A stretch of 64,000 bases of DNA from a virus. Lineage: Duplodnaviria; Caudoviricetes. The stretch's first letter is position 1. Each line of letters begins with the position of its first letter. Shown here piece after piece: positions 1 through 64,000 of the stretch. The notes beneath the pieces were generated by a model. That model did no database searches. It saw only the letters and a list, made by a program, of their open reading frames with translations, and was not told the DNA's origin. The stretch spans positions 1 to 64,000 of the IMG/VR virus record IMGVR_UViG_3300032296_004087; one strand, given 5' to 3'. The position numbers were made by a program, and so were the translations under genes.

Positions 1-1
1 C

Positions 2-1060
2 CAAGGTGCCCAAGGAGGACAAGGGTTTCAAGGTGCTGAAGGAGCTCAGGGAGCTTTAGGTCCGCAAGGGGCTCAAGGTGGAACAGGATTCCAAGGAGCT
101 CAAGGAGCCATAGGTGCTCAAGGGTCTCAGGGTGCTCAAGGGGGTCAGGGATTCCAAGGTGCTCAGGGTGCTCAAGGACCACAAGGTTCTCAGGGAGCGG
201 TAGGAGGTCAAGGATTCCAAGGTGCTCAAGGTCACATAGGGCCACAGGGTTCACAAGGTGCCGTCGGAGCTCAAGGTTTCCAAGGAGCTACAGGAGCAAC
301 CGGTCCTGAAGGTGCTCAAGGAGCTCAAGGAGGACAAGGTTTTCAGGGAGCTACGGGACATATAGGTGCTGTTGGCCCACAAGGTGCCCAAGGAACTACT
401 GGTTACCAAGGAGCTCAAGGTGCTCAAGGTGCGAAAGGTCCTCAAGGTGCACAAGGAGGTCAAGGATTCCAAGGAGCTCAAGGTGCTCAAGGTGCGAAAG
501 GTCCTCAAGGTGCTCAAGGAGGACAAGGATTTCAAGGGGCTACAGGAGGTCAAGGTGCTCAAGGTTTTCAAGGAGCAACTGGAGGACAAGGATTTCAAGG
601 AGCACAAGGTGCTCAAGGGGCTGTAGGACCTCAAGGAGCTCAAGGAGGACAAGGGGCACAAGGGCCTCAAGGAGCGCAAGGTTCTAAAGGACCTCAAGGT
701 GCTCAAGGACCTGTAGGTTTTCAAGGAAGTCAAGGTGCTCAAGGAGCTACAGGACCTCAAGGAGCACAAGGAGGTCAAGGTTTCCAAGGAGCGGCTGGAG
801 CTCAAGGATTCCAAGGTGCTGCCGGTGGACAAGGTGTTCAAGGAGGTGTTGGACCCCAAGGTGCTCAAGGGGTACAAGGGGCGAGAGGACCACAAGGTGC
901 CCAAGGTGCTCAAGGAGGTGGAGGTCCTCAAGGAGCACAAGGTGACATAGGTGGAGCTGTTGCAGGTCCTCAAGGAGCTCAGGGGCAAAAAGTTGCTACA
1001 GGTGCTCAAGGTCCAACTGGACCACAGGGTGCTCAAGGAGCTCCCGGTCCAACTGGACCT
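2..1060 (+). repeat. 9-nt periodic collagen-coding repeat (caaggNNNN)
   Basis: Tandem caaggtgct/caaggagct-like units encoding G-X-Q triplets. Confidence 0.9.
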
Positions 1061-1390
1061 TCAGATTTTAGATTAAAGACAAACATTCATCAAATTGAAT
1101 CCGCATTGGAGACAATACAGAAAATCAGAGGTGTTGAATTCAATTGGTTAGAAGATTATGCTTGGGGAAAGAAAGAAGAGCCAGAAATAGGATTCATTGC
1201 ACAAGAAATACTTCAGTTTTACCCTGAATTAGTGGTTGGTTCTGAACAAAATACCTACATGGTAAGATACGGTGAAGTAATTGCTATTTGTATCGAGGCT
1301 CTTAAAGAACAGGATACTATAATCAATCAACTCGAAGAAAGAGCTGAAAAATTATTTAATAGGGCGAAAGAAAAAGGTTTGCTGATTTAG
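2..1390 (+). CDS. collagen-like (Gly-X-Gln) tail fibre with C-terminal peptidase S74 intramolecular chaperone; 5' end outside window
   Basis: Frame 2 reads [14 protein letters not shown]... as an uninterrupted G-X-Y repeat to ~1060, then [29 protein letters not shown]...IGFIAQE (S74 signature), continuous with the 1106-1390 ORF. Confidence 0.9.
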
Positions 1391-2409
1391 ATATAGTCTG
1401 AAAATAACTCGTTAAAACTTTCTTTCATTTTGGTCCAATCGGCATAGTCAGGTGCGAATACCCTAACGCATTCAAATACATTCATATCTATACCATTTTG
1501 TAGAACACTCATAAAATAACCATAATTTTCAATAGTATGGGTACCTTCACCTCTCATTTCATCGAAATACCTTTTCATTAAACCAACAAAGTCATTGACT
1601 TCAATTCTAAAATCATATTGAGTTTTGGTTGGGTCTATAGGGGATTGTTTTGAGACCCAATCACCTTTACCAACAAAAAAATCACTCAATGAATTGAAAA
1701 TGATTTCATAGAGTTCAGATTCATATGCGTCGTTGTATGCGCTTTCGTATAAAGAATGTAACTCTGACCTCAAATCTTCCAAAATACCCAATACTGAGAG
1801 AGCACTATCTTCATCTGAAAAAATCTTAGGGATATTCTCTTGGGTTAGTTCAACGAAATCATTATGACCTTGTTCTTCGGCAATTGATTGAAGTAGCTCT
1901 GTTTCAGGATAAATCTTCTCACTTTCATTCAGAAAATCTTTTAACACTCTTTGATATAAAATAGTTTCATTTTTGGGAGTTAAATCTTCGATAACATCCC
2001 GATAAAGGTTTTCAGATGATACATCAAAACGTCCCCAATCATTTTCACCATCCAAAATGTTTGCAACGGTGCTTTGACTCAAACCATTTCTAATACTATC
2101 ACAAAATAACTCAGATAGGTCACTTCGGTCAGCAATTGTTAAAAATGTTCTACCATCATCCTCAACAGAAATTTCATCGAAGAATTCTACCATCATCGAT
2201 AAAAACTTCTCGGGATGGTTTTTGGCAATATAATAATAGCCATGGTTATGATATTCTTCGTTATCATTAGAAGTCAAATCTATTTGGTCAAGTAATCCTT
2301 TTTTATCTAACAATCCAATAATAGGTTCTATCTTACCATCCAAGGCACTTAATACACCTTCTAAGTCACCTTCGTTAAATTTTTGAAGTAAAAAATCATA
2401 CTTACTCAT
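1387..2409 (-). CDS. acidic hypothetical protein
   Basis: Long ORF; likely start MSKYDF just downstream of a TATTTATA motif on the minus strand. Confidence 0.75.
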
Positions 2410-2477
2410 ACCATTATAAATACAAAAGGGGATGGATTTATCCATCCCCCCTTTTTTAAAGAGAACCTAAGGTCGTA

Positions 2478-2615
2478 TTACTTTTTGTTATAATACTTTT
2501 CTACTGTCTTTTTGATGGCATCTTTAACGCTCTCTTGTTGGGTAACTCTCTGTGCTGCGGCTTGAGTTGCAGCTTGTTGAGGGTTTTGATTTTTGTTTTT
2601 GCATCCACAGCCCAT
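2478..2615 (-). CDS. small protein (45 aa, MGCGCKNKNQ...KKTVEKYYNKK)
   Basis: Hand-translated ORF with upstream TATTTATA and A-rich leader; not in the ORF track. Confidence 0.65.
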   Translation of the reverse strand: MGCGCKNKNQNPQQAATQAAAQRVTQQESVKDAIKKTVEKYYNKK

Positions 2616-2692
2616 CGATTAAAGTATTTTTGTTGTTTATAATTATAAATATAGATTTGTTTTGGTATTTATCAAATATAAAGATTAAAATT

Positions 2693-3688
2693 ATGTCAGC
2701 AGCCGAGGAAAGAAGAAAAACAGGTAAATGGGAATTGGGTCCTGGTTTGGACGAAGAGGGAAGACAGGTCAATGCTCTTTATCAGTATTTGGTAAGTGAG
2801 GGAGAGATAAATGAAATTGATGATGATATTCAAGAGAATTTGGACAGACTAAGGAATCGTAAAGATGAGTTGGAAAATCAATATGAAGATACCTCGTCAC
2901 CTGAACTCATTGCCCAAATTGAGCAAATTGATGAAGAGTTGTCTCAGTATGATGAATATATTGATGTTTATGATATACAACCTGAGGGTGATTATGAAGA
3001 TTATATGAAGTCTTATTGGATTGAAAAATTAGGACAGACCTATGCTGTGGGTGATGATTATGATATCGATGAGGCTACCAAAAAAAACTTAGAGAACTTC
3101 CTTGATGAAGAAGGGTACGACTCATTACCCGATTGGATTTTGGAAAGTGGTATTTCAGAGAGAGATGTTGTTGAATATGCAGAGGACCTTTTTAATGATT
3201 GGATTAGAAACGACCCTGAGGATTATTTGGATGATGACGCTAAGGATTTGTCCAATGAACAAAAAAAAGAATATCAAGTTTATCAGAAAAAATCTAAAAT
3301 TTTGGCTGAGAGACTTGAAACTTTCAAAAAAATTGCGGAAAAAGAAACTGAAAAAAGGAAAGAAGAATTTCAAGATTTGATTGAGACTTTAGAATCTGAG
3401 ATGGAAAAAATGTTGGAATTAATAGAGGAAATTGAATCAGACCCACAGGGAGATTATCTCGAAGAAAAAATTGAGGAGGAAATTGAAAAAAGAGTTGAAG
3501 AAGTTCGTGAAGCGCCTTTGGACTTTCTGAAAAATTATGATTTACCCATATCTAACTTTATTGACCAAAGTGATGTAATTGGTGATATTATTCGAAATGA
3601 TGGATACACGGCAATTTCTCCATATGATGGTAAAATAGGTGAAGAAAATGTTGAGGGGACAACATATTACATTGTCCGAGTTGATTAA
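2693..3688 (+). CDS. very acidic coiled-coil hypothetical protein
   Basis: ORF; likely start MSAAEERR after TATTTAT motif. Confidence 0.75.
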   Translation: MSAAEERRKTGKWELGPGLDEEGRQVNALYQYLVSEGEINEIDDDIQENLDRLRNRKDELENQYEDTSSPELIAQIEQIDEELSQYDEYIDVYDIQPEGDYEDYMKSYWIEKLGQTYAVGDDYDIDEATKKNLENFLDEEGYDSLPDWILESGISERDVVEYAEDLFNDWIRNDPEDYLDDDAKDLSNEQKKEYQVYQKKSKILAERLETFKKIAEKETEKRKEEFQDLIETLESEMEKMLELIEEIESDPQGDYLEEKIEEEIEKRVEEVREAPLDFLKNYDLPISNFIDQSDVIGDIIRNDGYTAISPYDGKIGEENVEGTTYYIVRVD

Positions 3689-3715
3689 AAAGATTAGTTT
3701 GTTATTTTTTAAAAA

Positions 3716-4504
3716 ATGGGTAGAGGAAAAAACCAACATTTTAAGTTAAGCCCTGAGTGGATGTTCACTCAGCCTATTGACTTTGAATATAACAAATATA
3801 CTTTGTTAGGGTACCTTCAAAAGTGTGAAAAAAGTTTCGATAACTTTGAGATTTACCCCGACTTTGTGGAAATCTCTTTACACTTAGCCAACCTTCAGTC
3901 CCTTATGAAGGAAAGAACACTTCTTTTAACTAATAAAAAGTTCCAATCCCCTGATGATGAAATTCTTCTTAAGGAACTATATCCCAAAAGAATTACTGGT
4001 CTAACAGAGGATGAATTTGCCGAAATTGAAAAAACGATTATGTATTCGGGAAACAAACTTTTAGATGTCTTCAATGTTGGTAAATCAATTTGGAACATAG
4101 TTTACGAATCTACCAATGTTGTTTTAAAGAAAAACAAAAAGTTTGTCAATAGCGGTCGGGGGTTTGTTTATTTCCCTATAAAGGATTTAAAAAAAGTTTT
4201 AGTTTGGGAATTCAGGTTTGAAAAAAACCGAACCACCAAAGGGGAAACCAAAATGATTATGGATTTAATTTGGGAGGGTGACCCTCAAGGATTAAAAATA
4301 TTTGACATCTGTTTGGAGAGGTCATCGTGGAATAATGTCGAAGACATTGAAAAATTGCCGTTGTTTGAGATTACAACAAACAATAAATTTCCGATGGAAG
4401 AAACTCTTATTCCGATGATTAAGAGAAAGATTGTGGGGTACCTTACTCAAAGTATACCATTAAAAGACTTTAAACACTTTGATAGTTCCAAATTAATTTC
4501 GTAA
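3716..4504 (+). CDS. hypothetical protein
   Basis: 262 aa ORF in a co-directional gene run. Confidence 0.75.
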   Translation: MGRGKNQHFKLSPEWMFTQPIDFEYNKYTLLGYLQKCEKSFDNFEIYPDFVEISLHLANLQSLMKERTLLLTNKKFQSPDDEILLKELYPKRITGLTEDEFAEIEKTIMYSGNKLLDVFNVGKSIWNIVYESTNVVLKKNKKFVNSGRGFVYFPIKDLKKVLVWEFRFEKNRTTKGETKMIMDLIWEGDPQGLKIFDICLERSSWNNVEDIEKLPLFEITTNNKFPMEETLIPMIKRKIVGYLTQSIPLKDFKHFDSSKLIS

Positions 4505-4512
4505 TATTGTTT

Positions 4513-4707
4513 ATGTCTTTTAACAAACGGATTATAACCAAAGAACAAACCATCAAGTATCTTAGTGAAAAATCGGTGTCCAAACTTTTTGGAAGTGCCG
4601 ATGCACTTTTCTTTAATGATGAGTTTACCCTTAAAGTATACGAAAGTTATATTATGGGTTTGACAGATGTGGAATTGTTTAATATCTTTAAGCAAGATAT
4701 AAAATAA
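4513..4707 (+). CDS. hypothetical protein
   Basis: Short ORF in tightly packed run. Confidence 0.6.
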   Translation: MSFNKRIITKEQTIKYLSEKSVSKLFGSADALFFNDEFTLKVYESYIMGLTDVELFNIFKQDIK

Positions 4708-4715
4708 GAATTTTT

Positions 4716-4928
4716 ATGAAGTGTATTAAATCAACCAAACTTAACAACACCTATAAGGTGGGGGATATTGTCCGTGTGGAGGACTTCGAAGCTGACCTTA
4801 AGGTTTCAACAGGGGTGTGGGAGTTCGTGCCCAAGTCAGAGTGGAAGAAAGAGGTCCGTGGAACTCAGATACTTCCCGTTGTGGAAGAAAAACCAAAGAA
4901 GAAGAAAAAAACCAATAAACAAGACTAA
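4716..4928 (+). CDS. hypothetical protein, Lys-rich C-terminus
   Basis: ORF with TAATG coupling to the next gene. Confidence 0.65.
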   Translation: MKCIKSTKLNNTYKVGDIVRVEDFEADLKVSTGVWEFVPKSEWKKEVRGTQILPVVEEKPKKKKKTNKQD

Positions 4929-5122
4929 TGGAAATCGACCAAATCACCCTCAAGACTCTAATGAGCAAACTTAGTCAGCCTGTTCATATTAGTTACATCG
5001 CTCGTTACATTCTCAAACAAGAATACGATGTGACCAACAGAGTAATGAAAAAGTTAATTGAGGATGATGTGGTCGAAGAGAGTCCGATGGGAAAGGAGTA
5101 TTATGTTCGTAAAACTACATAG
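4928..5122 (+). CDS. hypothetical protein, possible winged helix
   Basis: Coupled ORF; HISYIARYIL...MKKLIEDDVVEES pattern. Confidence 0.6.
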   Translation: MEIDQITLKTLMSKLSQPVHISYIARYILKQEYDVTNRVMKKLIEDDVVEESPMGKEYYVRKTT

Positions 5123-5126
5123 GGTG

Positions 5127-5321
5127 ATGAATAGACACCATTGGGCGGTTTCGCTAAGAATTTTTCGTTTACCTATCTTTGCTTTTTCTTTATCCAAAGG
5201 AACTGCTTGGATAAGATTTTTCGGTCGAGGAATATCCGTTACAACACAACCTTTGTTTTCTGTTAGAAACAGATTAAAGAAGTCCCTCAAGTTGGGCAAA
5301 TTTTATTTTGAATTACTATGA
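5127..5321 (+). CDS. hypothetical basic protein
   Basis: Fills the gap; stop overlaps the GS start (ATGA). Confidence 0.45.
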   Translation: MNRHHWAVSLRIFRLPIFAFSLSKGTAWIRFFGRGISVTTQPLFSVRNRLKKSLKLGKFYFELL

Positions 5322-6472
5322 AAATTAAATTAGAATATGTATGGCTTGATGGTTATACCCCCGAGCCAAACCTTAGAAGTAAGGTTAAAGTAATAGACAT
5401 TAAGAACGCTGAGGGAAGAGTTTCTTTGGACGATTGTCCTGAGTGGAGTTTTGACGGTTCTTCAACTCGTCAGGCTGAGGGTAAGTTTTCGGATTGTATC
5501 CTAAAACCTGTTAGAGTTTATGCTAATGTTCTCAATAAAGGTTACCTAAAATCATATTTTGTCCTTTGTGAGGTCATGTACCCTGATGGTACTCCCCATG
5601 AAACGAATACTCGTGCAAATGTTGGGTTCGAAGAACAAGACCTTTGGTTTGGATTTGAACAAGAGTATACCATCTACCAAAACGGTCGTCCACTTGGATT
5701 TCCAAAGAACGGCTACCCTGAACCTCAAGGTAAGTACTACTGTGGTGTTGGTAACGGACAAGTTCATGGACGAGAGTTTGTGGATAACCACATGGAGATG
5801 TGTATCAAAGCGGGTATAGATATCACAGGAACAAACGCAGAGGTTCTCCTTGGTCAGTGGGAGTTCCAAGTATTCAGTCAAGGAAAACTACAGGCTGGTG
5901 ATGACCTATGGATGTCTCGTTACATCCTTCTTCAGATGAGTGAAGAGTACGGATTCAAAATTGAATTCCACCCCAAACCAGTTCAAGGAGATTGGAATGG
6001 CTCAGGGCTCCATTGTAACTTCTCTAACAAAAAGATGAGAGATGAAGGTGGTGAGGAGTACTTCCACAATATCTTCAGAGCCTTCGATAGTCGTCACAAA
6101 GAGCACATTGAAAACTACGGTTCAGAAAACGCTCTTCGTCTAACTGGTAAACACGAAACCCAATCCATTGATACTTTCAGTTGGGGTGTCTCTGACCGAG
6201 GAGCTTCCATTAGAGTTCCTTTGGCAACCTCCAAAGAATGGAAAGGTTATGTGGAGGACCGTCGTCCCGCATCGAATGGTGACCCCTATAAAATCGTTAG
6301 AGTTATTTCCGAAGCTTTGGACCTTGCAGTTCAAATTAATAAAATCAATCACACCATGAACTCCAAGATTGATACTGAAAAGGCTAAAGAGGCTTTGGCA
6401 TACTTGGGTATTAATTGGAACCACTCTCAAGAACTTAGAGAGGCGGAAAAATTAGGCCCGGACGATGAGTAA
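5318..6472 (+). CDS. glnII: glutamine synthetase type II
   Basis: LEYVWLDG, WSFDGSST, WFGFEQEY, NAEV..GQWEFQ, DWNGSGLHCNFS, RLTGKHET, DRGASIRVP, EDRRPASN motifs. Confidence 0.95.
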   Translation: MKIKLEYVWLDGYTPEPNLRSKVKVIDIKNAEGRVSLDDCPEWSFDGSSTRQAEGKFSDCILKPVRVYANVLNKGYLKSYFVLCEVMYPDGTPHETNTRANVGFEEQDLWFGFEQEYTIYQNGRPLGFPKNGYPEPQGKYYCGVGNGQVHGREFVDNHMEMCIKAGIDITGTNAEVLLGQWEFQVFSQGKLQAGDDLWMSRYILLQMSEEYGFKIEFHPKPVQGDWNGSGLHCNFSNKKMRDEGGEEYFHNIFRAFDSRHKEHIENYGSENALRLTGKHETQSIDTFSWGVSDRGASIRVPLATSKEWKGYVEDRRPASNGDPYKIVRVISEALDLAVQINKINHTMNSKIDTEKAKEALAYLGINWNHSQELREAEKLGPDDE

Positions 6473-7094
6473 ACCCTATATCCAACAAACTCTCACCTAT
6501 ACTGAAGATGGTAGGTTAATGGACGAAACAGGACAAGCGGTAATGATGGATTGGGAACGCCCAATTATGGAACAAGCGGCAAAGGTCATTACCCAAAATG
6601 GTGGACGAGTTCTCAATGTAGGATTCGGAATGGGAATTATTGACACTGAAATTGAAAAATATCCCAACACCGAACATTGGATTATTGAACCTCACTTAGA
6701 TGTCTTTACTAAAATGATGGATGACGGGTGGCACCTTAAATCCAATGTAAAAATCCTACACGGAGACTGGCAGTGGTTTCTTAAATACTTACCTAAGTTT
6801 GATGGTATCTACATCGACACTTGGGATGAACAAATTTGGGACTTCTTGAAGAATACACCGAACATGCTTAAAGAGGGGGGTATCCTTTCATTCTTTAATA
6901 ATCCTCGTGGTGATGAGAAAGGATTACATATGTCTCAAGAAGAATATGACATTTTGTCACCCATATGTCAAATTGACTTTGAGACTATTGAGTTGAATCA
7001 CATTGACGGACCTGATAAACAAACTGCAAACGGAGGATTTTATTGGCATCCCGATTGGAAGACCTATTATTGTCCTATCATAACTAAAAAATAG
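6465..7094 (+). CDS. Rmt2/GAMT-like class I SAM-dependent methyltransferase
   Basis: VMMDWERPIM, VLNVGFGMGIID, HWIIEPH, FDGIYIDTW motifs. Confidence 0.8.
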   Translation: MSKPYIQQTLTYTEDGRLMDETGQAVMMDWERPIMEQAAKVITQNGGRVLNVGFGMGIIDTEIEKYPNTEHWIIEPHLDVFTKMMDDGWHLKSNVKILHGDWQWFLKYLPKFDGIYIDTWDEQIWDFLKNTPNMLKEGGILSFFNNPRGDEKGLHMSQEEYDILSPICQIDFETIELNHIDGPDKQTANGGFYWHPDWKTYYCPIITKK

Positions 7095-7155
7095 ACAAAC
7101 TTTTTGTAGTCTGTCGTAATAATCATAGTGTTGTGGTATTTATTAAAAAAACATT

Positions 7156-7860
7156 ATGAAAAAAATCGATTTAAATTCTGGTGATAAGTTCCATTATTGG
7201 ACTGTAATTTCTCTATCTGATTTTGAAACTAAAAAAGGGGAGAGATATTATAAATGTTCTTGTGACTGTGGTACAATCAGGGATGTCAGGGCAAGTACTC
7301 TCAAAAATGGGCAAACAAAATCTTGTGGTTGTTTTGTGAAAGAAACAATGTCAAATTTAAAAAGAATTAATATTCAAGGTGTAAAATTTGGAAAACTAAC
7401 ACCAATCAAGAGAGTTCATCATAATAATGGCAAACATTTAAATCATTGGTTGTGTGAATGTGATTGTGGTAATCACATTGTTGTAGCAACAAGTTCTCTG
7501 ATGAAAGGTCAAAAATCTTGTGGTTGTATTAGGAAAGGTGAAAGTAACCATAATTGGAAAGGTGGCAAAATAACTACTCGTGCTGGTTATGTAAAAAAAC
7601 ATGCTCCAAATCATCCTAATAATATTATTGGTTATGTTTTAGAACATAGATTAGTAATGGAAGAAGTTTTAAGTCGATATTTAGAACCAAATGAAGAAGT
7701 GCACCATAAAAATGGTGTTAGAAATGACAATTCGATAGAAAACTTAGAACTTTGGGTAAAATCCCAACCTCCTGGTCAACGAGTTGACGATATGATTGTT
7801 TTTTGCTATAATTTCCTTAAAAAGTATAAACCACAAATTTTAAAAAATGAGTTTGAATAA
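7156..7860 (+). CDS. free-standing HNH homing endonuclease
   Basis: Two CxCDCG...KSCGC repeats and YVLEHRLVME...VHHKNGVRNDNSIENLELW. Confidence 0.9.
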   Translation: MKKIDLNSGDKFHYWTVISLSDFETKKGERYYKCSCDCGTIRDVRASTLKNGQTKSCGCFVKETMSNLKRINIQGVKFGKLTPIKRVHHNNGKHLNHWLCECDCGNHIVVATSSLMKGQKSCGCIRKGESNHNWKGGKITTRAGYVKKHAPNHPNNIIGYVLEHRLVMEEVLSRYLEPNEEVHHKNGVRNDNSIENLELWVKSQPPGQRVDDMIVFCYNFLKKYKPQILKNEFE

Positions 7861-8080
7861 AGAAATGGTCAATCATCCAGACCACTATCAATTTGGAAAA
7901 GAAAATACATATGAAGTCATCAAAGTCATTGAAGCTCTTGAAATGGATTTTCATCTTGGTAACACTTTTAAGTACATCGCTCGGGCGGGTAAAAAAGGAA
8001 CGGACAAAGAAATCCAAGACCTGAAAAAGGCTCTTTGGTATTTAGAGAGAAAAATTCAACTTTTGGAATCTAATCGATGA
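7847..8080 (+). CDS. DUF3310 family protein
   Basis: VNHPDHY...FHLGNTFKYIARAGKK...DLKKALWYL. Confidence 0.85.
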   Translation: MSLNKEMVNHPDHYQFGKENTYEVIKVIEALEMDFHLGNTFKYIARAGKKGTDKEIQDLKKALWYLERKIQLLESNR

Positions 8081-8244
8081 TTTTATATCTTCTTTGGGGT
8101 TCGATATTTGGAATGTTATTCCATTATGTTATGATTGTAACTCAACAAGAAGTTGAATTTACTGAAATAGTATTGGTGGTCCTTGGTTGGCCACTGATAT
8201 TACTTGTTTTTGTATTTGGATTAATTAATGAACTAAGAAAATGA
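8077..8244 (+). CDS. small two-TM membrane protein (55 aa)
   Basis: Hand-translated MILYLLWGSIFG...GWPLILLVFVFGLINELRK; ATGA overlaps at both ends. Confidence 0.65.
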   Translation: MILYLLWGSIFGMLFHYVMIVTQQEVEFTEIVLVVLGWPLILLVFVFGLINELRK

Positions 8245-9113
8245 TTGAAAATTTTACTAAAAAAATCCTCAATGGAGATTGTATTGAGGTTATGAAAACC
8301 ATTCCTGAGGGTTCTGTTGACCTTGTTTTAACCTCCCCACCCTACGGAGTAAACATCGCATATGATGTGCACAACGATGATATGACACCTGAGGAGTACC
8401 TTAAATTCACCAAAGAGTGGATGACCGAGGCGTATCGGGTGTTGAAGGACGATGGTCGTATTGCTTTAAACATCCCATACGAGATTAATCGTCAAGATAA
8501 AGGTGGACGAGTATTCTTAGTCAGTGAGGTTTGGCAGACTATGAAACAAATAGGATACAAATTCTTTGGAATCGTTGATTTGGAAGAAGAGTCACCACAC
8601 CGTAGCCGTACAACCGCATGGGGAAGTTGGATGAGCCCAAGTTCACCTTACATCTACAACCCGAAAGAGTGTGTTATCTTAGCCTACAAGAAAGAACACA
8701 TTAAAAAAATTAAGGGTCAACCTCAATGGACAAACGAATGGATTGATGTTGAAGATGAAAATGGTGTAACCAAACAAAAAAAGGTTTATACTGAAGACCA
8801 AAAAAGAGAATTCATTGACTTGGTATTTGGACAGTGGAATTACTTTGCCGATACCAAGAGTATGACCAAAGCTACTTTCTCAATGGACATCCCAACCAAA
8901 GCAATTAAAATTCTGACTTACAAGAATGATGTTGTATTGGACCCATTTGCTGGTAGTGGGACTAGTTTGGTCGCCGCAGAAGTATTAGACCGTCGTTGGA
9001 TTGGAATTGAATTGTCACCCAACTACACCGAAGTTGCTCGAAAAAGAGTTCAGGGGTTTATTGATGAGAAAAAACAACAAAAAATTAATTTTGAAAAAGA
9101 TTTGGCGGAATAA
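8241..9113 (+). CDS. DNA amino-methyltransferase (beta class, likely N4-cytosine)
   Basis: LTSPPY catalytic motif N-terminal to the VLDPFAGSGT SAM motif. Confidence 0.9.
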   Translation: MIENFTKKILNGDCIEVMKTIPEGSVDLVLTSPPYGVNIAYDVHNDDMTPEEYLKFTKEWMTEAYRVLKDDGRIALNIPYEINRQDKGGRVFLVSEVWQTMKQIGYKFFGIVDLEEESPHRSRTTAWGSWMSPSSPYIYNPKECVILAYKKEHIKKIKGQPQWTNEWIDVEDENGVTKQKKVYTEDQKREFIDLVFGQWNYFADTKSMTKATFSMDIPTKAIKILTYKNDVVLDPFAGSGTSLVAAEVLDRRWIGIELSPNYTEVARKRVQGFIDEKKQQKINFEKDLAE

Positions 9114-9132
9114 AAATTTTGTTGTAGGTTTG
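9101..9132 (+). promoter_or_regulatory. Bacteroidota sigmaA-type promoter
   Basis: TTTG-N20-TAGGTTTG; same pattern at 15487, 17694, 23222, 28107, 38787, 41345, 55393, 55710. Confidence 0.75.
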
Positions 9133-9159
9133 TCTTGTTGATTAATAAAAACTAAAAAC

Positions 9160-9480
9160 ATGACCAAAACTCAACAAATCGAAACAGTCCGCCAGTTGGT
9201 TGAAGACTACTGTGCTCGGGAAATGTTCCTCACCCACGGATTCACACCCACGGATGATGAATACCAACACATTTTAAACATCGCAGAAAGTATACTTTGT
9301 ACCAAATGGAATGTAGGTTACCCCGGTGGTAGTTTTGTTCAAGCTGTGGTGGAAAACAACCTACAACTTGCCGTATCACGGGCTGACTATATCAATCGGA
9401 AGTACATCCCCCTTTACATTGGGCTTTTACAGTCGGTGGAATGTCCCAAAGAATTAACTTACAATAGCGAAATCGAATAA
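9160..9480 (+). CDS. hypothetical protein
   Basis: ORF between promoter and terminator. Confidence 0.7.
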   Translation: MTKTQQIETVRQLVEDYCAREMFLTHGFTPTDDEYQHILNIAESILCTKWNVGYPGGSFVQAVVENNLQLAVSRADYINRKYIPLYIGLLQSVECPKELTYNSEIE

Positions 9481-9503
9481 GTTGAGTTTTTAATTTAATG
9501 AGA

Positions 9504-9533
9504 GACCTCTATCTGTAAAGGTGGGGGTTTTTT
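9504..9533 (+). terminator. intrinsic terminator
   Basis: GC stem ending GTGGGG plus T-run. Confidence 0.65.
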
Positions 9534-9555
9534 ATTTGGGTCCATATTTATCATT

Positions 9556-9966
9556 ATGAACTTGAGTAAAACCATCAAAAGAATTCTCAGGGAAGAGTTG
9601 AATAATGGTTTAACCAAATTTGAACGACAGAAAAAATTAATTAAAAAAATCTTGGATAGTTCATCTTATGAGGGGGTATGTGGTTACACCTTTACCCACG
9701 ACGAAGACAATGATAGAGTGGCTAGTGTAATTGTTAATTTCTCCGAGGGATGGTACAGGTATAGTGATGACAGAAATGAATTGAATAGAAGACTACGAAC
9801 GATTGGAGTAACCAAAATCGAGATTGAAAATAGGATAAGTAATTTTTTGGGTATAAAGAACCTTTATATCGGTTCTATTTTGGTTGATTGTGATTCAAAA
9901 TTAAAAGAGAATGATGACTCAAAGAGTGTGTCTTCTGAATTTATTGAAAGGATATTCAGGTCTTAA
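9556..9966 (+). CDS. hypothetical protein with IKRILREE leader
   Basis: ORF after TATTTAT at 9545. Confidence 0.7.
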   Translation: MNLSKTIKRILREELNNGLTKFERQKKLIKKILDSSSYEGVCGYTFTHDEDNDRVASVIVNFSEGWYRYSDDRNELNRRLRTIGVTKIEIENRISNFLGIKNLYIGSILVDCDSKLKENDDSKSVSSEFIERIFRS

Positions 9967-10047
9967 ATAACTGAAACTAAAAACACGACCCTCTTCTGAA
10001 GAGAAGGGGGTTTTTTTATTTCGAAACTTTTTAGTATCTTTGTTTAT

Positions 10048-10668
10048 ATGATTGACAACCTACATCAAATCAAGTCTCTGCTTAACTTCGAAAAGGAGGG
10101 GGACTTTTACATGCTTTATGTTTTGAAGCGTAAGAAAGACCAAACCACTGATAAGTCAAATCATCAATCAGTTAGAACGATAAAGACCTACTGTATTGAA
10201 AGTGTTGAGTATCTCGAAAAGAGGTATGAAGAGATTAAAGAACTTTGTGAGATGTTCAAAGCCAGAGCATACATTCATGTTCAAAAGCAAAGTCACCACG
10301 ATGTGTCGTTGAACATGTTAGTTGCTTTGGCTGAGCGTATTCGTAACGGTCAACATAGCCAGCAACATTTATTTGATTCTGTCGTCGGTCAATTGAAAAC
10401 TTTGGAAAAGCGATGGGTTATCGATATCGATGGAATATCAATTGATGGTTTTGCTCATGCACCTTTTTATAAAGAAATGCGTCGGTATATTAGTGAACTG
10501 CAAAGTGAAACTGGTAAAGAAGTTGAGATGACTTTCATTCCAACTAAGGCTGGATTTCATATTATTGCCTCACCTTTCAATCTCCAAAAGTTTAAAAAGC
10601 GTTATCCTGAGGTAGATGTTCAGAAAAAAAATCCGACGATTTTGTATATTCCAAATAGTTTAAATTGA
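10048..10668 (+). CDS. hypothetical protein heading the RNA-repair cluster
   Basis: ORF after TATCTTTG promoter at 10035. Confidence 0.75.
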   Translation: MIDNLHQIKSLLNFEKEGDFYMLYVLKRKKDQTTDKSNHQSVRTIKTYCIESVEYLEKRYEEIKELCEMFKARAYIHVQKQSHHDVSLNMLVALAERIRNGQHSQQHLFDSVVGQLKTLEKRWVIDIDGISIDGFAHAPFYKEMRRYISELQSETGKEVEMTFIPTKAGFHIIASPFNLQKFKKRYPEVDVQKKNPTILYIPNSLN

Positions 10669-10681
10669 TTATGTTTGTTAA

Positions 10682-11758
10682 ATGACTATTGAGACGCTTA
10701 ATCGTTATTATGAAGATGGGTTGTTGTACAAACAAACTCATCCCACCCTTCCATTGACTATATGGAACTACACCGAGAAAGTTCAGTACGAAGGGTTGTG
10801 GGACGAGGTTACGGTTCAATGTAGAGGTCTTATAACTGAGAATACCACTGGTAAAATATTGGTTCGCCCCTTTAAAAAATTCTTTAACTACGAGGAGGTT
10901 ATTGGTAAGGAAGTAATCCCTTCCAAGGGCGATTATGTTTACATCCAAGAAAAAATGGATGGTTCTTTGGGTATTTTATTCAACTACGAAGACCAATGGA
11001 TTATGGCAACCCGTGGTTCATTTGCTTCTGAACAAGCAATCAAAGGTCTTGAGATTGTTAAATCAAAGTATTTTTTGGCTTCATGGTCAAAAGAATATGC
11101 CTACTTAGTGGAGATAATTTATGAAGCGAATCGAATTGTTGTTCGATACGATGAAGAAAAAATTGTGTTCTTATCCGTGGTTTTGAATGAGAGTTGGAAA
11201 TGGGAACCAACGGACGACACCGAACTACACTGGACTACCGCAAAGATGGTTCTACATGCTAACGGTGTTGAAGAAGATGATTTGGTTAAAACCGAACAAC
11301 ATTTCAATTTCTCTGATGAGTTATACAAGTCGTTGAAAGAAAAGAACGAGACCAATAAAGAAGGTTTTGTCCTTAGATTCCAACCTGGTAACTTCAGGAT
11401 GAAAATCAAGTTTGAAGAATATGTTCGTCTCCACAAGGTCATGACCAATCTTTCAACCACTGCGGTTTGGGAGGTATTGTCATCGGGTGGTAGTATGGAT
11501 AGTATTTTAACTCATGTTCCTGATGAATTCTACCGCAAAATCAAAGAGTATGAGAAAGAATTGATTATTCAGTTCAACCAACTTGAGGAGGAATACCAAA
11601 ACCACTTTGATTCAATAAAAGGATTGGGGATACGAAAGTTTTTTGCACTAAGTGCACGAATGTTTAAACATCCAACAATCTTATTTGCCATGTTGGATGG
11701 TAAGGATGTAGAACCAATCATTTGGAAATTAATCAAACCTGAGTTTCGTAAGTTGTAA
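10682..11758 (+). CDS. T4 Rnl1-like RNA ligase
   Basis: CRGLI, RPFKKFFNY, EKMDGSLG (adenylated Lys), ATRGSF, EGFVL, MKIKFEEY. Confidence 0.9.
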   Translation: MTIETLNRYYEDGLLYKQTHPTLPLTIWNYTEKVQYEGLWDEVTVQCRGLITENTTGKILVRPFKKFFNYEEVIGKEVIPSKGDYVYIQEKMDGSLGILFNYEDQWIMATRGSFASEQAIKGLEIVKSKYFLASWSKEYAYLVEIIYEANRIVVRYDEEKIVFLSVVLNESWKWEPTDDTELHWTTAKMVLHANGVEEDDLVKTEQHFNFSDELYKSLKEKNETNKEGFVLRFQPGNFRMKIKFEEYVRLHKVMTNLSTTAVWEVLSSGGSMDSILTHVPDEFYRKIKEYEKELIIQFNQLEEEYQNHFDSIKGLGIRKFFALSARMFKHPTILFAMLDGKDVEPIIWKLIKPEFRKL

Positions 11759-11779
11759 AATATTTTATATCTTTGTCTT

Positions 11780-12427
11780 ATGAAAATTGTATTGGAAAAA
11801 GGGCAAGGTCTGTTTTTCACATCAGACACTCACTATAACCACGGAAACATTTGTCGTGCTACTACCAATTGGGTGGGTGCTGAAAACCTGACCCGTGATT
11901 ATAAGTCCTTAAACCACATGAATGATACTTTGGTAAACCGAATCAATGAGATGGTAGGTGAGGACGATATTTTGATTCACCTTGGTGACTGGTCGTTTGG
12001 CGGATTTGAATCCATAGCAGAGTTCCGTAATCGGATTCTTTGTAAGAACATTCACCTGACCTTCGGAAACCACGACCATCACATCCGTCGAAACAAAGGA
12101 GATATCCAAGATATTTTTTCATCTTGTCAGGACTACCTTCACTTGGATATTCGCAAACCAATCGGTAAAGAGGTTCTGAAATATTCTATGGTGTGTATGC
12201 ACTACCCGATTGCATCTTGGGATGGTATGAATGACGGTGTTGCTCACCTTCATGGACATGTTCACCTTTCACCTAACCTTCGTATCAACGAAGGACGGGC
12301 AATGGATGTTGGCGTGGACGGAAATGACCTTTACCCAATTTCTTTTGAGGAAATCCGTAACATTATGAAGGACCGTCCTCACCGAAAATTGACCTTACCA
12401 AAAGACCACCACGAAAAACGACTGTAA
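11780..12427 (+). CDS. calcineurin-like metallophosphoesterase
   Basis: SDTH, HLGD, GNHD, MHYP, HGHVH motifs. Confidence 0.9.
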   Translation: MKIVLEKGQGLFFTSDTHYNHGNICRATTNWVGAENLTRDYKSLNHMNDTLVNRINEMVGEDDILIHLGDWSFGGFESIAEFRNRILCKNIHLTFGNHDHHIRRNKGDIQDIFSSCQDYLHLDIRKPIGKEVLKYSMVCMHYPIASWDGMNDGVAHLHGHVHLSPNLRINEGRAMDVGVDGNDLYPISFEEIRNIMKDRPHRKLTLPKDHHEKRL

Positions 12428-12428
12428 A

Positions 12429-12830
12429 ATGAAAGAACTATATGTGCTCAGGGGATTACCAGGAAGTGGTAAATCAACAATTGCTAAAATGATTGTGGGG
12501 AATAAAGACTATTGTCACAAAGAAGCTGACATGTATTTTGTTGATAGGGAAGGGAACTATAAGTTCAACCCATCTGAAATCAAACTTGCACACATGTGGT
12601 GTCAAAACGAAGTTGAGTATTTGCTTAATTACGAACATTCACCTGTTGTTGTATCAAACACTTTCACCCAAGAGTGGGAAATGGAATATTACCACAAGTT
12701 GGCTGAAAAATATGGGTATCGTGTTCATTCCTTGATTGTGGAAAACCGCCATGGTGGTGTCAACGAACATGGAGTACCTGAAGAAAAGTTAGAACAAATG
12801 AAAAACAGGTTTGAAATTAAATTAATTTAA
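12429..12830 (+). CDS. P-loop polynucleotide-kinase-like protein (AAA_33)
   Basis: RGLPGSGKST Walker A; VVVSNTF; HGVPEEKL. Confidence 0.85.
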   Translation: MKELYVLRGLPGSGKSTIAKMIVGNKDYCHKEADMYFVDREGNYKFNPSEIKLAHMWCQNEVEYLLNYEHSPVVVSNTFTQEWEMEYYHKLAEKYGYRVHSLIVENRHGGVNEHGVPEEKLEQMKNRFEIKLI

Positions 12831-12923
12831 AGTGGTCAACTTCGACCACTTAAAATAATATTCAGAACCCCCTTGAAAGAGTGGGGTTTTTTTATTAGGT
12901 TTCCATTATCTATTTATTTGATA

Positions 12924-13319
12924 ATGAAAAAACTATTACTTTTATTTTTGCTTGTGTCCTTCACAAGTTTATTTTCTCAGGAAACTAAGATTACTTACCT
13001 CAGAGCGCAAAACGCTTCAATGGGTGTAAGACAAGATGAAAACAGTCCAGTCACAGAGTGGATTATTGACAGTAAGGAGGTCAACATCTTGGTTGAACTT
13101 CACCAAACTAAGGTTGTGATTTATAGTAAAACAACTCAGAATTACCATGTGGTTAACGCTGTCAATGCGTCTGTTGGAACATCAAGATGGTTGTGTAAAG
13201 ATTCCGATGGTAAGAGTTGTTATGTTGCCATGCACTTTGATGAAAGATATGCTGGTCTGATAACTTTGGCTGTGGAATACAATGATTTGGTTTGGTTTTA
13301 TATCTGCAATAAAGAATGA
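12924..13319 (+). CDS. secreted hypothetical protein
   Basis: Signal peptide MKKLLLLFLLVSFTSLFSQ. Confidence 0.7.
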   Translation: MKKLLLLFLLVSFTSLFSQETKITYLRAQNASMGVRQDENSPVTEWIIDSKEVNILVELHQTKVVIYSKTTQNYHVVNAVNASVGTSRWLCKDSDGKSCYVAMHFDERYAGLITLAVEYNDLVWFYICNKE

Positions 13320-13378
13320 AAAAACTTTTTTGAGTGGGTATTTGACCCTTTGATTCGATTTTATTATTATTTGTTAAA

Positions 13379-13624
13379 ATGAATAAAATGAAAATTAATT
13401 TACCATCAATTTTGGATTGGGGAGTTAGAATTATAGCTTTCTTTCTGGTCCTTTACCTCTCCGTTGAAACAGATAAGTTTGCCTTTGGAATGATGAATGC
13501 TAAAAACACAATCTCTTTCGGGTTAGGTGTTTCGTTGTTTTTGGGAACTAACATCATTGTTTTCTTCGCGATTTACAAATTATTCAAATCAACCATTAAC
13601 AAAAACTTTGATAATCTTGTCTAA
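13379..13624 (+). CDS. two-TM membrane protein
   Basis: Two hydrophobic stretches. Confidence 0.6.
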   Translation: MNKMKINLPSILDWGVRIIAFFLVLYLSVETDKFAFGMMNAKNTISFGLGVSLFLGTNIIVFFAIYKLFKSTINKNFDNLV

Positions 13625-13652
13625 TAAGAAAACTTAGTGTATATTTATTATT

Positions 13653-13778
13653 ATGAACATAGAACAAGCAAAACAAATTCTTAAAGAACACGGTCGTCCT
13701 ACTTGCCCATGTAAATACAATGGTAGTACCGACCTAATGATTCAAGAGGCTCAGAAACTCTCGACTCAATCAGAATAA
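13653..13778 (+). CDS. small protein (41 aa, MNIEQAKQILKEHGRPTCPCKY...)
   Basis: Hand-translated; between TATTTAT (13642) and a terminator. Confidence 0.6.
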   Translation: MNIEQAKQILKEHGRPTCPCKYNGSTDLMIQEAQKLSTQSE

Positions 13779-13784
13779 AGAAAG

Positions 13785-13810
13785 ACCCTCACCAAAAGTG
13801 GGGGTTTTTT
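13785..13810 (+). terminator. ACCCTCAC-loop-GTGGGGGT family terminator
   Basis: accctcac caaaa gtgggggt tttt; near-identical copies at 39433, 43869, 46228, 46901, 47725. Confidence 0.8.
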
Positions 13811-13843
13811 CTTATCTCAGGTATTTATAATAAAAGAATTTTT

Positions 13844-14212
13844 ATGAACAGTGAAGTTATAGCCAAGTTAGTCCAAATTCAAATGCAATTTAGATTTATG
13901 CATTGGCAGACATTCTCCTATGCAAAACACAAGGCTTATGGTAAGATATACGAAGCACTTGTTAATTTAGTTGATGAATTTGCTGAAGTATGTATGGGAA
14001 AACACGGAAGACCAGAATATCTTGGAGGTTTGAGTTTAGAGATTGAAGATTTATCACAGATGTCTTTACAAGAGTTTGTTGATGACTCGGTAAACTTCCT
14101 ATTGTCTTTTGATGAAATCTATGACCCAACCCTTGACACAGATTTGTTAAACCTAAGAGATGAGATGGTTGCGTTAATAAACAGAGGAAAATACTTATTC
14201 ACTTTAGAATGA
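13844..14212 (+). CDS. ferritin/Dps-like four-helix protein (DUF5856-like)
   Basis: FMHWQT..YAKHKAYGKIYE..LVDEFAE...DLLNLRDEM. Confidence 0.7.
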   Translation: MNSEVIAKLVQIQMQFRFMHWQTFSYAKHKAYGKIYEALVNLVDEFAEVCMGKHGRPEYLGGLSLEIEDLSQMSLQEFVDDSVNFLLSFDEIYDPTLDTDLLNLRDEMVALINRGKYLFTLE

Positions 14213-14598
14213 AAAAAAATATCCGTATCACCGAAAAGGCACTATCTCGTATTATCGACAATGTGATTAAAGAACAAGAAGTGGTTGTAGAAATGAAAGT
14301 CAAAGACTTAAAAAATAAGGTCAATGAACAACTTTCAAGTTATCAACTATCATCGGGAGATGTTCGTGAAATTCAAAATGCTTTGAATGAATATTTTAAG
14401 ATGAAAAAAATACCAACAAAAATAGTTGTTGATGAAAGGTGGGGACCTTCAACGGTCGAGGCACTTAAGAAATTCCAAAAAATGGAGAAACTCGATGTGG
14501 ATGGAATTCCTGGACCGAGTGTTTATGAAAAAATGGTTGAGTTAGGTATCAGAGGTAACTTTTTCGAAAGATGGTTATCCAAACTTGGTTTGTTCTGA
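14209..14598 (+). CDS. peptidoglycan-binding (PG_binding_1) protein with ITE-type leader
   Basis: VREIQNALN...VDERWGPSTVEALKKFQ..LDVDGIPGP. Confidence 0.8.
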   Translation: MKKNIRITEKALSRIIDNVIKEQEVVVEMKVKDLKNKVNEQLSSYQLSSGDVREIQNALNEYFKMKKIPTKIVVDERWGPSTVEALKKFQKMEKLDVDGIPGPSVYEKMVELGIRGNFFERWLSKLGLF

Positions 14599-14625
14599 TA
14601 AAAACCAATTAAAATTAAATGGGGA

Positions 14626-14973
14626 CTAAAGTAAAAGTTTTACTTGGTCCCCTTTTTTTATGTCAAGCTCATTTGCGGAACTACCTTGAATTTCAAGAAC
14701 TAATCTTCCTCTACCGCAATAACTATCACAATCTTCATCCTTACAAGGCTGGCAATTGTGATGTACTTTAGTTATCGTTGTTCCTTCAATAAAGATTATG
14801 TCTAAGGGGATTATACAGTTCTTCATCCAAAAACAACTGGTGTCTTCATCCATAACAAATAACATTCCGTTGAACTCATCAGTGAAAGTTCTGTTCATCA
14901 TTCCTTGAGCTTTGTCAAAATTACTTGTAACAACTTTTACATTAAAGATATTATCCCCTATTTTTAACCTCAT
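14626..14973 (-). CDS. DUF192 family protein
   Basis: QGMMNR...GMLFV...FWMKNCIIPLDIIFI...LVLEI. Confidence 0.85.
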   Translation of the reverse strand: MRLKIGDNIFNVKVVTSNFDKAQGMMNRTFTDEFNGMLFVMDEDTSCFWMKNCIIPLDIIFIEGTTITKVHHNCQPCKDEDCDSYCGRGRLVLEIQGSSANELDIKKGDQVKLLL

Positions 14974-14986
14974 AGTAATTATAAAT

Positions 14987-15412
14987 ATGAAAGAGAAGAT
15001 TTATGTTGGTGTTGTTGTAAAAGTTAATGACGAAGTTTTACTTTGTAAAAGGTCTACCAAAGCAACTTTGCCGGGTGTATGGTCCGTCCCTGCGGGTAGT
15101 GTTGAGAAAGGTGAAACCACAAAAGAAGCTGCTGTTAGAGAATTCCATGAGGAAACTGATATCATTATTTCCTCAGATGACTTAACCTTTGTTGGTTTGG
15201 TTCCTCGTACTTCAAGAGATGGTAGGTTTGTAAAAGGGTGGATGTATGTTTATCTTTTACAATCTAATCCGTATTTGTATCCCGATTTAGAAAATGCTAA
15301 AGATGGTCAAGAACACAGTGATTGTGGGTATTTTACTTACGAAGACATTATGGAAATGAACACTGGTGAATTTTTCAAAAAATTATTAATGGCAATTTTA
15401 AATAAAGTTTAA
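14987..15412 (+). CDS. NUDIX hydrolase
   Basis: Nudix box GSVEKGETTKEAAVREFHEETDI. Confidence 0.9.
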   Translation: MKEKIYVGVVVKVNDEVLLCKRSTKATLPGVWSVPAGSVEKGETTKEAAVREFHEETDIIISSDDLTFVGLVPRTSRDGRFVKGWMYVYLLQSNPYLYPDLENAKDGQEHSDCGYFTYEDIMEMNTGEFFKKLLMAILNKV

Positions 15413-15623
15413 CTTTTCAAAACAAAACATATATTTATTATCTCAACCGAGAGGTTGACACACCCCACAAAAAGTTCTACAGGTCATTTGACAAATCCTA
15501 AATTTGTTTTATCTTTGTAGAACACTCGGAAGAAGGACTTCGGTCCCTTTCACATCCCACAATGAGTGTTCGAGAGAACATAGTAGTTGTGGGATTTTTT
15601 TCGGGTGTCGGTCTTTAAAATAT

Positions 15624-15697
15624 TGCGGGATAGAGCAGTTGGTTAGCTTGCAAGGCTCATAACCTTGAGGTCGAAGGTTCGAATCCTTCTCCCGCCA
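15624..15697 (+). tRNA. tRNA-Met(CAT), initiator-like
   Basis: Cloverleaf with CAAGG-CTCATAA-CCTTG anticodon arm, GGTTCGAATCC T arm, 1:72 mismatch, A11-U24; CCA not encoded. Confidence 0.9.
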
Positions 15698-15719
15698 CTA
15701 ACTCCAAATTCAATTTCCC

Positions 15720-16307
15720 TTGAAATATTCTTACGTAGAAAATAAATTAATCGACGAGAAGGGAAATGCTGTGATGATGGATTGGGAAAAACCAATCATG
15801 AAATTGGTTTCCGAAATTATTTGTAAAAATAGGGGGAGAATCCTTAATATCGGGTTCGGAATGGGAATCGTTGACACTTACATTTCTGAACTACTACCAA
15901 TGGAACATGTTATCATTGAAAGGAATTTGGATGTCTACGAATATATGGTGGATAATGGTTGGTTGGAAAAACCAAACACAAAGGTAATTTTCGATTCGTG
16001 GCAGAATGTTTTGGATGACATAGGAATTTTCGATGGGATTTATTTGGATACATGGTGTGATGAAAGACTCCAATCAACACCTAAACTTCTTGAAAAAAAT
16101 TTGAAAGTTGGTGGTGTGTTTTCTATGTGGTACAATCAATCAGAATTTTCAGAAATAGTTCAAAAATTAGATGATAAGTACTCGGTGTCCTACATTCAAC
16201 TTCGTAACGATGAATTGATACCCTATTCACAACATCAAAATGGGGAAGTTTATATTGACCCCCACTTGCAAAATATAACCATCCCACAAATTATAAAAAA
16301 TTTTTAG
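15720..16307 (+). CDS. second Rmt2/GAMT-like methyltransferase
   Basis: AVMMDWEKPIM, ILNIGFGMGIVD, FDGIYLDTW; paralogue of 6465-7094. Confidence 0.8.
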   Translation: MKYSYVENKLIDEKGNAVMMDWEKPIMKLVSEIICKNRGRILNIGFGMGIVDTYISELLPMEHVIIERNLDVYEYMVDNGWLEKPNTKVIFDSWQNVLDDIGIFDGIYLDTWCDERLQSTPKLLEKNLKVGGVFSMWYNQSEFSEIVQKLDDKYSVSYIQLRNDELIPYSQHQNGEVYIDPHLQNITIPQIIKNF

Positions 16308-16429
16308 TTGGGTTGTTGACAAACTCGAATCTTTGATTATACTTTAACAAGAAGTCAGAAACACGGAATTCAAATCTCACCATCCGTAGTTAATAGAGTA
16401 AGTTTCTGATTTTGTTCTTTGAATTACAA

Positions 16430-17170
16430 AACAGGCGGTTTAGCGTCTTTAGATAACCCCAGCGATGGGACTAAAAGGGATGAAGGGTTTAGCGACCTTT
16501 GTAGTCTCGCAGGGCTTCGGTCTTGACAACTAAACAAAGTACCTACGGTGAAAACCCTGACGGCAAGTGCTGAGGGGGAGACATCATCCCGATTTTGTAG
16601 AGAATCGGGGTTGAGATGGAGACATCAACAGGAAAAGGTACAGGTGACGGTTTGAGACATCCCGCTGGGTGTTGTAAAGCTGAGTACCAGTCTGAGGGGT
16701 TACCACGGGTTTAAACCCACCGTAGTCCTGATTGACCGTCAACTGGCGGGTTGACAGAGAGGTGTGAAGCATTTCGTTCTCAAAAGGAATGGACCTTCTC
16801 CCGAAGCACATCTTTCATTCTTCTACAAAGCTACATATCAATGTGAATGATATTCAATGATACAAGCAAAAGTCTTCGGGCGTTGGTACTGAAAGGTGTC
16901 TAATCCTTCAGGTCATCGGACCAATGAAGGCACGGATAGGACCGCAAGTCCATCGGTGTTGATTGAGAAACTACTCGTGGGACGGCCATCCCTCAGTCAG
17001 CTCGCAAGGTTGAAGAGATAGGAGTATCAGTTGAGTTGGTGTCAACGAAAAGAGTGGTAGACTCAAATTACCGACATTGGTTGGTTACGACAGGCAACTG
17101 TTGTGGACCGAGTGGGGAAACCATAATCCCACCAAAGACTGACCACCTAAGCTCGTAGTCTCAGAGCATT
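16430..17170 (+). ncRNA. large ornate structured RNA, GOLLD-like
   Basis: ORF-free, GC-raised ~740 nt with many GNRA/UUCG hairpins and long-range pairings; own promoter, boxA-like TGTTCTTTGAA and terminator; close to a tRNA. The GOLLD name is inferred; boundaries approximate. Confidence 0.65.
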
Positions 17171-17175
17171 AGCCA

Positions 17176-17205
17176 AACCCCCTTCCGAAAGGTTGGGGGT
17201 TTTTT
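17176..17205 (+). terminator. intrinsic terminator of the large RNA
   Basis: aaacccccttcc gaaa ggttgggggttttt. Confidence 0.8.
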
Positions 17206-17229
17206 ATTTAAAGAGGTATTTATAAAAAT

Positions 17230-17691
17230 ATGAAACTTTTAAGTGTTCTTAAAGAAACAATTTTTGTTGTCGAAGAAATGGGCCCTGGCTCAGAACCTTA
17301 TGATTACTACAGAGAGGGTGAATACTTAGTTGAGTGGTGGACAGCCCCACATGTATATGAACAACGAGATGGTAAACCTCGAATACCTGATATAAGGATA
17401 TTCGATAAACTTATCGATTTATCAAGTCCCCTGATACTAACTAAGTATTTTTTTCAAGGGACAAAATTCAAGGAGATAAAACCTGAAGATAGTTTTCATC
17501 CGAGATTTATAATCAGAAAGATAAAAGGTAATTCAAGACCTCAAATGGTGGTGCAAATTGAAGAACTAAACTCTGAAAAGAAAAAAATCGTCCTGCAAAT
17601 ACTTTCTTTTTTAGATGTGGAGGGTCGTGATTTTTATTTCCTTGATAGAGGGGAGAAAACCTTGCGATTTATTATGGACTTAGAAGAATAA
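17230..17691 (+). CDS. hypothetical protein (MKLLSVLKE leader)
   Basis: ORF after TATTTAT at 17217. Confidence 0.7.
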   Translation: MKLLSVLKETIFVVEEMGPGSEPYDYYREGEYLVEWWTAPHVYEQRDGKPRIPDIRIFDKLIDLSSPLILTKYFFQGTKFKEIKPEDSFHPRFIIRKIKGNSRPQMVVQIEELNSEKKKIVLQILSFLDVEGRDFYFLDRGEKTLRFIMDLEE

Positions 17692-17743
17692 AATTTGGCA
17701 GTCTAAAATTTATTTTTTATATTTGTGTTGTAATTCGATAAAA

Positions 17744-18031
17744 ATGAAACACAACACCATTATCATCAAACACCCGAAGTTGGGTAAATTAGTTCATCAG
17801 ACTTTCGATAAGTCTGGTCAGTTTAAATTGTTTCTTATGGGTATTCATGGACCACTTGAATTGAAAACCGACCTGAATTTTTTCAATGGTGACGATTTTC
17901 TTCTCAATATACCTCACAAAATTCTCTGTGAATGTATTATTATAACTAAACATGTTGGAGAAAAGAAAGGAAATTCTTTGTCTGAACATTTCAAATCTCG
18001 AATGGAAGCCGAGGTAATCAAAGAGTCCTAA
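17744..18031 (+). CDS. hypothetical protein
   Basis: ORF after sigmaA promoter 17694-17725. Confidence 0.65.
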   Translation: MKHNTIIIKHPKLGKLVHQTFDKSGQFKLFLMGIHGPLELKTDLNFFNGDDFLLNIPHKILCECIIITKHVGEKKGNSLSEHFKSRMEAEVIKES

Positions 18032-18105
18032 CCTCTCTGTTAGGTGGTGGAGCGTCCAACAACCTGTTGGACCCAAGAAAGGTCAGTTAACTCTGACCTT
18101 TTTTA

Positions 18106-18891
18106 TTACATATTTGAAAAATAAAGAGGGGTGGGAAACTCCGAATATGAAATTATCCCTTGTAAAATCATCCCTTTATTTTTTGGTCGGTTAAAAATTT
18201 GCTTAACAAACTTTTCATCACTTTCAAACTGAAGAAAAGTTTCAGTCCTTACTGTTACATCATACTCCTTTAACACTTTCAATCGGTTTTCAAATACGTT
18301 AGAAAGTGGAGTTGTAGTACCTTCATAATCGTTCAATTCTGAATTAACTTGAGCATCATCTGATATTTCGAAATATACTTCAATACTTTTTTCTTGCCAA
18401 TCTTCTTCTTCACCAGTTCCATCACAAGTATCACAACTACCAGAACCATCCCCATCACAATAATCACACCCAACTTCTCCAGTACCTTGGCAAGTTGAAC
18501 ACGGTTCACCATCGATTTCTTCAGTACCATCACATTCAGGACATTCATATTCACCCCTACCATCACAATAATCACAGTCTACTTCGCCGTCACCATCACA
18601 TGCAGAGCAAGTATCAAAAACATCGGTGTAAGAGGTGTAAAAGGTTAAAACTATTTTAGTTTCTTCAGTTTTCAAAATAAGATAGTTTAAATCCAAATTT
18701 GAATCTACTTGAGTCAACTGATAAATGAAAATAAATAATTTGAAAATACTTTCTTCATCAAAAAGAGAGAAAAACTCATTTTGTTTAGTATACAAATACT
18801 TGAATCGTTCTAAAAAAGTTTCCATATTTTCCCCTGAGGGAAAAAAAGAAACTAATTTTTTGGCTATGATATAAAGTTTTTCGTTAGTCAT
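18106..18891 (-). CDS. protein with DnaJ-type CxxCxGxG zinc-finger repeats
   Basis: Six CxxCxGxG-like repeats; no J-domain HPD. Confidence 0.75.
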   Translation of the reverse strand: MTNEKLYIIAKKLVSFFPSGENMETFLERFKYLYTKQNEFFSLFDEESIFKLFIFIYQLTQVDSNLDLNYLILKTEETKIVLTFYTSYTDVFDTCSACDGDGEVDCDYCDGRGEYECPECDGTEEIDGEPCSTCQGTGEVGCDYCDGDGSGSCDTCDGTGEEEDWQEKSIEVYFEISDDAQVNSELNDYEGTTTPLSNVFENRLKVLKEYDVTVRTETFLQFESDEKFVKQIFNRPKNKGMILQGIISYSEFPTPLYFSNM

Positions 18892-18974
18892 AATGAATAA
18901 TCTATAAATATAAGTAAAATAAATTCATGTAATGTTTCACTTTTGTAGCTTGATTTTTACATTTAAATAAAAAA

Positions 18975-19385
18975 ATGGATGTAAGAGTTACAAAACAAGA
19001 AATTCTATCCAACCCTAATGATTACGAATTGGGTAAGTTGGTTAGACAAAGATATTGGGAACTTTATGAAAAAGACATTAATCAAAACTTTGATGAACAT
19101 GTGGGTTTGGTAATCGGTGAAGACGGATTAGTAAAATCTATTATCAACGCGGAATCAATGATGCAAACTTGTTCAATTTGTGGTGAAAATACATACAGAT
19201 TGTCTTCGGAACATTTAGTGGGTACAGAACACATGCAATGTGTGTTAAACCAACAAAACGAATTTGATGTTTGTGTTATTTGTGGTAGAGAAACCTCATA
19301 TAAAAGAAGTACTCCAATTGATATGAGAATTGGTTATGTCGAAGGGGCGGGACAAACATGTGACGGGACATGTCGAAGAGTATAA
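18975..19385 (+). CDS. hypothetical protein with zinc-ribbon motifs
   Basis: CSICGE, CVICGR, YVEGAGQTC. Confidence 0.65.
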   Translation: MDVRVTKQEILSNPNDYELGKLVRQRYWELYEKDINQNFDEHVGLVIGEDGLVKSIINAESMMQTCSICGENTYRLSSEHLVGTEHMQCVLNQQNEFDVCVICGRETSYKRSTPIDMRIGYVEGAGQTCDGTCRRV

Positions 19386-19420
19386 ATTGACAAAAAAGTT
19401 TAAATAACTATATTTTTACT

Positions 19421-20668
19421 ATGAACACAAAAAAACCATCTGCTATAGTTTATGGTTGGCATAAATTGGGGGACACAATTCTTTTTTCTGATATCTATTG
19501 GGAAGAATATCTCCACGATGAAGTAAACTTATATTCATTACCATACACAGGAAAAGTGGTGGAAGATTATACACGATATAGACCTGATATAATATTATCA
19601 ATTGGCGAAGAAATTGAAATTCCTCATTTTCATTTGAAAAAAATTCATGTTCATGTGGATGAAATGTTACCTGACTTAGTTATTGCAAATATCATTGTTT
19701 GTCAAAGTGTTTTTAGACATTGCGAGTTTCCGAGACCAAGATTTTCTATTTTTACTCCAACTTACAAAACCAATGAAAGAATCGTCAGGGCTTACGAATC
19801 CTTAAAGAATCAGACAAATACTAATTGGGAATGGATTGTTTTGGATGATTCACCCGATGATGTGACATGGAGATTAATACAAGATATTGCGGCAAAAGAT
19901 TACCGAGTCAAACCTTTCAGATTATACCCATTGACTGGTGGTAATGTTGGATTGGCAAAACACCGAGCGGCTATGATGTGTGATGGTGATTGGTTAGTTG
20001 AACTTGACCACGACGACCATTTGGTTTCCAATGCGTTGGAGATTTCAAATGAGGCAATAAATAAATTTCCTGATGCAGGGTTCTTGTATAGTGACTGTTC
20101 TGAGTCTTACGAAGACGGTGAAATGAAGTATTATGACCATGATTGGTCAGGTAATTGGTACGCAAGAGAGGACAATTATTTTGATTTTGGTTATGCGGGA
20201 CACACATGGGCTGAAGTTGACGGTGAAAAAATATTGGCACACCATTACCCTGATGTTAACCCGTTGAGTATTCGTTTTAATATATCAATGCCAAACCATG
20301 TGAAAATGTGGAAAAGGGAAGTTTACCACCAAATTGGCGGACATAATAAGGCGATACCTGTTGCCGATGACTTAGAAATTTCTATTAAAACATTCCTTTA
20401 TACCCGAATGATTCATGTCAAGAAAGTTCTTTACCTTCAGAAAAACAATAGAAACAGTACTGTAGATAACAACTCTCAAGACATTAATCGTAGAGCCCGA
20501 CTAATTCGAGACCATTACGATAAAAGAATTCATGAAAGAATCAAGGAATTAGGATTTCATGATTGGAATTGGGATGAAGAGGCTGGGCACTCTCAGAAAT
20601 TCCAAAATAGTGTGCCCATAAGAAAATACTTCGAAGAAGAACAAATAATGAATTATATCTATGAATAA
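19421..20668 (+). CDS. glycosyltransferase family 2
   Basis: SIFTPTY, EWIVLDDS, VELDHDD, ADDLE. Confidence 0.9.
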   Translation: MNTKKPSAIVYGWHKLGDTILFSDIYWEEYLHDEVNLYSLPYTGKVVEDYTRYRPDIILSIGEEIEIPHFHLKKIHVHVDEMLPDLVIANIIVCQSVFRHCEFPRPRFSIFTPTYKTNERIVRAYESLKNQTNTNWEWIVLDDSPDDVTWRLIQDIAAKDYRVKPFRLYPLTGGNVGLAKHRAAMMCDGDWLVELDHDDHLVSNALEISNEAINKFPDAGFLYSDCSESYEDGEMKYYDHDWSGNWYAREDNYFDFGYAGHTWAEVDGEKILAHHYPDVNPLSIRFNISMPNHVKMWKREVYHQIGGHNKAIPVADDLEISIKTFLYTRMIHVKKVLYLQKNNRNSTVDNNSQDINRRARLIRDHYDKRIHERIKELGFHDWNWDEEAGHSQKFQNSVPIRKYFEEEQIMNYIYE

Positions 20669-21821
20669 AAAAACTAAAATTGTATTAAATGCTATGGTTG
20701 CCAATGAGGCGCGTACCATCACTCGAATGTTAGACTCAGTATATCAACATGTTGATTATTGGGTAATACAGGATAATGGTTCAACTGATGGAACACAAGA
20801 AATTATCAGAAATTTCTTTAAAGAAAAAAATATACCAGGATTTCTTTATGAAATCGAATGGCAATTTCCTGGTTGGAACAGAGACCATGCACTTCAAACT
20901 TGTTTAAAGACTGACCATGGTTGTGATTGGATTATTCGAATGGATGCTGATGAAAGACTTGAAATCGATGAAGATTTCGATTGGACTTTATTAGAAAATA
21001 TGGAAGTGGACTCTTGGAATATTATTGTTAGAAGTTTTAATACAAGATACTACCGCACATGGTTGTGGAATGCCAATCGTCCTTGGTTCTTTCAACATGA
21101 TAAACGACACGAAACAATTCACTTACCCGAAGTTGGTGAAGATTTCGAAAGAAGAGTTCTACCTGAAAGTTTCCGTCACATTGTGACCAACGATGGACAA
21201 ACATGGGCGGCTCCTCGTAAATTTCTCCGAGATGCTCTCGAATTAGAAATCGATAAAGTCGTTGGTAACACCGTATTAGAAGACCATTACCATTTGTGGT
21301 ATGTGGGTAAAAGTTATTCAGATTGTTATGGTAATCCTAACGAGTTACCATTCGGTAAAGACCACTCTGATGAATATGCACGAAGGGCAATTTTTTATTT
21401 TAATCATTTTCTAAGAGTATCACACAACTATTGGGAAACAGGAAAACCTGCACGAATCGATGAGATGTCATATACAACATTTTTGTTGATGGGTTCGGCA
21501 TACTCATTCCGAGGTGAATATGAAGAAGCTGAAAAATCATGGAATCAAGCGGAACAATTCGCACCTGGTAGAAATGAACACCTTATGTACCACGCTTTAT
21601 TCTTAGAGGATAATAATCGAATTCAAGAGGCTCTTGATTTGGTAAATCAAATGATGAACCCTGAAAGAAAAAATCCTTTTCCAACATATTGTTTTTTGAT
21701 TGAAGACCGATGTTACTTAGACACAGGTAAAAAAGAGTTAAATGAATGGAAAGATAGACTAACTCGTAAGTTGACTGAACCTATAATCAAAAACGAAGGT
21801 GTCACTTTCTCCTTTTCATAA
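20661..21821 (+). CDS. GT2-like glycosyltransferase with C-terminal TPR
   Basis: IQDNGSTDGT, RMDADE, HE motif; TPR-like helices. Confidence 0.85.
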   Translation: MNKKTKIVLNAMVANEARTITRMLDSVYQHVDYWVIQDNGSTDGTQEIIRNFFKEKNIPGFLYEIEWQFPGWNRDHALQTCLKTDHGCDWIIRMDADERLEIDEDFDWTLLENMEVDSWNIIVRSFNTRYYRTWLWNANRPWFFQHDKRHETIHLPEVGEDFERRVLPESFRHIVTNDGQTWAAPRKFLRDALELEIDKVVGNTVLEDHYHLWYVGKSYSDCYGNPNELPFGKDHSDEYARRAIFYFNHFLRVSHNYWETGKPARIDEMSYTTFLLMGSAYSFRGEYEEAEKSWNQAEQFAPGRNEHLMYHALFLEDNNRIQEALDLVNQMMNPERKNPFPTYCFLIEDRCYLDTGKKELNEWKDRLTRKLTEPIIKNEGVTFSFS

Positions 21822-22911
21822 AAAATACGATTACATAATTGTGGGCTCCGGTTTATTCGGGGCCACTTGTGCATATGAACTATCAAAAAAGTTCAAGTGT
21901 TTGGTAATAGATAAGCGTTTAACCATTGGAGGAAACTGCTACACCGAAAACTTGGATGGAATTCATATTCACAGATATGGAGCTCACATTTTTCATACCT
22001 CTGATAAAGACATATGGGAATGGGTGAATCAATTTGCGGAATTCCGACAATTTGTCAATTCACCTATAGCAAATTATAACGATGAGTTATATTCTCTCCC
22101 ATTTAATATGTGGACATTCCATCAATTGTGGGGAGTAAAAACTCCTGAGGAAGCTAAAGCAAAAATTGAGAGTCAAAAATATAAAGGTGCCATCACTAAC
22201 TTGGAAGAACAAGCTCGTTCAATGGTTGGTGATGACATCTATTTTAAACTTATCAAAGGGTATACTGAAAAACAATGGGGTAAAAAGTGTACAGAACTAC
22301 CAGCATCAATTATCAAAAGATTACCCGTTAGATTCACTTGGGATAACAATTATTTTAATGACAAATACCAAGGTATACCAATTGGTGGTTACACACAAAT
22401 CTTCGAAAAACTTCTCAGTGGTATTGAAGTTCACTTAGGCACGAATTTCTTTGAAAAAAGAGATTACTATGAATCAATATCGGATAAGATTATCTACACA
22501 GGACCTATTGATGAGTTCTATGACTATGAATTTGGTAAATTGGAATATAGAAGTCTTAAGTGGGAAAATACCTACATGCATACTGAAAGTTTTCAAGGAC
22601 ATCCTGTGGTTAATTACACTGATGATGAAACTCCTTACACACGGATTATTGAACACAAGTATTTTGACAATCAAAATCAAAAAAGAACTTATGTAAGTAA
22701 GGAGTTTCCATGTGATTATACGGGTGATAACGAACCCTATTATCCCATACGAGATGAGATTAATTCAGAAATGTATAGGAAGTATAAAGAACTTGGTGAA
22801 ATTTCTTTAAAATACATCTTTGGTGGTAGACTTGGGACTTATATGTACTATGACATGCATCAAGTGATTGGTCAAGCCTTAACAACGGTTAATAAGCTGA
22901 TTCGAACTTAA
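21799..22911 (+). CDS. glf: UDP-galactopyranose mutase
   Basis: IVGSGLFGA, IGGNCY, HRYGAHIFHT, YTEKQWG, EPYYP, GRLGTYMYYDM. Confidence 0.95.
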   Translation: MSLSPFHKKYDYIIVGSGLFGATCAYELSKKFKCLVIDKRLTIGGNCYTENLDGIHIHRYGAHIFHTSDKDIWEWVNQFAEFRQFVNSPIANYNDELYSLPFNMWTFHQLWGVKTPEEAKAKIESQKYKGAITNLEEQARSMVGDDIYFKLIKGYTEKQWGKKCTELPASIIKRLPVRFTWDNNYFNDKYQGIPIGGYTQIFEKLLSGIEVHLGTNFFEKRDYYESISDKIIYTGPIDEFYDYEFGKLEYRSLKWENTYMHTESFQGHPVVNYTDDETPYTRIIEHKYFDNQNQKRTYVSKEFPCDYTGDNEPYYPIRDEINSEMYRKYKELGEISLKYIFGGRLGTYMYYDMHQVIGQALTTVNKLIRT

Positions 22912-23164
22912 TATCTGTGGCACACAATGTATCTTTACTAAGTAGAGACATTGTTTTAGTTATGGTTTGTGTAATAACATAAGATATCTCACCTTGGTTG
23001 ACTTCAGGTGTTTTCGTTAAAATGTCAACACCGTAAACCCAATCACACATTGCGGTTTTAACCGGTGAGCTGAAAATAAAAGTTAGTGAAATTGAATCGA
23101 TATCTTTAAACGCAGGACTTTTTTTTAAAAGATTTGACAAAATCTTTTGTACTGATTTTTTCAT
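22889..23164 (-). CDS. hypothetical protein
   Basis: ORF starting MKKSVQK. Confidence 0.55.
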   Translation of the reverse strand: MKKSVQKILSNLLKKSPAFKDIDSISLTFIFSSPVKTAMCDWVYGVDILTKTPEVNQGEISYVITQTITKTMSLLSKDTLCATDIKFESAY

Positions 23165-23257
23165 AATTATGTTTTTGTCGACCACTATCCATAATTTTCT
23201 ACAAATATAAATAGTTCTATATTTGTTTCTATAATATGTTTTTTGTATCTTTGAAGT

Positions 23258-23575
23258 ATGAATTTTGCGGACACAACACTTAAGATAAAATCTCAGACAA
23301 CTGGGTTTGCTTCACCCGCAGAGAGCTATGTGGATAAAAGATTAGACCTCAATGACTTAATTGTTGGGGATGTCTATTCCACATTTTATTTTAGGTATAA
23401 AGGACCCAAAACTCTTGGTGTTGAAACCAACGATGTATTGGTTATTGATAGGTCACTATCACCCCAAGACGGGGACCTTGTTGTGTTAACAGATAAACTA
23501 TGTTTTAAAATCAGGCCATACGAAGGTCAAACCAATTTATGGGGTAAAGTTTCGTGGGTCTTAAAGAAAAAATGA
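23258..23575 (+). CDS. umuD: UmuD-like protein (degenerate S24 domain)
   Basis: TGFASPAESYVDKRLDLNDL, DVLVIDRS, DGDLVV; upstream of umuC. Confidence 0.8.
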   Translation: MNFADTTLKIKSQTTGFASPAESYVDKRLDLNDLIVGDVYSTFYFRYKGPKTLGVETNDVLVIDRSLSPQDGDLVVLTDKLCFKIRPYEGQTNLWGKVSWVLKKK

Positions 23576-23677
23576 GATGATTATTATTGGAATTATTGTT
23601 ATATTTTTATTACTTGAGATTAATCACAATGTGAAAAAATCTAACAATAAAAATTGAATTACATCAAAATAAAATAA

Positions 23678-24880
23678 ATGGACCGAAAGATTGGCATTAT
23701 TGATGCAAACAATTTCTATGTAAGTTGTGAAAGGGTATTTAATCCAATTTCAATTGGGAGACCAACAGTTGTACTTTCAAACAACGATGGGTGTGTAATT
23801 GCTCGAAGTCAAGAAGCTAAAGATTTGGGTATTAAAATGGGGGAACCTTTTTTCCAAAGAAGAGACTTCATGGAAGAACATCGTTTTTGTGTTTACTCAT
23901 CAAATTACAATCTTTATGGTGATATGTCAGACCGAGTGATGGCGGTCATTAAAGAGTATTCTAAACAGGTTGAAGTTTATTCCATAGATGAGGCTTTTGT
24001 TGACTTCTCAAATATCCCCGATAAAGAATTAATACCAACTTTGGAACTAATTCAATATGAGGTCAAACAACGAGTAGGTATACCGGTATCTATTGGCGTA
24101 GGTCCCAACAAAACTTTAGCCAAATTAACTTCTCATATTGCCAAAAAACAACCTTCCTATAAAGGGATTTGTAGTTATTGGGAATTCAAAAACTTTAGGA
24201 ATGACTTGTACGAAATACCCATTGATGAAATTTGGGGAATAGGTAGAAAATGGTCAAAGAAATTCAAAGAGGGTGGTGTTGAATCGATAGGTCAATTTGT
24301 AATGTTGTCTGATACCATAGTAAAAAAAATGACTAATGTGAATGGGCTTAGGGCAAAAGTAGAAATACTAGGGATGTATTGTCATCCCGTGAAACCCATA
24401 CCTAAATTCAAAAGAAATATTGCCTCAGCTCGTTCATTTGGGCAAGATGTTGACCAACTTGATGACATCTCACAAGCTATGTACACTTACATTAAAAATG
24501 GTGTGAGAAAAATGGATGAAAGTGGCGCGGAAACAAATCGAGTAACTATTTTTGTGAGTGGTAACATACACAAGGGTCAAAAACATTCCTCGAGTAAACA
24601 ACTATATCTTCAACAACAAACAAAAGATGTTGATGAAATTTGGAGTCAAATATTCCCACATCTTCAAAACTTATTTGAAAGTGGTAAAAAGTATAAAAAG
24701 TGTGGGGTAATTTTTCATAATCTAATTCCTGATACTCAAACACAAACAACTTTATTTACCGAAGAGGTTAAAATTGTTCAACCACCTGTTTCATTAACAA
24801 ATAAATGGGAAATGAGACAAGATTTTAAAACTCAACATTATACAACTTCTTGGGAAGAAATTCCTGAAGTGTTTGTTTAG
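23678..24880 (+). CDS. umuC: Y-family DNA polymerase V catalytic subunit
   Basis: [44 protein letters not shown]-terminal YTTSW. Confidence 0.95.
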
Positions 24881-24911
24881 AGTCTAAAAGATATTTATAT
24901 GATAATATCTT

Positions 24912-25667
24912 ATGAAAAAAGTATTAAGAGAGGAAATCCTCCGACAAAAAAAATTAATGAACCTACAAGAACAGAATCAGTCTTGGGGTGATGCATTATA
25001 TGATTACATGTCCTCAGGACTCAAAAGTATATTTTTTGGGGACGATGACGAGGATGAAAAAAAACCAAAAAAGCTGGAGGACAAGATTGGTTCCTTTGAA
25101 AAAATTGCTAAAGAACTTATCGATGAAATTGAAGGTGGGTATTTCCATCCTATAATGGTCAAAGGTGGTAGAGGATTTCCCAAAGGTAGTCGTTCTATGG
25201 GAGATTCGGGTGAAACTATGTTCGGTATCGACAGAAAACACGGGGCGGAAATTAATACTTCCTCAGAGGGTAGACAATTTTGGGGTTTAATCGACGCAGC
25301 AAACGCATCTAAAAAATGGCCTTGGCTTTTCATGGGGGGCAATTTAGAAGGTCCTTTGAAGAATTTGGCTTCTCGGATGATTAAAAACAATTTTAACAAA
25401 TTTGCTGATAGATATTTGACTTCTGACGCAAAAAAAATTGTTCAAAGTGATGAAGGTTTACTTACCCATTTTATCTATGCAACATGGAATGGACCAGGTT
25501 GGTTTAATCAATTTGCTAAGAGTATTAATTCACAAGTAGAAAAAGGGGTTACTGACACTGAAAAATTAATGAAAATTGGTTTACAAGATAGAAAAAACTC
25601 TAACAATAAATTGATTTCATCCTCGGCTGAAAAAATTGAAAAAATTACAGGTACAAATTTAGTATAA
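24912..25667 (+). CDS. putative lysozyme (GH108-like) with LREEILRQKKLM leader
   Basis: IEGGY...GDSGETMFGID resembles GH108 EGGY/GET motifs. Confidence 0.6.
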   Translation: MKKVLREEILRQKKLMNLQEQNQSWGDALYDYMSSGLKSIFFGDDDEDEKKPKKLEDKIGSFEKIAKELIDEIEGGYFHPIMVKGGRGFPKGSRSMGDSGETMFGIDRKHGAEINTSSEGRQFWGLIDAANASKKWPWLFMGGNLEGPLKNLASRMIKNNFNKFADRYLTSDAKKIVQSDEGLLTHFIYATWNGPGWFNQFAKSINSQVEKGVTDTEKLMKIGLQDRKNSNNKLISSSAEKIEKITGTNLV

Positions 25668-25668
25668 G

Positions 25669-27204
25669 ATGATACTGAGCGAAGGGAGAAAAGAAGAAAT
25701 TTTATCAAAATACATTATACCAATACTCGCTGAAAAAAAATTGGTAAAAGAGTATTTGAGTGGTGGTGCTTTAGGTTCAATTTATGATTATCTGATAACA
25801 GATTTATTCATTATTGATACTAATTTCAAGTATTTGGATGACATATTAAGAAATTATTATCTTGAAAATACGCCTTCTGAAAATATACAACCATTAAGTT
25901 TTGAAGATGCTAAACGGTATGTAATGAACAGGAGAGATGAGATGGACCGTTTAGTTGAAGCTCTCAAATTTTTTGATGTACACAATAAAAAATATAAACA
26001 CCAAGAGTTTAAAAAATATGCGGATAATGACTTATTCTATTTTTTGAAAGAAACGGATGGTCTTAGGGAAGAATTTAACAAAAAAAAGGGTGAAAAAGAA
26101 GTTGAAAAAGTCTTTGAGAACGAAAGAATATTAGTTATAAGACCAAAGACATACGAAGCATCTTGTGTTTATGGGGCTGGAACAAGATGGTGTACATCAT
26201 CCAAATCAACTTCAAGTCACTTTGAAAATTACACTGAAACAGGGTCACTTTATTATTTTATAACTAAAGGGGTTGATTCCTCCAACAAATTTTACAAAGT
26301 TGCTCTTTATAGAAATGATGTGGGTCTGGATAAATGGTATGACGCAACTGACCGCGAATTAGGTGAAAACGAAATTGAACTCTTAACCTCTGCTTATGGT
26401 GATACACTCAAAAATGTTGATGAGGATTTTGATAAATTAAAACCTAATCCTCTGTTGAATGAAATTTTTCCAAAGAATTTTGCAATAGCTTTCGAAAGCC
26501 GACTCATGTCAGGTAAACCTCCCATTGATTTGAATGTCAATTTCAATGTTAAAGAAACAATTGAACCCTCTATTTCTAAAGTTAAATGTTCTATTTACCA
26601 AATTGAAGGAACAAATGAAAAAATTGTTGGAAATTACATGTTAATTATAAACATGAATTGTACCCGTTCAACTTGTACTTTTGGTGTAGTGTTTACCGAA
26701 CCTACCACCAACTCTGTACTTTTGGGGGAAAATCAATTTATAATGTACCTGAATGTTGTTGGTAAATCATCAGAAGTTCTAAGACAACAAACTTTCCGAA
26801 AAATTTTCACGTTCATTGTAATTCAATTAAGAAACAATCCTAAGTACTTGAGTAGTTTAGTCGGAAGAGATGAAATCTTGGTTTCTGCCGCCAATAAAGG
26901 TTATTCCTTTAAATTTCGTGATAGAGGTTTAATAAAAAAACTTACTGATTGGTTGGATTCGGGAAAAAAAACAGACAAAGTTGATTTTCTACTGGGTACA
27001 AACATCTTAAAAAAACAGGGTAACAGTTTGATTTCTACTTCAACAGGTAGTGAAATCACCCCAAGAGGATACCTATCAGGATTTTTTCAAGCAGCAAAAT
27101 CTGCGGGAATCATAGACTATAAGAGAGTCGGTAGAAAGACTCTTATGACTAAAGGTCCAAACTATAGAAAGTTTATGAAGGGTTCCAAACTCAGATATAT
27201 CTAA
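25669..27204 (+). CDS. hypothetical protein with PKTYEASCxYGxxTxWC motif
   Basis: 511 aa ORF; motif shared with 39486-39995. Confidence 0.75.
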   Translation: MILSEGRKEEILSKYIIPILAEKKLVKEYLSGGALGSIYDYLITDLFIIDTNFKYLDDILRNYYLENTPSENIQPLSFEDAKRYVMNRRDEMDRLVEALKFFDVHNKKYKHQEFKKYADNDLFYFLKETDGLREEFNKKKGEKEVEKVFENERILVIRPKTYEASCVYGAGTRWCTSSKSTSSHFENYTETGSLYYFITKGVDSSNKFYKVALYRNDVGLDKWYDATDRELGENEIELLTSAYGDTLKNVDEDFDKLKPNPLLNEIFPKNFAIAFESRLMSGKPPIDLNVNFNVKETIEPSISKVKCSIYQIEGTNEKIVGNYMLIINMNCTRSTCTFGVVFTEPTTNSVLLGENQFIMYLNVVGKSSEVLRQQTFRKIFTFIVIQLRNNPKYLSSLVGRDEILVSAANKGYSFKFRDRGLIKKLTDWLDSGKKTDKVDFLLGTNILKKQGNSLISTSTGSEITPRGYLSGFFQAAKSAGIIDYKRVGRKTLMTKGPNYRKFMKGSKLRYI

Positions 27205-27836
27205 TCTTGGTTGGTGTCGGATTCTGTAATATCGTAATAAAAAGAGTTACCATCCTCAGTTACCCATCTATCTGACAGATTTTCCACCGAAGGTAAGTCA
27301 GTATCAACTTTGAATTGTTTCAAATCTTCAGGTAATTTCTTGGTTACCCAGTTGGAATCCCTCCAAAATATCCTGTTGTTTGGCATACAAAGAAGATATC
27401 CTTCGTCGGATTCAAATACATGACCACATTTGTAATCTGAAGGTTCATCACTGTAGGGATTGTTATACCAATCAACAGTAAAAATATATGTTCCCCAAAC
27501 TTTGTTTCCATCTCTCAGAACTATTTGAGCCCTGTGATAGGCTAAAAAATCGTAATCTATTATCGAGACATTCTCACTAAAACAATCCCAAAGTTGTTTA
27601 AAATTGAAAGGAATATCATTTGTGGGAATTTTTGTATAAACCTCCGAAAGTGGTATCCTACTTCTAACCATACCGTCATCTGTCATCACGTGGAAAGTTA
27701 GAATTTTTCCTGAAATAGATTGTATTGCAAAAACATAAACATTGTAAAAATCGTTGTAATCACTTTTATTTTTGGTAAAAAAAGATTTTCTTACGAAACC
27801 TTTAAAACTCGGGATATTTGCATTGTATAATGACAT
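27201..27836 (-). CDS. hypothetical protein
   Basis: 211 aa ORF; QLWDCFS, YIFTVDW, PNNRIFW. Confidence 0.75.
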   Translation of the reverse strand: MSLYNANIPSFKGFVRKSFFTKNKSDYNDFYNVYVFAIQSISGKILTFHVMTDDGMVRSRIPLSEVYTKIPTNDIPFNFKQLWDCFSENVSIIDYDFLAYHRAQIVLRDGNKVWGTYIFTVDWYNNPYSDEPSDYKCGHVFESDEGYLLCMPNNRIFWRDSNWVTKKLPEDLKQFKVDTDLPSVENLSDRWVTEDGNSFYYDITESDTNQD

Positions 27837-27850
27837 ACATAATTTTTTTT

Positions 27851-27875
27851 AAAAAGGGGACCGAAGTCCCCTTTC
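27851..27875 (-). terminator. UUCG hairpin terminator
   Basis: Minus strand aaaggggac ttcg gtcccctttttt. Confidence 0.7.
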
Positions 27876-27958
27876 TCTCAGTTAAGAGAATCCGGTAATA
27901 CACTAATCTACATCCGTGGGACGACCGGCCACCTTTGGACCTTGAAAAGATAAGTGAA

Positions 27959-28102
27959 TTACTTCTTAAAGAGAAGTTTCTTAAAAAACTTTTTTATCTT
28001 ACCCCACACACTCAAATCATTAATTGTAATAATTTCTTTTGAATAGGTTAATCTTTTTTTCTTTTTTAATTTTGAGTGGAGTTCCCAATTAATTATTGAC
28101 AT
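27959..28102 (-). CDS. small cationic protein (47 aa)
   Basis: Hand-translated MSIINWELHSKLKKKK...WGKIKKFFKKLLFKK; upstream TATTTAT. Confidence 0.55.
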   Translation of the reverse strand: MSIINWELHSKLKKKKRLTYSKEIITINDLSVWGKIKKFFKKLLFKK

Positions 28103-28157
28103 AGTTTTTGACTTTATAAAAAATAAATAGTATATTTGTGAAGTAAAACAAATTGAA

Positions 28158-28379
28158 ATGTTTGATTGGAAAGAAGGGGACCGATATATTCATTACTCAA
28201 CAAGGGGGGAACTCTTTATTGGTACGGTGTCTCGTTTAATCTTGATTCAAGAATACGAACCTCGTTTTAAATGTAAGTTTACGAATTTAATTTTGGTTAA
28301 TGAAAAAGAAAAACAGATTCACGCCGATGGTTCAAAGGGTCTGATTTATAAGATAAGTTCTTGTGATGAATTGGAATGA
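28158..28379 (+). CDS. hypothetical protein
   Basis: ORF after sigmaA promoter 28107-28138. Confidence 0.6.
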   Translation: MFDWKEGDRYIHYSTRGELFIGTVSRLILIQEYEPRFKCKFTNLILVNEKEKQIHADGSKGLIYKISSCDELE

Positions 28380-28809
28380 GTATTTTTTGAGTATTGCGGA
28401 GTCTGTGAAGTCGAAGTCAAAAGACAGACGCACTCAGATTGGCGCGGTGATTGTAGGGGAAGACAAGGAAATTGTTTCAACTGGATTTAATTCCTTTCCT
28501 CGCGGTATCGATGACAATGTCGAGGAACGACAAATTCGACCTGAAAAATATTATTGGTTTGAACACGCAGAAAGAAACGCACTCTACAACGCTGCACGAA
28601 TCGGTGTTTCTACAAAAAATACTACAATGTACCTTACTTGTGGTATTCCTTGTGCGGATTGTGCTCGAGGAATAATAAGTTCTGGTGTTAAAGCAATTTA
28701 TTGTAAGACAGAAGATACAACTAAAAACAGGGTACATTGGGACGAACATGCCAAACGAAGTTTACAAATGTTTGAGGAATCTGGTGTTGAAATATTTTTT
28801 TACGAATAG
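28366..28809 (+). CDS. dCMP deaminase
   Basis: SKD..TQIGAVIV, HAERNA, PCADC. Confidence 0.9.
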   Translation: MNWNEYFLSIAESVKSKSKDRRTQIGAVIVGEDKEIVSTGFNSFPRGIDDNVEERQIRPEKYYWFEHAERNALYNAARIGVSTKNTTMYLTCGIPCADCARGIISSGVKAIYCKTEDTTKNRVHWDEHAKRSLQMFEESGVEIFFYE

Positions 28810-28859
28810 TTTGACTGAATCATATTTTGTTTGTATCTTAGTATTCTAAATTAACTTAC

Positions 28860-29147
28860 ATGACAACATTTACTATTATTAATATGATTGGATGGTCTTC
28901 TTTGTTGATTGCATACCTTGTTAAAGGTTACATGTCACGAAAGGAAACTCAAATTCAAGAACAACTTAATCAACGACTTCTTAAGTCAAAGGATTTATCC
29001 ATTGAAGAAGTAGTTCAACTGGCACATGAGATGGAAGACCACCAAATTAAAAGATTCGGGGCATACGGTTCCTATGGTATTTATTCACAAATTTTAACCT
29101 TTGGTATTGGGTTATTCACCGCAAATCTTATTTTTCAATTTATTTAA
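28860..29147 (+). CDS. two-TM membrane protein
   Basis: Hydrophobic N- and C-terminal helices. Confidence 0.65.
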   Translation: MTTFTIINMIGWSSLLIAYLVKGYMSRKETQIQEQLNQRLLKSKDLSIEEVVQLAHEMEDHQIKRFGAYGSYGIYSQILTFGIGLFTANLIFQFI

Positions 29148-29157
29148 ATAAATTATT

Positions 29158-29595
29158 ATGACTATAAAACAAGCGCTCAAAGAAAAAAATAAACTTACCA
29201 AACAGATAAACTCTTTGGTGATTCGTATACAAAAATATAACTCAATGGAAGAAGGTTCTGTTCGAACCTACGACCCAAGGGAAGACATGAACAACTTAAC
29301 CAATACTGTCTCTAATTTGGTTACACTCAAAACTCAAATTCACCAAGCAAATGCCAAGGTGTATGATTTGATTTTCCGTCTCTCAGAATGTAAGGGAATG
29401 GTAAAATATCTCCGAGCAATCGATTGTACCGAGGGTAAGACCAATGAGTCTCGCAGATATGGTGAATCTGCAACCATTGTAAAAACCACCATTTTTAACC
29501 AAGTGGAGATGGATAATATTATCTCTAATTACGAAACTGAGATTGAGAAAATCCAAGAGGAGTTGGATGTTCACAATGCAACCACCCACATTTAA
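29158..29595 (+). CDS. coiled-coil protein, tentatively DIP1984/DUF6847-like
   Basis: MTIKQALK...LVTLKTQIHQAN...IQEELDVHNATTHI; family match from memory. Confidence 0.65.
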   Translation: MTIKQALKEKNKLTKQINSLVIRIQKYNSMEEGSVRTYDPREDMNNLTNTVSNLVTLKTQIHQANAKVYDLIFRLSECKGMVKYLRAIDCTEGKTNESRRYGESATIVKTTIFNQVEMDNIISNYETEIEKIQEELDVHNATTHI

Positions 29596-29780
29596 GTTGG
29601 TGTCTGTTAAGAGATGGGATTTTTCGAACCAAGGTTCAACCTACATTAAACACTAAGTAGTGGATGTTTGATTTCGATGGGAATGTCAAAAGTCATAAAT
29701 CAACATAGTTCAAAAGTCGTCAAAGGAGCATCAATAATCTCAAAACTCTTTTAAATAAATCTCTGACCTTACAGCCCAAC
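29596..29780 (+). ncRNA. putative structured RNA / 3' UTR with periodic UCAA motifs
   Basis: Ends pair (gttgg/ccaac, ctgt/acag, gagat/atctc); TCAA at 29686, 29700, 29710, 29720, 29731, 29740. Confidence 0.45.
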
Positions 29781-29781
29781 A

Positions 29782-29811
29782 GCCCCCACTCTTTCCGAGT
29801 GGGGGTTTTTT
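29782..29811 (+). terminator. intrinsic terminator
   Basis: gcccccactc tttcc gagtgggggt ttttt. Confidence 0.8.
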
Positions 29812-29836
29812 GATTATATTTATAAAAAAAAAGATT

Positions 29837-29983
29837 ATGTGGTTTATTTACTTAATTGTTTTCTCACTCCTTATGGGAGGTTTATTTGTTTTGGCAGAAT
29901 TAGTTGTTTATAATTTACCTAATACTATGTTTTCGAAATGGTGGAGAAAATATGTTGTATTTGAGTGTCAAGATTGTGATTAA
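29837..29983 (+). CDS. small membrane protein (48 aa)
   Basis: Hand-translated MWFIYLIVFSLLMGG...FSKWWRKYVVFECQDCD after TATTTAT. Confidence 0.55.
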   Translation: MWFIYLIVFSLLMGGLFVLAELVVYNLPNTMFSKWWRKYVVFECQDCD

Positions 29984-30002
29984 TAGAATCAGGTAACCCT
30001 TT

Positions 30003-30455
30003 TTATGGTTCTAATTTAGAAATCATATTTAGACAATTTTCTTTTATCCACTCAGGTTCCCCTTGAAGAATTTCAATGAATTGGAGTTCCCATAGATAAC
30101 AAATATATTCTTCCTTTAATAAAGAAAAAGATGTTCCTGATTGAATAATTTCCAAGTGTTTTGATTCATGAACCAAAATGCACGCAATATTTTCAACGGA
30201 ATTTAGTTTCATATCACCCTGTGAAATTGTGATGGTGTAATTACCCTCTACAGTTGAGAACTCTCCGTTCCAAAAACTTATTTTTTTACAATGTTTTAAA
30301 ACAAAGTTATAAGTTTTGGTGTCGGTATGTTTAATTAGTTCTAATGCTTGTTCAACCTGAGGAACCCAAGTATCACCTACCAAGTCAATTTTAATTTGTC
30401 CACAAACTTTTAAATTAATTAATAGAAAAATTGGTAACCAAAGAAATTTTTTCAT
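30003..30455 (-). CDS. secreted HExxH zinc-metallopeptidase-like protein
   Basis: Signal-like N-terminus; ILVHESKH...EEYIC. Confidence 0.6.
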   Translation of the reverse strand: MKKFLWLPIFLLINLKVCGQIKIDLVGDTWVPQVEQALELIKHTDTKTYNFVLKHCKKISFWNGEFSTVEGNYTITISQGDMKLNSVENIACILVHESKHLEIIQSGTSFSLLKEEYICYLWELQFIEILQGEPEWIKENCLNMISKLEP

Positions 30456-30485
30456 ATTTATAAGTACATTAATCTACATCCGAAT

Positions 30486-32381
30486 ATGAGAAAATTATTA
30501 TTTCTTTTTTTCGGGACAATTCTTGTGAATAATTTATATTCACAGTCGTGTCCTATACCAACTTTAACAGGAACTCATATCACTATAGATTCCACTTATC
30601 AGATTGGTACATCAACAGCGGGTAAAACAAATGTTGGACTTTGTTTTTATAATAATTCAGGAACTGATATCGCAGCAGTGCAATTTAGACTGTTTTATGA
30701 TAATCAAGCTTTTGGGTCCGTTGATACCATAACTTCTTTGAACACAACTTTTTCACAATATCTCCAATATCAGGATAATCCTGCTTTGGGATATGTGACC
30801 ATTACCCTCACATATACCGGTAGTCTCAATACATTTGATATCCCTGACGGTGGATTGTTTCAAGTGACATTGAACCACACTGCGGCATTGTCAACTACCT
30901 ATTTCAATGTGGGTAATTTAACATTTAATGGTGGTAATGTGTTCAGTGAGACTGCGACCTCACAAGGGGGTAATGACTTTACTTTGAACCTCACAAATTT
31001 TGGTGGTCAGTTATTGTCTCGTACTTTTTCATATCATGTAAATTTTATGAATGTTACCGGTACACCCGCTAAACATGTAAGTGTTGCTCTTGAGAAAAAG
31101 TTAAAAACAACTTCAACTTGGACTTCTGTGAGTGTTGATACTAGCAACCTTCAAGGATGGGTATCATTTAACGATGTTAACATTGATACTACAGCGTTCG
31201 ATGTTAGACTTGCTGTACAGGGAGACACTTTAAACTTTGGGAACATTATTTCTGTTGCTGATGCTCAGAGAGTGAATCAATATGTACTTGGTCAACAAAC
31301 ACCAACAGGGTTTGATTTCCACGCTTCTGATGTGAACGGAGATGGTCAGATTACAATATCCGATGTTTATGCAATTTACGGAAGAATATCAGGTAGGTTC
31401 TCTTCATGGATTAACTCAGTTGCAGATGTGAAATTCTTCACCGAGGCACAGTTTAACACAATTGATGGTTCAGCTTCAAACCTTATTTCTTCAACAGGTG
31501 GAGTAACTAACTTCACATTCGAAATTCTACCAAATACCTCCGATACTGTAACATACTATGTTTTAGGAATGGGAGATGCTAACGGAACAGGATTCAAAAG
31601 AGCTCGTTTAACACCCATCGAAATAGTTAATCCCAATAATGCTAACTTACACATTATAGATGTTACTACAGAATACGACAATAACCTTGAGAGCATCGAA
31701 GTTAATTTTCCTGAATTGGGAGTTGATGAGGGGGATTTGGTAAGTGTTCCTGTAACTTTAAAAACAAATGATATCGATTTGGGCTCATTGCAATTAGCTA
31801 TTAAGTATGATAGTGACCTATTAGAATTCGAATCTTTGGTAACTGAGTTGAAGAGTTCTTATTGGTTGACATTTATCAACACAAATGATGGTGAAGTTGA
31901 GTGGGGGGGATATGACCCTTCATTCAATCAAAATTTAGTAAACAATGGTGAAATCCTTTTTACTTTAAACTTTACTGCAAATGAACTTCAATCCGATTGG
32001 AATAAAAGTCCTTTATATGTTACAAGAAAGTTTGCTGGTGACCAAAACGCAAAGGATTTAAAAATCACCCCAACTGATGGTATATTACAAGTTTTAAAGA
32101 TGGACCCCAATGACATATCGGTTAAAAATCAAATGGTTTTATTCCCCACACCAACCGATGGTTTAGTTACTGCAAGGTTTAAACTTTATGAAAAAAGTAA
32201 TGTGACTTTAGCTGTTTACGATTTAGGGGGTAAGTTAGTTTTTGAAGTAATTGAGGGAACTTATCCAATAGGAATTTATGAACAAACTTTTGATTTAGGT
32301 TCTTTAGCGGCAGGTGAGTATGTTGCAATTCTCAATACTGAAAAAAAGAAAATTGTTGAAAGAACAACAAAAACAAAATAA
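30486..32381 (+). CDS. secreted cohesin-dockerin-cohesin protein with T9SS C-terminal sorting domain
   Basis: Signal peptide; IAAVQFRLFYD and VSVPV..LGSLQLAIKYDSDLLEF cohesin-like segments; SDVNGDGQITISD dockerin loop; LFPTPT...VYDLGGKLV...LAAGEY tail. Confidence 0.75.
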   Translation: MRKLLFLFFGTILVNNLYSQSCPIPTLTGTHITIDSTYQIGTSTAGKTNVGLCFYNNSGTDIAAVQFRLFYDNQAFGSVDTITSLNTTFSQYLQYQDNPALGYVTITLTYTGSLNTFDIPDGGLFQVTLNHTAALSTTYFNVGNLTFNGGNVFSETATSQGGNDFTLNLTNFGGQLLSRTFSYHVNFMNVTGTPAKHVSVALEKKLKTTSTWTSVSVDTSNLQGWVSFNDVNIDTTAFDVRLAVQGDTLNFGNIISVADAQRVNQYVLGQQTPTGFDFHASDVNGDGQITISDVYAIYGRISGRFSSWINSVADVKFFTEAQFNTIDGSASNLISSTGGVTNFTFEILPNTSDTVTYYVLGMGDANGTGFKRARLTPIEIVNPNNANLHIIDVTTEYDNNLESIEVNFPELGVDEGDLVSVPVTLKTNDIDLGSLQLAIKYDSDLLEFESLVTELKSSYWLTFINTNDGEVEWGGYDPSFNQNLVNNGEILFTLNFTANELQSDWNKSPLYVTRKFAGDQNAKDLKITPTDGILQVLKMDPNDISVKNQMVLFPTPTDGLVTARFKLYEKSNVTLAVYDLGGKLVFEVIEGTYPIGIYEQTFDLGSLAAGEYVAILNTEKKKIVERTTKTK

Positions 32382-32451
32382 AACTTGAGGTCTCAATTTG
32401 AGACCTCAAGATGCCAAAGAATACAATAAACCAAAACTAAATTAATTTATT

Positions 32452-32772
32452 ATGTCAGAGGAAACTCAAGAAGGTGGGATGTCAACAATCAAAAAAACTC
32501 TAATAGGATTAGCGACAACTGCCGTAACAGGTGCGGGAGCATATGTTGCAACACATATTAATCAACTTTTCGGAATAGAGGAAGATGTAAAAACTGAAGA
32601 AGTAGCTCCAGTTCAACAGTCAACCCAACCCGCCCCGATTGTTCTTAACATCGACAACTCATCGCAAAATTCTAATCAAAATAGTGGGGGTACAACAGTG
32701 ATTAAAGAAACTAAAGTTGTTGAAAAACCTGTTAAAGAAGATAAAAGTGAGAGTGAAGATGCACCTTGGTAA
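32452..32772 (+). CDS. single-TM protein with low-complexity linker
   Basis: TLIGLATTAVTGAGAYV anchor. Confidence 0.7.
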   Translation: MSEETQEGGMSTIKKTLIGLATTAVTGAGAYVATHINQLFGIEEDVKTEEVAPVQQSTQPAPIVLNIDNSSQNSNQNSGGTTVIKETKVVEKPVKEDKSESEDAPW

Positions 32773-33472
32773 AATTTTTATATCACTTTTTTTATTAGGT
32801 ACAATATCTTTAAGTGGTCAGATTGCAAAAATTCAGACAGAAGAATACACTGCAGGATTTGAGGCAAAAAAAACACTTGATGAATTGCCACCATATCAAG
32901 ACACAATCCAAATCCCAATTCAAATTCTTAAAATTGGTATTAATGATGATGTATACGAAATGTATCCTGAACTTCGTGATGCCAGAGTTGGACTTGGTGT
33001 AACAAATATTGTATTAGAATATTTGGAAGAAACTGAGAGATTTGTTTTTACTGAGGACAAACTTGAAATCAAGGAAAGAATGGTTCAGCAATTCAAAGCA
33101 TCTAATAAAGGATTTACTGAAAATAAATTGGACGGTAAAGGTAAGATTAAACTTGCCAAGTATTTTGTTTACATTGAAGTGTACGATTTTTCTGTAGGTG
33201 AAGATGAGGTTGTTGAAACTTCAGGTGTGACAATTAAACAAATTACTCAACTCGGATTACAAGTTAGATTTGTTGATTCTGAGACAGGAGAGGTAATTAC
33301 AGGTTCCGGTCAAGGAAGAGCAATTACAATCAAAACCTCAAGTGTTTTAGGTGATATCGAGGGACCGGCATTTAATCGTTCAACAGTTGGGGTATCCACT
33401 AAAAAGGCTTTGGAAACAGCATCGGTAAGAGTGGTTACAAAAATGATAAAAAAAGGGGTATTCAAAAGTTAA
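32759..33472 (+). CDS. CsgG/HfaB-like envelope protein
   Basis: Signal peptide; LEETERFVFTE...AKYFVYIEVYDF...LQVRFVDSETGEVI. Confidence 0.65.
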   Translation: MHLGKIFISLFLLGTISLSGQIAKIQTEEYTAGFEAKKTLDELPPYQDTIQIPIQILKIGINDDVYEMYPELRDARVGLGVTNIVLEYLEETERFVFTEDKLEIKERMVQQFKASNKGFTENKLDGKGKIKLAKYFVYIEVYDFSVGEDEVVETSGVTIKQITQLGLQVRFVDSETGEVITGSGQGRAITIKTSSVLGDIEGPAFNRSTVGVSTKKALETASVRVVTKMIKKGVFKS

Positions 33473-33508
33473 TATGTCACCTCGAAAATTATTTTTAGAT
33501 ACTAACCA

Positions 33509-34936
33509 ATGAAAAGGATAATAACGACATTATTTGTTGTTATGTCCACAATTATTTTTGGACAGGGGTTCACATATTCTTATGTGGACCCTTGTTCCAG
33601 ACAGATTAAAACTCTCCAAGTTACAAACAATCAAGCCATAACAGTAAACTATTTAGGGAATATCAATAGTTTTTCATCTAATGATTTTATTAATGGAAAC
33701 TTTGATTTGTGGGTCAATCAAATTACAGCGGCGGTCGCTAACCAACCATGTGATGAGTTATTAACTAATACACAAGTTTCTCAAAATATGTTTATTACTC
33801 AGAATTTAATTTCTACATTAACAAGTATCACGGCCTCTTCCACAATGACAGCCTCTAATGCTGTCGCAAATTCTGTATCGAACTCAACATCATCAAGAAA
33901 AAACAATAGAGAAGGAAACAAAAACAATAGTAATTCAAACTCGACCTCCAATAATCAAAATAATTCGGCAACAGATGGAACAAATAATAATACTCAAGGA
34001 AATACATCAAATGGTTCAACAACTCAGGGTGGAGGAACTCAACAAGGAGGAAATACATCAGGTGGTTCTTCAACTTCAAAAGGAAATAATTCGCAAGGAG
34101 GAACAAATAACCAACCAGCTGGGGTTTCTCAAGGGGGAAGTGGACAGACTCAGCGGGGTGTAACGGGAGAATCTGCACAAACTAATCCTAATGCTACTGG
34201 TGTACAAAATGAAACTTCGGGTGGGGGTAATGGTGGTACGACTAATTCGGTGGCTAATGCCGCAGAAGCCACATCATCAGGTTCAGATGGTAAAGGTGGT
34301 GGTAAACCAAAAGTTGGTTCGTTGATAGGTGTTGGTGATATTGTTGCAATCAGAGTTAATGAAGACAAATCCAATCAGTTCAGAGGTACGATGTCTGTTA
34401 CTAAGTCTAATACAAACAACACAAGAGCTAAAGGTGTTCTTTTAAACTATACCACAACAGTTAATAACTCGAATCTAACCTTTTATGGCGCTTTTTCCAA
34501 TAAAAAAAGAACAAACACTATGATTGTTGCAAATTCATCAATGATAGATTTTGAGCGTAATTTCTTTAACACTACAACGGCTCTTGATTCAAAAACATTC
34601 GGAAAAACATCCATTATGGGTGGATTAAATTTTACTATCGGAGGATTGGGTGGTGAATCTTTTACAAATATTTCGGCGGTAGGCGGTGGATTCCACCCAT
34701 TTAAATTAAACAAAAACTTATCAGGTAACCTTTTGGTTCTTGGTGTTTACTCACCGTTTACTCAATTTTATGAAGGGAAATGGTGGGACTCGGGTTGGTT
34801 GATGGTTCCCTTTAGTTCTTGGGATTATACGATATCTAAAAACTTCAAATACAATGTTAGTTTTTCAGGTGTCTATCAAGTTCAAGGGAGTATTCTCCAA
34901 TTTCAAATATTAACAGGTGGAAAAATATTACTATGA
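33509..34936 (+). CDS. secreted protein with Ser/Asn/Gly-rich linker and likely C-terminal outer-membrane beta-barrel
   Basis: Signal peptide; amphipathic strands ending FQILTGGKILL. Confidence 0.65.
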   Translation: MKRIITTLFVVMSTIIFGQGFTYSYVDPCSRQIKTLQVTNNQAITVNYLGNINSFSSNDFINGNFDLWVNQITAAVANQPCDELLTNTQVSQNMFITQNLISTLTSITASSTMTASNAVANSVSNSTSSRKNNREGNKNNSNSNSTSNNQNNSATDGTNNNTQGNTSNGSTTQGGGTQQGGNTSGGSSTSKGNNSQGGTNNQPAGVSQGGSGQTQRGVTGESAQTNPNATGVQNETSGGGNGGTTNSVANAAEATSSGSDGKGGGKPKVGSLIGVGDIVAIRVNEDKSNQFRGTMSVTKSNTNNTRAKGVLLNYTTTVNNSNLTFYGAFSNKKRTNTMIVANSSMIDFERNFFNTTTALDSKTFGKTSIMGGLNFTIGGLGGESFTNISAVGGGFHPFKLNKNLSGNLLVLGVYSPFTQFYEGKWWDSGWLMVPFSSWDYTISKNFKYNVSFSGVYQVQGSILQFQILTGGKILL

Positions 34937-35382
34937 AAAATATCCTATTATCAATTGGTTTAATAATGTCCTTAGGTTTATTTGGACAAACTTGTTATAC
35001 TGTTAAAGGTATTGAAAATAAAAGTGAAAACCCTGATTTATCTTCAAAAAGGTTTACCTTTGGAGTTAAACAAATTGCTGAGGAACTTATCAGTGAAAAA
35101 TTAAGTTTGTGTGAAGAAGGAACCTCGGTTTTCGTTAATATCATTTCAATTGAAGCTCCTTCGGTTGGTATTAACATTGGTCCTTTTATGATTAAAAAGA
35201 AAATTACAGAGGTCAAAACTGAAGTGGTGATTGAGGGTGTCAAGTATGAAGGATTCGGAAGTGCTAAACTTGCGGTTAAAGCGGGTTTTGCTGAGCTCAG
35301 AGATGAAAATTTACCATTCGAAAAATCAGTGTTTTCATCTGCAATTAAAAAATCATTAGAAAACGCGATTGGAAAATTGTGA
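34933..35382 (+). CDS. secreted hypothetical protein
   Basis: Signal peptide; ends SVFSSAIKKSLE, similar to the CsgG-like C-terminal helix. Confidence 0.7.
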   Translation: MKNILLSIGLIMSLGLFGQTCYTVKGIENKSENPDLSSKRFTFGVKQIAEELISEKLSLCEEGTSVFVNIISIEAPSVGINIGPFMIKKKITEVKTEVVIEGVKYEGFGSAKLAVKAGFAELRDENLPFEKSVFSSAIKKSLENAIGKL

Positions 35383-36581
35383 TGAAAAAATTCGTTGCCA
35401 GTATTTTATTCTTAGTTCTTGTATTTCATTTGCAAGGACAAGAATTTACCTATTCGGGTAACATCTATGATGGGAATGAGGTAGGTGTGCAAGGTGTTGA
35501 AGTACAACTTTTAACAAAAAATATTTCAAATTATGAAATTACTAACCCAACATATTCTAATTTTGCCTTTGCGGGGGGTACCTCAGTAAACGGTTGTGAC
35601 GATTGTGTTCAAGGACCCTTCAATATTGGTTTTAATTTCACCTATTTTGGTAACACTTATACACAATTTTATGTTAGTTCGAATGGTTGGATAGGATTTT
35701 CACCCGGTCAAACAAGTGGTTATGTTGCCCAATTTTTACCAAATGGTAGTGCACCAAAGAATGCTATCTTAGCTGATTGGGAAGATTTGTTTCCTTCCTC
35801 AGGTCAAATGAATTATTATGTGACTGGAAGTTCCCCAAACAGAAAAATGGTTTTTAATTTTAACAGGGTACCATTTTATGATTGCAGGAGTATTTCAGTG
35901 ATTTGGCAAATAGTATTAAGTGAAACTACAAATGAAATTGACATTAACCTTCAATCAAAACCACAATGTGGTGGATATTCCGCCACTTTAGGTCTTACTA
36001 ATATCACAGGAACACAAGTTGTTCCTGTTGGTGGAAAAAACGCGGTGCAATGGTCCATAACTCAAGGTACTTCTTATAAGTTTACACCTTCAACTGTTCA
36101 AACAACATTCAATTATAATAGGTCGGTTTACACCTCAGCCGTTGGAAATTACAACTTCGGTTCAACAGGTTTAGATATTAACAACTATCAGTTTCAAATA
36201 GTAGTTCCCAACCCAACAACAACAAGTCCCTTATCGGTTACCGATGCTAAGTATGTGTCTGATTTAGTTTTAGGTGTTATTCCTATTACTTCCAAAGAAT
36301 ACTATAGAATGGACATTAACAATGACGGGAGAATTACTGTATCGGATGGTTTTCTTTTGTTTGGTGTAACAACAGGTCTAAAAAACAATACTATTCTTGC
36401 ACCTTCAGTAAGAATGTTCAATAGTGGTGAATGGACAACAATCAAAAACTCCACAAATAATCTTAAGTCTACAATTCTTGGTCAGTCTTCAATGACTATC
36501 TCGAACCCTGTAAGAGGTGGCTCAACTAACATCTATTTATTAACCACAGGATACTCAAATAAAAATAAATTAATTTATTGA
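35382..36581 (+). CDS. secreted dockerin-containing protein with beta-rich domain
   Basis: IGFNFTYFGNTYTQFYVSSNGWIGF (nidogen-like); MDINNDGRITVSD dockerin loop. Confidence 0.7.
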   Translation: MKKFVASILFLVLVFHLQGQEFTYSGNIYDGNEVGVQGVEVQLLTKNISNYEITNPTYSNFAFAGGTSVNGCDDCVQGPFNIGFNFTYFGNTYTQFYVSSNGWIGFSPGQTSGYVAQFLPNGSAPKNAILADWEDLFPSSGQMNYYVTGSSPNRKMVFNFNRVPFYDCRSISVIWQIVLSETTNEIDINLQSKPQCGGYSATLGLTNITGTQVVPVGGKNAVQWSITQGTSYKFTPSTVQTTFNYNRSVYTSAVGNYNFGSTGLDINNYQFQIVVPNPTTTSPLSVTDAKYVSDLVLGVIPITSKEYYRMDINNDGRITVSDGFLLFGVTTGLKNNTILAPSVRMFNSGEWTTIKNSTNNLKSTILGQSSMTISNPVRGGSTNIYLLTTGYSNKNKLIY

Positions 36582-36583
36582 AA

Positions 36584-37183
36584 ATGACTAAAATAAAATC
36601 ACTAATACTATTAAGCCTTGTAAGTTTAATTTTTATTTCCGCACAAGCTTTAAAAGATGTTAAAGTTAAAAACCAAATTTTTGAGGTAAATTACTCTCAA
36701 TCATTAGAACAACCACTTGAACTCACTTATCGTTCTATTAATAGACCTACAAATGTAAATCGTGGTTCTATGGATTTTAAAACAGAACCTAATGTTCATA
36801 CTTCAGACCATAACGATTATGCAAAAAATATTTGGGATAAAGGACACTTAGCTCCCGCAGCTACTTTCTCAGATAATATGGATAATCTCAAAACTACTTT
36901 CTCATATCTTAATTGTGCCTTACAAGACCAATACTTAAACAGGGGGGAATGGAGATTACTTGAAGAACAAGAAAGAAAATGGGATGACAAAGAAAATCTA
37001 ACAGTAAGGATAATATTGGATTTTGATAAGAGTTCTTTAGTTATCCCAACAGGTGCAATGGTACCTAAGGGTTTTACCAAACACATTTATTTCGAAACAT
37101 CAAAGAAGTGGGAATGTTATTACTTTCCAAATGAAAAACCAACAAAAAAATGGAATGAACACAAAATTAAGTGTGTTCACTAA
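36584..37183 (+). CDS. secreted DNA/RNA non-specific endonuclease (NucA-like)
   Basis: WDKGHLAPAA...TFSYLNCALQ...LNRGEWRLLE. Confidence 0.9.
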   Translation: MTKIKSLILLSLVSLIFISAQALKDVKVKNQIFEVNYSQSLEQPLELTYRSINRPTNVNRGSMDFKTEPNVHTSDHNDYAKNIWDKGHLAPAATFSDNMDNLKTTFSYLNCALQDQYLNRGEWRLLEEQERKWDDKENLTVRIILDFDKSSLVIPTGAMVPKGFTKHIYFETSKKWECYYFPNEKPTKKWNEHKIKCVH

Positions 37184-37788
37184 GAATTCTGAACTTCAAG
37201 TTTTAACCAATTATAAAACACATTACTGATTTCATCAGGTGAAGTGAGTTTCAAGTCTTTAATTTGGGATTTTAAGTATTCTATAGTTTTCTCAAATGTT
37301 GAGAGGGGCATTTGTTTGTAAAAACCATTTGGTATGATAATATTTTTTAAAAAACCATTTTTTTGTAATTCTCTTAATTTTCTTGTTGCAAATTCATCTG
37401 CAACCAATTCAATTTCTTTCATCAATTTTGCAGCTTCTCCAATGGACATTTCATTTGTGTAAAGTTTCAACATTTTTTCTTTACCATATTTTTTAAATTG
37501 ATATTGGTGGGCAAATTCATGAAATACAGAAAATAAGAACAAAGGTAGTGGTTGTTTAAAAACATTCTCACTAAAAATAATACCATTAATTAGTGCAACT
37601 GCAATACCCATTCGCAGTTTACCCAATTCAATTTTTTTTACACCTGATTTTTGTATATGATTTTCAATAACATCCCAAAACTCAATTATTTCGGGGTAAG
37701 ACGCAAAACTTTTTAATTTAAACTCATCTAACCCTTCAATTTGTTCTGTTAGCAACTTAAGTTGAGATTCATTTACAATAATTTTCAT
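37180..37788 (-). CDS. HExxH protein with MKIIVNESQ leader
   Basis: VFHEFAHQYQ...ELVADEFA. Confidence 0.7.
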   Translation of the reverse strand: MKIIVNESQLKLLTEQIEGLDEFKLKSFASYPEIIEFWDVIENHIQKSGVKKIELGKLRMGIAVALINGIIFSENVFKQPLPLFLFSVFHEFAHQYQFKKYGKEKMLKLYTNEMSIGEAAKLMKEIELVADEFATRKLRELQKNGFLKNIIIPNGFYKQMPLSTFEKTIEYLKSQIKDLKLTSPDEISNVFYNWLKLEVQNS

Positions 37789-37830
37789 TGTTTTATAAAT
37801 AGTTATTGTTAAAAGTATATTTATTGTATT

Positions 37831-38097
37831 ATGGGAAATAAAGTTAGAATCTCTGAAACCGATTTGGTTAACCTAATTGAGAAGGTAATTAAAGAAGAAC
37901 CGATGAAGGACATGAATAGTTTTGGATTTAACATGTTAGGTAAATCTGAAGAAGAAAAAAGTACAATCAGAAAACTTGATTACTTTGAAAGAATTTTTAT
38001 TCCACGGTTCCAAGAAATTAAAGATGTACATGGATTAGAGTTTGTAATTAAACTCTTAAATAATTTGGCGGTTACTTTTGATGAGGTTAAGGATTAA
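37831..38097 (+). CDS. hypothetical protein with ISETDL..IEKVIKEE leader
   Basis: ORF after TATTTAT 37818. Confidence 0.7.
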   Translation: MGNKVRISETDLVNLIEKVIKEEPMKDMNSFGFNMLGKSEEEKSTIRKLDYFERIFIPRFQEIKDVHGLEFVIKLLNNLAVTFDEVKD

Positions 38098-38129
38098 TTT
38101 AATTCTGTAAAGGTCCAAAAGAATACTTG

Positions 38130-38357
38130 ATGAAAAAAGTTAAAAATGGTTTCGAAGTTTTCGACAAAAAACACAAGAGATTTGGTGGACACTGGCAAAA
38201 ATTATCTAAAATAGTAGGATTGGACTATCTGACCATTTATTTTGGTTGGTGGGATTTCTCATATGACCATGAGTGGTATGATGGGCAACATCATTGGTTA
38301 ACTTTAAAAGTAATACGAATTTGTTGGGGTGGAAAACCATTCAAGGATTTAAACTAA
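38130..38357 (+). CDS. hypothetical Trp-rich protein
   Basis: Short ORF. Confidence 0.5.
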   Translation: MKKVKNGFEVFDKKHKRFGGHWQKLSKIVGLDYLTIYFGWWDFSYDHEWYDGQHHWLTLKVIRICWGGKPFKDLN

Positions 38358-38368
38358 GTGATTTTTTT

Positions 38369-38740
38369 TTATTGATAGGTAATCCAAGACTTTGGAAAAT
38401 CACCTTCAGACATTTTTTGGTATTCAACTACGACATCTCTGTGAGGTGAGGTAAAAATTCCTACTCGGACATAACCGTCGGTACGAGGTAGAATGTGTAA
38501 CTGATAGTTTAGTGATTCTACCGACTGACCAAAAGTATTTGCGTTTTCAATATCCACAAAAGAACCTACCACCAAATAATACATTGGAGTTGAAAGCTCG
38601 GGTTGTCTCTCTTTAAGGGTGTGGTGTGAGGGTTGAGACTCGGTTACAAATGACACATCATCTTTACTTCGACCAATCATAAGGAGAATGACCACTACAG
38701 CCAAGACTCCGATTACCTTTAATTTACCTGCGGGTTCCAT
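38369..38740 (-). CDS. membrane-anchored SPOR domain protein
   Basis: TM helix then YYLVVGSF..ENA...YVRVG. Confidence 0.7.
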   Translation of the reverse strand: MEPAGKLKVIGVLAVVVILLMIGRSKDDVSFVTESQPSHHTLKERQPELSTPMYYLVVGSFVDIENANTFGQSVESLNYQLHILPRTDGYVRVGIFTSPHRDVVVEYQKMSEGDFPKSWITYQ

Positions 38741-38863
38741 GTTGAGTAAAGTTTTTTTGTCAATTAATAAAAAAATAGAAAAAAAATTTGGTAGTGTCAA
38801 TTTTTTGTTTTTATATTTGTGGTGTTGTTGAACCACTAACTAAAAACCAACAACATAAATGTT

Positions 38864-39412
38864 ATGTCTAAATTTCTCAAACAAGCAGAAAAGAAGTTCG
38901 CCACCAAAGCGGTTGTGAACATGAACCAAACCCTCAACAGTGTAATCACTGAGGCTTATGTTAAACTCAACCCAAGTGCGTACGGAGACCGTATTCAGGA
39001 GAAGATTCGTCAGACTCTCGGAGCGTCTACAGTAAATGCGTCAGAAGAACGGGGTGACATGGTAAAAGGTAATCGTTTCTACGAGACCAAGGTTACTTAC
39101 CTTTCTCGTTCGAGCAAGACCTACTCAATCCGTCACATTCGTCCTTGGGGTCGTCACACTAACTACTTGTTCTGTCTCATTGACAGCGCAAATCGTTTCA
39201 CTCCACAGTTTTTTGTCTTGGACAAGTACCGTCTTAATTCTTTCACCCTTCGTGCTATGAGTGGTACACCTCGTTCAAACATGGACAATCACAATGTCGA
39301 ACTGTCACTGACGGTTGGTCGTAACTCAGAATCGATGAAGAAACTTCATCGTTACAACTTACTTGAGAACACAAGTGCTGAGGCTTTGGTCAAGTGGTTT
39401 GACGCTCTGTAA
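38864..39412 (+). CDS. hypothetical protein, possible PD-(D/E)XK fold
   Basis: RGD....YETK; after sigmaA promoter 38787-38819. Confidence 0.65.
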   Translation: MSKFLKQAEKKFATKAVVNMNQTLNSVITEAYVKLNPSAYGDRIQEKIRQTLGASTVNASEERGDMVKGNRFYETKVTYLSRSSKTYSIRHIRPWGRHTNYLFCLIDSANRFTPQFFVLDKYRLNSFTLRAMSGTPRSNMDNHNVELSLTVGRNSESMKKLHRYNLLENTSAEALVKWFDAL

Positions 39413-39485
39413 GGGTTATCCCTTATGGAAATAAACCCTCACCCTTGTGGTGGGGGTTTTTTATTTACAATGATATTTATAGATT

Positions 39486-39995
39486 ATGAAAATAGTATTG
39501 AAGGAAACTCAATTTAATATTTTATTAGAAAAATATAAAATCGGGGATGAGGAAAGAGTGAAACTCATGGAAACCGATGATTTTCTGTTGGTAGTACCTT
39601 TAACTCACAATGCGACATGTAAATATGGTGCTAAAACAAAATGGTGTGTAACTGAAAAAGACCCCGATATGTTTGAAAGACATTATGACATGGGTAGTTT
39701 GGGGATATTAATTGTCAAAAATCCTGAAGTAATAGAGACCTTGGGTAATGAAAAATTTGCATTTTATGTGAATCGTCCCACCTCGATTGAAAACGCGAGA
39801 AACATCGAAAAGATTTTAGTTTATGATGATTCTGACCATTTTATTCCTTCACGGAGTTTTCTTAATTTTGCGGACAATTTAGGGTATCTTCCTCAAATCG
39901 AACAAGCAATGAAAATTTTTATAACATACGCCGATAAAAAATTTAACCCTGAAAATTCAGAAATGATAAGAAGGGGTTTACGAAATCCATTTTGA
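39486..39995 (+). CDS. hypothetical protein with MKIVLKETQF leader
   Basis: PLTHNATCKYGAKTKWC motif shared with 25669. Confidence 0.75.
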   Translation: MKIVLKETQFNILLEKYKIGDEERVKLMETDDFLLVVPLTHNATCKYGAKTKWCVTEKDPDMFERHYDMGSLGILIVKNPEVIETLGNEKFAFYVNRPTSIENARNIEKILVYDDSDHFIPSRSFLNFADNLGYLPQIEQAMKIFITYADKKFNPENSEMIRRGLRNPF

Positions 39996-39996
39996 T

Positions 39997-40518
39997 ATGA
40001 TTTTAAAAGAAGAGATTAAAAGAATCAAAGAAGTCATGGGACTCATTTCTGAACAAGACAAAAAAAACTTGGACAAGTTCATTATGGTTTATCCCAAAGG
40101 AATGGGTGTGGAATATGGTGAAGAGATTCCAACATCAGAGACTTATTACATTCCCTTGGGGATGGTCAAGGAAAATGAGATTTTCAAAGATGAGGATTAT
40201 TTTATGTCGAATGAAAATGTTCAGGATATGATTAAAAAATTGAGTAAGGGAAGTGAATTAGAACCCATTATGGTTATTCAACATCCTGAAAACGAAGATG
40301 TTTTCCTAATTATGGATGGACACCATAGAAAATTTTCTTATGAAAAGGCAAACAAGTTAGAGATTCCAGCCAGAATTGTAGAATACGAAAATATACTTTT
40401 AGCCGATGAAAACGGAGAAATTGTTTCGTCGTTAGATAAGGTTCGAAATGATATGGAGTTTCTTAGAAATTACTTTGTTACCCCTGACGGAACTGCAGAA
40501 TATTCAAAAGAAGATTAA
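39997..40518 (+). CDS. ParB/Srx-like protein with LKEEIKRIKEVMG leader
   Basis: LEPIMV...LIMDGHHR. Confidence 0.75.
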   Translation: MILKEEIKRIKEVMGLISEQDKKNLDKFIMVYPKGMGVEYGEEIPTSETYYIPLGMVKENEIFKDEDYFMSNENVQDMIKKLSKGSELEPIMVIQHPENEDVFLIMDGHHRKFSYEKANKLEIPARIVEYENILLADENGEIVSSLDKVRNDMEFLRNYFVTPDGTAEYSKED

Positions 40519-40910
40519 AGTCTTGCACCATCAAAATACCAATTAACAAATGGGTATTGACTTGCTAACTCTTGGATGTAAAGAAAAACTTCGTCTCTCA
40601 TTTCATCATCCCCTTCATCATCATTATCGTTTGCTGTAACATTTACATGAACGTCACCATTAATTGTGTGAACATTAAAAGTCATTGAGTTGTCTAAAAA
40701 GTACTCAAACTTTCGGTTTTGAAATCCATAAACTTCAATTTCATCTCCAAGAACCAACATTCTACCAATCTCAACAATATCTTGTTTCAGAAGAAAATCG
40801 GCAAACATTAAAGTGTTCTCTGATGGGTCCCCAACGATATTGTTTTCATCTGCAGAGTTAAATTGTTCGTGAATTGTTCTGTATTGTGACTCGGTAATGA
40901 TGAGTTTCAT
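40515..40910 (-). CDS. hypothetical protein with MKLIITESQY leader
   Basis: Paralogue of 47786-48208 (GDVHVNV, NWYFDG). Confidence 0.75.
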   Translation of the reverse strand: MKLIITESQYRTIHEQFNSADENNIVGDPSENTLMFADFLLKQDIVEIGRMLVLGDEIEVYGFQNRKFEYFLDNSMTFNVHTINGDVHVNVTANDNDDEGDDEMRDEVFLYIQELASQYPFVNWYFDGARL

Positions 40911-40927
40911 AAGTTTTTACTTTTATG

Positions 40928-40939
40928 ATAAATATTTAT
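40928..40939. promoter_or_regulatory. palindromic ATAAATATTTAT: back-to-back TATTTAT motifs for divergent genes
   Basis: Lies between divergent starts at 40910 (-) and 40944 (+). Confidence 0.55.
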
Positions 40940-40943
40940 TAAT

Positions 40944-41357
40944 ATGGATTTGGTCTATGATTATCAAGAAGGTAGGGATGAAGTAAAAGAAAGACTTCCT
41001 TTCGACATTGAAAAACTCTTGAATGAGGGTGTAGTTTTTATCACTCCCGCAATCGATGGTGACCCTGATTCACCCACTTACAAAGAATTCACAGGGGAAG
41101 ATTACTCTCATCTTATCACCCTTTACAATTTGGTGCACTCTTCACCTGAAAGTTGGGTAAGAACTGCAGTGACTAAAAGGGGGGATGTTAGACCCTACAA
41201 AGACAAGTTTTGGGAAAAGATATACGATGGTAAGTACAATCAAATACTTTGGAGTTTAGATTACTTGGACCTCGACCCAATGAAGATGTTGGTGGAGTAC
41301 CCCTTGGACGAACAAGTCAGTAGAGTAAAGGAGATTATATCTCATTTGGTCAAGTAA
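40944..41357 (+). CDS. hypothetical protein
   Basis: C-terminal LDEQVSRVKEII resembles the leader motif. Confidence 0.7.
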   Translation: MDLVYDYQEGRDEVKERLPFDIEKLLNEGVVFITPAIDGDPDSPTYKEFTGEDYSHLITLYNLVHSSPESWVRTAVTKRGDVRPYKDKFWEKIYDGKYNQILWSLDYLDLDPMKMLVEYPLDEQVSRVKEIISHLVK

Positions 41358-41380
41358 GAAATTTGTTATATCTTTGTCGT

Positions 41381-41704
41381 ATGTTCAAACTCATACGATA
41401 CTTCCTCATCCATCGGGTCACTAAGAACCCCATGACTGCTGCTCGCATTTATCAGATGATTTATCACCCTGAGGTTTTTCAGATTGCTGACAGACCTCGT
41501 AAGGTTGAAACAAGGATGGATTATACCCCTGAAACTCCGAGTTCACCGCCATTAAAAAGGGGTGGACATCGTAGTGGTAATGTAGTTTTGACTGAAAGAG
41601 AAGAAATTGAGGGAGCTCTTCGACAACTTCAGAGTAAACCCAAAAAGTCCGTGGCAGATAAAACATCAATCGATATGTTACGGGCCGTTCTAAACAACAT
41701 GTAA
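41381..41704 (+). CDS. hypothetical protein
   Basis: ORF after sigmaA promoter 41345-41376. Confidence 0.65.
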   Translation: MFKLIRYFLIHRVTKNPMTAARIYQMIYHPEVFQIADRPRKVETRMDYTPETPSSPPLKRGGHRSGNVVLTEREEIEGALRQLQSKPKKSVADKTSIDMLRAVLNNM

Positions 41705-41705
41705 T

Positions 41706-42023
41706 ATGACAGAACAACAAATTCAAAAATACGGAGAGATTCAATACCTACGAGGTAGATTGGATGAGCTCCATAAAGCCATACCAACGGTCTTGGACAT
41801 TTCCCGACATAGGAAGTTGGATTCGAGATTAGAAAAGTATTATGATAAACTTAAAGAGATTGATGAAATCGCTTATCACTTGTACTTAGTTGAGATTAAT
41901 TCCCGTAAGAGGTCCAAAGAACGAGGTAAAAAACACATACAGACTCTTTTAGAGGAGATTTTACACGAAGTGAAGGACTTAACACTCAGGGAAAAGATAA
42001 TCTCACAAATCCAAAAATATTGA
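41706..42023 (+). CDS. hypothetical protein
   Basis: Co-transcribed ORF. Confidence 0.65.
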   Translation: MTEQQIQKYGEIQYLRGRLDELHKAIPTVLDISRHRKLDSRLEKYYDKLKEIDEIAYHLYLVEINSRKRSKERGKKHIQTLLEEILHEVKDLTLREKIISQIQKY

Positions 42024-42514
42024 TGGCTGAATATTCATTTCGTAAAGATATTATCGAGGGTGAAGCCGGCGAGGATTACATCATAGATTTTCTAACCAAA
42101 GGTTGGAAGGGAACTTTACTTGAGAAGAAGAAAGACTATACATGGGATTTTAAAATCGATTTTGAAAATTCGGGTGTTCAAACTTTTGAATCCAAGACTG
42201 ATGTCTATTGTATTCCACCAAGTAAGGTTAATGGTAAACAAATCAAAGGTAGGGATACTGGTAATATATTTATTGAGTTTTCTTGTCGTGGGAAAGACTC
42301 GGGTATTAAGGTCACTGAGGCGGATTGGTTTGTATACTATTTCAAGTTCTTGGGTGAGTTATGGATGATAAAAGTCCAAGACCTCAAGAAGTTAATTGAT
42401 GAGAACAACTTTAGGGTTGGTGTCGGGGGAGACCCAGGTTCCAATTCCTCGGGACACTTGATTCCTAAGATAAAGTTCCGTGATAAATTCTTAGTTAGAA
42501 TAAATTTATTTTAG
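42023..42514 (+). CDS. PD-(D/E)XK nuclease-like protein
   Basis: GEAGE...WDFKI...FESKTD...TGNIFIE. Confidence 0.7.
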   Translation: MAEYSFRKDIIEGEAGEDYIIDFLTKGWKGTLLEKKKDYTWDFKIDFENSGVQTFESKTDVYCIPPSKVNGKQIKGRDTGNIFIEFSCRGKDSGIKVTEADWFVYYFKFLGELWMIKVQDLKKLIDENNFRVGVGGDPGSNSSGHLIPKIKFRDKFLVRINLF

Positions 42515-42579
42515 AATTATTTGGCAGTGTTATTTCTTTGCCTTTACTTTGACTCAAGTTTAACATAAACCACTAAATA

Positions 42580-43860
42580 ATGACCAACCGTATTTACATC
42601 AAAAATAGTACTACTTCAGTACGAAATTTTGTGGAGAACTATTCAGAAGACACCACACTATTCCTTCCTTCAATCCAACGAGATTTTGTTTGGGGTAAAA
42701 AAAATAAAGATGGGTATTATGAAGCAATCCTTCGTAACATGACTCCTACACCAATCATTCTAGCTGACATTGAAACGGCAATGAACCATGCAAAACACAC
42801 AAATAACATGGAAGATTACCAAGTTTTCAAAGAATACTTTGAGGAGGGTAAACAATATATTTCAATAGATGGTGGTAACCGTACTAAGTACCTCAATGAA
42901 AGGTATGAGATGCAAAACGGTATGTTCAAAAACATGAGTGATGAACTCAAAACCTTTTTTCAACATGAAATTCAGGTTTCGGTTTATATGAACTTGACAT
43001 TCTTCGAAATGCATGAAATGGCGGGTAAGGTAAACATGGGAGTACCTTGGAATAAAGCAGACAAGCGTAATGTATTACCTGGTCCCATTGCCCAATATGT
43101 TCGACACCTAACCAACCAATACTCACCAATTTTCGGTGAATTCTTGACCATAAAGGAAATGCGTACCCGAAAGGTAGATGAAACTTTAGGTTATTACTTG
43201 GCTTACCATCAGACCAATCCCGATGGGTTGAAACAAGACTTACTCGATGCGCTGTACCTTCGAAACCACATTGACCACAAGGACCAATTCGAGATTGTGA
43301 TTTTCTTGTGGTCTAAAGTTATTACCATTATTTTAGATGGTAAGTATAAAGTAAAGAAGACTTTCTCGTTAAACCTTTTTATTTATCTCACTGAAATGTA
43401 TCGTGAGCATGGGTATAAACTAAACTTTGAGGTAATTGAGGACTTTGCAAAAAAATATGTGGAATTAGAGGAGACACGAATTATCGAAAAATTCGAGGTT
43501 GCCGATGTTACTTGTGCTGTGAATTGGAATGATTGGCAGCGTTACTCAAAAGACTTGTCAAAAAAATACTCCCGTATCTATAATGACATGTTACCATTCG
43601 TGGGAGATTACTTCATCAGTTTAGACCGTACCCGAGTTTACACCGAGGACGAAAAAATTGAGATGTTCGTTAAGACCAACGGTGTTGTTAATAAATTGGA
43701 CGGAACCAGTGAAAAGATTTCAGTCCTTCAAGCACTTAACGGAAAAGAATACCACGCGGACCACATCAAACCTTACTCTAAAGGGGGACAAACCACTGTA
43801 GAAAATGGTCAATTACTTCGGAAAAAGGACAACCTGAAAAAATCAAATAAGGTCTTTTAA
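42580..43860 (+). CDS. GmrSD-like protein (DUF262 plus HNH)
   Basis: PSIQRDFVW, IDGGNRT; C-terminal HADHIKPYSKGGQT..ENGQLL...N. Confidence 0.8.
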   Translation: MTNRIYIKNSTTSVRNFVENYSEDTTLFLPSIQRDFVWGKKNKDGYYEAILRNMTPTPIILADIETAMNHAKHTNNMEDYQVFKEYFEEGKQYISIDGGNRTKYLNERYEMQNGMFKNMSDELKTFFQHEIQVSVYMNLTFFEMHEMAGKVNMGVPWNKADKRNVLPGPIAQYVRHLTNQYSPIFGEFLTIKEMRTRKVDETLGYYLAYHQTNPDGLKQDLLDALYLRNHIDHKDQFEIVIFLWSKVITIILDGKYKVKKTFSLNLFIYLTEMYREHGYKLNFEVIEDFAKKYVELEETRIIEKFEVADVTCAVNWNDWQRYSKDLSKKYSRIYNDMLPFVGDYFISLDRTRVYTEDEKIEMFVKTNGVVNKLDGTSEKISVLQALNGKEYHADHIKPYSKGGQTTVENGQLLRKKDNLKKSNKVF

Positions 43861-43936
43861 CCTTTTTTAAACCCTCACCAAAAGTGGGGGTTTGTTTTTT
43901 CATAATAAGTTTCTTATACTTTCAAAAAAAAACTAT

Positions 43937-44368
43937 ATGAGTAGAGTTAAAATTTCCACTGATAAGGGAGAGATGATTGCCGAACTATACGATGAGGCAA
44001 CTCCCATCACCGTCAAGAACTTTCTTGATTTGATTAATAAAGGGTTCTACAATGGACTCAACTTTCACCGAGTGATTCCAAACTTTGTGATTCAGGGTGG
44101 ATGTCCTGAGGGAACAGGAAGAGGAGGACCTGGTTACAACATTCCATGTGAGGTAACAGCACCAAATCAATTCCATGATAAAGGTGTGTTGTCAATGGCT
44201 CACGCTGGAAGAAACACAGGAGGTTCACAGTTCTTTATCTGTCACAACCGTCAAGGTACACAACATTTGGATGGTAACCACACTTGTTTCGGTAAGATTG
44301 TCGAGGGGGTAGATGTAATTGACCAAATCGCACAAGGGGATAAAATTAACTCAATCGAACTAAATTAA
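43937..44368 (+). CDS. cyclophilin-type peptidyl-prolyl isomerase
   Basis: FHRVIPNFVIQGG, LSMAHAG, GSQFFI, HLDGNHTCFG. Confidence 0.95.
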   Translation: MSRVKISTDKGEMIAELYDEATPITVKNFLDLINKGFYNGLNFHRVIPNFVIQGGCPEGTGRGGPGYNIPCEVTAPNQFHDKGVLSMAHAGRNTGGSQFFICHNRQGTQHLDGNHTCFGKIVEGVDVIDQIAQGDKINSIELN

Positions 44369-44381
44369 AAAAAAAACTATT

Positions 44382-44906
44382 ATGAAAAAACTAATAATCG
44401 ACCAAGCACACTCAGACATTGAGTTTAAAGTAAAACATCTAATGATTTCAACCGTTAAAGGTCACTTCAATACTTTCAGCGGTGGAGTAAGCGAAGACGG
44501 AAATCTTACTGTATCAATGAATGTAAATTCAATCAACACGGGTAGTCTTGATAGAGACAGTCACCTTAAATCTCCTGACTTCTTTAACTATGAAGAATTC
44601 CCAACAATTGACTTTGCCGGTAAAATGGGTGAAGACATGACTAACATTGTTGGTGAAATTACCATTAAGGGTATCACCGAGCAAATAGCTTTGGATGTGG
44701 AATACAACGGACAAGGAGTTGACCCATGGGGAAACACCAAGCACGGATGGGAAATCACCGGTACAATCAATCGCACTGACTTTGGTCTTACATGGAACGC
44801 CCCTTTGGAGGCGGGTGGCGTGTTGGTAAGTGAGGAAGTAAAACTCAAGATTGATGTTCAGATGATGGAAGTTGTTGAAGAAATGGAAACATCTTCTCCT
44901 GAGTAA
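44382..44906 (+). CDS. YceI family protein
   Basis: IDQAHS..FKVKHLMISTVKG, RDSHLKSPDFF, INRTDFGL. Confidence 0.9.
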   Translation: MKKLIIDQAHSDIEFKVKHLMISTVKGHFNTFSGGVSEDGNLTVSMNVNSINTGSLDRDSHLKSPDFFNYEEFPTIDFAGKMGEDMTNIVGEITIKGITEQIALDVEYNGQGVDPWGNTKHGWEITGTINRTDFGLTWNAPLEAGGVLVSEEVKLKIDVQMMEVVEEMETSSPE

Positions 44907-44976
44907 TTGACCCTAAACTAAAAATAATACCCTCCACCAAAATGTGGGGGGTTTTGTATTTATAATAAAGAAAGTT

Positions 44977-45327
44977 ATGAAAAAGTTTTTATTTTTGATT
45001 ACGTCACTTTTTTTGTTTTCCTGTGAAAAACAGGAAGTCATTTGTGATACGTCATTTAAATCTTATCACCTTTATGTGAAAGACACTTTAGAGTACATCT
45101 ATGTTGAAGATATCAACAACAACAATGTTCTCTATAGTGATTCTTTGCTTTACTCTCGGTTTAAAGTTGTTGATGATAGTTACTTAAACATAATGGGAAG
45201 GAACCAACAAGCGACCTTGAACATTAGATTCCGTAATATTGGTGATACGGTTCACCAACGATTTGCCGTGATTGTTTATACAGATAATTGTCATGTTAAT
45301 CTTTTTTATCCCTCTGATACCTTATGA
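44977..45327 (+). CDS. putative lipoprotein
   Basis: MKKFLFLITSLFLFSC lipobox. Confidence 0.7.
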   Translation: MKKFLFLITSLFLFSCEKQEVICDTSFKSYHLYVKDTLEYIYVEDINNNNVLYSDSLLYSRFKVVDDSYLNIMGRNQQATLNIRFRNIGDTVHQRFAVIVYTDNCHVNLFYPSDTL

Positions 45328-46205
45328 AAAAACTTTTATTTACATTGCTAGCGACTTCGGTGTTGCTTAGTTGTACGCAAAAAACAAATTATGAACTTAC
45401 CACCTATGATGTACAGTTCGAAGAAGATTGGGTTTCCGACTGGTGTGGGGACCCAAACAATGACCCAAATGTTCAACAAATAATTACTGATACTAGCGTT
45501 CAGTTTCGTTCAGGTAGGGTTGTATCAACTCATGGATATAAAAACATTTCACAAATCACGGCAACCATTGATTTATCGGGTATGGCTCCCAACAGTGTTC
45601 AAAATAACAATTGGTTAAATGCATCGTTTTATATGGTAAACAGTGCAATTCAACCTAAAGGTAATAGTTACTGTGATGCTGGTGGTTCTATCCCATATTG
45701 TAATGAAATAGATTTTATGGAAACCAATGGAAATAGAATCTTACAACAGACTATTCATTTGGGTGGTAATCAAAGATATGAATATACTTTTACCGATGCT
45801 GTGTTCTCTGATAATTGCTATGGTAATTTGGTGGCGACAGAGCAGGGAACTCATAGTCTAGTTGGTGTTATTGATATTACCAAACCATTTCAAATGACAA
45901 TTGATTTCAATAGTGATTATACAAATATGACTATCACAGTATCACAAAATGGGAATAGTGAGGTAATTTACGATGTGCTATCGGGTAAAGGAGCTGACAA
46001 TAGCAATATTGATATGTCACTACTTAAATCTTCAATGGAAGTTGGTTGGTGGATTACACCAGGTTATTGGGAAGGATATTCTCCAAAGGGTCCTGGTGAC
46101 AATCCTTGGTTTATAGGTAATTGCTATAGTGACCAACTATGTAAAAACAACGACAACGCTTGGGTACTCTCAAATGTTAAAGTTACGGCAGAAGAACAAA
46201 TTTAA
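45324..46205 (+). CDS. lipoprotein with clan GH-B (GH7-like) glycoside hydrolase motifs
   Basis: Lipobox VLLSC; LNASFYMV, YCDA, CNEIDFMETN, IDITKPF. Confidence 0.65.
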   Translation: MKKLLFTLLATSVLLSCTQKTNYELTTYDVQFEEDWVSDWCGDPNNDPNVQQIITDTSVQFRSGRVVSTHGYKNISQITATIDLSGMAPNSVQNNNWLNASFYMVNSAIQPKGNSYCDAGGSIPYCNEIDFMETNGNRILQQTIHLGGNQRYEYTFTDAVFSDNCYGNLVATEQGTHSLVGVIDITKPFQMTIDFNSDYTNMTITVSQNGNSEVIYDVLSGKGADNSNIDMSLLKSSMEVGWWITPGYWEGYSPKGPGDNPWFIGNCYSDQLCKNNDNAWVLSNVKVTAEEQI

Positions 46206-46288
46206 ACTTTTATTTTTCCTTCTATAAGCCCTCACTTAAAGTGGGGGTTTTTTATTTTAAAAAAGTATTTATAATAAAATATATTTTT

Positions 46289-46882
46289 ATGAAAAAAGTT
46301 ATTCAACTTACAGAATCAAATTTGGTAAAAGTAATTAAGAAAATTATTAAAGAACAAACAAGTAGTGGTGGGTATGAATTTGAAATGATTTACGACTTAC
46401 CAAATTCAAGTATTGAACAAATTAATGGTATGGTAAAAAGAAACCCTGCTATTCGTGCTGGAGTAAGATTAGTGACTGATAACCCAAATCAATTAGTGTA
46501 TACTAAAAAAGTTAGAATTGACGGAGCTTACAAAAAAGTTGCTAAAATGAATACTCTACCAAATACGTGTATTGATGGTGAATTAGAATTTGATATTACT
46601 TTTTTGATTAAAGAAAATAAAGTAAAGATGATTATTAACAATATGATTTTCAATGCCAGAAGAATTTATTTAGGAAATACACCTTGTTCAGATTGTTTCA
46701 ATTATGGATTCATTGGTTCTCAACCAAACCCTCAATCCGTTGGAGGAAGATTAATGTGTGATAAAACTGGAATATGGAATCGGTTGATTTCTATCATAAC
46801 TCCGAACATAGTGACTTTCCGTGAAGAAGTTAAAAATGGGTTTACAAATTCAGAAGGGGTAAAAAATGATTATGATTTCTAA
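46289..46882 (+). CDS. hypothetical protein with LTESNL..IKKIIKEQ leader
   Basis: ORF after terminator plus TATTTAT. Confidence 0.7.
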   Translation: MKKVIQLTESNLVKVIKKIIKEQTSSGGYEFEMIYDLPNSSIEQINGMVKRNPAIRAGVRLVTDNPNQLVYTKKVRIDGAYKKVAKMNTLPNTCIDGELEFDITFLIKENKVKMIINNMIFNARRIYLGNTPCSDCFNYGFIGSQPNPQSVGGRLMCDKTGIWNRLISIITPNIVTFREEVKNGFTNSEGVKNDYDF

Positions 46883-46960
46883 GTATTAATTACTTTTAAT
46901 AAAACCCTCACTCAAAAAGTGGGGGTTTTATTTTTATGGATATTTATTGAAAAAAAAACT

Positions 46961-47698
46961 ATGAAAAAACTATTAAAAGACAACTGGAAAGTAGCACTCA
47001 CAATAATCATTGTTTTGGGATTAGTGTCAAATTATTCTGAAATCAAAAAAGGAATCAAAGATGCTTGGACTCAAGATGAAACAACAGAAGACCTCGAATC
47101 AAATGAAATTGTAAAGATACACGAAGGTTCTTTTGCTTTTTGTGGTGCATCAGGAGCTCTACCTACTGGAAAAAAGATTATTGTTCAAGGAGTTGAATAT
47201 GACGAAGGTTGTGCAATATGTCCGGTATTAGATGGACCATCAATTTCCAATTTGGCGATGAATGGTATTAGTGGCACCTATGGAAAATTCAATGTTTCCG
47301 AAAACTTTCAAACTCCCGATGGAACCAATAAAACTATATGGTCTTTCTTTTGGTATTATGATTCAACCAAAACAATTCCACAATTTAATCCCGAGAATAA
47401 TCAATGGGAAATGTTACCACCTGTAAACCGTTCGTTTGTTGTAAACCTTGATTCACCGAGCACAAGTGAGAGTAATATGTTTGCAATGCCTGGTATTATC
47501 TTTGACACAACATCTACAGGTATTGTGCTCGCTAAAGTATATGGACCACTCAATGAAGCTGCTGTTCCATTACATAAAGCAATTCCTGTCAAATCGGGAA
47601 TGACTTCGGTGACTGCGGCTAAGGAGGGATTTCCATATCCTGTGGGAACACCGGTACCTGTTGCAAAGTTCAGTAAAGAACTCCAAAGCAAAAAATAA
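46961..47698 (+). CDS. membrane-anchored hypothetical protein
   Basis: N-terminal TM; FAFCGAS, CAICPV. Confidence 0.7.
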   Translation: MKKLLKDNWKVALTIIIVLGLVSNYSEIKKGIKDAWTQDETTEDLESNEIVKIHEGSFAFCGASGALPTGKKIIVQGVEYDEGCAICPVLDGPSISNLAMNGISGTYGKFNVSENFQTPDGTNKTIWSFFWYYDSTKTIPQFNPENNQWEMLPPVNRSFVVNLDSPSTSESNMFAMPGIIFDTTSTGIVLAKVYGPLNEAAVPLHKAIPVKSGMTSVTAAKEGFPYPVGTPVPVAKFSKELQSKK

Positions 47699-47785
47699 TA
47701 CTTACACAACAATTAAATTAATACAACCCTCACTCAAAAGGTGGGGGTTTTTATTTTTCTTGAAATTGATTAAAACTTATAAGTT

Positions 47786-48208
47786 TTAAATAGATTCTCC
47801 CTCAATATACCAATTGATGGAAGGGGTTCTTTTTGCGACTTCTCTAATGTAATTAAAAATTTGATTGAGATGGCGATAATAAAGTTTATAACCTTCATTT
47901 TCACCATCTCCTTCAACATTAACATGAATTTCTCCGTCAAAATCGTCAACCTTGAATATGATTTGATTATCCATGAAATAATCAACAAATAAATGTTCGG
48001 GGAAAGCAAAAATTGTGATTACATCATCGTAAACATTAATAAGTTCCAATTCAATTATTCCATTTTTTACGAGTAAATCTACAACAGTTAATGTTTCTGG
48101 GGATTGTGTTCCTATAAAAGGATTTTCATCATTTAAATTTTCTTCACCTTCAAAATCAAATTGTTCCTTTAGGTTTTGATATTGGGATTCTGTAATTAGG
48201 TATTTCAT
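47786..48208 (-). CDS. hypothetical protein with MKYLITESQY leader
   Basis: Paralogue of 40515-40910. Confidence 0.75.
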   Translation of the reverse strand: MKYLITESQYQNLKEQFDFEGEENLNDENPFIGTQSPETLTVVDLLVKNGIIELELINVYDDVITIFAFPEHLFVDYFMDNQIIFKVDDFDGEIHVNVEGDGENEGYKLYYRHLNQIFNYIREVAKRTPSINWYIEGESI

Positions 48209-48282
48209 AATTGAAGATTATTTTTATAAATATCTCGTCGAATGTGTTTTTATATTAGATATTTATCTAAAAACAAATTCAT

Positions 48283-48657
48283 ATGTGGCAAGCAAATATT
48301 ACAATCAACAATAACACAGGATACAACCTAACAATAGATGGTGTTGGTCCCGGTAATACAACAATGACACCCAACTCAACATTCAGTTGGTCATCAACAG
48401 AGGTTCATAACACAAAGAGCTTATTGTTTTGGGTACAAGAGAATGTATGGTATATGCAAGGTAACTTATCCTTTGGTCCCGAAGCGGGAGTATATGTGGA
48501 CCGTGGATGGATGGCGGACACAGACCAAACAATAGAGATGGTGGCAGACGCAAATGGTAAGGAATGGACACAGACATCAAACGGAGGAGAAACGCTTCTA
48601 CAATGGAATGAATTCGAAAGTGGGGGTAATATAACATTAACCTTCAGTAAACAATAA
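48283..48657 (+). CDS. beta-rich hypothetical protein
   Basis: ORF after TATTTAT 48260. Confidence 0.65.
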   Translation: MWQANITINNNTGYNLTIDGVGPGNTTMTPNSTFSWSSTEVHNTKSLLFWVQENVWYMQGNLSFGPEAGVYVDRGWMADTDQTIEMVADANGKEWTQTSNGGETLLQWNEFESGGNITLTFSKQ

Positions 48658-48751
48658 CGAAAGACTCTCAACAATGCTGAGAGTTTTTTCTTTTACAATG
48701 GTTTACCAAATAGTTGTATTCAATTAGATTTTTGTATTAGGCGAAACCTTG

Positions 48752-49702
48752 ATGAAAGATTTAATATTAATTACTGCTTTTACCCCAACTCCTCAGTACG
48801 AGGAAATTTTAGAAAACACAATTTTGTCGGTTAAAGAAACTGGTTTTGATATTTTGCTAATCAATCACAGTCACACACCAAGTAGAATTCAAAAACTTTG
48901 TCAGTATTATTTTTACGACCATCTAAATGATGTCAGTGAAGACCCAAATTTAAGGAGTTTTGAGCATTTTAAAATGGATGACTTTGAAATTTGGTCCAAG
49001 TATAGAACCAAAAACTTTTATGGGTTTGCAATTTACCGAATGTTTTCCATGGGGGTTAAAATAGCCAAGAATTTTGGATATGATAGATTGCATCATTTGG
49101 AGTATGACACTCAAGTATTGGATTCCAAAATATTCGAGGAACACAATGAATATCTCCAAAGTAATGACGCTGTTTTTTATACTAGTGATGGTACAAAAAA
49201 TGGTTTTTTACTGGGGTGTTTTAAATCATTTAATGTTTCGAATTTGCCGCACACTTTCGAGAATTATAACAAGGAGCATATGACCAATACCATGTTGAAT
49301 CTCCCATGCGTTCCCTTAGAAAATTATACAAAATACATATTCAATGATTTTAAAGTAAAATATTTGGAAAGTAAAACAACTAAGACAAGATTGTTTGGTG
49401 AAGTAGTAACAGATAGAAATAAACACTTCACTATGTTTTACAGTCCTTTTGAGGAAAAGGTTAAGTTTTTTATCAGAAACATATGGACTGAAAATCAAAA
49501 AGTTATGGTAATTACCAATGAAAGTTTTACTCAAAACATAATTGTTTTGCCAAATCAGTGGCACATAAGAACGTTATGTGATGTAAATGATTTTAAAAGC
49601 ATTATGGTTTTACAAAACAATTCTTTGATTTATGAATTTCGAATAAATAACAATGAAGAACTTGAAACTTTCAAACAAAATGCATTCAGCAAAAACAAAT
49701 GA
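48752..49702 (+). CDS. hypothetical protein, possibly glycosyltransferase-like
   Basis: HHLEYD motif; coupled to BKACE and acetyltransferase genes. Confidence 0.65.
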   Translation: MKDLILITAFTPTPQYEEILENTILSVKETGFDILLINHSHTPSRIQKLCQYYFYDHLNDVSEDPNLRSFEHFKMDDFEIWSKYRTKNFYGFAIYRMFSMGVKIAKNFGYDRLHHLEYDTQVLDSKIFEEHNEYLQSNDAVFYTSDGTKNGFLLGCFKSFNVSNLPHTFENYNKEHMTNTMLNLPCVPLENYTKYIFNDFKVKYLESKTTKTRLFGEVVTDRNKHFTMFYSPFEEKVKFFIRNIWTENQKVMVITNESFTQNIIVLPNQWHIRTLCDVNDFKSIMVLQNNSLIYEFRINNNEELETFKQNAFSKNK

Positions 49703-50532
49703 AAAAGATAATTAATTTTACTCCAACAGGGACACAACCCACAAGGGAAAATTCTTTGGCACCACTTGAGGTCAACGAGATAATTGAGGAAGTGCACCAG
49801 GCTTATGAGATTGGCATAAGCATTACGCACATACACGCCAGGGACCCTGAAACTTTTTCGAACACATATAAGAAAGAAATTTACGGACCAATAATAGAAG
49901 GTATAAGAAAACACTGTCCTGAGCTTTTGGTATGTGCATCCTTAACGGGAAGGAACTTCCCTGAGCTTAGTCAAAGAACGGAAGTATTGGAATGCTTACC
50001 CGATATGGGTTCACTAACGATGTCATCACTTAACTTCCCAACTGGAGCATCGACTAATCAACCTGAGATGATATTAGATTTGATTTCCAAAATGGGGGAA
50101 TATGGTGTGCAGCCAGAAATTGAATGTTTTGATTCCGGTATGGTTAATTACACCAAATACCTTATTTCAAAGAACATATTAAAGCCACCATTTTACATGA
50201 ATGTAATTTTGGGTAACATCTATAATGTGCAAAGTGATTTAAGCTCATTAGCGGCAATAAAAAGCTCCATACCATATAATGTCACAACTTGCATAGGTGG
50301 GATTGGCAATCAGCAATTAAAGAGCAATATACTTGGTTTAATGGAGTTTGATGGCATAAGAATTGGTTTGGAGGATAATTTATTTTACAAAGGTAAGATA
50401 AAAGCCACCAACATAGAATTACTAAAGCGTGCGTATAGAATAATGGATGAACTGGAAATGGAGTGTATGTCATCAAAAGAACTAAGAGAGAATGGATATG
50501 GAAACAAACTTATTGATAGTAGGAAAGGGTGA
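49699..50532 (+). CDS. beta-keto acid cleavage enzyme (BKACE/Kce, DUF849)
   Basis: FTPTG, THIHARD, PDMGSL..SSLNF, PEIECFD, IRIGLEDN. Confidence 0.9.
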   Translation: MKKIINFTPTGTQPTRENSLAPLEVNEIIEEVHQAYEIGISITHIHARDPETFSNTYKKEIYGPIIEGIRKHCPELLVCASLTGRNFPELSQRTEVLECLPDMGSLTMSSLNFPTGASTNQPEMILDLISKMGEYGVQPEIECFDSGMVNYTKYLISKNILKPPFYMNVILGNIYNVQSDLSSLAAIKSSIPYNVTTCIGGIGNQQLKSNILGLMEFDGIRIGLEDNLFYKGKIKATNIELLKRAYRIMDELEMECMSSKELRENGYGNKLIDSRKG

Positions 50533-51136
50533 TGATATTCTCACGATGATATTTGATAATCTCGCTTCCAATAATGAATCTGGAAATGTGGATGTTCTAA
50601 ATAATCTCAACATAGAGATATTAAATAAAATTGCTCACCCAAGTTTCAACATCAATATGTTCACTGAAGTTGATGCGAATCAATACCCACAATTTTGTTT
50701 AGGGGTATACAACCCATCAATTAAAAAAACTTTGGTAAACAAATATAACTTAGATATTAACAAAGCCATTAATGTTATTCATTCAACATTAAACAAGAGC
50801 GACACAGCTATTTTAGGTGGGGGAATACTAATTAACTCACTAGTTAGCATAGCAGCTCATACTATAATAGGAAATTACGTGAGCATAAACAGACATGTAT
50901 CAATAGGTCATCACACGACAATAGGGAATTACACTTCAATCAACCCAGGGGTAAACATAGCAGGTAACGTAAGTGTAGGAGAAGCAACGACAATAGGAAT
51001 GGGGGCAAATGTATTAAACAAAATAAAGATAGGTTCCAATACAATCGTAGGAGCTGGCTCTGTTGTCACAAAAGACTTACCAGATAATGTTGTAGCTTAT
51101 GGAAACCCATGTAAGATTATAAGAGAGAATATATGA
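50498..51136 (+). CDS. NeuD/PglD-like sugar acetyltransferase
   Basis: Hexapeptide repeats, IGHH, GAGSVVTKD, GNPCK. Confidence 0.9.
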   Translation: METNLLIVGKGDDILTMIFDNLASNNESGNVDVLNNLNIEILNKIAHPSFNINMFTEVDANQYPQFCLGVYNPSIKKTLVNKYNLDINKAINVIHSTLNKSDTAILGGGILINSLVSIAAHTIIGNYVSINRHVSIGHHTTIGNYTSINPGVNIAGNVSVGEATTIGMGANVLNKIKIGSNTIVGAGSVVTKDLPDNVVAYGNPCKIIRENI

Positions 51137-51285
51137 TTAGGCTTGATGTTAAAGTGGGGGATGTAATTCTAATGGGAAGATTCAAAAACAAAAAGGTTAC
51201 AGTAAAGACAATAGGACAAGACGAACATGGAATGCCCACAGTAAATGGAAAACCCATATGTACTTTTAGGTATAAGAAAGACTAA
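51133..51285 (+). CDS. small protein (50 aa, MIRLDVKVGDVILMGRFKNKK...)
   Basis: Hand-translated; ATGA overlap with previous gene. Confidence 0.65.
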   Translation: MIRLDVKVGDVILMGRFKNKKVTVKTIGQDEHGMPTVNGKPICTFRYKKD

Positions 51286-51365
51286 AGATAAAAAGTTTTT
51301 TCAATTAAGATTTAATTGTTTCAAATTTCTGTTGTACATTAGACTTGTAATTTAGAAACAGAGAT

Positions 51366-51530
51366 ATGACAACACAACAACAACTCCACTTGAACCTTTT
51401 CAGGGAAGGTCTTTCTATGCGAGAAGCAGGATATGGAGAAAATCGTATTTGGGACTTCCTAAATACAGAATTGCAAAATGATTATTTGACTGATAAGATT
51501 TTTGATTTAGTTTTACGAACAAAAATCTAA
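51366..51530 (+). CDS. small hypothetical protein (54 aa)
   Basis: Hand-translated MTTQQQLHLNLFREG... Confidence 0.55.
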   Translation: MTTQQQLHLNLFREGLSMREAGYGENRIWDFLNTELQNDYLTDKIFDLVLRTKI

Positions 51531-51618
51531 AATAAAATTGGTCGTTTAAACCCTCCCACAAACCCTTCGCTTTACTCACTAATTCCCCATTACTATATTA
51601 TTATTTTATAATTTGAAT

Positions 51619-52506
51619 ATGCATAACAAATTAATTGTGGGACAGACTCCCTTGCTGCCCCTTGATATTGACGGGGTAAGAATATGGGGAAAAGCCGAGT
51701 TTATGAATCCATCTGGTTCTATTAAGGACCGCCCTATGAGCAATATTTTAAAAAGGGTGATGGAGAATAACTTACTGAAAAGGGGGGACACACTTGTGGA
51801 GGCAACATCGGGAAACGCAGGGATTTCTTTTGCTATGTTCTGCGCGATGTATGGTATTAAATGTGTGATTGTTATGCCAAGTAATATGAGTGAGGAAAGA
51901 AAACAAATGTTACGATTATATGGTGCGGAACTTATAGAGGTGGGTGCAGGAGATTTCGATGGTGCGATAAGACTAAGAAATGAATTGGCTGAAGATAATG
52001 GATGGTTCAATGGTAATCAATTTGCATCAAAGTGGAACATAGAAGCCCACAGAGAAGGTACGGGAGTAGAATTACTCTATCAATGTGATATGAATTGTTT
52101 TATCCCTACAGCGTTTGTTGCGGGTACGGGAACAGGAGGTACACTAATGGGTGCAGGAGAGACCTTAAAGAATTATTATCCTGATATGGACATAGTTGCT
52201 GTGGAACCTGCGGAATCTCCTGTAATGAGTGGAGGAGAACCTGGACTGCATGGTATACAAGGAATAGGAGATGGTTCAAAGTTTTTGGTGGATTTAAACA
52301 TGGTAGATAAAATTATCACAATAAAGACCCATGACGCAAAGGAGATGTCCAAAAGACTTACCAAAGAATATGGATTGTTTGTAGGTATAAGTGCGGCAGC
52401 TAATGTATTGGGTTCACTAAGATACTCACAAGATAAGGGTAAAGAAGATATCTTAACTATTCTATGTGATAGGGGTGAGAGATATCTTAGTTCTTTGAAT
52501 GGGTAA
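51619..52506 (+). CDS. cysK: cysteine synthase (PLP-dependent OASS)
   Basis: KAEFMNPSGSIKDR, EATSGNAG, GTGTGGT, GIQGIG, LCDRGERYLS. Confidence 0.9.
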   Translation: MHNKLIVGQTPLLPLDIDGVRIWGKAEFMNPSGSIKDRPMSNILKRVMENNLLKRGDTLVEATSGNAGISFAMFCAMYGIKCVIVMPSNMSEERKQMLRLYGAELIEVGAGDFDGAIRLRNELAEDNGWFNGNQFASKWNIEAHREGTGVELLYQCDMNCFIPTAFVAGTGTGGTLMGAGETLKNYYPDMDIVAVEPAESPVMSGGEPGLHGIQGIGDGSKFLVDLNMVDKIITIKTHDAKEMSKRLTKEYGLFVGISAAANVLGSLRYSQDKGKEDILTILCDRGERYLSSLNG

Positions 52507-52524
52507 TTAATATATTTATTGACT

Positions 52525-52653
52525 ATGTTAGCCCTTCAGATTTTTTTTATGGTATTGTTTGTTGTTGGATTTTTCCAAATGATAGAATGGTTATTTACCC
52601 TACCTCGTACAATTATGGATTGGTGGTATAATAATCATCACAAACATCGTTAA
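52525..52653 (+). CDS. small membrane protein (42 aa)
   Basis: Hand-translated MLALQIFFMVLFVVGFF... after TATTTAT. Confidence 0.5.
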   Translation: MLALQIFFMVLFVVGFFQMIEWLFTLPRTIMDWWYNNHHKHR

Positions 52654-52698
52654 CAGGGGGGTACTTGACCACATAGATTCTGTGGTTATGTTTCCCAA

Positions 52699-53538
52699 AT
52701 GAGTTTTGAAGAAAAAAGGTCCCGAAGTGAGGGATGGGAAAAGGCGAAATACGAAGGTCATTTAAACGAAGACAGTTTCACTCGGGAGAATGTTTCATCA
52801 GAGATATTAAGTATTTTAGATGAGGATGAACATATAGTATCCATCGATGGTGGGGGTTCGAATGAGTTAAAGGTAGTGACTTTGTTTGGTTATAAGGCTC
52901 CCTCTAAGACCGATAAGGTTATTTTAACAAACAAGAGGTCCATCACCATATCTTTAAAGAAGTCAGATGGTGGACAGGTATATTTGATTCCATCGGACAA
53001 ATTTTTCAGTGGGTTTGAGATATGGTATAACAGGGAGGTCCCATCAGAGGTGGGGGAAATTATTACATTGTTCACGGGTGAGTCTGATGATGTAGAAAAT
53101 GTACTACAGGATGAGATGGTGATGAAACAGAACATGCAGGTCTCACCGTCTCAGAGAACTCGAAGGTTGTGTTTCGATGCGCTTGATGTATATGATTCTT
53201 CAAAGGTTTCAAAGACATTAGAGTGGTTTAGGGAGAACATTGGTTTAATTACTGACTATGTCTTCTCTCGAGGATTATCGGATGACTCCCATCAATTCGC
53301 GGAGTATTTGTATTACAAGAATTTCTTGGATGAAGATAACTCGATGGATAAGGTTTTTAAGATATCTGAATTGGCGGATTTATGTCAACAGAATTCACAT
53401 AGGGTCGAGTTTGGTCATAGGTATGGGAGAACATCGATTCAGCTTCCGTTTGGTCATGTGCAGATGCATCAAGACACATTGCAATTCCACCATAGTTATT
53501 CCAAAATATTGGGGTTGTTTGTTGTTAATAATATTTAA
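52699..53538 (+). CDS. putative type II restriction endonuclease
   Basis: GHLNE...KTD...ISLKK..GQV pattern; directly upstream of a methyltransferase. Confidence 0.55.
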   Translation: MSFEEKRSRSEGWEKAKYEGHLNEDSFTRENVSSEILSILDEDEHIVSIDGGGSNELKVVTLFGYKAPSKTDKVILTNKRSITISLKKSDGGQVYLIPSDKFFSGFEIWYNREVPSEVGEIITLFTGESDDVENVLQDEMVMKQNMQVSPSQRTRRLCFDALDVYDSSKVSKTLEWFRENIGLITDYVFSRGLSDDSHQFAEYLYYKNFLDEDNSMDKVFKISELADLCQQNSHRVEFGHRYGRTSIQLPFGHVQMHQDTLQFHHSYSKILGLFVVNNI

Positions 53539-53555
53539 TTTACTATATTTTTATT

Positions 53556-54278
53556 ATGATTGATTTACGCTTAGGAGACTGTTTAGATGAGATGAAGAAG
53601 ATAGAGTCTGATTCCATTTCATGTATTGTCACATCGCCACCTTATAACAAAAAAGGTTTATCGGGAAAGTCCAAACCTGGCAATCAGGTGTGGAAGAAAT
53701 ATAACATCGACTATAATTCCTATGGTGATGATTTGACTGAAGAAGAATATTCACAATGGATGGTGGATGTTCTCAATGAAATGAAAAGAATTATCAAACC
53801 TGATGGTTCTATATTTTTCAATCACAAACCCCGTAGACACAATAATAAAGTACATCTCCCAACAGACTTTATCTCAAAGAGTGACCTACAAATATATCAA
53901 CTAATCATATGGAATAGATTATCTTCTCCTAACATTAGGAAAGACCTATTACTTCCATGTACTGAACATATCTATTGGCTCACCAAAGGAAAACCTAAAG
54001 TATTCAAAGATAATATAGATTCTAAGTTTCATTCAGAGGTATGGACAATTAACCCTGATAAAAATCCTCATCATCCAGCACCATTCCCCCAAATACTTGT
54101 GGAGAATTGTATGTTACTAACAACACAAGAAGGTGATACCTGTTTGGACCCATACTTAGGTTCAGGTACATCAGCAATTATAGCTCAATATCATAATAGA
54201 AACTTTATAGGTATAGAGATAGATGAGAAGTATATGAATCTAACTAAAGAGAACCTTAAGAAGTCTACACAAGAGTAA
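53556..54278 (+). CDS. DNA amino-methyltransferase (beta class, likely N4-cytosine)
   Basis: TSPPYN, HPAPFP, LDPYLGSGTS. Confidence 0.9.
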   Translation: MIDLRLGDCLDEMKKIESDSISCIVTSPPYNKKGLSGKSKPGNQVWKKYNIDYNSYGDDLTEEEYSQWMVDVLNEMKRIIKPDGSIFFNHKPRRHNNKVHLPTDFISKSDLQIYQLIIWNRLSSPNIRKDLLLPCTEHIYWLTKGKPKVFKDNIDSKFHSEVWTINPDKNPHHPAPFPQILVENCMLLTTQEGDTCLDPYLGSGTSAIIAQYHNRNFIGIEIDEKYMNLTKENLKKSTQE

Positions 54279-54279
54279 A

Positions 54280-54980
54280 TGTGTAAATCAGTTCACGCAG
54301 TTCGGGGGTGAGGTTAAAACCCTAAAGGGTTTCACCCCCTCACTTTGTTCTCTGATTCACACATTCCCCCCCCTTTAACAAGCCCCCCTTTTTAAGGTGA
54401 CACAATAGTAGGTGGTAGATTATACCTAACCTTTATGATGACAAAGACAAGGGGACTTCGTCCCAAATTCATACATCATAACCCATAGGTATTTTCTATT
54501 CTTATAAAGGTAATCCCACTTTTACCCACAGGGTTTTATTAGGGGATTTTAATGAGATACTATTTGAGGTCACCTGTTAATGTGTCAGTTAAATGGGGGG
54601 GATTTATGGTCGATTATAGGGATAAACTATCACCCTTGAGGTCCTCGTTGAAGGAGATTTCATCTCTCGGGCGGTCTGATACTATAACATCCTTTTTTTG
54701 CTGGAGTTTCTAATACCTTAAAAATTACCTCTGACGCTATCTACAGGGGGGATTTTTTATGGCTGGTGATACGACCAGCAAGAATATGTGGTAGAAAGTG
54801 GGGACTAGTGGAGAGGGGGGAACATAGGTAAAACCTATCAAAGGGATTGCCCTTTCCTTAACGCTCAACCAAATTCCTGACAAATTGTCAAAAATGGGAC
54901 ATGGGAGTAACCCCCACTTTCCCCCCCTTTATATCACCACACGGAAATTAGATTTACAAATCACCATTATTTTATATGTT
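54280..54980. other. long non-coding region with hairpins and G/C homopolymer runs
   Basis: No credible ORF; nested inverted repeat 54278-54365. Confidence 0.5.
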
Positions 54981-54986
54981 CCGAGT

Positions 54987-55262
54987 ATGGATTTTATCAC
55001 CCCACATATAGAACACTTAGGGGATAACCGTATTAGGATTGACCTTTACTCTAAAGAGGGGGGGACATTTTTGGGGATGTTATATTATGAGAGGGCAAAG
55101 AACGGGTTTCTAAGGAAACCGATAGGATTAAAGAAGATGGCTTGCGTGGATGCAAAGATAGAGACCCTCTTTAATTTGTTCCCCCAAGTAGAACCGAAAG
55201 ATGTATTGGACTACTGTCAGTCACTTCTTATGGGGGGGGACAAAGATACAACAAATATCTGA
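54987..55262 (+). CDS. hypothetical protein
   Basis: Likely start MDFITPHIE. Confidence 0.55.
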   Translation: MDFITPHIEHLGDNRIRIDLYSKEGGTFLGMLYYERAKNGFLRKPIGLKKMACVDAKIETLFNLFPQVEPKDVLDYCQSLLMGGDKDTTNI

Positions 55263-55431
55263 TTCCACCAAAGAAATATTTATCAACAATTTTTGGTCAT
55301 CTCAAAAATACTCTGTACCTTTAGGGTGGTTGTGGGTGGGAACCACATAAGAAAAAAACAATCCCCCCCCTTTCAACGAGACATAAAATATATTTGTCCA
55401 ATTAAAATATCCGCAGTATATTTGTATCATT

Positions 55432-55632
55432 ATGGAAAACAATATAACAATCACCCTTACCAAGGAGGAGTATGATACCCTCCAAACTATCTTATTCTAT
55501 TGGGTCGACCAAGTGGAATATGATGTGGAACAAGCAATGAAAGACAATGACCCCAACGGTGAACTCGAGGAGCTAACCGACAACCTCCTTGTCTCTATGA
55601 GTATCAACAAGAAGTTACAACCAAGTGAATAG
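55432..55632 (+). CDS. small acidic protein
   Basis: After sigmaA promoter 55393-55424. Confidence 0.65.
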   Translation: MENNITITLTKEEYDTLQTILFYWVDQVEYDVEQAMKDNDPNGELEELTDNLLVSMSINKKLQPSE

Positions 55633-55745
55633 TCTATTACTAATCTACTCCACTATGTTCCTTGTCGGAATGGGGGGAATAATTTTATTACTTATTTTTC
55701 CCCCCCATGTTTGGTAGAGTCAAATTAATGTTGTATATTTGAACT

Positions 55746-55838
55746 ATGGTTGACACAGTAATCATTCTCCTTCTTGTTATTGCAGTTCTTGCAATGGTCA
55801 TCGGGTATTTCATATCCCAAAACATCGAAGACCTATGA
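55746..55838 (+). CDS. tiny single-TM protein (30 aa)
   Basis: After sigmaA promoter 55710-55741; MVDTVIILLLVIAVLAMVIGYF. Confidence 0.45.
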   Translation: MVDTVIILLLVIAVLAMVIGYFISQNIEDL

Positions 55839-56172
55839 ATCCAATCTGGCTCATCCCCATTATCGTATTGGTAATCCTCGGAGCACTTGTCATATACGAA
55901 AGAGGTCGCGACTGAACGGGGGGGAGGACACAGTAGCACCCTGTGTTAACCTCCCCTCCATATAGGGTCCCCCTATACCCCCTTAGAGGGGGGGGGTCCC
56001 CCGTATCCCCCCCTACTACCCCCTATTTTTGGTCACAGGGGGGGACAATACCGTCTGTGTAGCAAAAAAATTTTTGGTAAAAAAATTGATATTTTCCATA
56101 ACTCGACCCTTGTTTTTAAATGGGGGTCAAAATTAAAAAAAGAATTTTTGGAAAATTTTCCTATTTATTGAT

Positions 56173-56739
56173 ATGATAACTGAAAAGCAAAAAGAAATGT
56201 TGTTCAAGTTGTGGAGCAATCTTGGAGTGAGTTTGCAGTCACCCAAGTATCTTGATATTTCTTTTCCTAATCCTCAAGAGTTCAAATATTTGGTTGCACT
56301 ATTTTATGGGTTAAAAAGAGATAATCCAACCAATACTTTGATTGCTTTGGAACAAGATATCAAACAAAAAAGTAATGAGTTTTTATCCTTACCCGAAAAC
56401 TCTCCATGTGGGGGGAAACTAAGGATGGTGAAAAATAACGCTTTAGCCACTACATCGTATGGGGGAGTTACACAAAGAAATCAATTTGTTTCACTTCAAG
56501 GAACATTCGCATTTGAAATTCCTGAAGATTTTGTATGTGAGGACTTGGAGGATTATTCTGATATCGATGAGATATACCAAGTTGAGCAATGCTTCACCGA
56601 GGAATGTGTTCGTGATAGTATAAATAAGTTGAAAGTATTTTTGAAGGATAGATACGCACTCATCCTTAACGACATTCGAGCTTATTCAGAGGACAATTTT
56701 ATTGGTGACATTCAAATTGAAACAACAGTTGATTTCTAA
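56173..56739 (+). CDS. hypothetical protein (MITEKQ leader)
   Basis: After TATTTAT 56163. Confidence 0.7.
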   Translation: MITEKQKEMLFKLWSNLGVSLQSPKYLDISFPNPQEFKYLVALFYGLKRDNPTNTLIALEQDIKQKSNEFLSLPENSPCGGKLRMVKNNALATTSYGGVTQRNQFVSLQGTFAFEIPEDFVCEDLEDYSDIDEIYQVEQCFTEECVRDSINKLKVFLKDRYALILNDIRAYSEDNFIGDIQIETTVDF

Positions 56740-56825
56740 AACACGACCCTTGTTTTAAAAGGGGGGTCAATTTCGATTCCGGAATTTTGGGAAAAAATTC
56801 ATAAATTTGGGTCTATTTATATCTT

Positions 56826-57617
56826 ATGAAGATTGTCATCTCAGAGGGCCAGTACGAAAGGTTGATTGAAACCGAAGAGGAGGAGAAAGTTCTTCGTATA
56901 CCATCTTTGAAAATTTTCGATGATGATTGGTTTGTTTTACAAAAGTTTTTGGAGTTAAAGGGTAATCCACCTTATTCTATTGGGGGAGATTTGGACTTAT
57001 CAGAATTACCAATTCAATCATTGGGAAACCTTCAATCAGTTGGTGGGTTTTTGGATTTGAATGAAACACCAATTAAATCCCTTGGAAATCTTCAAACAGT
57101 TGGTGGAGATTTGGACTTGGAAGGAACACCAATTCAATCATTGGGAAACCTTGTATCAGTTGGTGGGACTTTGGATTTAAAAGGAACACCAATCAAATCT
57201 TTGGGAAACCTTAAATCCGTTGGCGGGGATTTATCTTTGGTAGGAAGAGCAATTGAATCTTTGGGAAACCTTGTATCAGTTGGTGGGGATTTATATTTGC
57301 AAGAAACACAAATCGAATCTTTAGAGAACCTACAATCAGTTGGGGGAAAGTTGGATTTGAATTGGTCAAAAATCCGTTCTTTGGGAAACCTTCAATCTGT
57401 TGGTGGGGGTTTGGATTTGGAAAAAACACCAATTCAATCTCTTGGAAACCTAACATCCGTTGGTGGGTATTTGGATTTGAGATATTCACGAATTAAATCC
57501 TTGGGAAACCTTCAATCAGTTGGTGAGTTTTTGGATTTGAGAAAAACACCACTATCTAAGATGTACACTAGAGAACAAATCCGAGAAACGGTAAATGTTG
57601 CGTATATCTATTTATAA
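56826..57617 (+). CDS. LRR protein, 10 x 20-aa repeats
   Basis: MKIVISEGQY leader; SVGGxLxLxxTPIxSLGNLx repeats. Confidence 0.9.
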   Translation: MKIVISEGQYERLIETEEEEKVLRIPSLKIFDDDWFVLQKFLELKGNPPYSIGGDLDLSELPIQSLGNLQSVGGFLDLNETPIKSLGNLQTVGGDLDLEGTPIQSLGNLVSVGGTLDLKGTPIKSLGNLKSVGGDLSLVGRAIESLGNLVSVGGDLYLQETQIESLENLQSVGGKLDLNWSKIRSLGNLQSVGGGLDLEKTPIQSLGNLTSVGGYLDLRYSRIKSLGNLQSVGEFLDLRKTPLSKMYTREQIRETVNVAYIYL

Positions 57618-57620
57618 GTT

Positions 57621-58052
57621 ATGAAGATTGTCATCTCAGAGAGCCAATATAACAAGTTGATTGAATCCGAAGAGGAGCAGAAAGTTCTTCGTATACCATC
57701 TTTGAAAATTTTCGATGATAATTGGTTTGTTTTACAAAAGTTTTTGGAGTTAAAAGGTAATCCAACTTATTCAGTTGGTGGGGATTTGGATTTGCAAGGA
57801 ACTCCAATCAAATCTCTTGGAAACCTTCAATTTGTTGGTGGGTATTTGTCTTTGCAAGACACATCAATTGAATCTCTCGGAAACCTAAAATCAGTTGGTG
57901 GGTATTTGAATTTGGCATATACATCAATCGAATCTCTTGGGAACCTTCAATATGTTGGTGGGGATTTGAGTTTGCATGGTACACCCTTATCGATTTACAC
58001 TAGAGAACAAATCCGAGAAATGATAAATGTCGAAGGTAGAATTTATAAATAA
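57621..58052 (+). CDS. LRR protein, 4 repeats
   Basis: Same leader, cap and repeat. Confidence 0.9.
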   Translation: MKIVISESQYNKLIESEEEQKVLRIPSLKIFDDNWFVLQKFLELKGNPTYSVGGDLDLQGTPIKSLGNLQFVGGYLSLQDTSIESLGNLKSVGGYLNLAYTSIESLGNLQYVGGDLSLHGTPLSIYTREQIREMINVEGRIYK

Positions 58053-58055
58053 ACC

Positions 58056-58610
58056 ATGAAGATTGTTATCTCAGAGAGCCAATACCAAAGGTTGATTGAA
58101 TCCGAAGAAGAACAGAAAGTTCTTCGTATACCATCTTTGAAAATTTTCGATGATGATTGGTATGCTTTACAAAAGTTTTTGGAGTTGAAAGGTAATCCAA
58201 CTTATTCAGTTGGTGGGGATTTGGATTTGCGTGATTTACCAATTAAATCCTTGGGAAATCTTAAATCCGTTGGTGGAGATTTATATTTGGAAAGAACACC
58301 AATTAAATCATTGGGAAACCTTCAATCCATTAATGGAGATTTGTATTTGGGAGGAACAATAATAAAATCTCTTGGAAACTTAACATATGTCGGTGGGTTT
58401 TTGGATTTGAGAAGAACACCAATTGAATCCTTGGGAAACCTTCAATCCGTTGGTGGAGATTTGGATTTGTTTGGGGCTCAAATTAAATCATTGGGAAACC
58501 TTCAATCCGTTGGCGGGTATTTGGATTTTAGAAGTACACCCTTATCTGATATGTACACTAAAGAACAAATCCTACAAATGGTAAATGTTGGTGATGATAT
58601 CTATTATTAA
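58056..58610 (+). CDS. LRR protein, 6 repeats
   Basis: Same leader, cap and repeat. Confidence 0.9.
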   Translation: MKIVISESQYQRLIESEEEQKVLRIPSLKIFDDDWYALQKFLELKGNPTYSVGGDLDLRDLPIKSLGNLKSVGGDLYLERTPIKSLGNLQSINGDLYLGGTIIKSLGNLTYVGGFLDLRRTPIESLGNLQSVGGDLDLFGAQIKSLGNLQSVGGYLDFRSTPLSDMYTKEQILQMVNVGDDIYY

Positions 58611-58613
58611 ATC

Positions 58614-59288
58614 ATGAAGATTGTTATCTCAGAGAGCCAATTTAACAGGTTGATTGAAACCGAAGAAGAGCAGAAAGTTCTTCGTATACCATCTTTGAAA
58701 ATTTTCGATGATGATTGGGATGTTTTGCAAAAGTTTTTGGAGTTGAAAGGTAATCCACCTTATTCCTTGGGTGGGGATTTGTTTTTGATGGGAACACCGG
58801 TTAAATCCTTGGGAAACCTTGTATCCGTTGATGGGTATTTATACTTGGAAGAAACACCAATTAAATCATTGGGGAACCTTCAATCTGTTGGTGGGTATTT
58901 GGATTTGAGAGGAACTCCAATCAAATCCTTGGGAAACTTAATATCAGTTGGTGGGGATTTGGTTATGGATGATACGCCAATTAAATCCTTGGGAAACCTT
59001 CAATTCGTTGGTAACAGGTTGTATATGCCAGGAACAAAAATAGATTCTTTGGGAAACCTTAAATCTGTTGGTGGGGATTTGTCCTTACAAGGAAGTGAAA
59101 TACAATCTTTAGGAAACTTAACAACAGTTGGTGGTGAGTTAAATTTAATCTCAACAAAAATCAATTCTCTTGGTAAATTAAATTTTGTTGGTAAAAATTT
59201 ATATTTACAACGAACACCTTTATCTAATGAGTACACTGAAGAACAAATCCGTAAAATGGTGGATGTTAAGGGTGAAATCTATTTATAA
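58614..59288 (+). CDS. LRR protein, 8 repeats
   Basis: Same leader, cap and repeat. Confidence 0.9.
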   Translation: MKIVISESQFNRLIETEEEQKVLRIPSLKIFDDDWDVLQKFLELKGNPPYSLGGDLFLMGTPVKSLGNLVSVDGYLYLEETPIKSLGNLQSVGGYLDLRGTPIKSLGNLISVGGDLVMDDTPIKSLGNLQFVGNRLYMPGTKIDSLGNLKSVGGDLSLQGSEIQSLGNLTTVGGELNLISTKINSLGKLNFVGKNLYLQRTPLSNEYTEEQIRKMVDVKGEIYL

Positions 59289-59291
59289 GTT

Positions 59292-59567
59292 ATGAAAATA
59301 GTAATAACTAAACCACAACTTTCCATTTTTTTGAGAAGAAGATTTTCTGCAGAGGACCTTTTATGGATTGTTAATGATGTTAAGGAAATGATTGACGAGG
59401 GTTATGGTGTGGAATCTGCGGTGTATGATGGAATTAGGGAATTTATTAAAAGTAAAAATTTTATTGACATAGATGAATTCGGTGATGAACAATCCTATTG
59501 GAATTCTTATTTGAAGTATGAGATTGCACTTGTTTCTTATGTGAAATCTGAGTTGGGTTTGGATTAA
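59292..59567 (+). CDS. hypothetical protein with MKIVITKPQL leader
   Basis: FLRRR motif shared with 62037-62354. Confidence 0.7.
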   Translation: MKIVITKPQLSIFLRRRFSAEDLLWIVNDVKEMIDEGYGVESAVYDGIREFIKSKNFIDIDEFGDEQSYWNSYLKYEIALVSYVKSELGLD

Positions 59568-59626
59568 AAAACATCTGCTAAGAATTACACTAAAGAGGAC
59601 ATGTTGGAAGTGATATCTATTTATAA
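59568..59626 (+). pseudogene. relic of an LRR gene 3' end
   Basis: ctaagaattacactaaagag...gttggaagtgatatctatttataa resembles the C-cap DNA of the LRR genes. Confidence 0.5.
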
Positions 59627-59629
59627 GTT

Positions 59630-60064
59630 ATGAAGATTGTTATCTCAGAAAGCCAATACCAAAGGTTGATTGAAGTCGAACAAGAGCAAAAAGTTCTTCA
59701 TATTCCTTCATTGAAAGTTTTTGGTTTGGATAGATTGGAAGCTTGGAACAACCTGCAAGAATTTCTGGAAAGAAAAGGTAATCCACCTTATTCTATTGGT
59801 GGTAATTTGGTCTTAGCAGAATTACCAATTGAATCTCTTGGAAACCTAAAATCAGTTGGTCAGGCTTTGGTTTTGTCAAATTCACTAATCAAATCTTTGG
59901 GTAATCTCGAATCCGTTGGTGATGATTTGTATTTAAACAGAACACCAATTCAATCTCTCGGAAATTTGAAATTCGTTGGTGGAGATTTGTATTTGAGAGG
60001 AACACCAATTTCCCAAAGTCCAATTACGGGTGTTAAAGTTGGGGGAGGAATTATGAGAGGGTAA
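59630..60064 (+). CDS. LRR protein, 4 repeats
   Basis: Same leader and repeat, more divergent caps. Confidence 0.9.
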   Translation: MKIVISESQYQRLIEVEQEQKVLHIPSLKVFGLDRLEAWNNLQEFLERKGNPPYSIGGNLVLAELPIESLGNLKSVGQALVLSNSLIKSLGNLESVGDDLYLNRTPIQSLGNLKFVGGDLYLRGTPISQSPITGVKVGGGIMRG

Positions 60065-60130
60065 ATTGATTACTCCCCCCTTTAGACTATCTCCCAACGA
60101 AAAAACAATTTATGGAAACTATTTAAGATT

Positions 60131-60748
60131 ATGGACTTTGACAAGATGAATAGGATACTCGATATGTTTATGAGGAGCATGTATGGTGTGGATGCCTATT
60201 TGACCCCTATTAGGAGTTTTCCTCCGATAGTTTATAGGGCAAACATCTTATTTTTTCCGTCCAAGTTTTTAAAAGGGAGTTCAGAGTATTCTGAAAAATA
60301 TTATAAATTTTTCAACAGAGATGAGAAGGAAATCGAAGATGATATTTTCAGAGCGTTTAAGTATTTGGGTGTCAATTCTGGAAATATTGATAGGGGTTCG
60401 ACATTAATACATATTTCTTCAGATATCCCTGAATATCTTAAAAACTATCAGAGGGAGTTGATAGTTCACATCAATGATTTTATCGAATCTGATACAATTA
60501 AAGATTATCGGTTATCCGAGGCAGTTTCTAATTTCAGGGTGGATAGTATTGACCCTGTGGTCGTTCTCACTGGTAGGGGAGATAGTCCATATATTAATTT
60601 TAAAATAATCTACGATTCGAAGAGTTTTTATAATTTGGCATCATTACTCAATAGTTGGGAAGTTAGAAATCCTTTGATGGATTATTTAAAAACAAAAATG
60701 AAGGTTGACCCACAAATTGATTTTTGGTTTGATGGTCGAGGAAGATAA
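60131..60748 (+). CDS. hypothetical protein
   Basis: 205 aa ORF. Confidence 0.7.
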   Translation: MDFDKMNRILDMFMRSMYGVDAYLTPIRSFPPIVYRANILFFPSKFLKGSSEYSEKYYKFFNRDEKEIEDDIFRAFKYLGVNSGNIDRGSTLIHISSDIPEYLKNYQRELIVHINDFIESDTIKDYRLSEAVSNFRVDSIDPVVVLTGRGDSPYINFKIIYDSKSFYNLASLLNSWEVRNPLMDYLKTKMKVDPQIDFWFDGRGR

Positions 60749-60773
60749 TGTAATTTTCACCCCCCCTTTTTAT

Positions 60774-61415
60774 ATGGACAATAAATACTTAGAACTACTT
60801 GAGGACCAATATGGGTTTATTATGCCAAACCTTTTGTTGGATAAGATTGACAATGTTGAATTAAGGGAAGTTTCTAACGGATTAAGGTTGTTTGTTGATA
60901 ATCAATCTTGGATGGGTATTAATTTAAAAGACTACCGTGAGGTGTATCAGTTTTTTTCCCATTATTTTTTGGCTGAGGGTAATGTCTTGTGCTCGGGTAT
61001 GGGACTTCTCATTCGTGAATCTTGGTTGTTATCGAAGGGTATTAACATTACTTTGGTTGAGGTTAATGATTCCATCATCGAATACCATAGAAAATATAAC
61101 TCCCCCCTTTTGGATTCGCTCACTTTAATTCATGGGGATATTCATAATCACCATGGGAGATACGATGTTGTTTTATTGGACCATTATGAGCATGAGAAAG
61201 AAGAGTGGATTATTGAAGATGTTAAGATGGTGATGAATAATATTGACTGTGATGTGGTATGGTTTTGGCCCTTAGAGAGGATATGTCATAATAATGGGGG
61301 GTGGGATTTTTACTGTAACTTAAGGAAGGAAATTCCTAAGTTACCTGATTTAAACAAGGAAGTTTTTGATTTATTCGTAAAATATTATTTCGTTGAATTA
61401 GAAAATTTGAAATGA
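60774..61415 (+). CDS. class I SAM-dependent methyltransferase-like protein
   Basis: VLCSGMG...ITLVE...IHGDI...YDVVLLDH. Confidence 0.65.
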   Translation: MDNKYLELLEDQYGFIMPNLLLDKIDNVELREVSNGLRLFVDNQSWMGINLKDYREVYQFFSHYFLAEGNVLCSGMGLLIRESWLLSKGINITLVEVNDSIIEYHRKYNSPLLDSLTLIHGDIHNHHGRYDVVLLDHYEHEKEEWIIEDVKMVMNNIDCDVVWFWPLERICHNNGGWDFYCNLRKEIPKLPDLNKEVFDLFVKYYFVELENLK

Positions 61416-61476
61416 ATTTAATGTTGTTTTTTTTACCCCCCTTTTTATAGTGGGGGTTTTTTGTTATAATTGTTTT

Positions 61477-62019
61477 ATGAAAACATTTCTTGAAATTGGT
61501 TCTTGTGATTTCGATACATTGGAATACTTGGCTGATTTGGGATGGAATGGTGTTATGATTGAACCCATCCCCAAATATTATAATCGGTTAAGGGGGGGGA
61601 ATCCTCGTTCTAATATTCATTATCTAAATGTTGCGGTTGATTGGACCGAGGGTGAGCGGGTTATGTATATGGCATCTAAGGAAAAAGTTAGTGAAATTGG
61701 TTATACATCAGGGATGTCTTCATTTTTTCCTAACCCTGAGGTTTTATCCGAAGAGGTTATTGTTAAGACATTAACCATTGAAAGGATTTTTGAGATATGT
61801 GGAGTAGAACATGTTGATTTCTTGAAAATAGATACTGAAGGGTACGACGCTGAGATTGTTAAGATGTTTCCTTTTGAGAGATGTAAACCTGACTTTGTTA
61901 AAGTTGAGAAGGAACATCTATCACATAAGGATTTGAATGACACCATTTCTCGTTTGTCGAGCAACGGATATCATTGTGAATGGACCGAAAGGGATATTTT
62001 TGCTTTTCGGGTGATGTAA
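61477..62019 (+). CDS. FkbM family methyltransferase
   Basis: FLEIGS, GWNGVMIEP, VDFLKIDTEGYD. Confidence 0.9.
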   Translation: MKTFLEIGSCDFDTLEYLADLGWNGVMIEPIPKYYNRLRGGNPRSNIHYLNVAVDWTEGERVMYMASKEKVSEIGYTSGMSSFFPNPEVLSEEVIVKTLTIERIFEICGVEHVDFLKIDTEGYDAEIVKMFPFERCKPDFVKVEKEHLSHKDLNDTISRLSSNGYHCEWTERDIFAFRVM

Positions 62020-62036
62020 ATGGTATTTATTGACAT

Positions 62037-62354
62037 ATGAAATACAAAATTTCAGAGAGTCAGTTTTTTAATATGTTTCTTCGTCGTAGGTTGGAGACAT
62101 TTGGAAAATATGTTAGTTCGACATATAATTGGTTGGACGCTAAAGGGTATGATAATTATGATGATTTTTTCACAAGGGTTGTCTTCAGTAGTGTAAGGGA
62201 TTTCTTATCTGAGGAAGGGAATTTAGATTACGATACTTACCTTAAACTCATGGACCAAGTATTACCTTTTATGGAAAAATATGTCGAAAAAGAATATGGT
62301 GATGAAATCCGTAAGCATTTCTATAATGAAAATCGAGTTTTTCCATTTAATTAA
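62037..62354 (+). CDS. hypothetical protein with MKYKISESQF leader
   Basis: After TATTTAT. Confidence 0.7.
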   Translation: MKYKISESQFFNMFLRRRLETFGKYVSSTYNWLDAKGYDNYDDFFTRVVFSSVRDFLSEEGNLDYDTYLKLMDQVLPFMEKYVEKEYGDEIRKHFYNENRVFPFN

Positions 62355-62428
62355 ATAAGGTGGGTTGATTAAATTTAAACCAAACATTTAGTTATTTTAT
62401 AATTCACTGTGATTTTATATTTATCTAC

Positions 62429-62794
62429 ATGAAAAAGACTTACTTGGTTACTCGGGAGCAATTAGATAGAATCGTTACGAAATATTTGGATGGTATGATG
62501 AAAGGTGGTAGAGTTGTCGAATCAAACCCTTACGATTATTTAAAGACCATCGAGTTTATTAATGCTGACGATGAGGTTATGTTAACTCTTTTACAATACA
62601 ATTTAGAGGACGAGGAGTCAGATAGTGTTTTTTTTGATGAAACCGCAAAATTATCTATATCTGAGAAATTGGTTTCATTCTTTATCAGAAACTTGGGAAT
62701 CAGAGAATACAAAGTGGTTGATTTAATTAGTGATTGGTTTGAGAACACCTATGACTATGACTTTGATGAGATAGAGGTGTTACCGAAAATATAA
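62429..62794 (+). CDS. hypothetical protein with YLVTREQL leader
   Basis: After TATTTAT. Confidence 0.7.
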   Translation: MKKTYLVTREQLDRIVTKYLDGMMKGGRVVESNPYDYLKTIEFINADDEVMLTLLQYNLEDEESDSVFFDETAKLSISEKLVSFFIRNLGIREYKVVDLISDWFENTYDYDFDEIEVLPKI

Positions 62795-62995
62795 TTAGTT
62801 TTTTTTCATACGCCGGAAACGGTTCCGACTCCCCCTACCCCCTCTTTTTTTCGGTTGTACCGCGGTTTCCGACCTTCGGTCGGTGTTACACCTCTGACGC
62901 CGGTAACCCGAACCCCTTCGGGGTTATTGTCCCTTATTTAATAACTTATAATGAAAGGGTCTCTCAGATAAAGGGGTCGTGATATTTATTTGTAT

Positions 62996-63535
62996 ATGAA
63001 CCTGCAAGAGAACATTATTAGAATCAAACAAGTGATGGGTTTGAATGAGCAATACCCAGAAGGGATTGACCCTAAAGATTTGGAAGCCCAAGAAGTTCCC
63101 ATCGATAATGTGGAACCCGAGGAAACCCCCAATCAGGAGGAACCAAAGAATTCTGATGATTTTTCAAATAGTGTGGTTCCACAGATTGTTTGGAGAGCTG
63201 GACGAGTTGGTAGCAGTCCCAAAGGTGGTGGTATATGGTTTGGTGAAACAAAAAAAGATGTTGAAAACTTTGCCTGGTCCGTTAGGGATGAAAGAAGGGA
63301 AGGTTTGCCATACTATATCAACCTTCAAAACCCAAGGTATTATAAAAACTTCTGGAATGATTATTTGATTAAAGCTAAAGGAGCTGGACGAGATGTTCTT
63401 ATGAATGCTTTAATGAATGCTGGTTATGATGGTATTATCATTGATACTGATACTTGGAACGATACTGCAGATGAGTATGCCGTTACCTCAAAGCAATTTA
63501 TTGTATTTGACCCCAAAAATGTGAAACCAGCATGA
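62996..63535 (+). CDS. ADP-ribosyltransferase-like protein (ART-PolyVal type) with LQENIIRIKQVMG leader
   Basis: VWRAG...GIWFG...YINLQNP...GYDGIII...QFIVFDPKNVK. Confidence 0.6.
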   Translation: MNLQENIIRIKQVMGLNEQYPEGIDPKDLEAQEVPIDNVEPEETPNQEEPKNSDDFSNSVVPQIVWRAGRVGSSPKGGGIWFGETKKDVENFAWSVRDERREGLPYYINLQNPRYYKNFWNDYLIKAKGAGRDVLMNALMNAGYDGIIIDTDTWNDTADEYAVTSKQFIVFDPKNVKPA

Positions 63536-63537
63536 AA

Positions 63538-64000
63538 ATGAACCTGCAAGAGAACATTATTAGGATTAAGGAAGTAATGGGGATTCTTATCGAAACAAGG
63601 GAAGGTCTTTTGAATTATTTGAGACGACAACTCCCAAATTTTCCTGATTATGTAATAAAAGATTGGGTCTATAAATTTAATAAAGAAGGGTCTGCTGAAG
63701 GTATTCAAGATTGGATTGATAGTCAACTTAAAGACATGGAATGGGAATTACAAAAAGATTTCCCAATATCAATGAATATATTTACCGATAAAACAAAAAA
63801 AGAGTTAAAAAGTAGGATTAGGGGTAAAATAAGACAAGATGTTGGTAAAGATATCGAAAGACACGAAATACAAAAATCATTATTAAAAAGTAAGGGGATT
63901 TCCGAAGAACCAATTATTTTATTTAAAACCAAAGATGGTAAATATGAATTAGGTGAAGGGTGGCATAGAACAACACAAACATTTATTGAATTCCCTGACG
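63538..64000 (+). CDS. ParB-like protein with LQENIIRIKEVMG leader; runs off window end
   Basis: Hand-translated; EEPIILF...YELGEGWHR. Confidence 0.6.
   Translation, partial: MNLQENIIRIKEVMGILIETREGLLNYLRRQLPNFPDYVIKDWVYKFNKEGSAEGIQDWIDSQLKDMEWELQKDFPISMNIFTDKTKKELKSRIRGKIRQDVGKDIERHEIQKSLLKSKGISEEPIILFKTKDGKYELGEGWHRTTQTFIEFPD

What the first reader, a model, noticed from the sequence alone, without database searches (positions are those of the whole stretch)
16310..17205. ~740-nt ornate non-coding RNA (GOLLD-like) with boxA-like leader
Seen: ORF-free, GC-raised block with tetraloop hairpins (CAGGGC-TTCG-GTCTTG, GATG-GAGA-CATC, GGACC-GCAA-GTCC, CAGCTC-GCAA-GGTTG, ACGACAG-GCAA-CTGTTGT). Long-range complements: 16476-16486/16812-16822, 16497-16504/16823-16830, AGTCTT 16871/AAGACT 17135 and TGAGAC 16653/GTCTCA 17158; some cross, implying pseudoknots or alternative folds. 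It has TTGACA-N16-TATACT upstream, TGTTCTTTGAA (rRNA boxA-like) at 16413 and a terminator. Known: GOLLD and ROOL are giant RNAs found in phages, often near tRNAs, with unknown function; both have been reported to form multimeric RNA cages. Inference: a GOLLD member or new class, transcribed with Nus antitermination.
Basis: partly seen in the sequence, partly recalled or inferred. Interest (0 to 1): 0.75.

Follow-up and report, generated by a model that had tools for sequence, protein, structure and literature searches.

The report
GOLLD RNA gene with boxA leader
This is a gene for GOLLD RNA, a known giant phage RNA that builds RNA-only cages, in a lake phage; it is ordinary as a family member, but its transcript starts with the same short signal that bacteria use to protect ribosomal RNA transcription.

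Summary
Window 16757-17167 (+) matches Rfam GOLLD (RF02032) over the whole model at 301.8 bits, against a gathering score of 150. So the RNA is real but belongs to a known family. The upstream half, 16433-16755, is the GOLLD 5' domain. Its local fold (92 pairs, 17 helices) is 98.7% paired in 13 relatives, 39 pairs have compensatory changes, and 0 of 500 shuffles reach that.

Its four long-range pairings are not: covariation 0.086 against 0.089 in shuffles.

The boxA idea holds up better than expected. GTTCTTT stands at the start of the transcript in 34 of 34 distinct low-GC GOLLD relatives. The exact same heptamer sits in the 16S leader or the 16S-23S spacer of 8 of 11 bacterial rrn operons read.

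Contigs of 4 of 4 lake metatranscriptome runs laid cover the RNA body.

Verdict: a new member of a known family. The rrn-type antitermination leader is probable (about 0.5) and I found it in no paper that I could search.

The parts
16316..16343 (+). GOLLD promoter: -35 TTGACA (16316-16321), 16-nt spacer, -10 TATACT (16338-16343). The transcription start is inferred near 16350.
   Evidence: 11 of 12 positions match. Conserved in position in all 8 sequences of A1 and upstream of the motif in all leader types.
16351..16413 (+). 5'-terminal leader hairpin. It is an expanded version of the short hairpin found in relatives and ends directly before the boxA-like element.
   Evidence: -14.9 kcal/mol, z -3.5, 0 of 200 shuffles as stable. 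A hairpin is present in 8 of 10 leaders folded, with different complementary stems, and absent in the L085 and L088 types.
16414..16424 (+). boxA-like element GTTCTTTGAAT
   Evidence: GTTCTTT at this place in 34 of 34 distinct low-GC GOLLD relatives; 0.038 hits expected per 241-nt window; the same heptamer in the leader or spacer of 8 of 11 rrn operons. B. subtilis rrn has a 5' hairpin followed by a boxA-like element that binds NusB.
16433..16755 (+). GOLLD 5' domain (17 local helices)
   Evidence: 92 pairs, 98.7% paired, 39 pairs with compensatory changes, 0 of 500 shuffles as high. nhmmer finds homologues of this half in all 34 distinct low-GC relatives.
16757..17167 (+). GOLLD conserved 3' domain (the part covered by Rfam model RF02032)
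   Evidence: 301.8 bits, E 2.2e-85, model positions 1-416 of 416; the only copy in the 117 kb record.
17182..17205 (+). Intrinsic terminator: GC-rich stem with a GAAA loop, then a T run
   Evidence: Stem changes in relatives keep the pairing by eye (A1 and A2).
15624..15698 (+). tRNA-Met (CAT), the tRNA neighbour typical of GOLLD. Its own leader has a promoter at 15488-15515, a hairpin with a U run at 15554-15601, and a boxA-like GGTCTTTAAA at 15610-15619.
   Evidence: G(T/G)TCTTTAAAATA lies 14-16 nt before this tRNA in 10 of 10 distinct relatives, which form one lineage.
15720..16307 (+). 195-aa ORF lying between tRNA-Met and the GOLLD promoter in this phage. In L050, L049 and L052 the tRNA directly abuts the promoter. 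It resembles a class I SAM-dependent methyltransferase.
   Evidence: Atlas score 0.99, 235 of 256 features shared, clusters carrying PF27704. No hit in the older Pfam copy or in PHROGs.

Best explanation
The block is a complete transcription unit for a GOLLD RNA in a large lake phage. Shown: a full-length GOLLD 3' domain (16757-17167) and a covariation-supported GOLLD 5' domain (16433-16755). Also shown: its own near-consensus promoter, a terminator, a tRNA-Met neighbour, and presence of the RNA body in contigs of lake metatranscriptome libraries. Inferred from the family (cryo-EM of other members): the roughly 735-nt RNA folds into two domains and self-assembles without protein into a closed multimeric cage, a 12-mer or 14-mer in the solved members. 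What the cage does is unknown. Inferred here, at about 0.5: the transcript begins with a small hairpin followed at once by GUUCUUUGAA, which is the boxA of bacterial rrn operons. The nascent boxA would load host NusB-S10 onto RNA polymerase and build an rrn-type antitermination complex. That complex would carry the polymerase through about 800 nt of untranslated, hairpin-rich RNA without Rho-dependent or hairpin-induced termination, and would help the RNA fold as it is made, as it does for rRNA.
For: GOLLD identity: (301.8 bits against a gathering score of 150, whole model); 205 predicted pairs, 80 with compensatory changes; 5' domain, 0 of 500 shuffles as high; tRNA neighbour and phage context (tail fibre, RNA ligase). 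Expression: contigs of 4 of 4 RNA-library runs laid, from 4 studies, cover 16433-17174. boxA: GTTCTTT in 20 of 21 viral GOLLD loci and in 34 of 34 distinct low-GC GOLLDs from the viral and metagenome collections. It always lies just downstream of a promoter, while its flanks fall into at least 3 unalignable types and the background gives 0.038 hits per window. A hairpin ends 2-3 nt before the motif in 8 of 10 leaders folded. That is the layout reported for B. subtilis rrn operons, whose boxA-like AUGAUCUUUGAAA binds NusB (passages read). Exact GTTCTTT stands in the 16S leader or the 16S-23S spacer of 8 of 11 rrn operons read, including GTTCTTTGAATA in a Prevotella leader.
Against: No experiment bears on this locus. 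The host is unknown (searches gave nothing), so its own boxA could not be compared. Cage formation is inferred from other family members only. Against the boxA function: the motif alone is not enriched in the window. One high-GC GOLLD lineage (L095, L150, L098) lacks it. Five of the phage's six tRNA genes lack it within 60 nt. An invariant heptamer could equally be a structural or processing element of the RNA. The 34 relatives share ancestry and are not independent samples. Three of the 11 rrn operons read have a different heptamer or none. RNA-library contigs do not prove transcription, because DNA can be present in such libraries.
Confidence: 0.9

Rival explanations
1. The RNA is GOLLD, but GUUCUUUGAA is not a Nus-factor boxA. 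It could be part of the mature RNA (a tertiary or inter-subunit contact), a nuclease processing site that sets the mature 5' end, or, together with the hairpin before it, a U-rich pause or attenuator.
For: The heptamer never varies, so covariation cannot exclude a structural role. In the window the hairpin is followed by UUUUGUUCUUU, which looks like a terminator. The same hairpin-plus-U-run layout precedes the tRNA-Met motif. One GOLLD lineage does without the motif.
Against: No conserved complementary partner for the motif turned up in the consensus fold of 13 relatives; only a trivial 3-bp pairing was predicted. A plain U tract would not keep G and C invariant in 34 of 34 sequences. The L085 and L088 leader types have the motif without any hairpin. 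Identity with the rrn leader and spacer element in 8 of 11 operons would then be a coincidence.
Confidence: 0.35
2. The RNA adopts the reader's long-range pairings (16476-16486 with 16812-16822; 16497-16504 with 16823-16830; 16871-16876 with 17135-17140; 16653-16658 with 17158-17163) as pseudoknots or alternative folds.
For: The complementarities exist in this sequence. The third and fourth lie in highly conserved segments. The cryo-EM paper reports that the last loop (L27) pairs with nearby elements.
Against:: no measure exceeds the shuffled partners. R1, R2 and R4 have uncompensated changes in 3 to 8 of 13 sequences at several pairs. The end pair of R3 is broken in 5 of 12. The strands involved are occupied by covarying local helices or by the first stem of the Rfam structure.
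Confidence: 0.05
3. It is a new class of ornate RNA that only resembles GOLLD, or is not an RNA gene at all.
For: The 5' half lies outside the Rfam model.
Against: Full-length match at twice the family threshold. The 5' half is homologous in all low-GC GOLLD relatives found and covaries as RNA. No ORF longer than 75 aa. No other large-RNA family reached its gathering score in the window.
Confidence: 0.02

Closest known systems
GOLLD RNA (Rfam RF02032; Weinberg et al. 2009; cryo-EM of env-38 and Streptococcus agalactiae GOLLD)
   Same: Full-length 3' domain match. A structured 5' domain of about 320 nt. Total size about 735 nt for the body and about 855 nt for the transcript. Phage context. A tRNA-Met neighbour, as described for env-38. 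Lake origin.
   Different: It lacks the extra hairpin that most relatives carry between the boxA-like element and the first 5'-domain helix. A methyltransferase-like ORF separates it from the tRNA. No tRNA is embedded in the linker. The oligomeric state is untested.
rrn antitermination leader (boxA, with a preceding hairpin; NusB-S10, NusA, NusG, SuhB, S4 in E. coli)
   Same: A small 5' hairpin followed at once by G(U/A/C)UCUUU(G/A)AA, as reported for B. subtilis rrn. The heptamer is identical to that in the rrn leaders and spacers of Prevotella, Thiomicrorhabdus, Ralstonia, Mycoplasmopsis and several Bacillota. The product is a long untranslated structured RNA.
   Different: It sits on a phage gene for a non-ribosomal RNA. 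No boxC was looked for. Binding of Nus factors is untested. The host is unknown.
Lambda nut sites (boxA then boxB, with the N protein)
   Same: A phage use of boxA for processive antitermination (recalled, not from a call).
   Different: The order is hairpin then boxA, as in rrn, not boxA then boxB. No N-like protein was identified. The unit is a single RNA gene, not an operon of delayed-early genes.
ROOL RNA
   Same: A large ornate phage-associated RNA near tRNAs that also forms cages.
   Different: Unrelated sequence and fold. No ROOL match reached its gathering score in the window.

Membership tests
GOLLD RNA (RF02032) | Covariance-model score above the curated gathering score over the conserved 3' domain | tested here: met
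   301.8 bits against 150, model positions 1-416 of 416, E 2.2e-85. Repeated.
GOLLD RNA (RF02032) | Helices of the 3' domain kept by compensatory changes among relatives | tested here: met
   205 predicted pairs over the whole RNA, 80 with a change on both sides. Many lie in columns 455-878, the 3' domain.
GOLLD RNA (RF02032) | A less conserved but structured 5' domain, giving a total length of about 700-850 nt | tested here: met
   17 helices, 39 of 92 pairs compensatory. The body is 16433-17167, 735 nt.
GOLLD RNA (RF02032) | Phage or prophage context, often beside tRNA genes | tested here: met
   (IMG/VR virus record). (tail fibre, RNA ligase). (tRNA-Met 0.7 kb upstream, directly adjacent in relatives).
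GOLLD RNA (RF02032) | Protein-free assembly into a closed multimeric cage | not testable with these tools
   Known for env-38 (14-mer) and the S. agalactiae GOLLD (12-mer). A self-complementary GGCC at 16985-16988 is GGCC or TGCA in 11 of 13 relatives, in the manner of the symmetric kissing loops described. I could not map it to the published loop names.
GOLLD RNA (RF02032) | Expressed as a discrete RNA | tested here: inconclusive
   contigs of 4 of 4 RNA-library runs cover 16433-17174. Contigs cannot show ends, strand or level, and DNA can be present in such libraries.
rrn-type boxA antitermination leader | boxA sequence in the nascent RNA shortly after the promoter | tested here: met
   GTTCTTTGAA lies 71 nt after the -10 box. 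The same heptamer occupies rrn leader or spacer positions in 8 of 11 operons.
rrn-type boxA antitermination leader | Conservation of boxA among homologous units while the flanks diverge | tested here: met
   34 of 34 distinct low-GC GOLLDs, with at least 3 unalignable flank types. One high-GC lineage lacks it.
rrn-type boxA antitermination leader | Binding of NusB-S10 and boxA-dependent read-through | not testable with these tools
The host is unknown.
   only GOLLD and tRNA reached their gathering scores in the 64 kb window.

The most novel reading that the evidence does not exclude
GOLLD genes, and the tRNA-Met beside them, are transcribed as if they were ribosomal RNA. A 5' hairpin plus a host-type boxA recruits the Nus antitermination and chaperone complex. 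The phage thereby borrows the cell's rRNA-making machinery to make, fold and perhaps assemble an RNA cage. The leader would be a defining, so far undescribed part of the low-GC GOLLD gene, and it would give a first experimental handle on GOLLD biogenesis.
Probability: 0.45. Interest if true: 0.6.

Novelty: new member of a known kind. Interest (0 to 1): 0.4.

Why it matters
As a GOLLD gene this locus adds little: the family has been known since 2009 and lake phages are its name-giving source. The useful result concerns how it is made. Every low-GC GOLLD found here starts with the heptamer that marks rrn leaders and spacers in several bacterial phyla. That turns a vague question, how a phage produces and folds an 800-nt cage-forming RNA, into simple tests: NusB-S10 binding, boxA mutants and read-through reporters. 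It also suggests that boxA scanning could help find further untranslated structured RNA genes in phages. In two searches no paper held both 'GOLLD' and 'boxA' (0 papers), and the four papers holding 'GOLLD' and 'antitermination' (three read at the matching passages, the fourth a preprint of one of them) do not connect the two. The original GOLLD paper and the cryo-EM supplements could not be read.

Tried and rejected
1. blastn of the locus against cultured phage records found no match.

2. Host search.
- Two genome contigs pattern scans gave 0 and 3 hits. None of the 3 was a GOLLD.
- tblastn with ORF 23678-24880 found only Y-family polymerases below 40% identity, spread over many hosts.
- The host therefore stays unknown.

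3. The 15-mer scan of viral contigs gave 83 stretches. Only 8 of them are GOLLD relatives by nhmmer; the rest are chance matches.

4. Of the 45 distinct loci with the core pattern, 8 are chance matches without a GOLLD. I dropped them from the tally.

5. Literature searches with motif strings returned mostly primer tables. Only the mycoplasma spacer primer was of use. A search for a Bacteroidota boxA gave nothing relevant.

6. I tested whether boxA precedes all tRNAs of the phage, and it does not. Only the tRNA-Met next to GOLLD has it within 60 nt. One tRNA-Leu has GGTCTTTGAA 183 nt upstream.

7. Laid RNA-library contigs gave no cover on the flanking ORFs (15764-16400 and 17220-18100) or on the leader. 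The first contig pieces start at 16433-16450.

8. A pairing of the last loop (AGUCU, 17157-17161) with AGACU (17136-17140) was considered because of the published L27 contacts. It is invariant apart from uncompensated changes, so it remains untestable here.

9. Papers not held: Weinberg 2009 and Morgado 2020.

Full report
**What is there**

The Rfam scan of the whole window gives two matches at gathering level. One is GOLLD (RF02032) at 16757-17167 on the + strand: 301.8 bits against a gathering score of 150, E 2.2e-85, covering model positions 1-416 of 416. The other is a tRNA at 15624-15697. ARAGORN calls the tRNA tRNA-Met (CAT), 15624-15698.

The window is the first 64 kb of a 117,135-base IMG/VR virus record that CheckV rates 49% complete. 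The record holds one GOLLD copy. Neighbouring and other ORFs are phage-like:
- a peptidoglycan-binding protein, a NUDIX hydrolase, glycosyltransferases and UDP-galactopyranose mutase;
- a collagen-like tail fibre, a T4 Rnl1-like RNA ligase and a Y-family polymerase.

So the finding is a real RNA gene of a known family in a large tailed phage.

**Checking the observation**

- The block holds no ORF longer than 75 aa.
- GC rises to 0.44-0.51, against 0.31-0.36 in the flanks.
- TTGACA-N16-TATACT lies at 16316-16343 and matches 11 of 12 consensus positions. A terminator stem at 17182-17199 is followed by a T run.
- TGTTCTTTGAA is at 16413-16423.

**The 5' half**

The Rfam model covers only the conserved 3' domain. 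To judge the rest I collected relatives.
- A 15-mer scan of viral contigs gave 83 stretches, of which 8 are GOLLD relatives by nhmmer in both halves.
- A more specific core pattern gave 21 viral stretches. All 13 new ones scanned are full-length GOLLDs at 180.8-306.9 bits. One further stretch, L098, is cut and scored nothing.
- The same pattern gave 52 metagenome stretches.

An alignment of 13 distinct sequences, running from the boxA-like element to the terminator (A2), folds into 205 consensus pairs, 80 of them with a change on both sides.

The 5' domain alone (window 16433-16755) has 92 pairs in 17 helices:
- 98.7% of cells are paired.
- 39 pairs have compensatory changes.
- The covariation score is 0.323 against 0.141 in shuffles, and 0 of 500 shuffles reach any of the five measures.
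- Sliding the partner by one to three columns drops pairing to 32-49%.

One caveat: the structure was predicted on the same alignment, which favours it.

**The long-range pairings**

The four complementarities exist in this sequence. Counted over the 13 relatives they behave like chance:
- 79.2% paired against 78.8% in shuffles;
- covariation 0.086 against 0.089, with 327 of 500 shuffles at least as high.

R1 (16476-16486 with 16812-16822) and R2 (16497-16504 with 16823-16830) have unpaired cells in 3 to 8 of 13 sequences at most positions. R4 (16653-16658 with 17158-17163) is broken in 3 of 12 at two positions. R3 (16871-16876 with 17135-17140) never varies except at its end pair, which is broken in 5 of 12.

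The strands concerned sit in covarying local helices or in the first stem of the Rfam structure. I therefore reject them as structure. R3 and the pairing of the last loop remain untestable by covariation.

**The leader**

This is the part that went beyond expectation. In alignment A1 (8 sequences with flanks) the promoter is conserved in position. It is followed by a short hairpin of variable sequence and then by an invariant GTTCTTT.

Counts of the motif:
- GTTCTTT occurs 343-431 nt upstream of the 3' domain in 20 of 21 viral GOLLD loci.
- With the metagenome loci, 74 loci carry the core pattern, 62 have at least 650 nt upstream, and 45 are distinct.
- 34 of the 45 carry the motif at the expected place. 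These are exactly the 34 with strong nhmmer matches to both GOLLD halves.
- Of the 11 without it, 8 are chance pattern matches with no GOLLD.
- The other 3 (L095, L150 and the cut L098) are one nearly identical high-GC lineage.

So the tally is 34 of 34 low-GC GOLLDs and 0 of 1 high-GC lineage.

Further points on the leader:
- The background rate of the heptamer in the same loci is 89 hits in 564,586 nt, or 0.038 per 241-nt window. The flanks of the motif fall into at least 3 unalignable types.
- Eight of 10 leaders folded have a hairpin ending 2-3 nt before the motif, with different complementary stems. The window's is an expanded one: 16351-16413, -14.9 kcal/mol, z -3.5.
- The L085 and L088 types have none. 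In L085 the motif starts 9 nt after the -10 box.
- The motif by itself is not enriched in the window: 3 matches against 1.2 expected.

**Is it boxA?**

[quoted passage not shown] Immediately after it comes a boxA-like AUGAUCUUUGAAA that binds NusB. The E. coli consensus is UGCUCUUUAACA.

I then read real rrn operons. I took a 16S gene from a genome already held and used it to find rrn operons on annotated plasmid and chromid records, then fetched nine of those. Exact GTTCTTT stands in the 500 nt before 16S or the 900 nt after it in 8 of 11 operons read:

| Organism | Position | Sequence |
|---|---|---|
| Thiomicrorhabdus | leader -195, and twice in the spacer | GTTCTTTAAAAA |
| Prevotella | leader -173 | GTTCTTTGAATA (window: GTTCTTTGAATTA) |
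| Priestia, Listeria, Lactiplantibacillus | spacer | GTTCTTTGAAAACTAGATAA |
| Clostridioides | spacer | GTTCTTTACGAA |
| Mycoplasmopsis | leader -48 and spacer | GTTCTTTGAAAACT |
| Ralstonia | leader -175 and spacer | GTTCTTTAACAA |

The other three:
- Sphingomonas has GCTCTTTC.
- Aliarcobacter has GATCTTTAAAAA.
- The acidobacterial operon showed nothing.

A standard mycoplasma spacer primer reads the same.

The GOLLD leader element is therefore identical in sequence to the element at the two canonical boxA positions of rrn operons in several phyla. That it acts as boxA on the phage transcript is an inference. I put it at about 0.5.

**The tRNA neighbour**

In L050, L049 and L052 the tRNA-Met abuts the GOLLD promoter. 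In the window a 195-aa ORF lies between them.

The tRNA has its own promoter (15488-15515), a long hairpin with a U run, and GGTCTTTAAAATATT directly before its 5' end. G(T/G)TCTTTAAAATA lies 14-16 nt before this tRNA in 10 of 10 distinct relatives, which are one lineage. The other five tRNAs of the record lack it within 60 nt.

**Expression**

Twenty public runs hold the stretch or part of it. Six of them are on record as RNA, from four studies of lake or fresh water. Contigs of the 4 of 4 RNA runs laid cover 16433-17174. Contigs cannot give ends, strand or level, and DNA can be present in RNA libraries, so this is only a hint of expression.

**How it most likely works**

- Shown: gene identity, fold, promoter, terminator and conservation of the leader.
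- Inferred from the family (passages read): two-domain folding and protein-free assembly into a closed cage, a 14-mer for env-38 and a 12-mer for the S. agalactiae RNA. The function of the cage is unknown. According to a secondary source, GOLLD accumulates in lytic growth of an L. brevis prophage and is dispensable for phage production.
- Inferred here: boxA loads NusB-S10 and builds an rrn-type complex that shields the long untranslated transcript and aids its folding.

**Novelty**

The RNA is a new member of a known family. No paper in the searchable library holds both 'GOLLD' and 'boxA' (0 papers). Four hold 'GOLLD' and 'antitermination'. The three I read at the matching passages do not connect them, and the fourth is the preprint of one of those.

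I could not read Weinberg 2009, Morgado 2020 or the supplements of the cryo-EM paper, which hold the construct sequences and the GOLLD alignment. Any of these may already show or mention the 5' motif.

Noticed in passing
L166:6446-6678 (+), which is 115445-115677 of the phage record, outside the window: A 233-nt stretch directly upstream of a tRNA cluster matches the RNase P RNA clan below threshold: RF00373, 35.4 bits against a gathering score of 84, E 1.5e-08 on the 551-nt stretch. It aligns over the whole model, including the GAGGAAAcUC and ACAGAA..GGUUA blocks and the closing helices. This is a possible reduced phage-encoded RNase P RNA.
   Followed up: partly
window 15720-16307 (+): A 195-aa ORF lies between tRNA-Met and the GOLLD promoter in this phage. 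In L050, L049 and L052 the two abut. There was no hit in the Pfam copy or PHROGs used. The protein atlas places it with phage class I SAM-dependent methyltransferases carrying PF27704 (score 0.99; 13-18% of members in some clusters also carry the rRNA adenine dimethylase family). Whether it methylates RNA is open.
   Followed up: partly
L041, L090, L085, L088, L103, L115, L148: leaders as printed: In most GOLLD leader types the -10 region reads TAnnTTTG (TATCTTTG, TAGATTTG, TAACTTTG) and the -35 region holds TTTG. I recall this as the Bacteroidota promoter consensus; that is recalled, not from a call. Together with 34.7% GC and a Prevotella rrn leader boxA whose first 11 nt equal the window's motif, it hints at Bacteroidota hosts for many lake and marine GOLLD phages. 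The window's own promoter is closer to the sigma-70 consensus.
   Followed up: no
genome 116625-116808 (L166:7626-7809), outside the window: GGTCTTTGAAATG lies 183 nt upstream of a tRNA-Leu, with about 150 nt of GC-richer sequence of unknown nature in between. No Rfam family matched it at E 0.01 or better.
   Followed up: partly
window 10682-11758 (+) and 14912-15412 (+): There is a T4 Rnl1-like RNA ligase (phrog_562, E 8e-63) and a NUDIX hydrolase. They sit in the same 6 kb as the tRNA-Met and GOLLD, a cluster of RNA-related functions.
   Followed up: no
window 19421-22911 (+): Two family-2 glycosyltransferases and a UDP-galactopyranose mutase (Glf, E 6.5e-77) lie in a row. This is a phage-borne galactofuranose glycan module.
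   Followed up: no
window 16985-16988 (alignment A2 columns about 684-689): The loop ACGGCCAU holds a self-complementary GGCC. This 4-mer is GGCC in 9 and TGCA in 2 of 13 relatives, and not self-complementary in the other 2. That is the behaviour described for symmetric inter-subunit kissing loops of GOLLD. The mapping to the published loop names was not possible.
   Followed up: partly

What the first reader, a model, noticed from the sequence alone, without database searches (positions are those of the whole stretch)
29158..29811. Coiled-coil gene followed by a stem-closed RNA with ~10-nt periodic UCAA motifs
Seen: right after the stop codon, a 185-nt non-coding segment whose ends pair (GTTGG..CTGT..GAGAT with ATCTC..ACAG.CCAAC), ending exactly at a strong terminator. 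Its A-rich interior has TCAA at 29686, 29700, 29710, 29720, 29731 and 29740, plus TCAT at 29693. Such a long gap is rare in this compact genome. Known: repeated short motifs in unpaired RNA are how CsrB-type sponges and TRAP sites bind oligomeric proteins. Inference: a protein-ncRNA pair in which the RNA templates, titrates or inhibits an oligomer of the upstream DIP1984-like protein, possibly toxin-antitoxin-like or autoregulatory.
Basis: partly seen in the sequence, partly recalled or inferred. Interest (0 to 1): 0.7.

Follow-up and report, generated by a model that had tools for sequence, protein, structure and literature searches.

The report
Phage protein gene with partner RNA
A small phage gene of unknown function is always followed by the same folded, repeat-bearing RNA in many unrelated phages, which points to an undescribed protein-RNA partnership worth testing at the bench.

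Summary
A 145-aa ORF (29158-29595, +) is followed by a 185-nt non-coding element (29596-29780). The element's ends pair, it carries UCAA units, and it ends at an intrinsic terminator (29781-29812).

It is not chance. All 64 distinct homologous loci taken from IMG/VR have the element downstream of the gene: 61 start within 12 nt of the stop codon, and in 3 it is displaced. The closing stem P1 changes sequence completely between subfamilies yet stays paired. All 21 P1 pairs show double changes, about 83% of cells are paired against 39-48% in slid controls, and P1 is stronger on the + strand in 59 of 61 elements.

The conserved core is three (U)GAU units, a hairpin in which they pair with the first (G)UCA units, 3-6 single-stranded UYAA units and a UUAAAACUC box. 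The usual spacing is 7-8 nt; the 10-nt spacing is peculiar to this window.

No neighbouring gene is conserved, so gene and RNA form a self-contained module. Rfam 15 has no match, and no paper mentions the protein family. The protein has the DIP1984 (PDB 3KDQ) fold and is predicted to form a homodimer.

My best reading is a cognate protein-RNA pair in which the protein's own 3'-UTR RNA is its ligand. Binding, toxicity and autoregulation are untested.

The parts
29158..29595 (+). ORF of 145 aa with a DIP1984/DUF6847-like fold: three helices and a beta-hairpin; predicted antiparallel homodimer
   Evidence: NF038048 34.2 bits against a cut-off of 70; PF20935 24.3 against 27; AF2 pLDDT 89.5; 3KDQ, TM 0.66-0.70; ipSAE 0.64, best control 0.00
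29596..29780 (+). Conserved structured RNA element, the 3' UTR of the ORF; 185 nt, which is also the family median
29596..29622 (+). P1, 5' strand of the closing stem; it starts directly after the stop codon
   Evidence: all 21 P1 pairs have changes on both sides
29757..29780 (+). P1, 3' strand of the closing stem
   Evidence: + strand favoured in 59 of 61 elements
29626..29637 (+). P2, a small variable hairpin (GAACC-AA-GGTTC); it holds the TCAA at 29636
   Evidence: a hairpin at this place in most relatives, each with a different sequence
29641..29645 (+). CUACA box (consensus cUA)
29663..29678 (+). Three GAU units (29663, 29670, 29676) about 7 nt apart; consensus gA....uGAU
29663..29694 (+). 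P3, an imperfect hairpin: GAU and UUUGAU pair with GUC (of GUCAU, 29692-29694) and GUCAAA (29685-29690)
   Evidence: MFE; one G-C to A-U compensatory change in a subfamily; UGA/UCA core paired in 41-46 of 47 rows; G-C to A-U in 5 rows
29700..29743 (+). Single-stranded run of UCAA units at 29700, 29710, 29720, 29731 and 29740
29740..29752 (+). UCAAAACUC(UUUU) box, the best conserved stretch of the family (consensus UtAAaActc.ttt)
29781..29812 (+). Intrinsic terminator: 11-bp G+C-rich hairpin plus a U run
   Evidence: a terminator-like hairpin follows P1 in 35 of 61 relatives, or 40 of 63 by a second pattern

Best explanation
This is a two-part phage module. One part is a gene for a DIP1984-fold helical protein, probably a homodimer. 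The other is a conserved structured RNA of about 185 nt, made from the gene's own 3' UTR, not in Rfam 15 and not found in four literature searches. The RNA starts at the stop codon and is closed by a long stem (P1), which may also serve as a processing stalk. Inside it, a hairpin pairs (U)GAU units with (G)UCA units, followed by a single-stranded run of UYAA(A) units mostly 7-8 nt apart and a UUAAAACUC box. Most copies end at an intrinsic terminator. The most likely mechanism is that the RNA is the cognate ligand of the protein it follows: several protein dimers bind the reiterated units to form an RNP. That RNP either feeds back on the protein's own mRNA or acts in trans. Shown here: the RNA's conservation, structure, strand and exclusive linkage to the gene. 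Inferred: co-transcription. Predicted only: the homodimer. Inferred and untested: RNA binding and the RNP's role.
For: Linkage:
- All 64 distinct downstream sequences from IMG/VR relatives (37-88% protein identity) carry the element. In 61 it starts within 12 nt of the stop codon. In 3 it is displaced (the L117 copy is confirmed by model R2 at 66.8 bits).
- More distant relatives (roughly 27-33% identity: L206, L207, L212, L213) still have P1 or element-like features.
- No other gene family is shared by more than 14 of the 64 loci.
- A protein-blind DNA pattern scan of IMG/VR gave 76 loci. Model R2 accepts 27 of them, and all 27 lie behind a DIP1984-like ORF. It accepts none of the 43 loci without such an ORF.
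- There is one copy in the 117-kb virus record.

Structure:
- On 47 sequences all 21 P1 pairs show changes on both sides. About 83% of cells are paired against 39-48% when the partner columns are slid, and 0 of 500 shuffles reach the covariation score (likewise).
- P1 is more stable on the + strand in 59 of 61 elements (-23.0 against -17.3 kcal/mol; 10% G-U pairs). It is therefore an RNA helix in the sense of the gene.

Repeats:
- TCAA occurs 4.7 times per element against 2.0 expected, with a modal spacing of 7 nt.
- The repeat unit changes with protein divergence (UCAA to UUAAA(G) in L207 and L213, AUAGUAA heptads in L212) while the architecture stays. This is what a co-evolving protein-RNA interface would give.

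Protein:
- Confident model (pLDDT 89.5).
- Predicted homodimer: ipSAE 0.64, 0.64 and 0.65 against a best control of 0.00. That mark was reached by 20 of 30 proteins solved as pairs of one chain and by 1 of 23 solved as single chains. The runs share at least 89% of contacts and the partner's pLDDT is at least 90.
- The conserved N-terminal 20 residues carry a mean net charge of +3.8.

Transcription:
- One metatranscriptome contig runs across the stop codon, 29376-29632, with 3 differences. This is weak evidence.
Against: - No binding evidence of any kind exists.
- The protein as a whole is not basic (median pI 6.3, range 5.4-8.7), and no known RNA-binding domain was found.
- The dimer prediction may come from memory of 3KDQ-like structures and used my own alignment.
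- The pair counts were made on alignments fitted to the model's structure, which lean towards it, and the sequences are related.
- Per-sequence energy tests of P1 are only moderate: median z -2.8, and 50 of 64 sequences have at most 5 of 100 shuffles as good.
- The two canonical bacterial DIP1984 genes examined have no such RNA, so the fold does not need it.
- In L117 a 62-aa ORF sits between gene and RNA, so direct abutment is not essential.
- The RNA contig may be DNA carry-over, and it stops 37 nt into the element.
- Linkage alone would also arise from a purely cis-acting 3' element.
Confidence: 0.5

Rival explanations
1. Toxin-antitoxin-like pair, analogous to type III: the protein is harmful to the cell or to a competing phage, and the adjacent repeat RNA neutralises it as a bound inhibitor or decoy substrate. 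The pair would act as an addiction or exclusion module carried by phages.
For: It is a self-contained two-part module in varied genomic contexts. It combines a protein with a repeat-bearing RNA and a terminator. The repeat unit changes with the protein. One source's automatic label on a homologue reads 'entry exclusion protein', which is not reliable.
Against: The fold is a helical bundle, not ToxN/AbiQ-like. There is no PADLOC hit. The repeats are 7-10 nt units, not about 36-nt units; they lie downstream of the gene and give a 1:1 transcript ratio rather than an excess of antitoxin. The conserved polar residues N28, S29, K58, H62 and E77 lie in the predicted dimer interface rather than in an obvious active site. 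No nuclease motif was seen.
Confidence: 0.12
2. The RNA works on a host or rival factor rather than on the adjacent protein. It could be a multivalent decoy or sponge for an RNA-binding protein or nuclease, or a 3'-UTR-derived trans-acting sRNA. The upstream protein would only help it (chaperone, stabiliser) or be functionally unrelated apart from shared expression.
For: It displays many short single-stranded units in a loop closed by a stem. Recalled, not tested: U-YAA-A resembles the anticodon-loop sequence of tRNA-Leu(YAA), and phages are known to counter anticodon nucleases. One element lies directly before a tRNA cluster (L140).
Against: Strict linkage to one protein family down to roughly 27-33% identity is not expected if the protein is irrelevant. 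The repeat unit drifts with the protein (UCAA, UUAAA, AUAGUAA), whereas a host target should hold it constant. The units are not presented in 7-nt loops on 5-bp stems as anticodon mimics would be.
Confidence: 0.15
3. Purely cis-acting mRNA 3'-end element: a structured 3' UTR plus terminator that stabilises the gene's transcript or controls its termination or translation, with no protein partner.
For: It starts at the stop codon. P1 begins inside the stop codon in 35 of 61 elements and within 12 nt in all 61. A terminator follows in 35 of 61.
Against: A 3' stabiliser needs only a hairpin. This element keeps sequence boxes and repeat units over deep divergence. In 26 of 61 elements no terminator follows. 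In L117 it follows a different ORF.
Confidence: 0.12
4. DNA-level element: iterons or a binding-site array (replication origin, packaging site, partition site) for the upstream protein, with phased A-tracts.
For: Short direct repeats with inverted copies (TGA/TCA) lie beside the gene of a small helical dimer. The window's spacing of about 10 bp equals one DNA helical turn.
Against: The spacing in the family is mostly 7-8 nt, not 10-11. The long-range stem covaries and is markedly better on the + strand in 59 of 61 elements through G-U pairs, which double-stranded DNA sites do not need.
Confidence: 0.04

Closest known systems
DIP1984 family / DUF6847 (PDB 3KDQ, Corynebacterium diphtheriae; 'septicolysin' in some annotations)
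   Same: Same fold. 3KDQ chains A and C are the only Foldseek hits with probability 1.00 (TM 0.63-0.70). There are weak HMM matches over nearly the full length. Atlas clusters of look-alikes carry PF20935.
   Different: Scores are below both curated cut-offs. This is a viral subfamily (Atlas clusters 86-98% viruses). The two canonical bacterial members examined lack the downstream RNA. The family has no known function, and no paper holds the family names.
Type III toxin-antitoxin systems (ToxIN, CptIN, TenpIN); properties recalled, not tested
   Same: A protein gene with an adjacent repeat-bearing RNA and an intrinsic terminator, forming a compact mobile module.
   Different: The protein fold is helical, not ToxN-like. 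The repeats are 7-10 nt units inside one folded RNA, not tandem units of about 36 nt. The RNA lies downstream of the gene, not upstream. Toxicity is unknown.
TnpB/IscB with their omega-RNAs; properties recalled, not tested
   Same: The RNA partner is made from the 3' end or 3' UTR of the protein's own transcript and travels with the gene.
   Different: There is no nuclease domain, no guide segment and no transposon ends. The protein has 145 aa.
Ro60 (Rsr) with Y RNA; 6S RNA
   Same: An RNA of 150-230 nt whose 5' and 3' ends form a long closing stem around a loosely structured interior. As with Y RNA, the gene is adjacent to the protein partner.
   Different: No Rfam match to Y RNA, 6S, 6S-Flavo or any other family at E up to 10 beyond chance or terminator-driven rows. 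There is no TROVE-domain gene nearby. The interior is a single large multiloop with repeats, not a central bubble.
CsrB/RsmZ sponges and TRAP binding sites
   Same: Reiterated short motifs that could engage a multivalent protein.
   Different: The motif is UYAA, not GGA in hairpin loops or (G/U)AG triplets 2-3 nt apart. The presumed partner is encoded in cis by the same transcript. The first units are base-paired.

Membership tests
DIP1984 family (NCBIfam NF038048) / DUF6847 (Pfam PF20935) | HMM score at or above the curated cut-off | tested here: not met
   NF038048 scores 34.2 bits against a cut-off of 70. PF20935 scores 24.3 bits against 27. Some close homologues do carry a precomputed PF20935 hit.
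DIP1984 family (NCBIfam NF038048) / DUF6847 (Pfam PF20935) | Fold of the solved member 3KDQ | tested here: met
   An AF2 model (pLDDT 89.5) matches 3KDQ_A and 3KDQ_C with TMq 0.66 and 0.70 and Foldseek probability 1.00 (E 9.8e-3 and 3.7e-2). The next hits have probability 0.44 or less.
Type III toxin-antitoxin | Toxin of the ToxN/AbiQ (or CptN, TenpN) endoribonuclease fold | tested here: not met
   The model is an all-helical bundle with one beta-hairpin. No Pfam, PADLOC or PHROG hit to such families.
Type III toxin-antitoxin | Antitoxin is a tandem array of units of about 34-36 nt upstream of the toxin gene, separated from it by a terminator (recalled definition) | tested here: not met
   Units of 4-5 nt lie 7-16 nt apart, downstream of the gene. 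Tandem Repeats Finder reports no array here.
Type III toxin-antitoxin | Protein toxic, neutralised by the RNA | not testable with these tools
   Needs expression of the ORF with and without the RNA.
Any Rfam 15 family (including 6S, 6S-Flavo, Y RNA, tmRNA, ToxI, CsrB/RsmZ) | Covariance-model score at the family's gathering threshold | tested here: not met
   At the gathering threshold the window holds only GOLLD and one tRNA. At E up to 10 over 29100-30100 the best rows are 13-22 bits against thresholds of 40-100, and they are driven by the terminator. ARAGORN finds no tmRNA.
CsrB/RsmZ-type sponge | Multiple GGA motifs, mostly in hairpin loops (recalled definition) | tested here: not met
   The reiterated unit is UCAA/UYAA. 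GGA is not reiterated in the family consensus.
TRAP-type binding site | 9-11 (G/U)AG triplets separated by 2-3 nt (recalled definition) | tested here: not met
   Units are UYAA with a modal spacing of 7 nt, 3-7 per element.
Candidate new RNA family (defined here) | P1 closing stem, GAU units, UYAA units and UUAAAACUC box directly 3' of a DIP1984-like ORF | tested here: met
   The window scores 201.7 bits with R1 and 168.8 bits with R2. The window is part of the seed, so it matches by construction. Independent support: 42 of the 47 R2 hits are outside the R1 seed.

The most novel reading that the evidence does not exclude
A new class of phage ribonucleoprotein. Dimers of a DIP1984-fold protein would load side by side onto heptad-spaced UYAA(A) units of their own 3'-UTR RNA, nucleated at the GAU/UCA hairpin. 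The RNA would be released from the mRNA by cleavage in the P1 stalk. The resulting multivalent particle would act in the phage-host conflict, for example as a decoy for anticodon-loop-cutting or other RNA-directed defences, or as an RNA-neutralised exclusion toxin. If so, it would give the first function for DUF6847/DIP1984 proteins.
Probability: 0.12. Interest if true: 0.85.

Novelty: new variant of a known kind. Interest (0 to 1): 0.66.

Why it matters
DUF6847/DIP1984 is a large family with a solved structure but no function: 1845 clusters at 50% identity at E up to 0.001, and 249 relatives in IMG/VR. A dedicated, co-evolving RNA partner in the viral branch gives the first concrete, testable lead, namely RNA binding. 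It also adds a well-supported candidate family to the short list of phage-encoded structured RNAs that have a cis-encoded protein partner. The module is small, about 650 nt, and self-contained, so it can be synthesised and tested in laboratory strains even though no cultured phage in the INPHARED set carries it.

Tried and rejected
- **Rfam:** no family matches.
- **Protein sequence searches:** phmmer and profile searches of PDB sequences gave nothing meaningful. PHROGs and PADLOC gave no hit for the protein.
- **Global alignments:** global MAFFT alignments misalign P1. RNAalifold then returns no P1 or no structure at all. I therefore used covariance-model alignments and per-sequence duplex tests instead.
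- **P4 helix:** the GAG/CUC helix predicted in the window's subgroup is absent or unpaired in most relatives (helices 5 and 6) and was dropped.
- **Weak extra model hits in the window:** 14745-14882, 18700-18752, 36871-36899 and 60035-60100 score 12-16 bits with E 0.09-1 and are treated as chance.
- **Coding potential:** the longest stop-free stretch has a median of 36 aa, and no conserved ORF was seen.
- **Expression:** only one metatranscriptome run held part of the stretch (share 0.19). Its contigs cover 29376-29632 and otherwise leave the element uncovered. That is no evidence either way for the rest.
- **Literature:** no paper holds DIP1984, DUF6847, PF20935 or NF038048. '3KDQ' occurs in two unrelated papers. 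'Septicolysin' papers (listing only) concern plasmid annotation. A search on structured phage RNAs listed nothing relevant (listing and abstracts only). 'UCAA motif' finds only in vitro selected aptamers against HIV-1 reverse transcriptase (listing and abstracts only). I take that as coincidence of name, not as evidence.
- **Recalled leads considered and set aside:**
  - Resemblance of ACUCUUUUAA to the boxA antitermination sequence: conserved in only some subfamilies.
  - Complementarity to the 5' end of 16S rRNA: imperfect.
  - Rho YC-site sponge: UUAA variants do not fit.
  - T-loop or anticodon-loop mimicry: no closing stems.
- **Supplements:** supplementary files of papers were not consulted.

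Full report
**1. What is in the window**

The window is part of a 117-kb virus record, estimated 49% complete. It also encodes a GOLLD RNA and a tRNA-Met.

At 29158-29595 (+) lies a 145-aa ORF. It is followed by 185 nt without a convincing ORF (29596-29780) and then by a strong intrinsic terminator at 29781-29807 plus a T run.

- The two ends of the 185-nt stretch pair, and this stem appears in the minimum-free-energy fold (-59.8 kcal/mol, z -3.9, 0 of 200 shuffles as good).
- TCAA stands at 29686, 29700, 29710, 29720, 29731 and 29740, and also at 29636. TCAT stands at 29693.
- Six TCAA in 60 nt is the maximum for the window. The only other places with 5 or more lie in a collagen-like coding repeat.

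Taken alone the enrichment is modest: 7 TCAA against 3.3 expected, with 27 of 2000 dinucleotide shuffles reaching 7. The gap is the 8th longest of 100 in a crude ORF map.

**2. The element is conserved wherever the gene is**

Searching IMG/VR with the protein gave 41 loci. Searching with a profile gave 249 relatives, of which 80 were kept. After removing duplicates there are 64 distinct downstream sequences, counting the window's.
- In 61 of them an element of 150-230 nt (median 185) starts within 12 nt of the first base of the stop codon. In 35 of the 61 the closing stem begins inside the stop codon itself.
- The other three also have it. In L083 and L084 there is an insertion of about 100 nt in the 5' part (by eye). 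In L117 it lies behind an intervening 62-aa CxxC...CxxC ORF, and model R2 confirms that copy at 66.8 bits.
- Four much more distant relatives were also examined: L206 and L207 (33% and 27% protein identity to the window's protein) and L212 and L213 (30-32% identity to L206). L206, L212 and L213 still show a long closing stem around GAU units and a repeat run. L207 keeps the repeat run and the UUAAAACUC box behind a short intervening ORF; no closing stem was examined for it.
- A terminator-like hairpin follows P1 in 35 of 61, or in 40 of 63 by a second pattern.

**3. It is an RNA structure in the sense of the gene**

P1 has quite different sequences in different subfamilies, for example GUUGG.../...CCAAC, UAAUC.../...GAUUA, AAUAUCUG.../...CAGAUAUA and UUGGUUGGGG.../...CCCAACCA.

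I built a covariance model from the window's subgroup (R1) and a broader one from its hits (R2).
- On the 47 sequences that R2 finds at E up to 0.01 (47 of 68 family loci searched), all 21 P1 pairs show changes on both sides.
- About 83% of P1 cells form standard pairs. When the 3' partners are slid by 1-3 columns, 39-48% pair over the whole structure.
- 0 of 500 shuffles reach the observed covariation score (the 17-sequence alignment gives the same picture).

Two caveats apply. These alignments were fitted to the model's structure, and the sequences are related.

An independent test that needs no alignment agrees. The P1 duplex is more stable on the + strand than on the complement in 59 of 61 elements (mean -23.0 against -17.3 kcal/mol; Wilcoxon p 2e-11; 10% G-U pairs). 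This argues for RNA and against a double-stranded DNA site. Per-sequence shuffling of the 5' strand is weaker: median z -2.8, with 50 of 64 sequences having at most 5 of 100 shuffles as good.

**4. Anatomy of the core**

From the alignments the conserved order is:
1. P1, 5' strand.
2. A variable hairpin (P2).
3. A cUA(CA) box.
4. Three (U)GAU units about 7 nt apart.
5. A loop.
6. A run of U-C/U-A-A units.
7. The box UUAAAACUC(UUU).
8. P1, 3' strand.

The GAU units pair with the first one to three (G)UCA units to give an imperfect hairpin, P3.
- In the window, GAU (29663-29665) pairs with GUC (29692-29694), and UUUGAU (29667-29672) pairs with GUCAAA (29685-29690).
- In another subfamily RNAalifold finds the equivalent helix, with one G-C to A-U compensatory change.
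- On 47 sequences the UGA/UCA core is paired in 41-46 rows, and the outer G-C pair is replaced by A-U in 5 rows.

The periodic units are therefore partly one strand of a helix. The remaining 3-5 are predicted to be single-stranded.

TCAA occurs 4.7 times per element against 2.0 expected, and 40 of 61 elements are individually enriched at 5%. The spacing peaks at 7 nt (59 cases), then 8 (26), 14 (25) and 10 (22). The window's period of about 10 nt is a local variant, which speaks against DNA helical phasing.

In distant relatives the unit itself changes: GUUAAA(A) in L207, UUUAAG in L213 and AUAGUAA heptads in L212.

**5. Gene and RNA are a self-contained pair**

- Among the 64 loci no flanking protein family is shared by more than 14.
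- A protein-blind scan of IMG/VR for TCAA-N3-TCAA-N3-4-TCAA-N10-40-TAAAACTC gave 76 loci.
- Of these, 33 have a DIP1984-like ORF within 750 nt upstream (hmmsearch E up to 1e-3).
- Of the 43 without one, 4 had under 300 nt of upstream sequence. Of these, L140 looks like a true element cut at the locus end. The rest sit in what looks like coding sequence and lack P1 and the GAU units.
- R2 accepts 27 of the 76, all among the 33, and none of the 43.
- Many of the 33 come from contigs already in the first set, so they are not independent.
- The virus record has a single copy.
- A sample of 401 Bacteroidota genomes held two canonical bacterial DIP1984 genes. Neither has such an RNA, and R2 finds nothing there.

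**6. The protein**

HMM matches to NF038048 (34.2 bits against a cut-off of 70) and PF20935 (24.3 against 27) are below threshold.

A confident AlphaFold2 model (pLDDT 89.5) has helices at 3-28, 40-86 and 115-142 and a beta-hairpin at 93-109. It matches only PDB 3KDQ, the C. diphtheriae protein of unknown function, with TM 0.66-0.70 and probability 1.00. Nothing else exceeds probability 0.44.

The family is large: 1845 clusters at 50% identity at E up to 0.001. The close look-alike clusters are 86-98% viral.

A two-copy complex prediction passes.
- ipSAE was 0.64, 0.64 and 0.65, against 0.00 for the best of three controls.
- That mark was reached by 20 of 30 proteins solved as pairs of one chain and by 1 of 23 solved as single chains.
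- The runs share at least 89% of contacts, and the partner's pLDDT is at least 90.
- My own alignment was used, and memory of 3KDQ-like entries cannot be excluded.

The interface runs antiparallel along helix 2 and includes many of the conserved polar residues (N28, S29, K58, H62, E77). The conserved, lysine-rich N-terminal helix (net +3.8 over 20 residues) and the C-terminal helix end remain free as candidate ligand surfaces.

Against an RNA-binding role, the whole protein is near neutral (median pI 6.3), and no RNA-binding domain is recognised.

**7. Interpretation**

Conserved adjacency of one protein family with one structured RNA, without other partners and over deep divergence, has known precedents: RNP pairs such as Ro-Y RNA, TnpB/IscB with omega-RNA, and ToxN-ToxI (recalled), and cis-regulatory elements.

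Three features favour a cognate RNA ligand over a mere 3' stabiliser:
- The elaborate and conserved interior.
- The drift of the repeat unit together with the protein.
- The survival of the element when another ORF is inserted between it and the gene.

I put 0.5 on 'cognate RNP made from the gene's own 3' UTR'. I leave open whether it autoregulates or acts in trans. The rest is split as follows:
- a host-directed decoy or sRNA, 0.15;
- a toxin-antitoxin-like pair, 0.12;
- a purely cis-acting 3' element, 0.12;
- a DNA site, 0.04.

The long P1 that starts at the stop codon suggests two things, both inferred. First, folding of the element competes with ribosomes terminating on the ORF. Second, P1 may be a double-strand-specific processing stalk that releases the RNA.

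Direct evidence of transcription is thin. One metatranscriptome contig covers 29376-29632 and so crosses the stop codon.

**8. Novelty**

- Rfam 15 has no match.
- No paper in the library holds the family names.
- A search on structured phage RNAs listed nothing relevant (listing and abstracts only).
- No record in the phage isolate collection beyond two uncultured jumbo-phage assemblies carries the protein.

The kind of system, a protein with a cis-encoded RNA partner, is known. This combination is not: a DIP1984-fold dimer with a stem-closed 3'-UTR RNA that carries heptad-spaced UYAA units and a GAU/UCA hairpin.

Noticed in passing
window 16757-17167 (+) and 15624-15698 (+): A full-length GOLLD RNA (Rfam RF02032, 301.8 bits, model 1-416) lies about 1 kb downstream of a tRNA-Met. 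This phage therefore carries at least two large or structured non-coding RNAs.
   Followed up: no
window 2-1390 (+): An open-ended ORF made of collagen-like G-x-y triplets (GAQGGQGFQ...) with a non-repetitive C-terminal domain, probably a fibre protein. Its 9-nt codon repeat explains the other TCAA-dense places in the window.
   Followed up: partly
window 56980-59081 (+): Long arrays of a 60-nt (20-aa) tandem repeat, period 60/120/435, that look like a leucine-rich-repeat type coding repeat.
   Followed up: no
window 50533-51132, 21822-22107, 54279-54551, 55826-56172: Other long stretches (273-600 nt) without an ORF of 45 aa or more in a crude ORF map. None matches an Rfam family at the gathering threshold.
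   Followed up: no
L117 1940-2128 (same arrangement likely in L102): A 62-aa ORF with two CxxC pairs (zinc-ribbon-like) is inserted between the DIP1984-like gene and the RNA element. Here P1 begins at this ORF's stop codon instead.
   Followed up: partly
L212 about 1450-1660; L207 and L213 downstream regions: In distant relatives the repeat unit is different (AUAGUAA heptads, GUUAAA(A), UUUAAG). L212 and L213 keep P1 and the GAU units; L207 keeps the UUAAAACUC box behind a short intervening ORF. This is a possible read-out of protein-RNA co-evolution.
   Followed up: partly
L140 1-540: An element cut at its 5' end by the stored locus is followed within 40 nt by three tRNA genes (Glu-UUC, Tyr-GUA, Met-CAU).
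   Followed up: partly
window 18700-18752, 36871-36899, 14745-14882 (+): Weak partial matches to model R1 (12-16 bits, E 0.09-1), mostly to the A-rich box region. Treated as chance.
   Followed up: partly
window 30486-32381 (+): A 631-aa ORF with a signal-peptide-like start. From recall only, its C-terminal end resembles type IX secretion sorting domains, which would hint at a Bacteroidota host. Not tested.
   Followed up: no

What the first reader, a model, noticed from the sequence alone, without database searches (positions are those of the whole stretch)
56826..60064. Tandem array of five LRR genes with a fixed scaffold and hypervariable binding face
Seen: five paralogues with highly similar leader and N-cap DNA carry 10, 4, 6, 8 and 4 copies (last one partial) of an exact 60-nt, 20-aa unit SVGG-x-L-x-L-xx-TPI-x-SLGNL-x. 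Scaffold positions are largely conserved, while the x positions around LxL take diverse residues (D, F, Y, T, K, G; D, Y, S, N, V; RY, NW, QE, MG...). All five counts are even, hinting at two-repeat expansion steps. Known: in LRR solenoids these positions form the concave ligand-binding surface, as in lamprey VLRs and internalins. Inference: a recombination-diversified binder repertoire, perhaps packaged via the leader, that neutralises variable host defence proteins.
Basis: partly seen in the sequence, partly recalled or inferred. Interest (0 to 1): 0.85.

Follow-up and report, generated by a model that had tools for sequence, protein, structure and literature searches.

The report
Shuffled LRR binder genes in phage
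A large freshwater phage carries a row of five related genes for small leucine-rich-repeat proteins whose exposed repeat positions change fast and whose repeats and gene number differ between strains, which points to a fast-evolving set of binding proteins with an unknown target.

Summary
Five paralogous genes (56826-60064) encode a 20-aa leader, a 30-aa N-cap, 4-10 exact 20-aa units and a C-cap. A sixth, non-LRR gene and a decayed C-cap remnant also lie in the array.

The fold is an LRR solenoid, closest to Vibrio FlrP (E 4.9e-12; Z 18.4). Positions 5, 7, 9 and 10 are hypervariable. Their nonsynonymous rate exceeds the pooled synonymous rate (1.66, CI 1.40-1.97), against 0.24 for the scaffold.

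Relatives carry the same units in other orders. Lake metagenome contigs from two studies lack genes A-C through an in-register join between the N-caps of A and D. Another lacks E. The "even counts" hint fails.

The family is large and phage-borne, and near-complete relatives are T4-type. The leader is an exchangeable tag shared with many unrelated small genes. That resembles the T4 capsid-targeting sequence, but packaging and an anti-defence role remain untested. No reverse transcriptase was found, so a diversity-generating retroelement is unlikely.

The parts
56747..56763 (.). Short G+C-rich inverted repeat just after the upstream gene (56173-56739). It may be a transcript boundary before the array.
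   Evidence: The terminator-like scan listed it on the - strand. Sequence read. Function not tested.
56826..57617 (+). LRR gene A, 263 aa. Leader about aa 1-20, N-cap to aa 50. Nine full 20-aa units (56976-57515) plus a terminal unit (57516-57575) that merges into the C-cap.
   Evidence: AlphaFold2 single-sequence model: mean pLDDT 83.8, repeats about 90+. FlrP match E 4.9e-12 and Z 18.4.
57621..58052 (+). LRR gene B, 143 aa. Three full units (57771-57950) plus a terminal unit. Starts 3 nt after gene A.
   Evidence: Units B2-B4 recur 19-20/20 identical in metagenomic protein P0019, behind units of gene C.
58056..58610 (+). LRR gene C, 184 aa. Five full units (58206-58505) plus a terminal unit. 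Starts 3 nt after gene B.
   Evidence: AlphaFold2 with a 26-sequence alignment: mean pLDDT 92.2. The leader is a low-confidence helix (7-19). N-cap, solenoid and C-cap score above 90.
58614..59288 (+). LRR gene D, 224 aa. Seven full units (58764-59183) plus a terminal unit. Its N-cap is the right-hand end of the 1788-nt deletion seen in other strains.
   Evidence: joins 56931>58720 in run X2 and 56825>58614 in run X6.
59292..59567 (+). Gene F, 91 aa, not an LRR. It carries the same kind of leader (MKIVIT...) written in different synonymous codons. It belongs to a family that also neighbours, or is fused to, LRR genes elsewhere.
   Evidence: codons; no Pfam or PHROG family; P0131 is an F-like protein fused to leader + LRR.
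59568..59629 (+). Non-coding remnant of an LRR C-cap, with internal deletions and a frame break. It marks a lost or replaced paralogue.
   Evidence: translation of the three frames compared with the C-caps of genes A-D.
59630..60064 (+). LRR gene E, 144 aa, the most divergent paralogue. N-terminal part of 54 aa, three full units (59792-59971), a terminal unit, and no canonical C-cap.
   Evidence: Replaced by 98 other letters in a contig of run X7.

Best explanation
What it is. The array encodes a family of small, soluble, mildly acidic leucine-rich-repeat proteins. They have no signal peptide. The virus is a large T4-type phage from freshwater, probably infecting Bacteroidota.

Architecture. 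Each protein has four modules:
(i) an exchangeable N-terminal tag of about 13-20 aa;
(ii) a folded N-cap of about 30 aa;
(iii) n copies of a 20-aa LRR unit of the short 'bacterial' type;
(iv) a helical C-cap.

How it varies. The solenoid scaffold is held by purifying selection. Four positions flank the LxL strand (5, 7, 9, 10), and these are the canonical concave-face contact positions. They evolve faster than synonymous sites. New variants arise in two ways. Units recombine in register within and between paralogues. Unequal crossing-over between the nearly identical leader/N-cap DNA of neighbouring genes adds or removes whole genes.

Inferred function. The proteins bind variable protein targets inside the infected cell, either host defence or host takeover targets. 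Several paralogues would widen the range of targets covered. The N-terminal tag would be a separate sorting signal.

Shown here: the architecture, the fold class, the pattern of variation, the mosaics, and the copy-number differences between strains.

Inferred only: that the proteins bind, what they bind, where they act, and what the tag does.
For: Architecture and register.

Fold: AlphaFold2 pLDDT 83.8 and 92.2. Closest solved relative is Vibrio FlrP, E 4.9e-12. VIA-align gives Z 18.4, rmsd 2.7 over 173 residues, above other LRRs at Z 14-16.

Variation: the same variable positions appear in 437 units from 112 relatives.

Selection: among 446 distinct units, 154 disjoint close pairs were compared. 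Nonsynonymous change at positions 5/7/9/10 over the pooled synonymous rate is 1.66 (bootstrap CI 1.40-1.97). The scaffold gives 0.24 (0.19-0.30). The result holds for same-locus pairs (1.84) and different-locus pairs (1.45).

Mosaics: P0019 = C1 C2 B2 B3 B4. P0117 = D1 D2 B1.... A8-like units at 59/60 nt sit in a different order and copy number in L011 and L054.

Strain differences: contigs from two studies join the start of A to the start of D, with about zero depth between. Another contig replaces E.

Homogenised N-cap: synonymous difference 0.11-0.25 there, against about 0.43-0.5 in the units.

Recurrence: 23 of 50 viral loci hold two or more such genes. 1443 of 1507 candidates match at E<=1e-3. 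Atlas clusters are 100% viral.

Binder module used with enzymes: P0153 joins this LRR to ART-PolyVal at 42.9 bits (cut-off 31.2).

No hydrophobic signal-like segment is seen (by eye). pI 4.7-6.6, no Cys.
Against: - No target, no expression data and no host are known. No RNA run was listed.
- The window's proteins do not reach the curated cut-off of any Pfam LRR family. Only sub-threshold Recep_L_domain, LRR_EndoS and DUF6944 matches appear.
- The selection estimate comes from paralogous 60-nt units picked as close pairs. It uses an uncorrected counting method and ignores recombination inside units and possible constraint on synonymous sites. It shows an excess but is not a formal test.
- Positions 5 and 7 use a narrow alphabet (mostly D, N, Y, S, F). 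That could partly reflect structural preference.
- I placed the variable positions on the concave face from the repeat register and the strand pattern of the models, not from coordinates.
- The strain comparison rests on short-read contigs, which can mis-join repeats. The near-zero depth over genes A-C in X2 argues against that.
Confidence: 0.55

Rival explanations
1. Packaged cargo. The LRR proteins are loaded into the phage head through the N-terminal tag and injected with the DNA. There they neutralise host defence proteins at the very start of infection, like the T4 internal proteins with their capsid-targeting sequence. This is a sharper version of the best explanation, not a contradiction of it.
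For: - The tag is modular. The LRR body family (103 ORFs) carries leader class 1 in 61, class 3 in 17, class 2 in 3 and none in 22.
- 115 tagged ORFs outside the LRR family fall in 75 body families or singletons.
- Shuffled N-termini give about 0 matches and internal segments give 0 of 894.
- Gene F writes the tag in other codons, so the peptide is what is conserved.
- The tag is a detached, low-confidence helix.
- In the near-complete relative G002, 20 of 21 tagged ORFs (of 344) sit in one 30-kb island together with the LRR genes.
- 4 of 5 related records encode the T4 gp21-type head protease. 3 of 3 relatives searched (G001, G002, G004) encode Gp23 and gp32.
- G000 shares 56 of 177 ORFs with G002.
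- One tagged neighbour (62996-63535) resembles ART-PolyVal, at 26.9 bits, below the 31.2 cut-off.
- T-even internal proteins are described as diverse anti-restriction proteins that share only a capsid-targeting sequence (PMC3012670, passages). T4 Alt is packaged (PMC5512222, passages).
Against: - There are no virion data.
- No likeness to the T4 targeting sequence was seen or tested.
- Four or five different tag classes would all have to be recognised.
- The tagged island lies about 75 kb from the head genes in G002. Phage polyvalent proteins usually sit beside late virion genes.
- No T4-type late promoter motif lies within 80 nt upstream of gene A.
- An (L/I)-x-E site follows each tag, but such sites are expected by chance in this composition.
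- G000 itself shows no head genes, being a 49% fragment.
Confidence: 0.25
2. Conflict between phages. The LRR proteins bind proteins of competing phages or mobile elements (superinfection exclusion) rather than host defence proteins.
For: - The distant homologue in the temperate Edwardsiella phage Edno5 (gp47, the same 20-aa unit type, 42.6% identity over 86% of the query) lies in the early-left region, between the repressor genes and cIII. From memory, lambda keeps ral and sieB there.
- The window also encodes a protein with GmrSD_N (26.3 bits, below the 33.2 cut-off) and HNH (28.8 bits, above 21.4) matches, at 42580-43860.
- Diversifying selection fits any arms race.
Against: - The window's phage shows no sign of lysogeny.
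- Position in one distant phage is weak evidence.
- Fusions to ART-type effector domains fit attack on the host at least as well.
Confidence: 0.12
3. Virion-surface adhesins. The LRR proteins dock on the tail or capsid through the conserved N-terminal part and bind variable cell-surface or environmental ligands, broadening host range.
For: - LRR adhesins exist; internalins appear among the fold matches.
- Conserved N-terminus plus variable binding part is the layout of multi-receptor-binding-protein phages (from memory).
- Tandem, strain-variable arrays are typical of receptor-binding genes.
- The window starts with a collagen/Peptidase_S74 fibre gene.
Against: - The arrays lie among small accessory genes, far from the head genes in G002.
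- The same tags sit on an ART-like protein and on a PG_binding_1 protein. They also sit on many small proteins that match no family.
- The proteins are small monomer-sized solenoids with no trimerisation or fibre domains.
- In L025 the neighbours are a polymerase and a helicase, with only a weak adaptor-like hit.
Confidence: 0.1
4. No adaptive diversification. The units drift under relaxed constraint, and repeat and gene number fluctuate neutrally through replication slippage and recombination. Or the variation is written by a diversity-generating retroelement.
For: - Repeats are prone to slippage.
- The synonymous difference among the window's own units is already about 0.43, so old divergence alone gives high entropy.
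- Residues at positions 5 and 7 are mostly those encoded by NNY codons, which superficially recalls retroelement targets.
Against: - Among close unit pairs, the rate at positions 5/7/9/10 exceeds the synonymous rate with a CI above 1, while the scaffold gives 0.24.
- The same four positions vary family-wide.
- No reverse transcriptase was found in 0 of 3 records (G000, G001, G002; two near-complete). The control rang in 3 of 14 genomes.
- Differences between strains are mostly ordinary transitions, not changes specific to adenine.
- Positions 9 and 10 use E, Q, K and R freely.
Confidence: 0.08

Closest known systems
Vibrio FlrP, the LRR protein of the polar flagellar motor (PDB 8Z5U/8Z5W/8Z60)
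   Same: Same short 20-residue unit type, VxGxLxLxxTxIxxL.... Sequence match E 4.9e-12 over 146 residues. It is the best structural match, Z 18.4, rmsd 2.7, 26% identity. Described as a beta-solenoid LRR core with a short head and tail (bioRxiv 10.64898/2025.12.04.692373, passages).
   Different: FlrP is a bacterial periplasmic protein with a Sec signal peptide. It binds the flagellar rod and carries a positively charged surface. The phage proteins have no signal peptide, are acidic, have their own N- and C-caps and leader, and occur as variable tandem paralogues.
T4 internal proteins (IPI, IPII, IPIII) with their capsid-targeting sequence
   Same: In T4-type phages, a set of otherwise unrelated small proteins shares only a short N-terminal sequence. 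The set is highly diverse between related phages, and at least IPI* blocks a host restriction enzyme (PMC3012670, passages). Here, unrelated small genes share exchangeable N-terminal tags. Relatives also have the gp21-type protease and Gp23.
   Different: The T4 proteins contain no LRR. No sequence likeness of the tags was tested or seen. Packaging, cleavage and injection are all unshown here. Several tag classes exist here instead of one.
LRR binder repertoires of cells: lamprey VLRs, Listeria internalins, IpaH/SspH effectors
   Same: LRR solenoid with variable residues at the x positions of the strand segment. Internalin, IpaH and SspH LRR domains are among the fold matches at Z 13-14. Variation is created by exchange of whole repeat units.
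   Different: VLRs are assembled somatically from cassettes; here variation is germ-line, between strains. Internalins are secreted and wall-anchored. IpaH/SspH carry an E3 ligase domain. None of these features is present.
Multigene repeat-protein families of large eukaryotic viruses (entomopoxvirus LRR family; FNIP/LRR/ankyrin families of giant viruses)
   Same: Viral tandem expansions of repeat-protein paralogues, thought to follow host factors. Several appear as structural matches in BFVD (AMV005, AMV263, Klosneuvirus and others).
   Different: Those viruses infect eukaryotes, their units are longer, and they lack the leader tag. Sequence identity is only 12-20%.
Uncultured freshwater Caudovirales proteins annotated 'Leucine-rich repeat', and Edwardsiella phage Edno5 gp47
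   Same: Direct relatives. A0A6J7X691 is 44% identical with TM 0.67. Edno5 gp47 has the same 20-aa unit.
   Different: They are only database entries with automatic names. My searches found no study of their function or variation. Edno5 has one copy with nearly identical units, in a temperate lambdoid phage.
Polyvalent proteins of phages and conjugative elements (ART-PolyVal and others)
   Same: A relative (P0153, 850 aa) fuses this LRR type to ART-PolyVal and DUF6496. One tagged neighbour in the window has a sub-threshold ART-PolyVal match. Polyvalent proteins are predicted to be delivered with the DNA (PMC5512222, passages).
   Different: The window's LRR genes are single-module proteins. 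The words LRR and leucine-rich do not occur in the main text of that paper.

Membership tests
Leucine-rich repeat (LRR) superfamily | Tandem units of 20-30 residues with the core pattern LxxLxLxx(N/C/T)xL (pattern recalled from the LRR literature) | tested here: met
   The 20-aa unit reads G-G-x-L-x-L-x-x-T-P-I-x-S-L-G-N-L-x-S-V. L6, L8, T11, I13, L16 and L19 fit the short 'bacterial' 20-residue class. The first core position is G, with V2 beside it.
Leucine-rich repeat (LRR) superfamily | Curved solenoid fold with one turn per unit and a parallel beta-sheet | tested here: met
   This rests on predicted models only: pLDDT 83.8 and 92.2, with a regular strand pattern per unit. The best matches are all LRR proteins: FlrP at Z 18.4, others at Z 13-16.
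Leucine-rich repeat (LRR) superfamily | Match to a curated Pfam LRR model above its cut-off | tested here: not met
   Window proteins give only sub-threshold matches: Recep_L_domain 15-20 bits (cut-off 21.8), LRR_EndoS 21.4 (27.9), DUF6944 about 21 (32). Some relatives do pass: P0217 with LRR_1 at 42.5 against 20.6, and P0017 with PF12799, precomputed. The Pfam models are poorly tuned to this 20-aa type. The PDB sequence match to FlrP is significant.
FlrP-like flagellar LRR proteins | Sec signal peptide and periplasmic location on the flagellar rod | tested here: not met
   The N-terminus is a charged helix (MKIVISESQY...) with no hydrophobic signal segment. The gene is phage-borne. It shares the repeat type but is not the same protein.
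T4-type internal proteins with capsid-targeting sequence | A short N-terminal sequence shared by otherwise unrelated small proteins of one phage | tested here: met
   196 of 1161 ORFs in G000 plus 49 loci carry one of five tag classes. 115 of them lie outside the LRR family, in 75 body families or singletons. Controls gave about 0. The patterns were written after seeing the data.
T4-type internal proteins with capsid-targeting sequence | T4-type head assembly genes (gp21 protease, Gp23 capsid protein) in the same genome | tested here: inconclusive
   Peptidase_S77 is present in 4 of 5 related records. Gp23 is present in 3 of 3 relatives searched. Both are absent from G000, which is a 49% fragment matching only the accessory half of G002.
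T4-type internal proteins with capsid-targeting sequence | Presence in the virion, and removal of the tag by the head protease | not testable with these tools
   No isolate and no proteome. (L/I)-x-E motifs (site pattern recalled) follow the tags, but they are expected by chance in this composition.
Diversity-generating retroelement targets | A reverse transcriptase and a template repeat nearby; variation specific to adenines | tested here: not met
   RVT_1 was found in 0 of 3 records (G000, G001, G002), while the control rang in 3 of 14 genomes. Differences between strains are ordinary transitions and transversions. A template repeat was not searched for separately.
Polyvalent proteins | Several effector domains in one polypeptide | tested here: not met
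   The window's LRR proteins hold one module only. A relative, P0153, is a multi-domain protein with ART-PolyVal.

The most novel reading that the evidence does not exclude
A clade of large T4-type freshwater phages keeps an island of about twenty small effector genes. Each carries one of a few interchangeable N-terminal tags of 13-20 aa. The tags load the products into the head for injection. Within this island the LRR arrays act as a germ-line binder repertoire in the manner of an immune receptor family. Whole 20-aa units are shuffled between paralogues. Whole genes are gained and lost by crossing-over in the conserved N-cap DNA. Four contact positions per unit are under diversifying selection. 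Together these let the phage population keep pace with variable host defence proteins.
Probability: 0.2. Interest if true: 0.9.

Novelty: new variant of a known kind. Interest (0 to 1): 0.68.

Why it matters
LRR repertoires with hypervariable contact faces are a hallmark of cellular immune receptors and of bacterial effectors. Finding one on the phage side would add a new class of candidate counter-defence or host-takeover binders. Here it comes with unit shuffling, gene gain and loss between near-identical strains, and an excess of amino-acid change at the contact positions.

It would also provide a natural, compact 20-aa scaffold for engineering binders.

The exchangeable N-terminal tags, shared by dozens of unrelated small genes and clustered in one island of T4-type genomes, make an old question directly testable outside T4. 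That question is how phages choose which proteins to deliver with their DNA. If the tags turn out to mean something else, they still mark a large, unexplained set of accessory genes in abundant lake phages.

Tried and rejected
- No DNA match of 56000-61000 in cultured phages.
- PHROGs gave nothing for the LRR genes or gene F.
- The flanking genes 56173-56739 and 60131-60748 have no relatives in viral contigs, so synteny-anchored comparison failed there.
- The metagenome scan found no relative above 71% identity.
- Literature: motif strings of the tags found only irrelevant papers. Searches for phage LRR arrays or LRR anti-defence proteins found no study of this family (listings only).
- tblastn of a tagged non-LRR protein and of its first 30 aa against cultured phages gave no match.
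- Pfam on 10 more tagged proteins gave only one Annexin match.
- Promoters: the sigma-70 scan was at the shuffle level (17 found, 17.9 expected). A Bacteroidota-type TAnnTTTG box (pattern recalled) lies 24 nt before gene A, but the motif is barely enriched genome-wide (95 against 72). The T4-type late motif TATAAATA is enriched upstream of ORFs (9 against 1.9 in G000; 15 against 3.8 in G002), but none lies within 80 nt of gene A. Timing of expression therefore remains unknown.
- No RNA holder was listed among the runs.
- DNA-mimic idea: net charge is only -10 to 0, so it is unlikely.
- Two-unit expansion: rejected.
- Retroelement: rejected.
- Several low-support joints (side under 30) were ignored.
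- In L025 the neighbours of the LRR trio are a DNA polymerase and a helicase, with only a weak adaptor-like hit. That is no evidence of a structural module.
- The HExxH-like motif in P0209 was seen by eye only. Pfam found no family there.

Full report
WHAT IS THERE

The window is the first 64 kb of a 117,135-bp virus record that CheckV rates 49% complete. Between 56826 and 60064 lie five ORFs of 263, 143, 184, 224 and 144 aa. The first four are separated by only 3 nt.

Parsed from a conserved GNPxY motif, the five ORFs hold 10, 4, 6, 8 and 4 units of exactly 20 aa / 60 nt with no indel. That is 27 full units and 5 terminal units that run into a C-terminal cap. Tandem Repeats Finder reports period 60 with scores of 245-500.

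In the 27 full units, L6, S15, L16 and L19 never change. G3, G4, L8, I13, G17 and N18 almost never change. Entropy peaks at positions 5, 7, 9, 10, 12, 14 and 20.

The first 150 nt of genes A-D are 91-93% identical.

Two things were missed:
- A sixth gene (59292-59567, 91 aa) has no repeats but starts with the same kind of leader.
- A 62-nt decayed remnant of an LRR C-cap lies behind it (59568-59629).

One hint fails. The even unit counts do not reflect two-unit steps:
- Unit identity is 0.70 at lag 1, 0.72 at lag 2 and 0.705 between genes.
- 92 of 112 parsed relatives have five units.
- A rough count over other loci gives 38 even and 60 odd.

FOLD AND FAMILY

No Pfam LRR model reaches its cut-off on the window proteins. 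Only sub-threshold Recep_L_domain, LRR_EndoS and DUF6944 matches appear.

Other evidence for an LRR fold is strong:
- Gene A matches one solved protein by sequence, the Vibrio flagellar LRR protein FlrP (8Z5U), at E 4.9e-12.
- AlphaFold2 gives a confident solenoid. Gene A alone has mean pLDDT 83.8. Gene C with 26 relatives has 92.2.
- VIA-align puts FlrP first (Z 18.4, rmsd 2.7 A, 173 residues). It stands above a long list of other LRR proteins at Z 13-16, including Leptospira LRRs, SDS22, IpaH, SspH and internalin (Foldseek).
- FlrP is described as a beta-solenoid LRR with a Sec signal peptide that sits on the flagellar rod (bioRxiv 10.64898/2025.12.04.692373, passages).

The phage proteins share the repeat type with FlrP but not the biology. 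They have no signal peptide, are acidic (pI 4.7-5.0; gene E 6.6) and contain no cysteine.

Read against the short bacterial LRR consensus (recalled), the unit aligns as x5-L6-x7-L8-x9-x10-T11-x12-I13...L16..L19. Positions 5, 7, 9 and 10 are then the classical concave-face positions. The models place a strand at L6-x7 in every unit. I could not read coordinates, so this mapping is an inference from the repeat register.

HOW IT VARIES

The same positions vary across 437 units from 112 metagenomic relatives.

Among the window's own units the synonymous difference is already about 0.43, so a ratio computed there is saturated. I therefore pooled 446 distinct units from the window and all fetched loci and compared only close pairs (1-9 nt apart).

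In 154 disjoint pairs:
- The nonsynonymous rate at positions 5/7/9/10 is 1.66 times the pooled synonymous rate (bootstrap CI 1.40-1.97).
- The scaffold ratio is 0.24 (0.19-0.30).
- Same-locus pairs give 1.84 and different-locus pairs give 1.45.

This is an excess, not a formal test. The pairs are paralogous, were selected for closeness, and the method ignores recombination.

Recombination is visible directly:
- Protein P0019 is C1-C2-B2-B3-B4, with 17-20 of 20 residues identical per unit.
- P0117 is D1-D2-B1-...
- P0009 mixes A- and B-type units.
- In L011 and L054, units 59/60 nt identical to A8 sit in another order and copy number.

The leader/N-cap DNA is more uniform than the units. Its synonymous difference is 0.11-0.25, against 0.43-0.5 in the units. 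That fits gene conversion, and it provides the substrate for unequal crossing-over.

STRAINS

Public runs were laid on 56100-60800.
- A 7754-nt contig from a 2016 lake-water run (X2) follows the left flank into the N-cap of gene A. It then continues in the same register in gene D (56931>58720, skipping 1788 nt). Depth over A-C is close to zero.
- A contig from another study (X6) shows the same join (56825>58614).
- In a third study (X7) a contig replaces gene E by 98 other letters.
- Flanks in these contigs are about 97% identical to the window.

These are short-read contigs, so long reads are needed for certainty. The arrays are nonetheless clearly not invariant.

No reverse transcriptase is present in G000 or in two near-complete relatives. 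A diversity-generating retroelement therefore does not write the variation.

WHERE THE FAMILY LIVES

- The family is large. 1443 of 1507 candidates match at E<=1e-3. A search of cluster representatives gives 2429 matches, 111 of them below 1e-30.
- Atlas clusters are 100% viral.
- 49 viral loci encode relatives. 23 of 50 loci hold two or more copies, up to five in a row.
- Cultured phages have almost none. The exceptions are Edwardsiella phage Edno5 and an EBPR podovirus. In Edno5 the gene lies in the early-left region, between the repressor genes and cIII.
- Near-complete relatives are T4-type. Peptidase_S77 is found in 4 of 5 records. Gp23 and gp32 are found in 3 of 3 relatives searched.
- G000 shares 56 of 177 ORFs with one of them (G002). 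All hits fall in that genome's accessory half, which explains why G000 shows no head genes.
- A T9SS sorting domain in a window protein suggests a Bacteroidota host. This is an inference.

THE LEADER

The first 13-20 residues are not part of the fold. With an alignment they form a detached helix of low confidence, while the N-cap from residue 21 onward is modelled above pLDDT 90.

The same kind of tag heads many unrelated small genes. I defined five tag classes after inspecting the data.
- They mark 196 of 1161 ORFs in G000 plus 49 loci.
- 115 of these lie outside the LRR family, in 75 body families or singletons.
- Shuffled N-termini and internal segments give about none.

The tags are interchangeable:
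- LRR bodies carry class 1 in 61, class 3 in 17, class 2 in 3 and no recognised tag in 22 of 103 ORFs.
- Other body families also mix classes.
- Gene F spells the tag with different codons, so it is the peptide that is conserved.

In G002, 20 of the 21 tagged ORFs (of 344) lie in one 30-kb island that includes the LRR genes.

Cargo with a recognisable domain is rare:
- a sub-threshold ART-PolyVal match at 62996-63535;
- PG_binding_1 at 14209-14598;
- an Annexin match in G002.

In relatives this LRR is fused to ART-PolyVal (P0153, above the cut-off) and to DUF7663.

The nearest precedent is T4. Its internal proteins are a diverse, fast-changing set of anti-restriction proteins that share only a capsid-targeting sequence (PMC3012670, passages). 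Its Alt ADP-ribosyltransferase is packaged and injected (PMC5512222, passages). The parallel is suggestive. It is weakened by the distance of the island from the head genes, by the several tag classes, and by the complete lack of virion data.

VERDICT

The array is a real, fast-evolving, recombination-shuffled family of LRR proteins in a T4-type freshwater phage. Its contact positions are under an excess of amino-acid change, and gene content differs between strains.

That the proteins are binders is a strong inference from the fold and the pattern of variation. What they bind is unknown, as is whether the tag sends them into the virion.

My literature searches found no study of this family. 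Only automatic 'Leucine-rich repeat' labels exist in databases. I rate it a new variant of a known kind and of clear interest.

Noticed in passing
window 37180-37788(-), 39486-39995, 40515-40910(-), 47786-48208(-), 9556-9966, 37831-38097, 62996-63535, 63532-64000; G000 64055-64648, 65703-65996, 72110-72307, 72584-73462, 83007-83297: 18 of 177 ORFs of the genome begin with one of five short N-terminal tag classes. Examples are MKIIITESQ..., ..RLTESDL.RIV.., ..IKRILREE.., MNLQENI.RIK..MG and ..ITEEEK..I. The proteins behind the tags are otherwise unrelated. The tags swap between body families in related phages.
   Followed up: partly
G002 (L082-L083), 165.7-194.4 kb of a 294,914-bp record: In a 98%-complete T4-type relative, 20 of the 21 tagged ORFs lie in one 30-kb island, mostly on one strand, about 75 kb from the gp21/gp23 head genes.
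   Followed up: partly
window 62996-63535: A tagged 179-aa protein has a sub-threshold match to ART-PolyVal, the ADP-ribosyltransferase of polyvalent proteins (E 9.3e-6; 26.9 bits against a cut-off of 31.2).
   Followed up: no
window 42580-43860: A phage-encoded 426-aa protein has a GmrSD_N match (below its cut-off) and an HNH endonuclease match. It looks like a type IV restriction-like nuclease carried by the phage itself.
   Followed up: no
L014 3563-7595 (- strand): A separate tandem array of about twenty very small ORFs (52-81 aa) that all begin MKTK.KLGK.V.. and are rich in S/V/N. This is another expanded paralogue family, next to the LRR array of a 282-kb relative.
   Followed up: no
window 59292-59567; proteins P0131 and L034 8803-9075: Gene F belongs to a small family (tag followed by ..LRRR..) that recurs beside LRR genes. 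In P0131 it is fused in frame to a second tag plus an LRR protein.
   Followed up: partly
window 30486-32381 and 33509-37183: One protein carries cohesin, dockerin and T9SS C-terminal sorting domains. It is followed by a run of ORFs with lipoprotein-like or secretion-like N-termini. These are host-like secreted proteins carried by the phage and hint at a Bacteroidota host.
   Followed up: no
window 5318-6472, 23678-24880, 15624-15698: Auxiliary genes: a glutamine synthetase-like protein, a UmuC/ImpB-type translesion polymerase, and a tRNA-Met gene.
   Followed up: no
G000 and G002, whole records: The T4-type late promoter motif TATAAATA is enriched within 80 nt upstream of ORFs: 9 against 1.9 expected in G000, and 15 against 3.8 in G002. 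It does not occur within 80 nt before gene A.
   Followed up: partly
proteins P0127-P0130 and P0154 (1148-6498 aa): The same 20-aa unit type occurs many times in giant multi-domain proteins from metagenomes. One of them has a PI3/PI4-kinase domain and another has a methyltransferase domain, so the unit type is not confined to phages.
   Followed up: no
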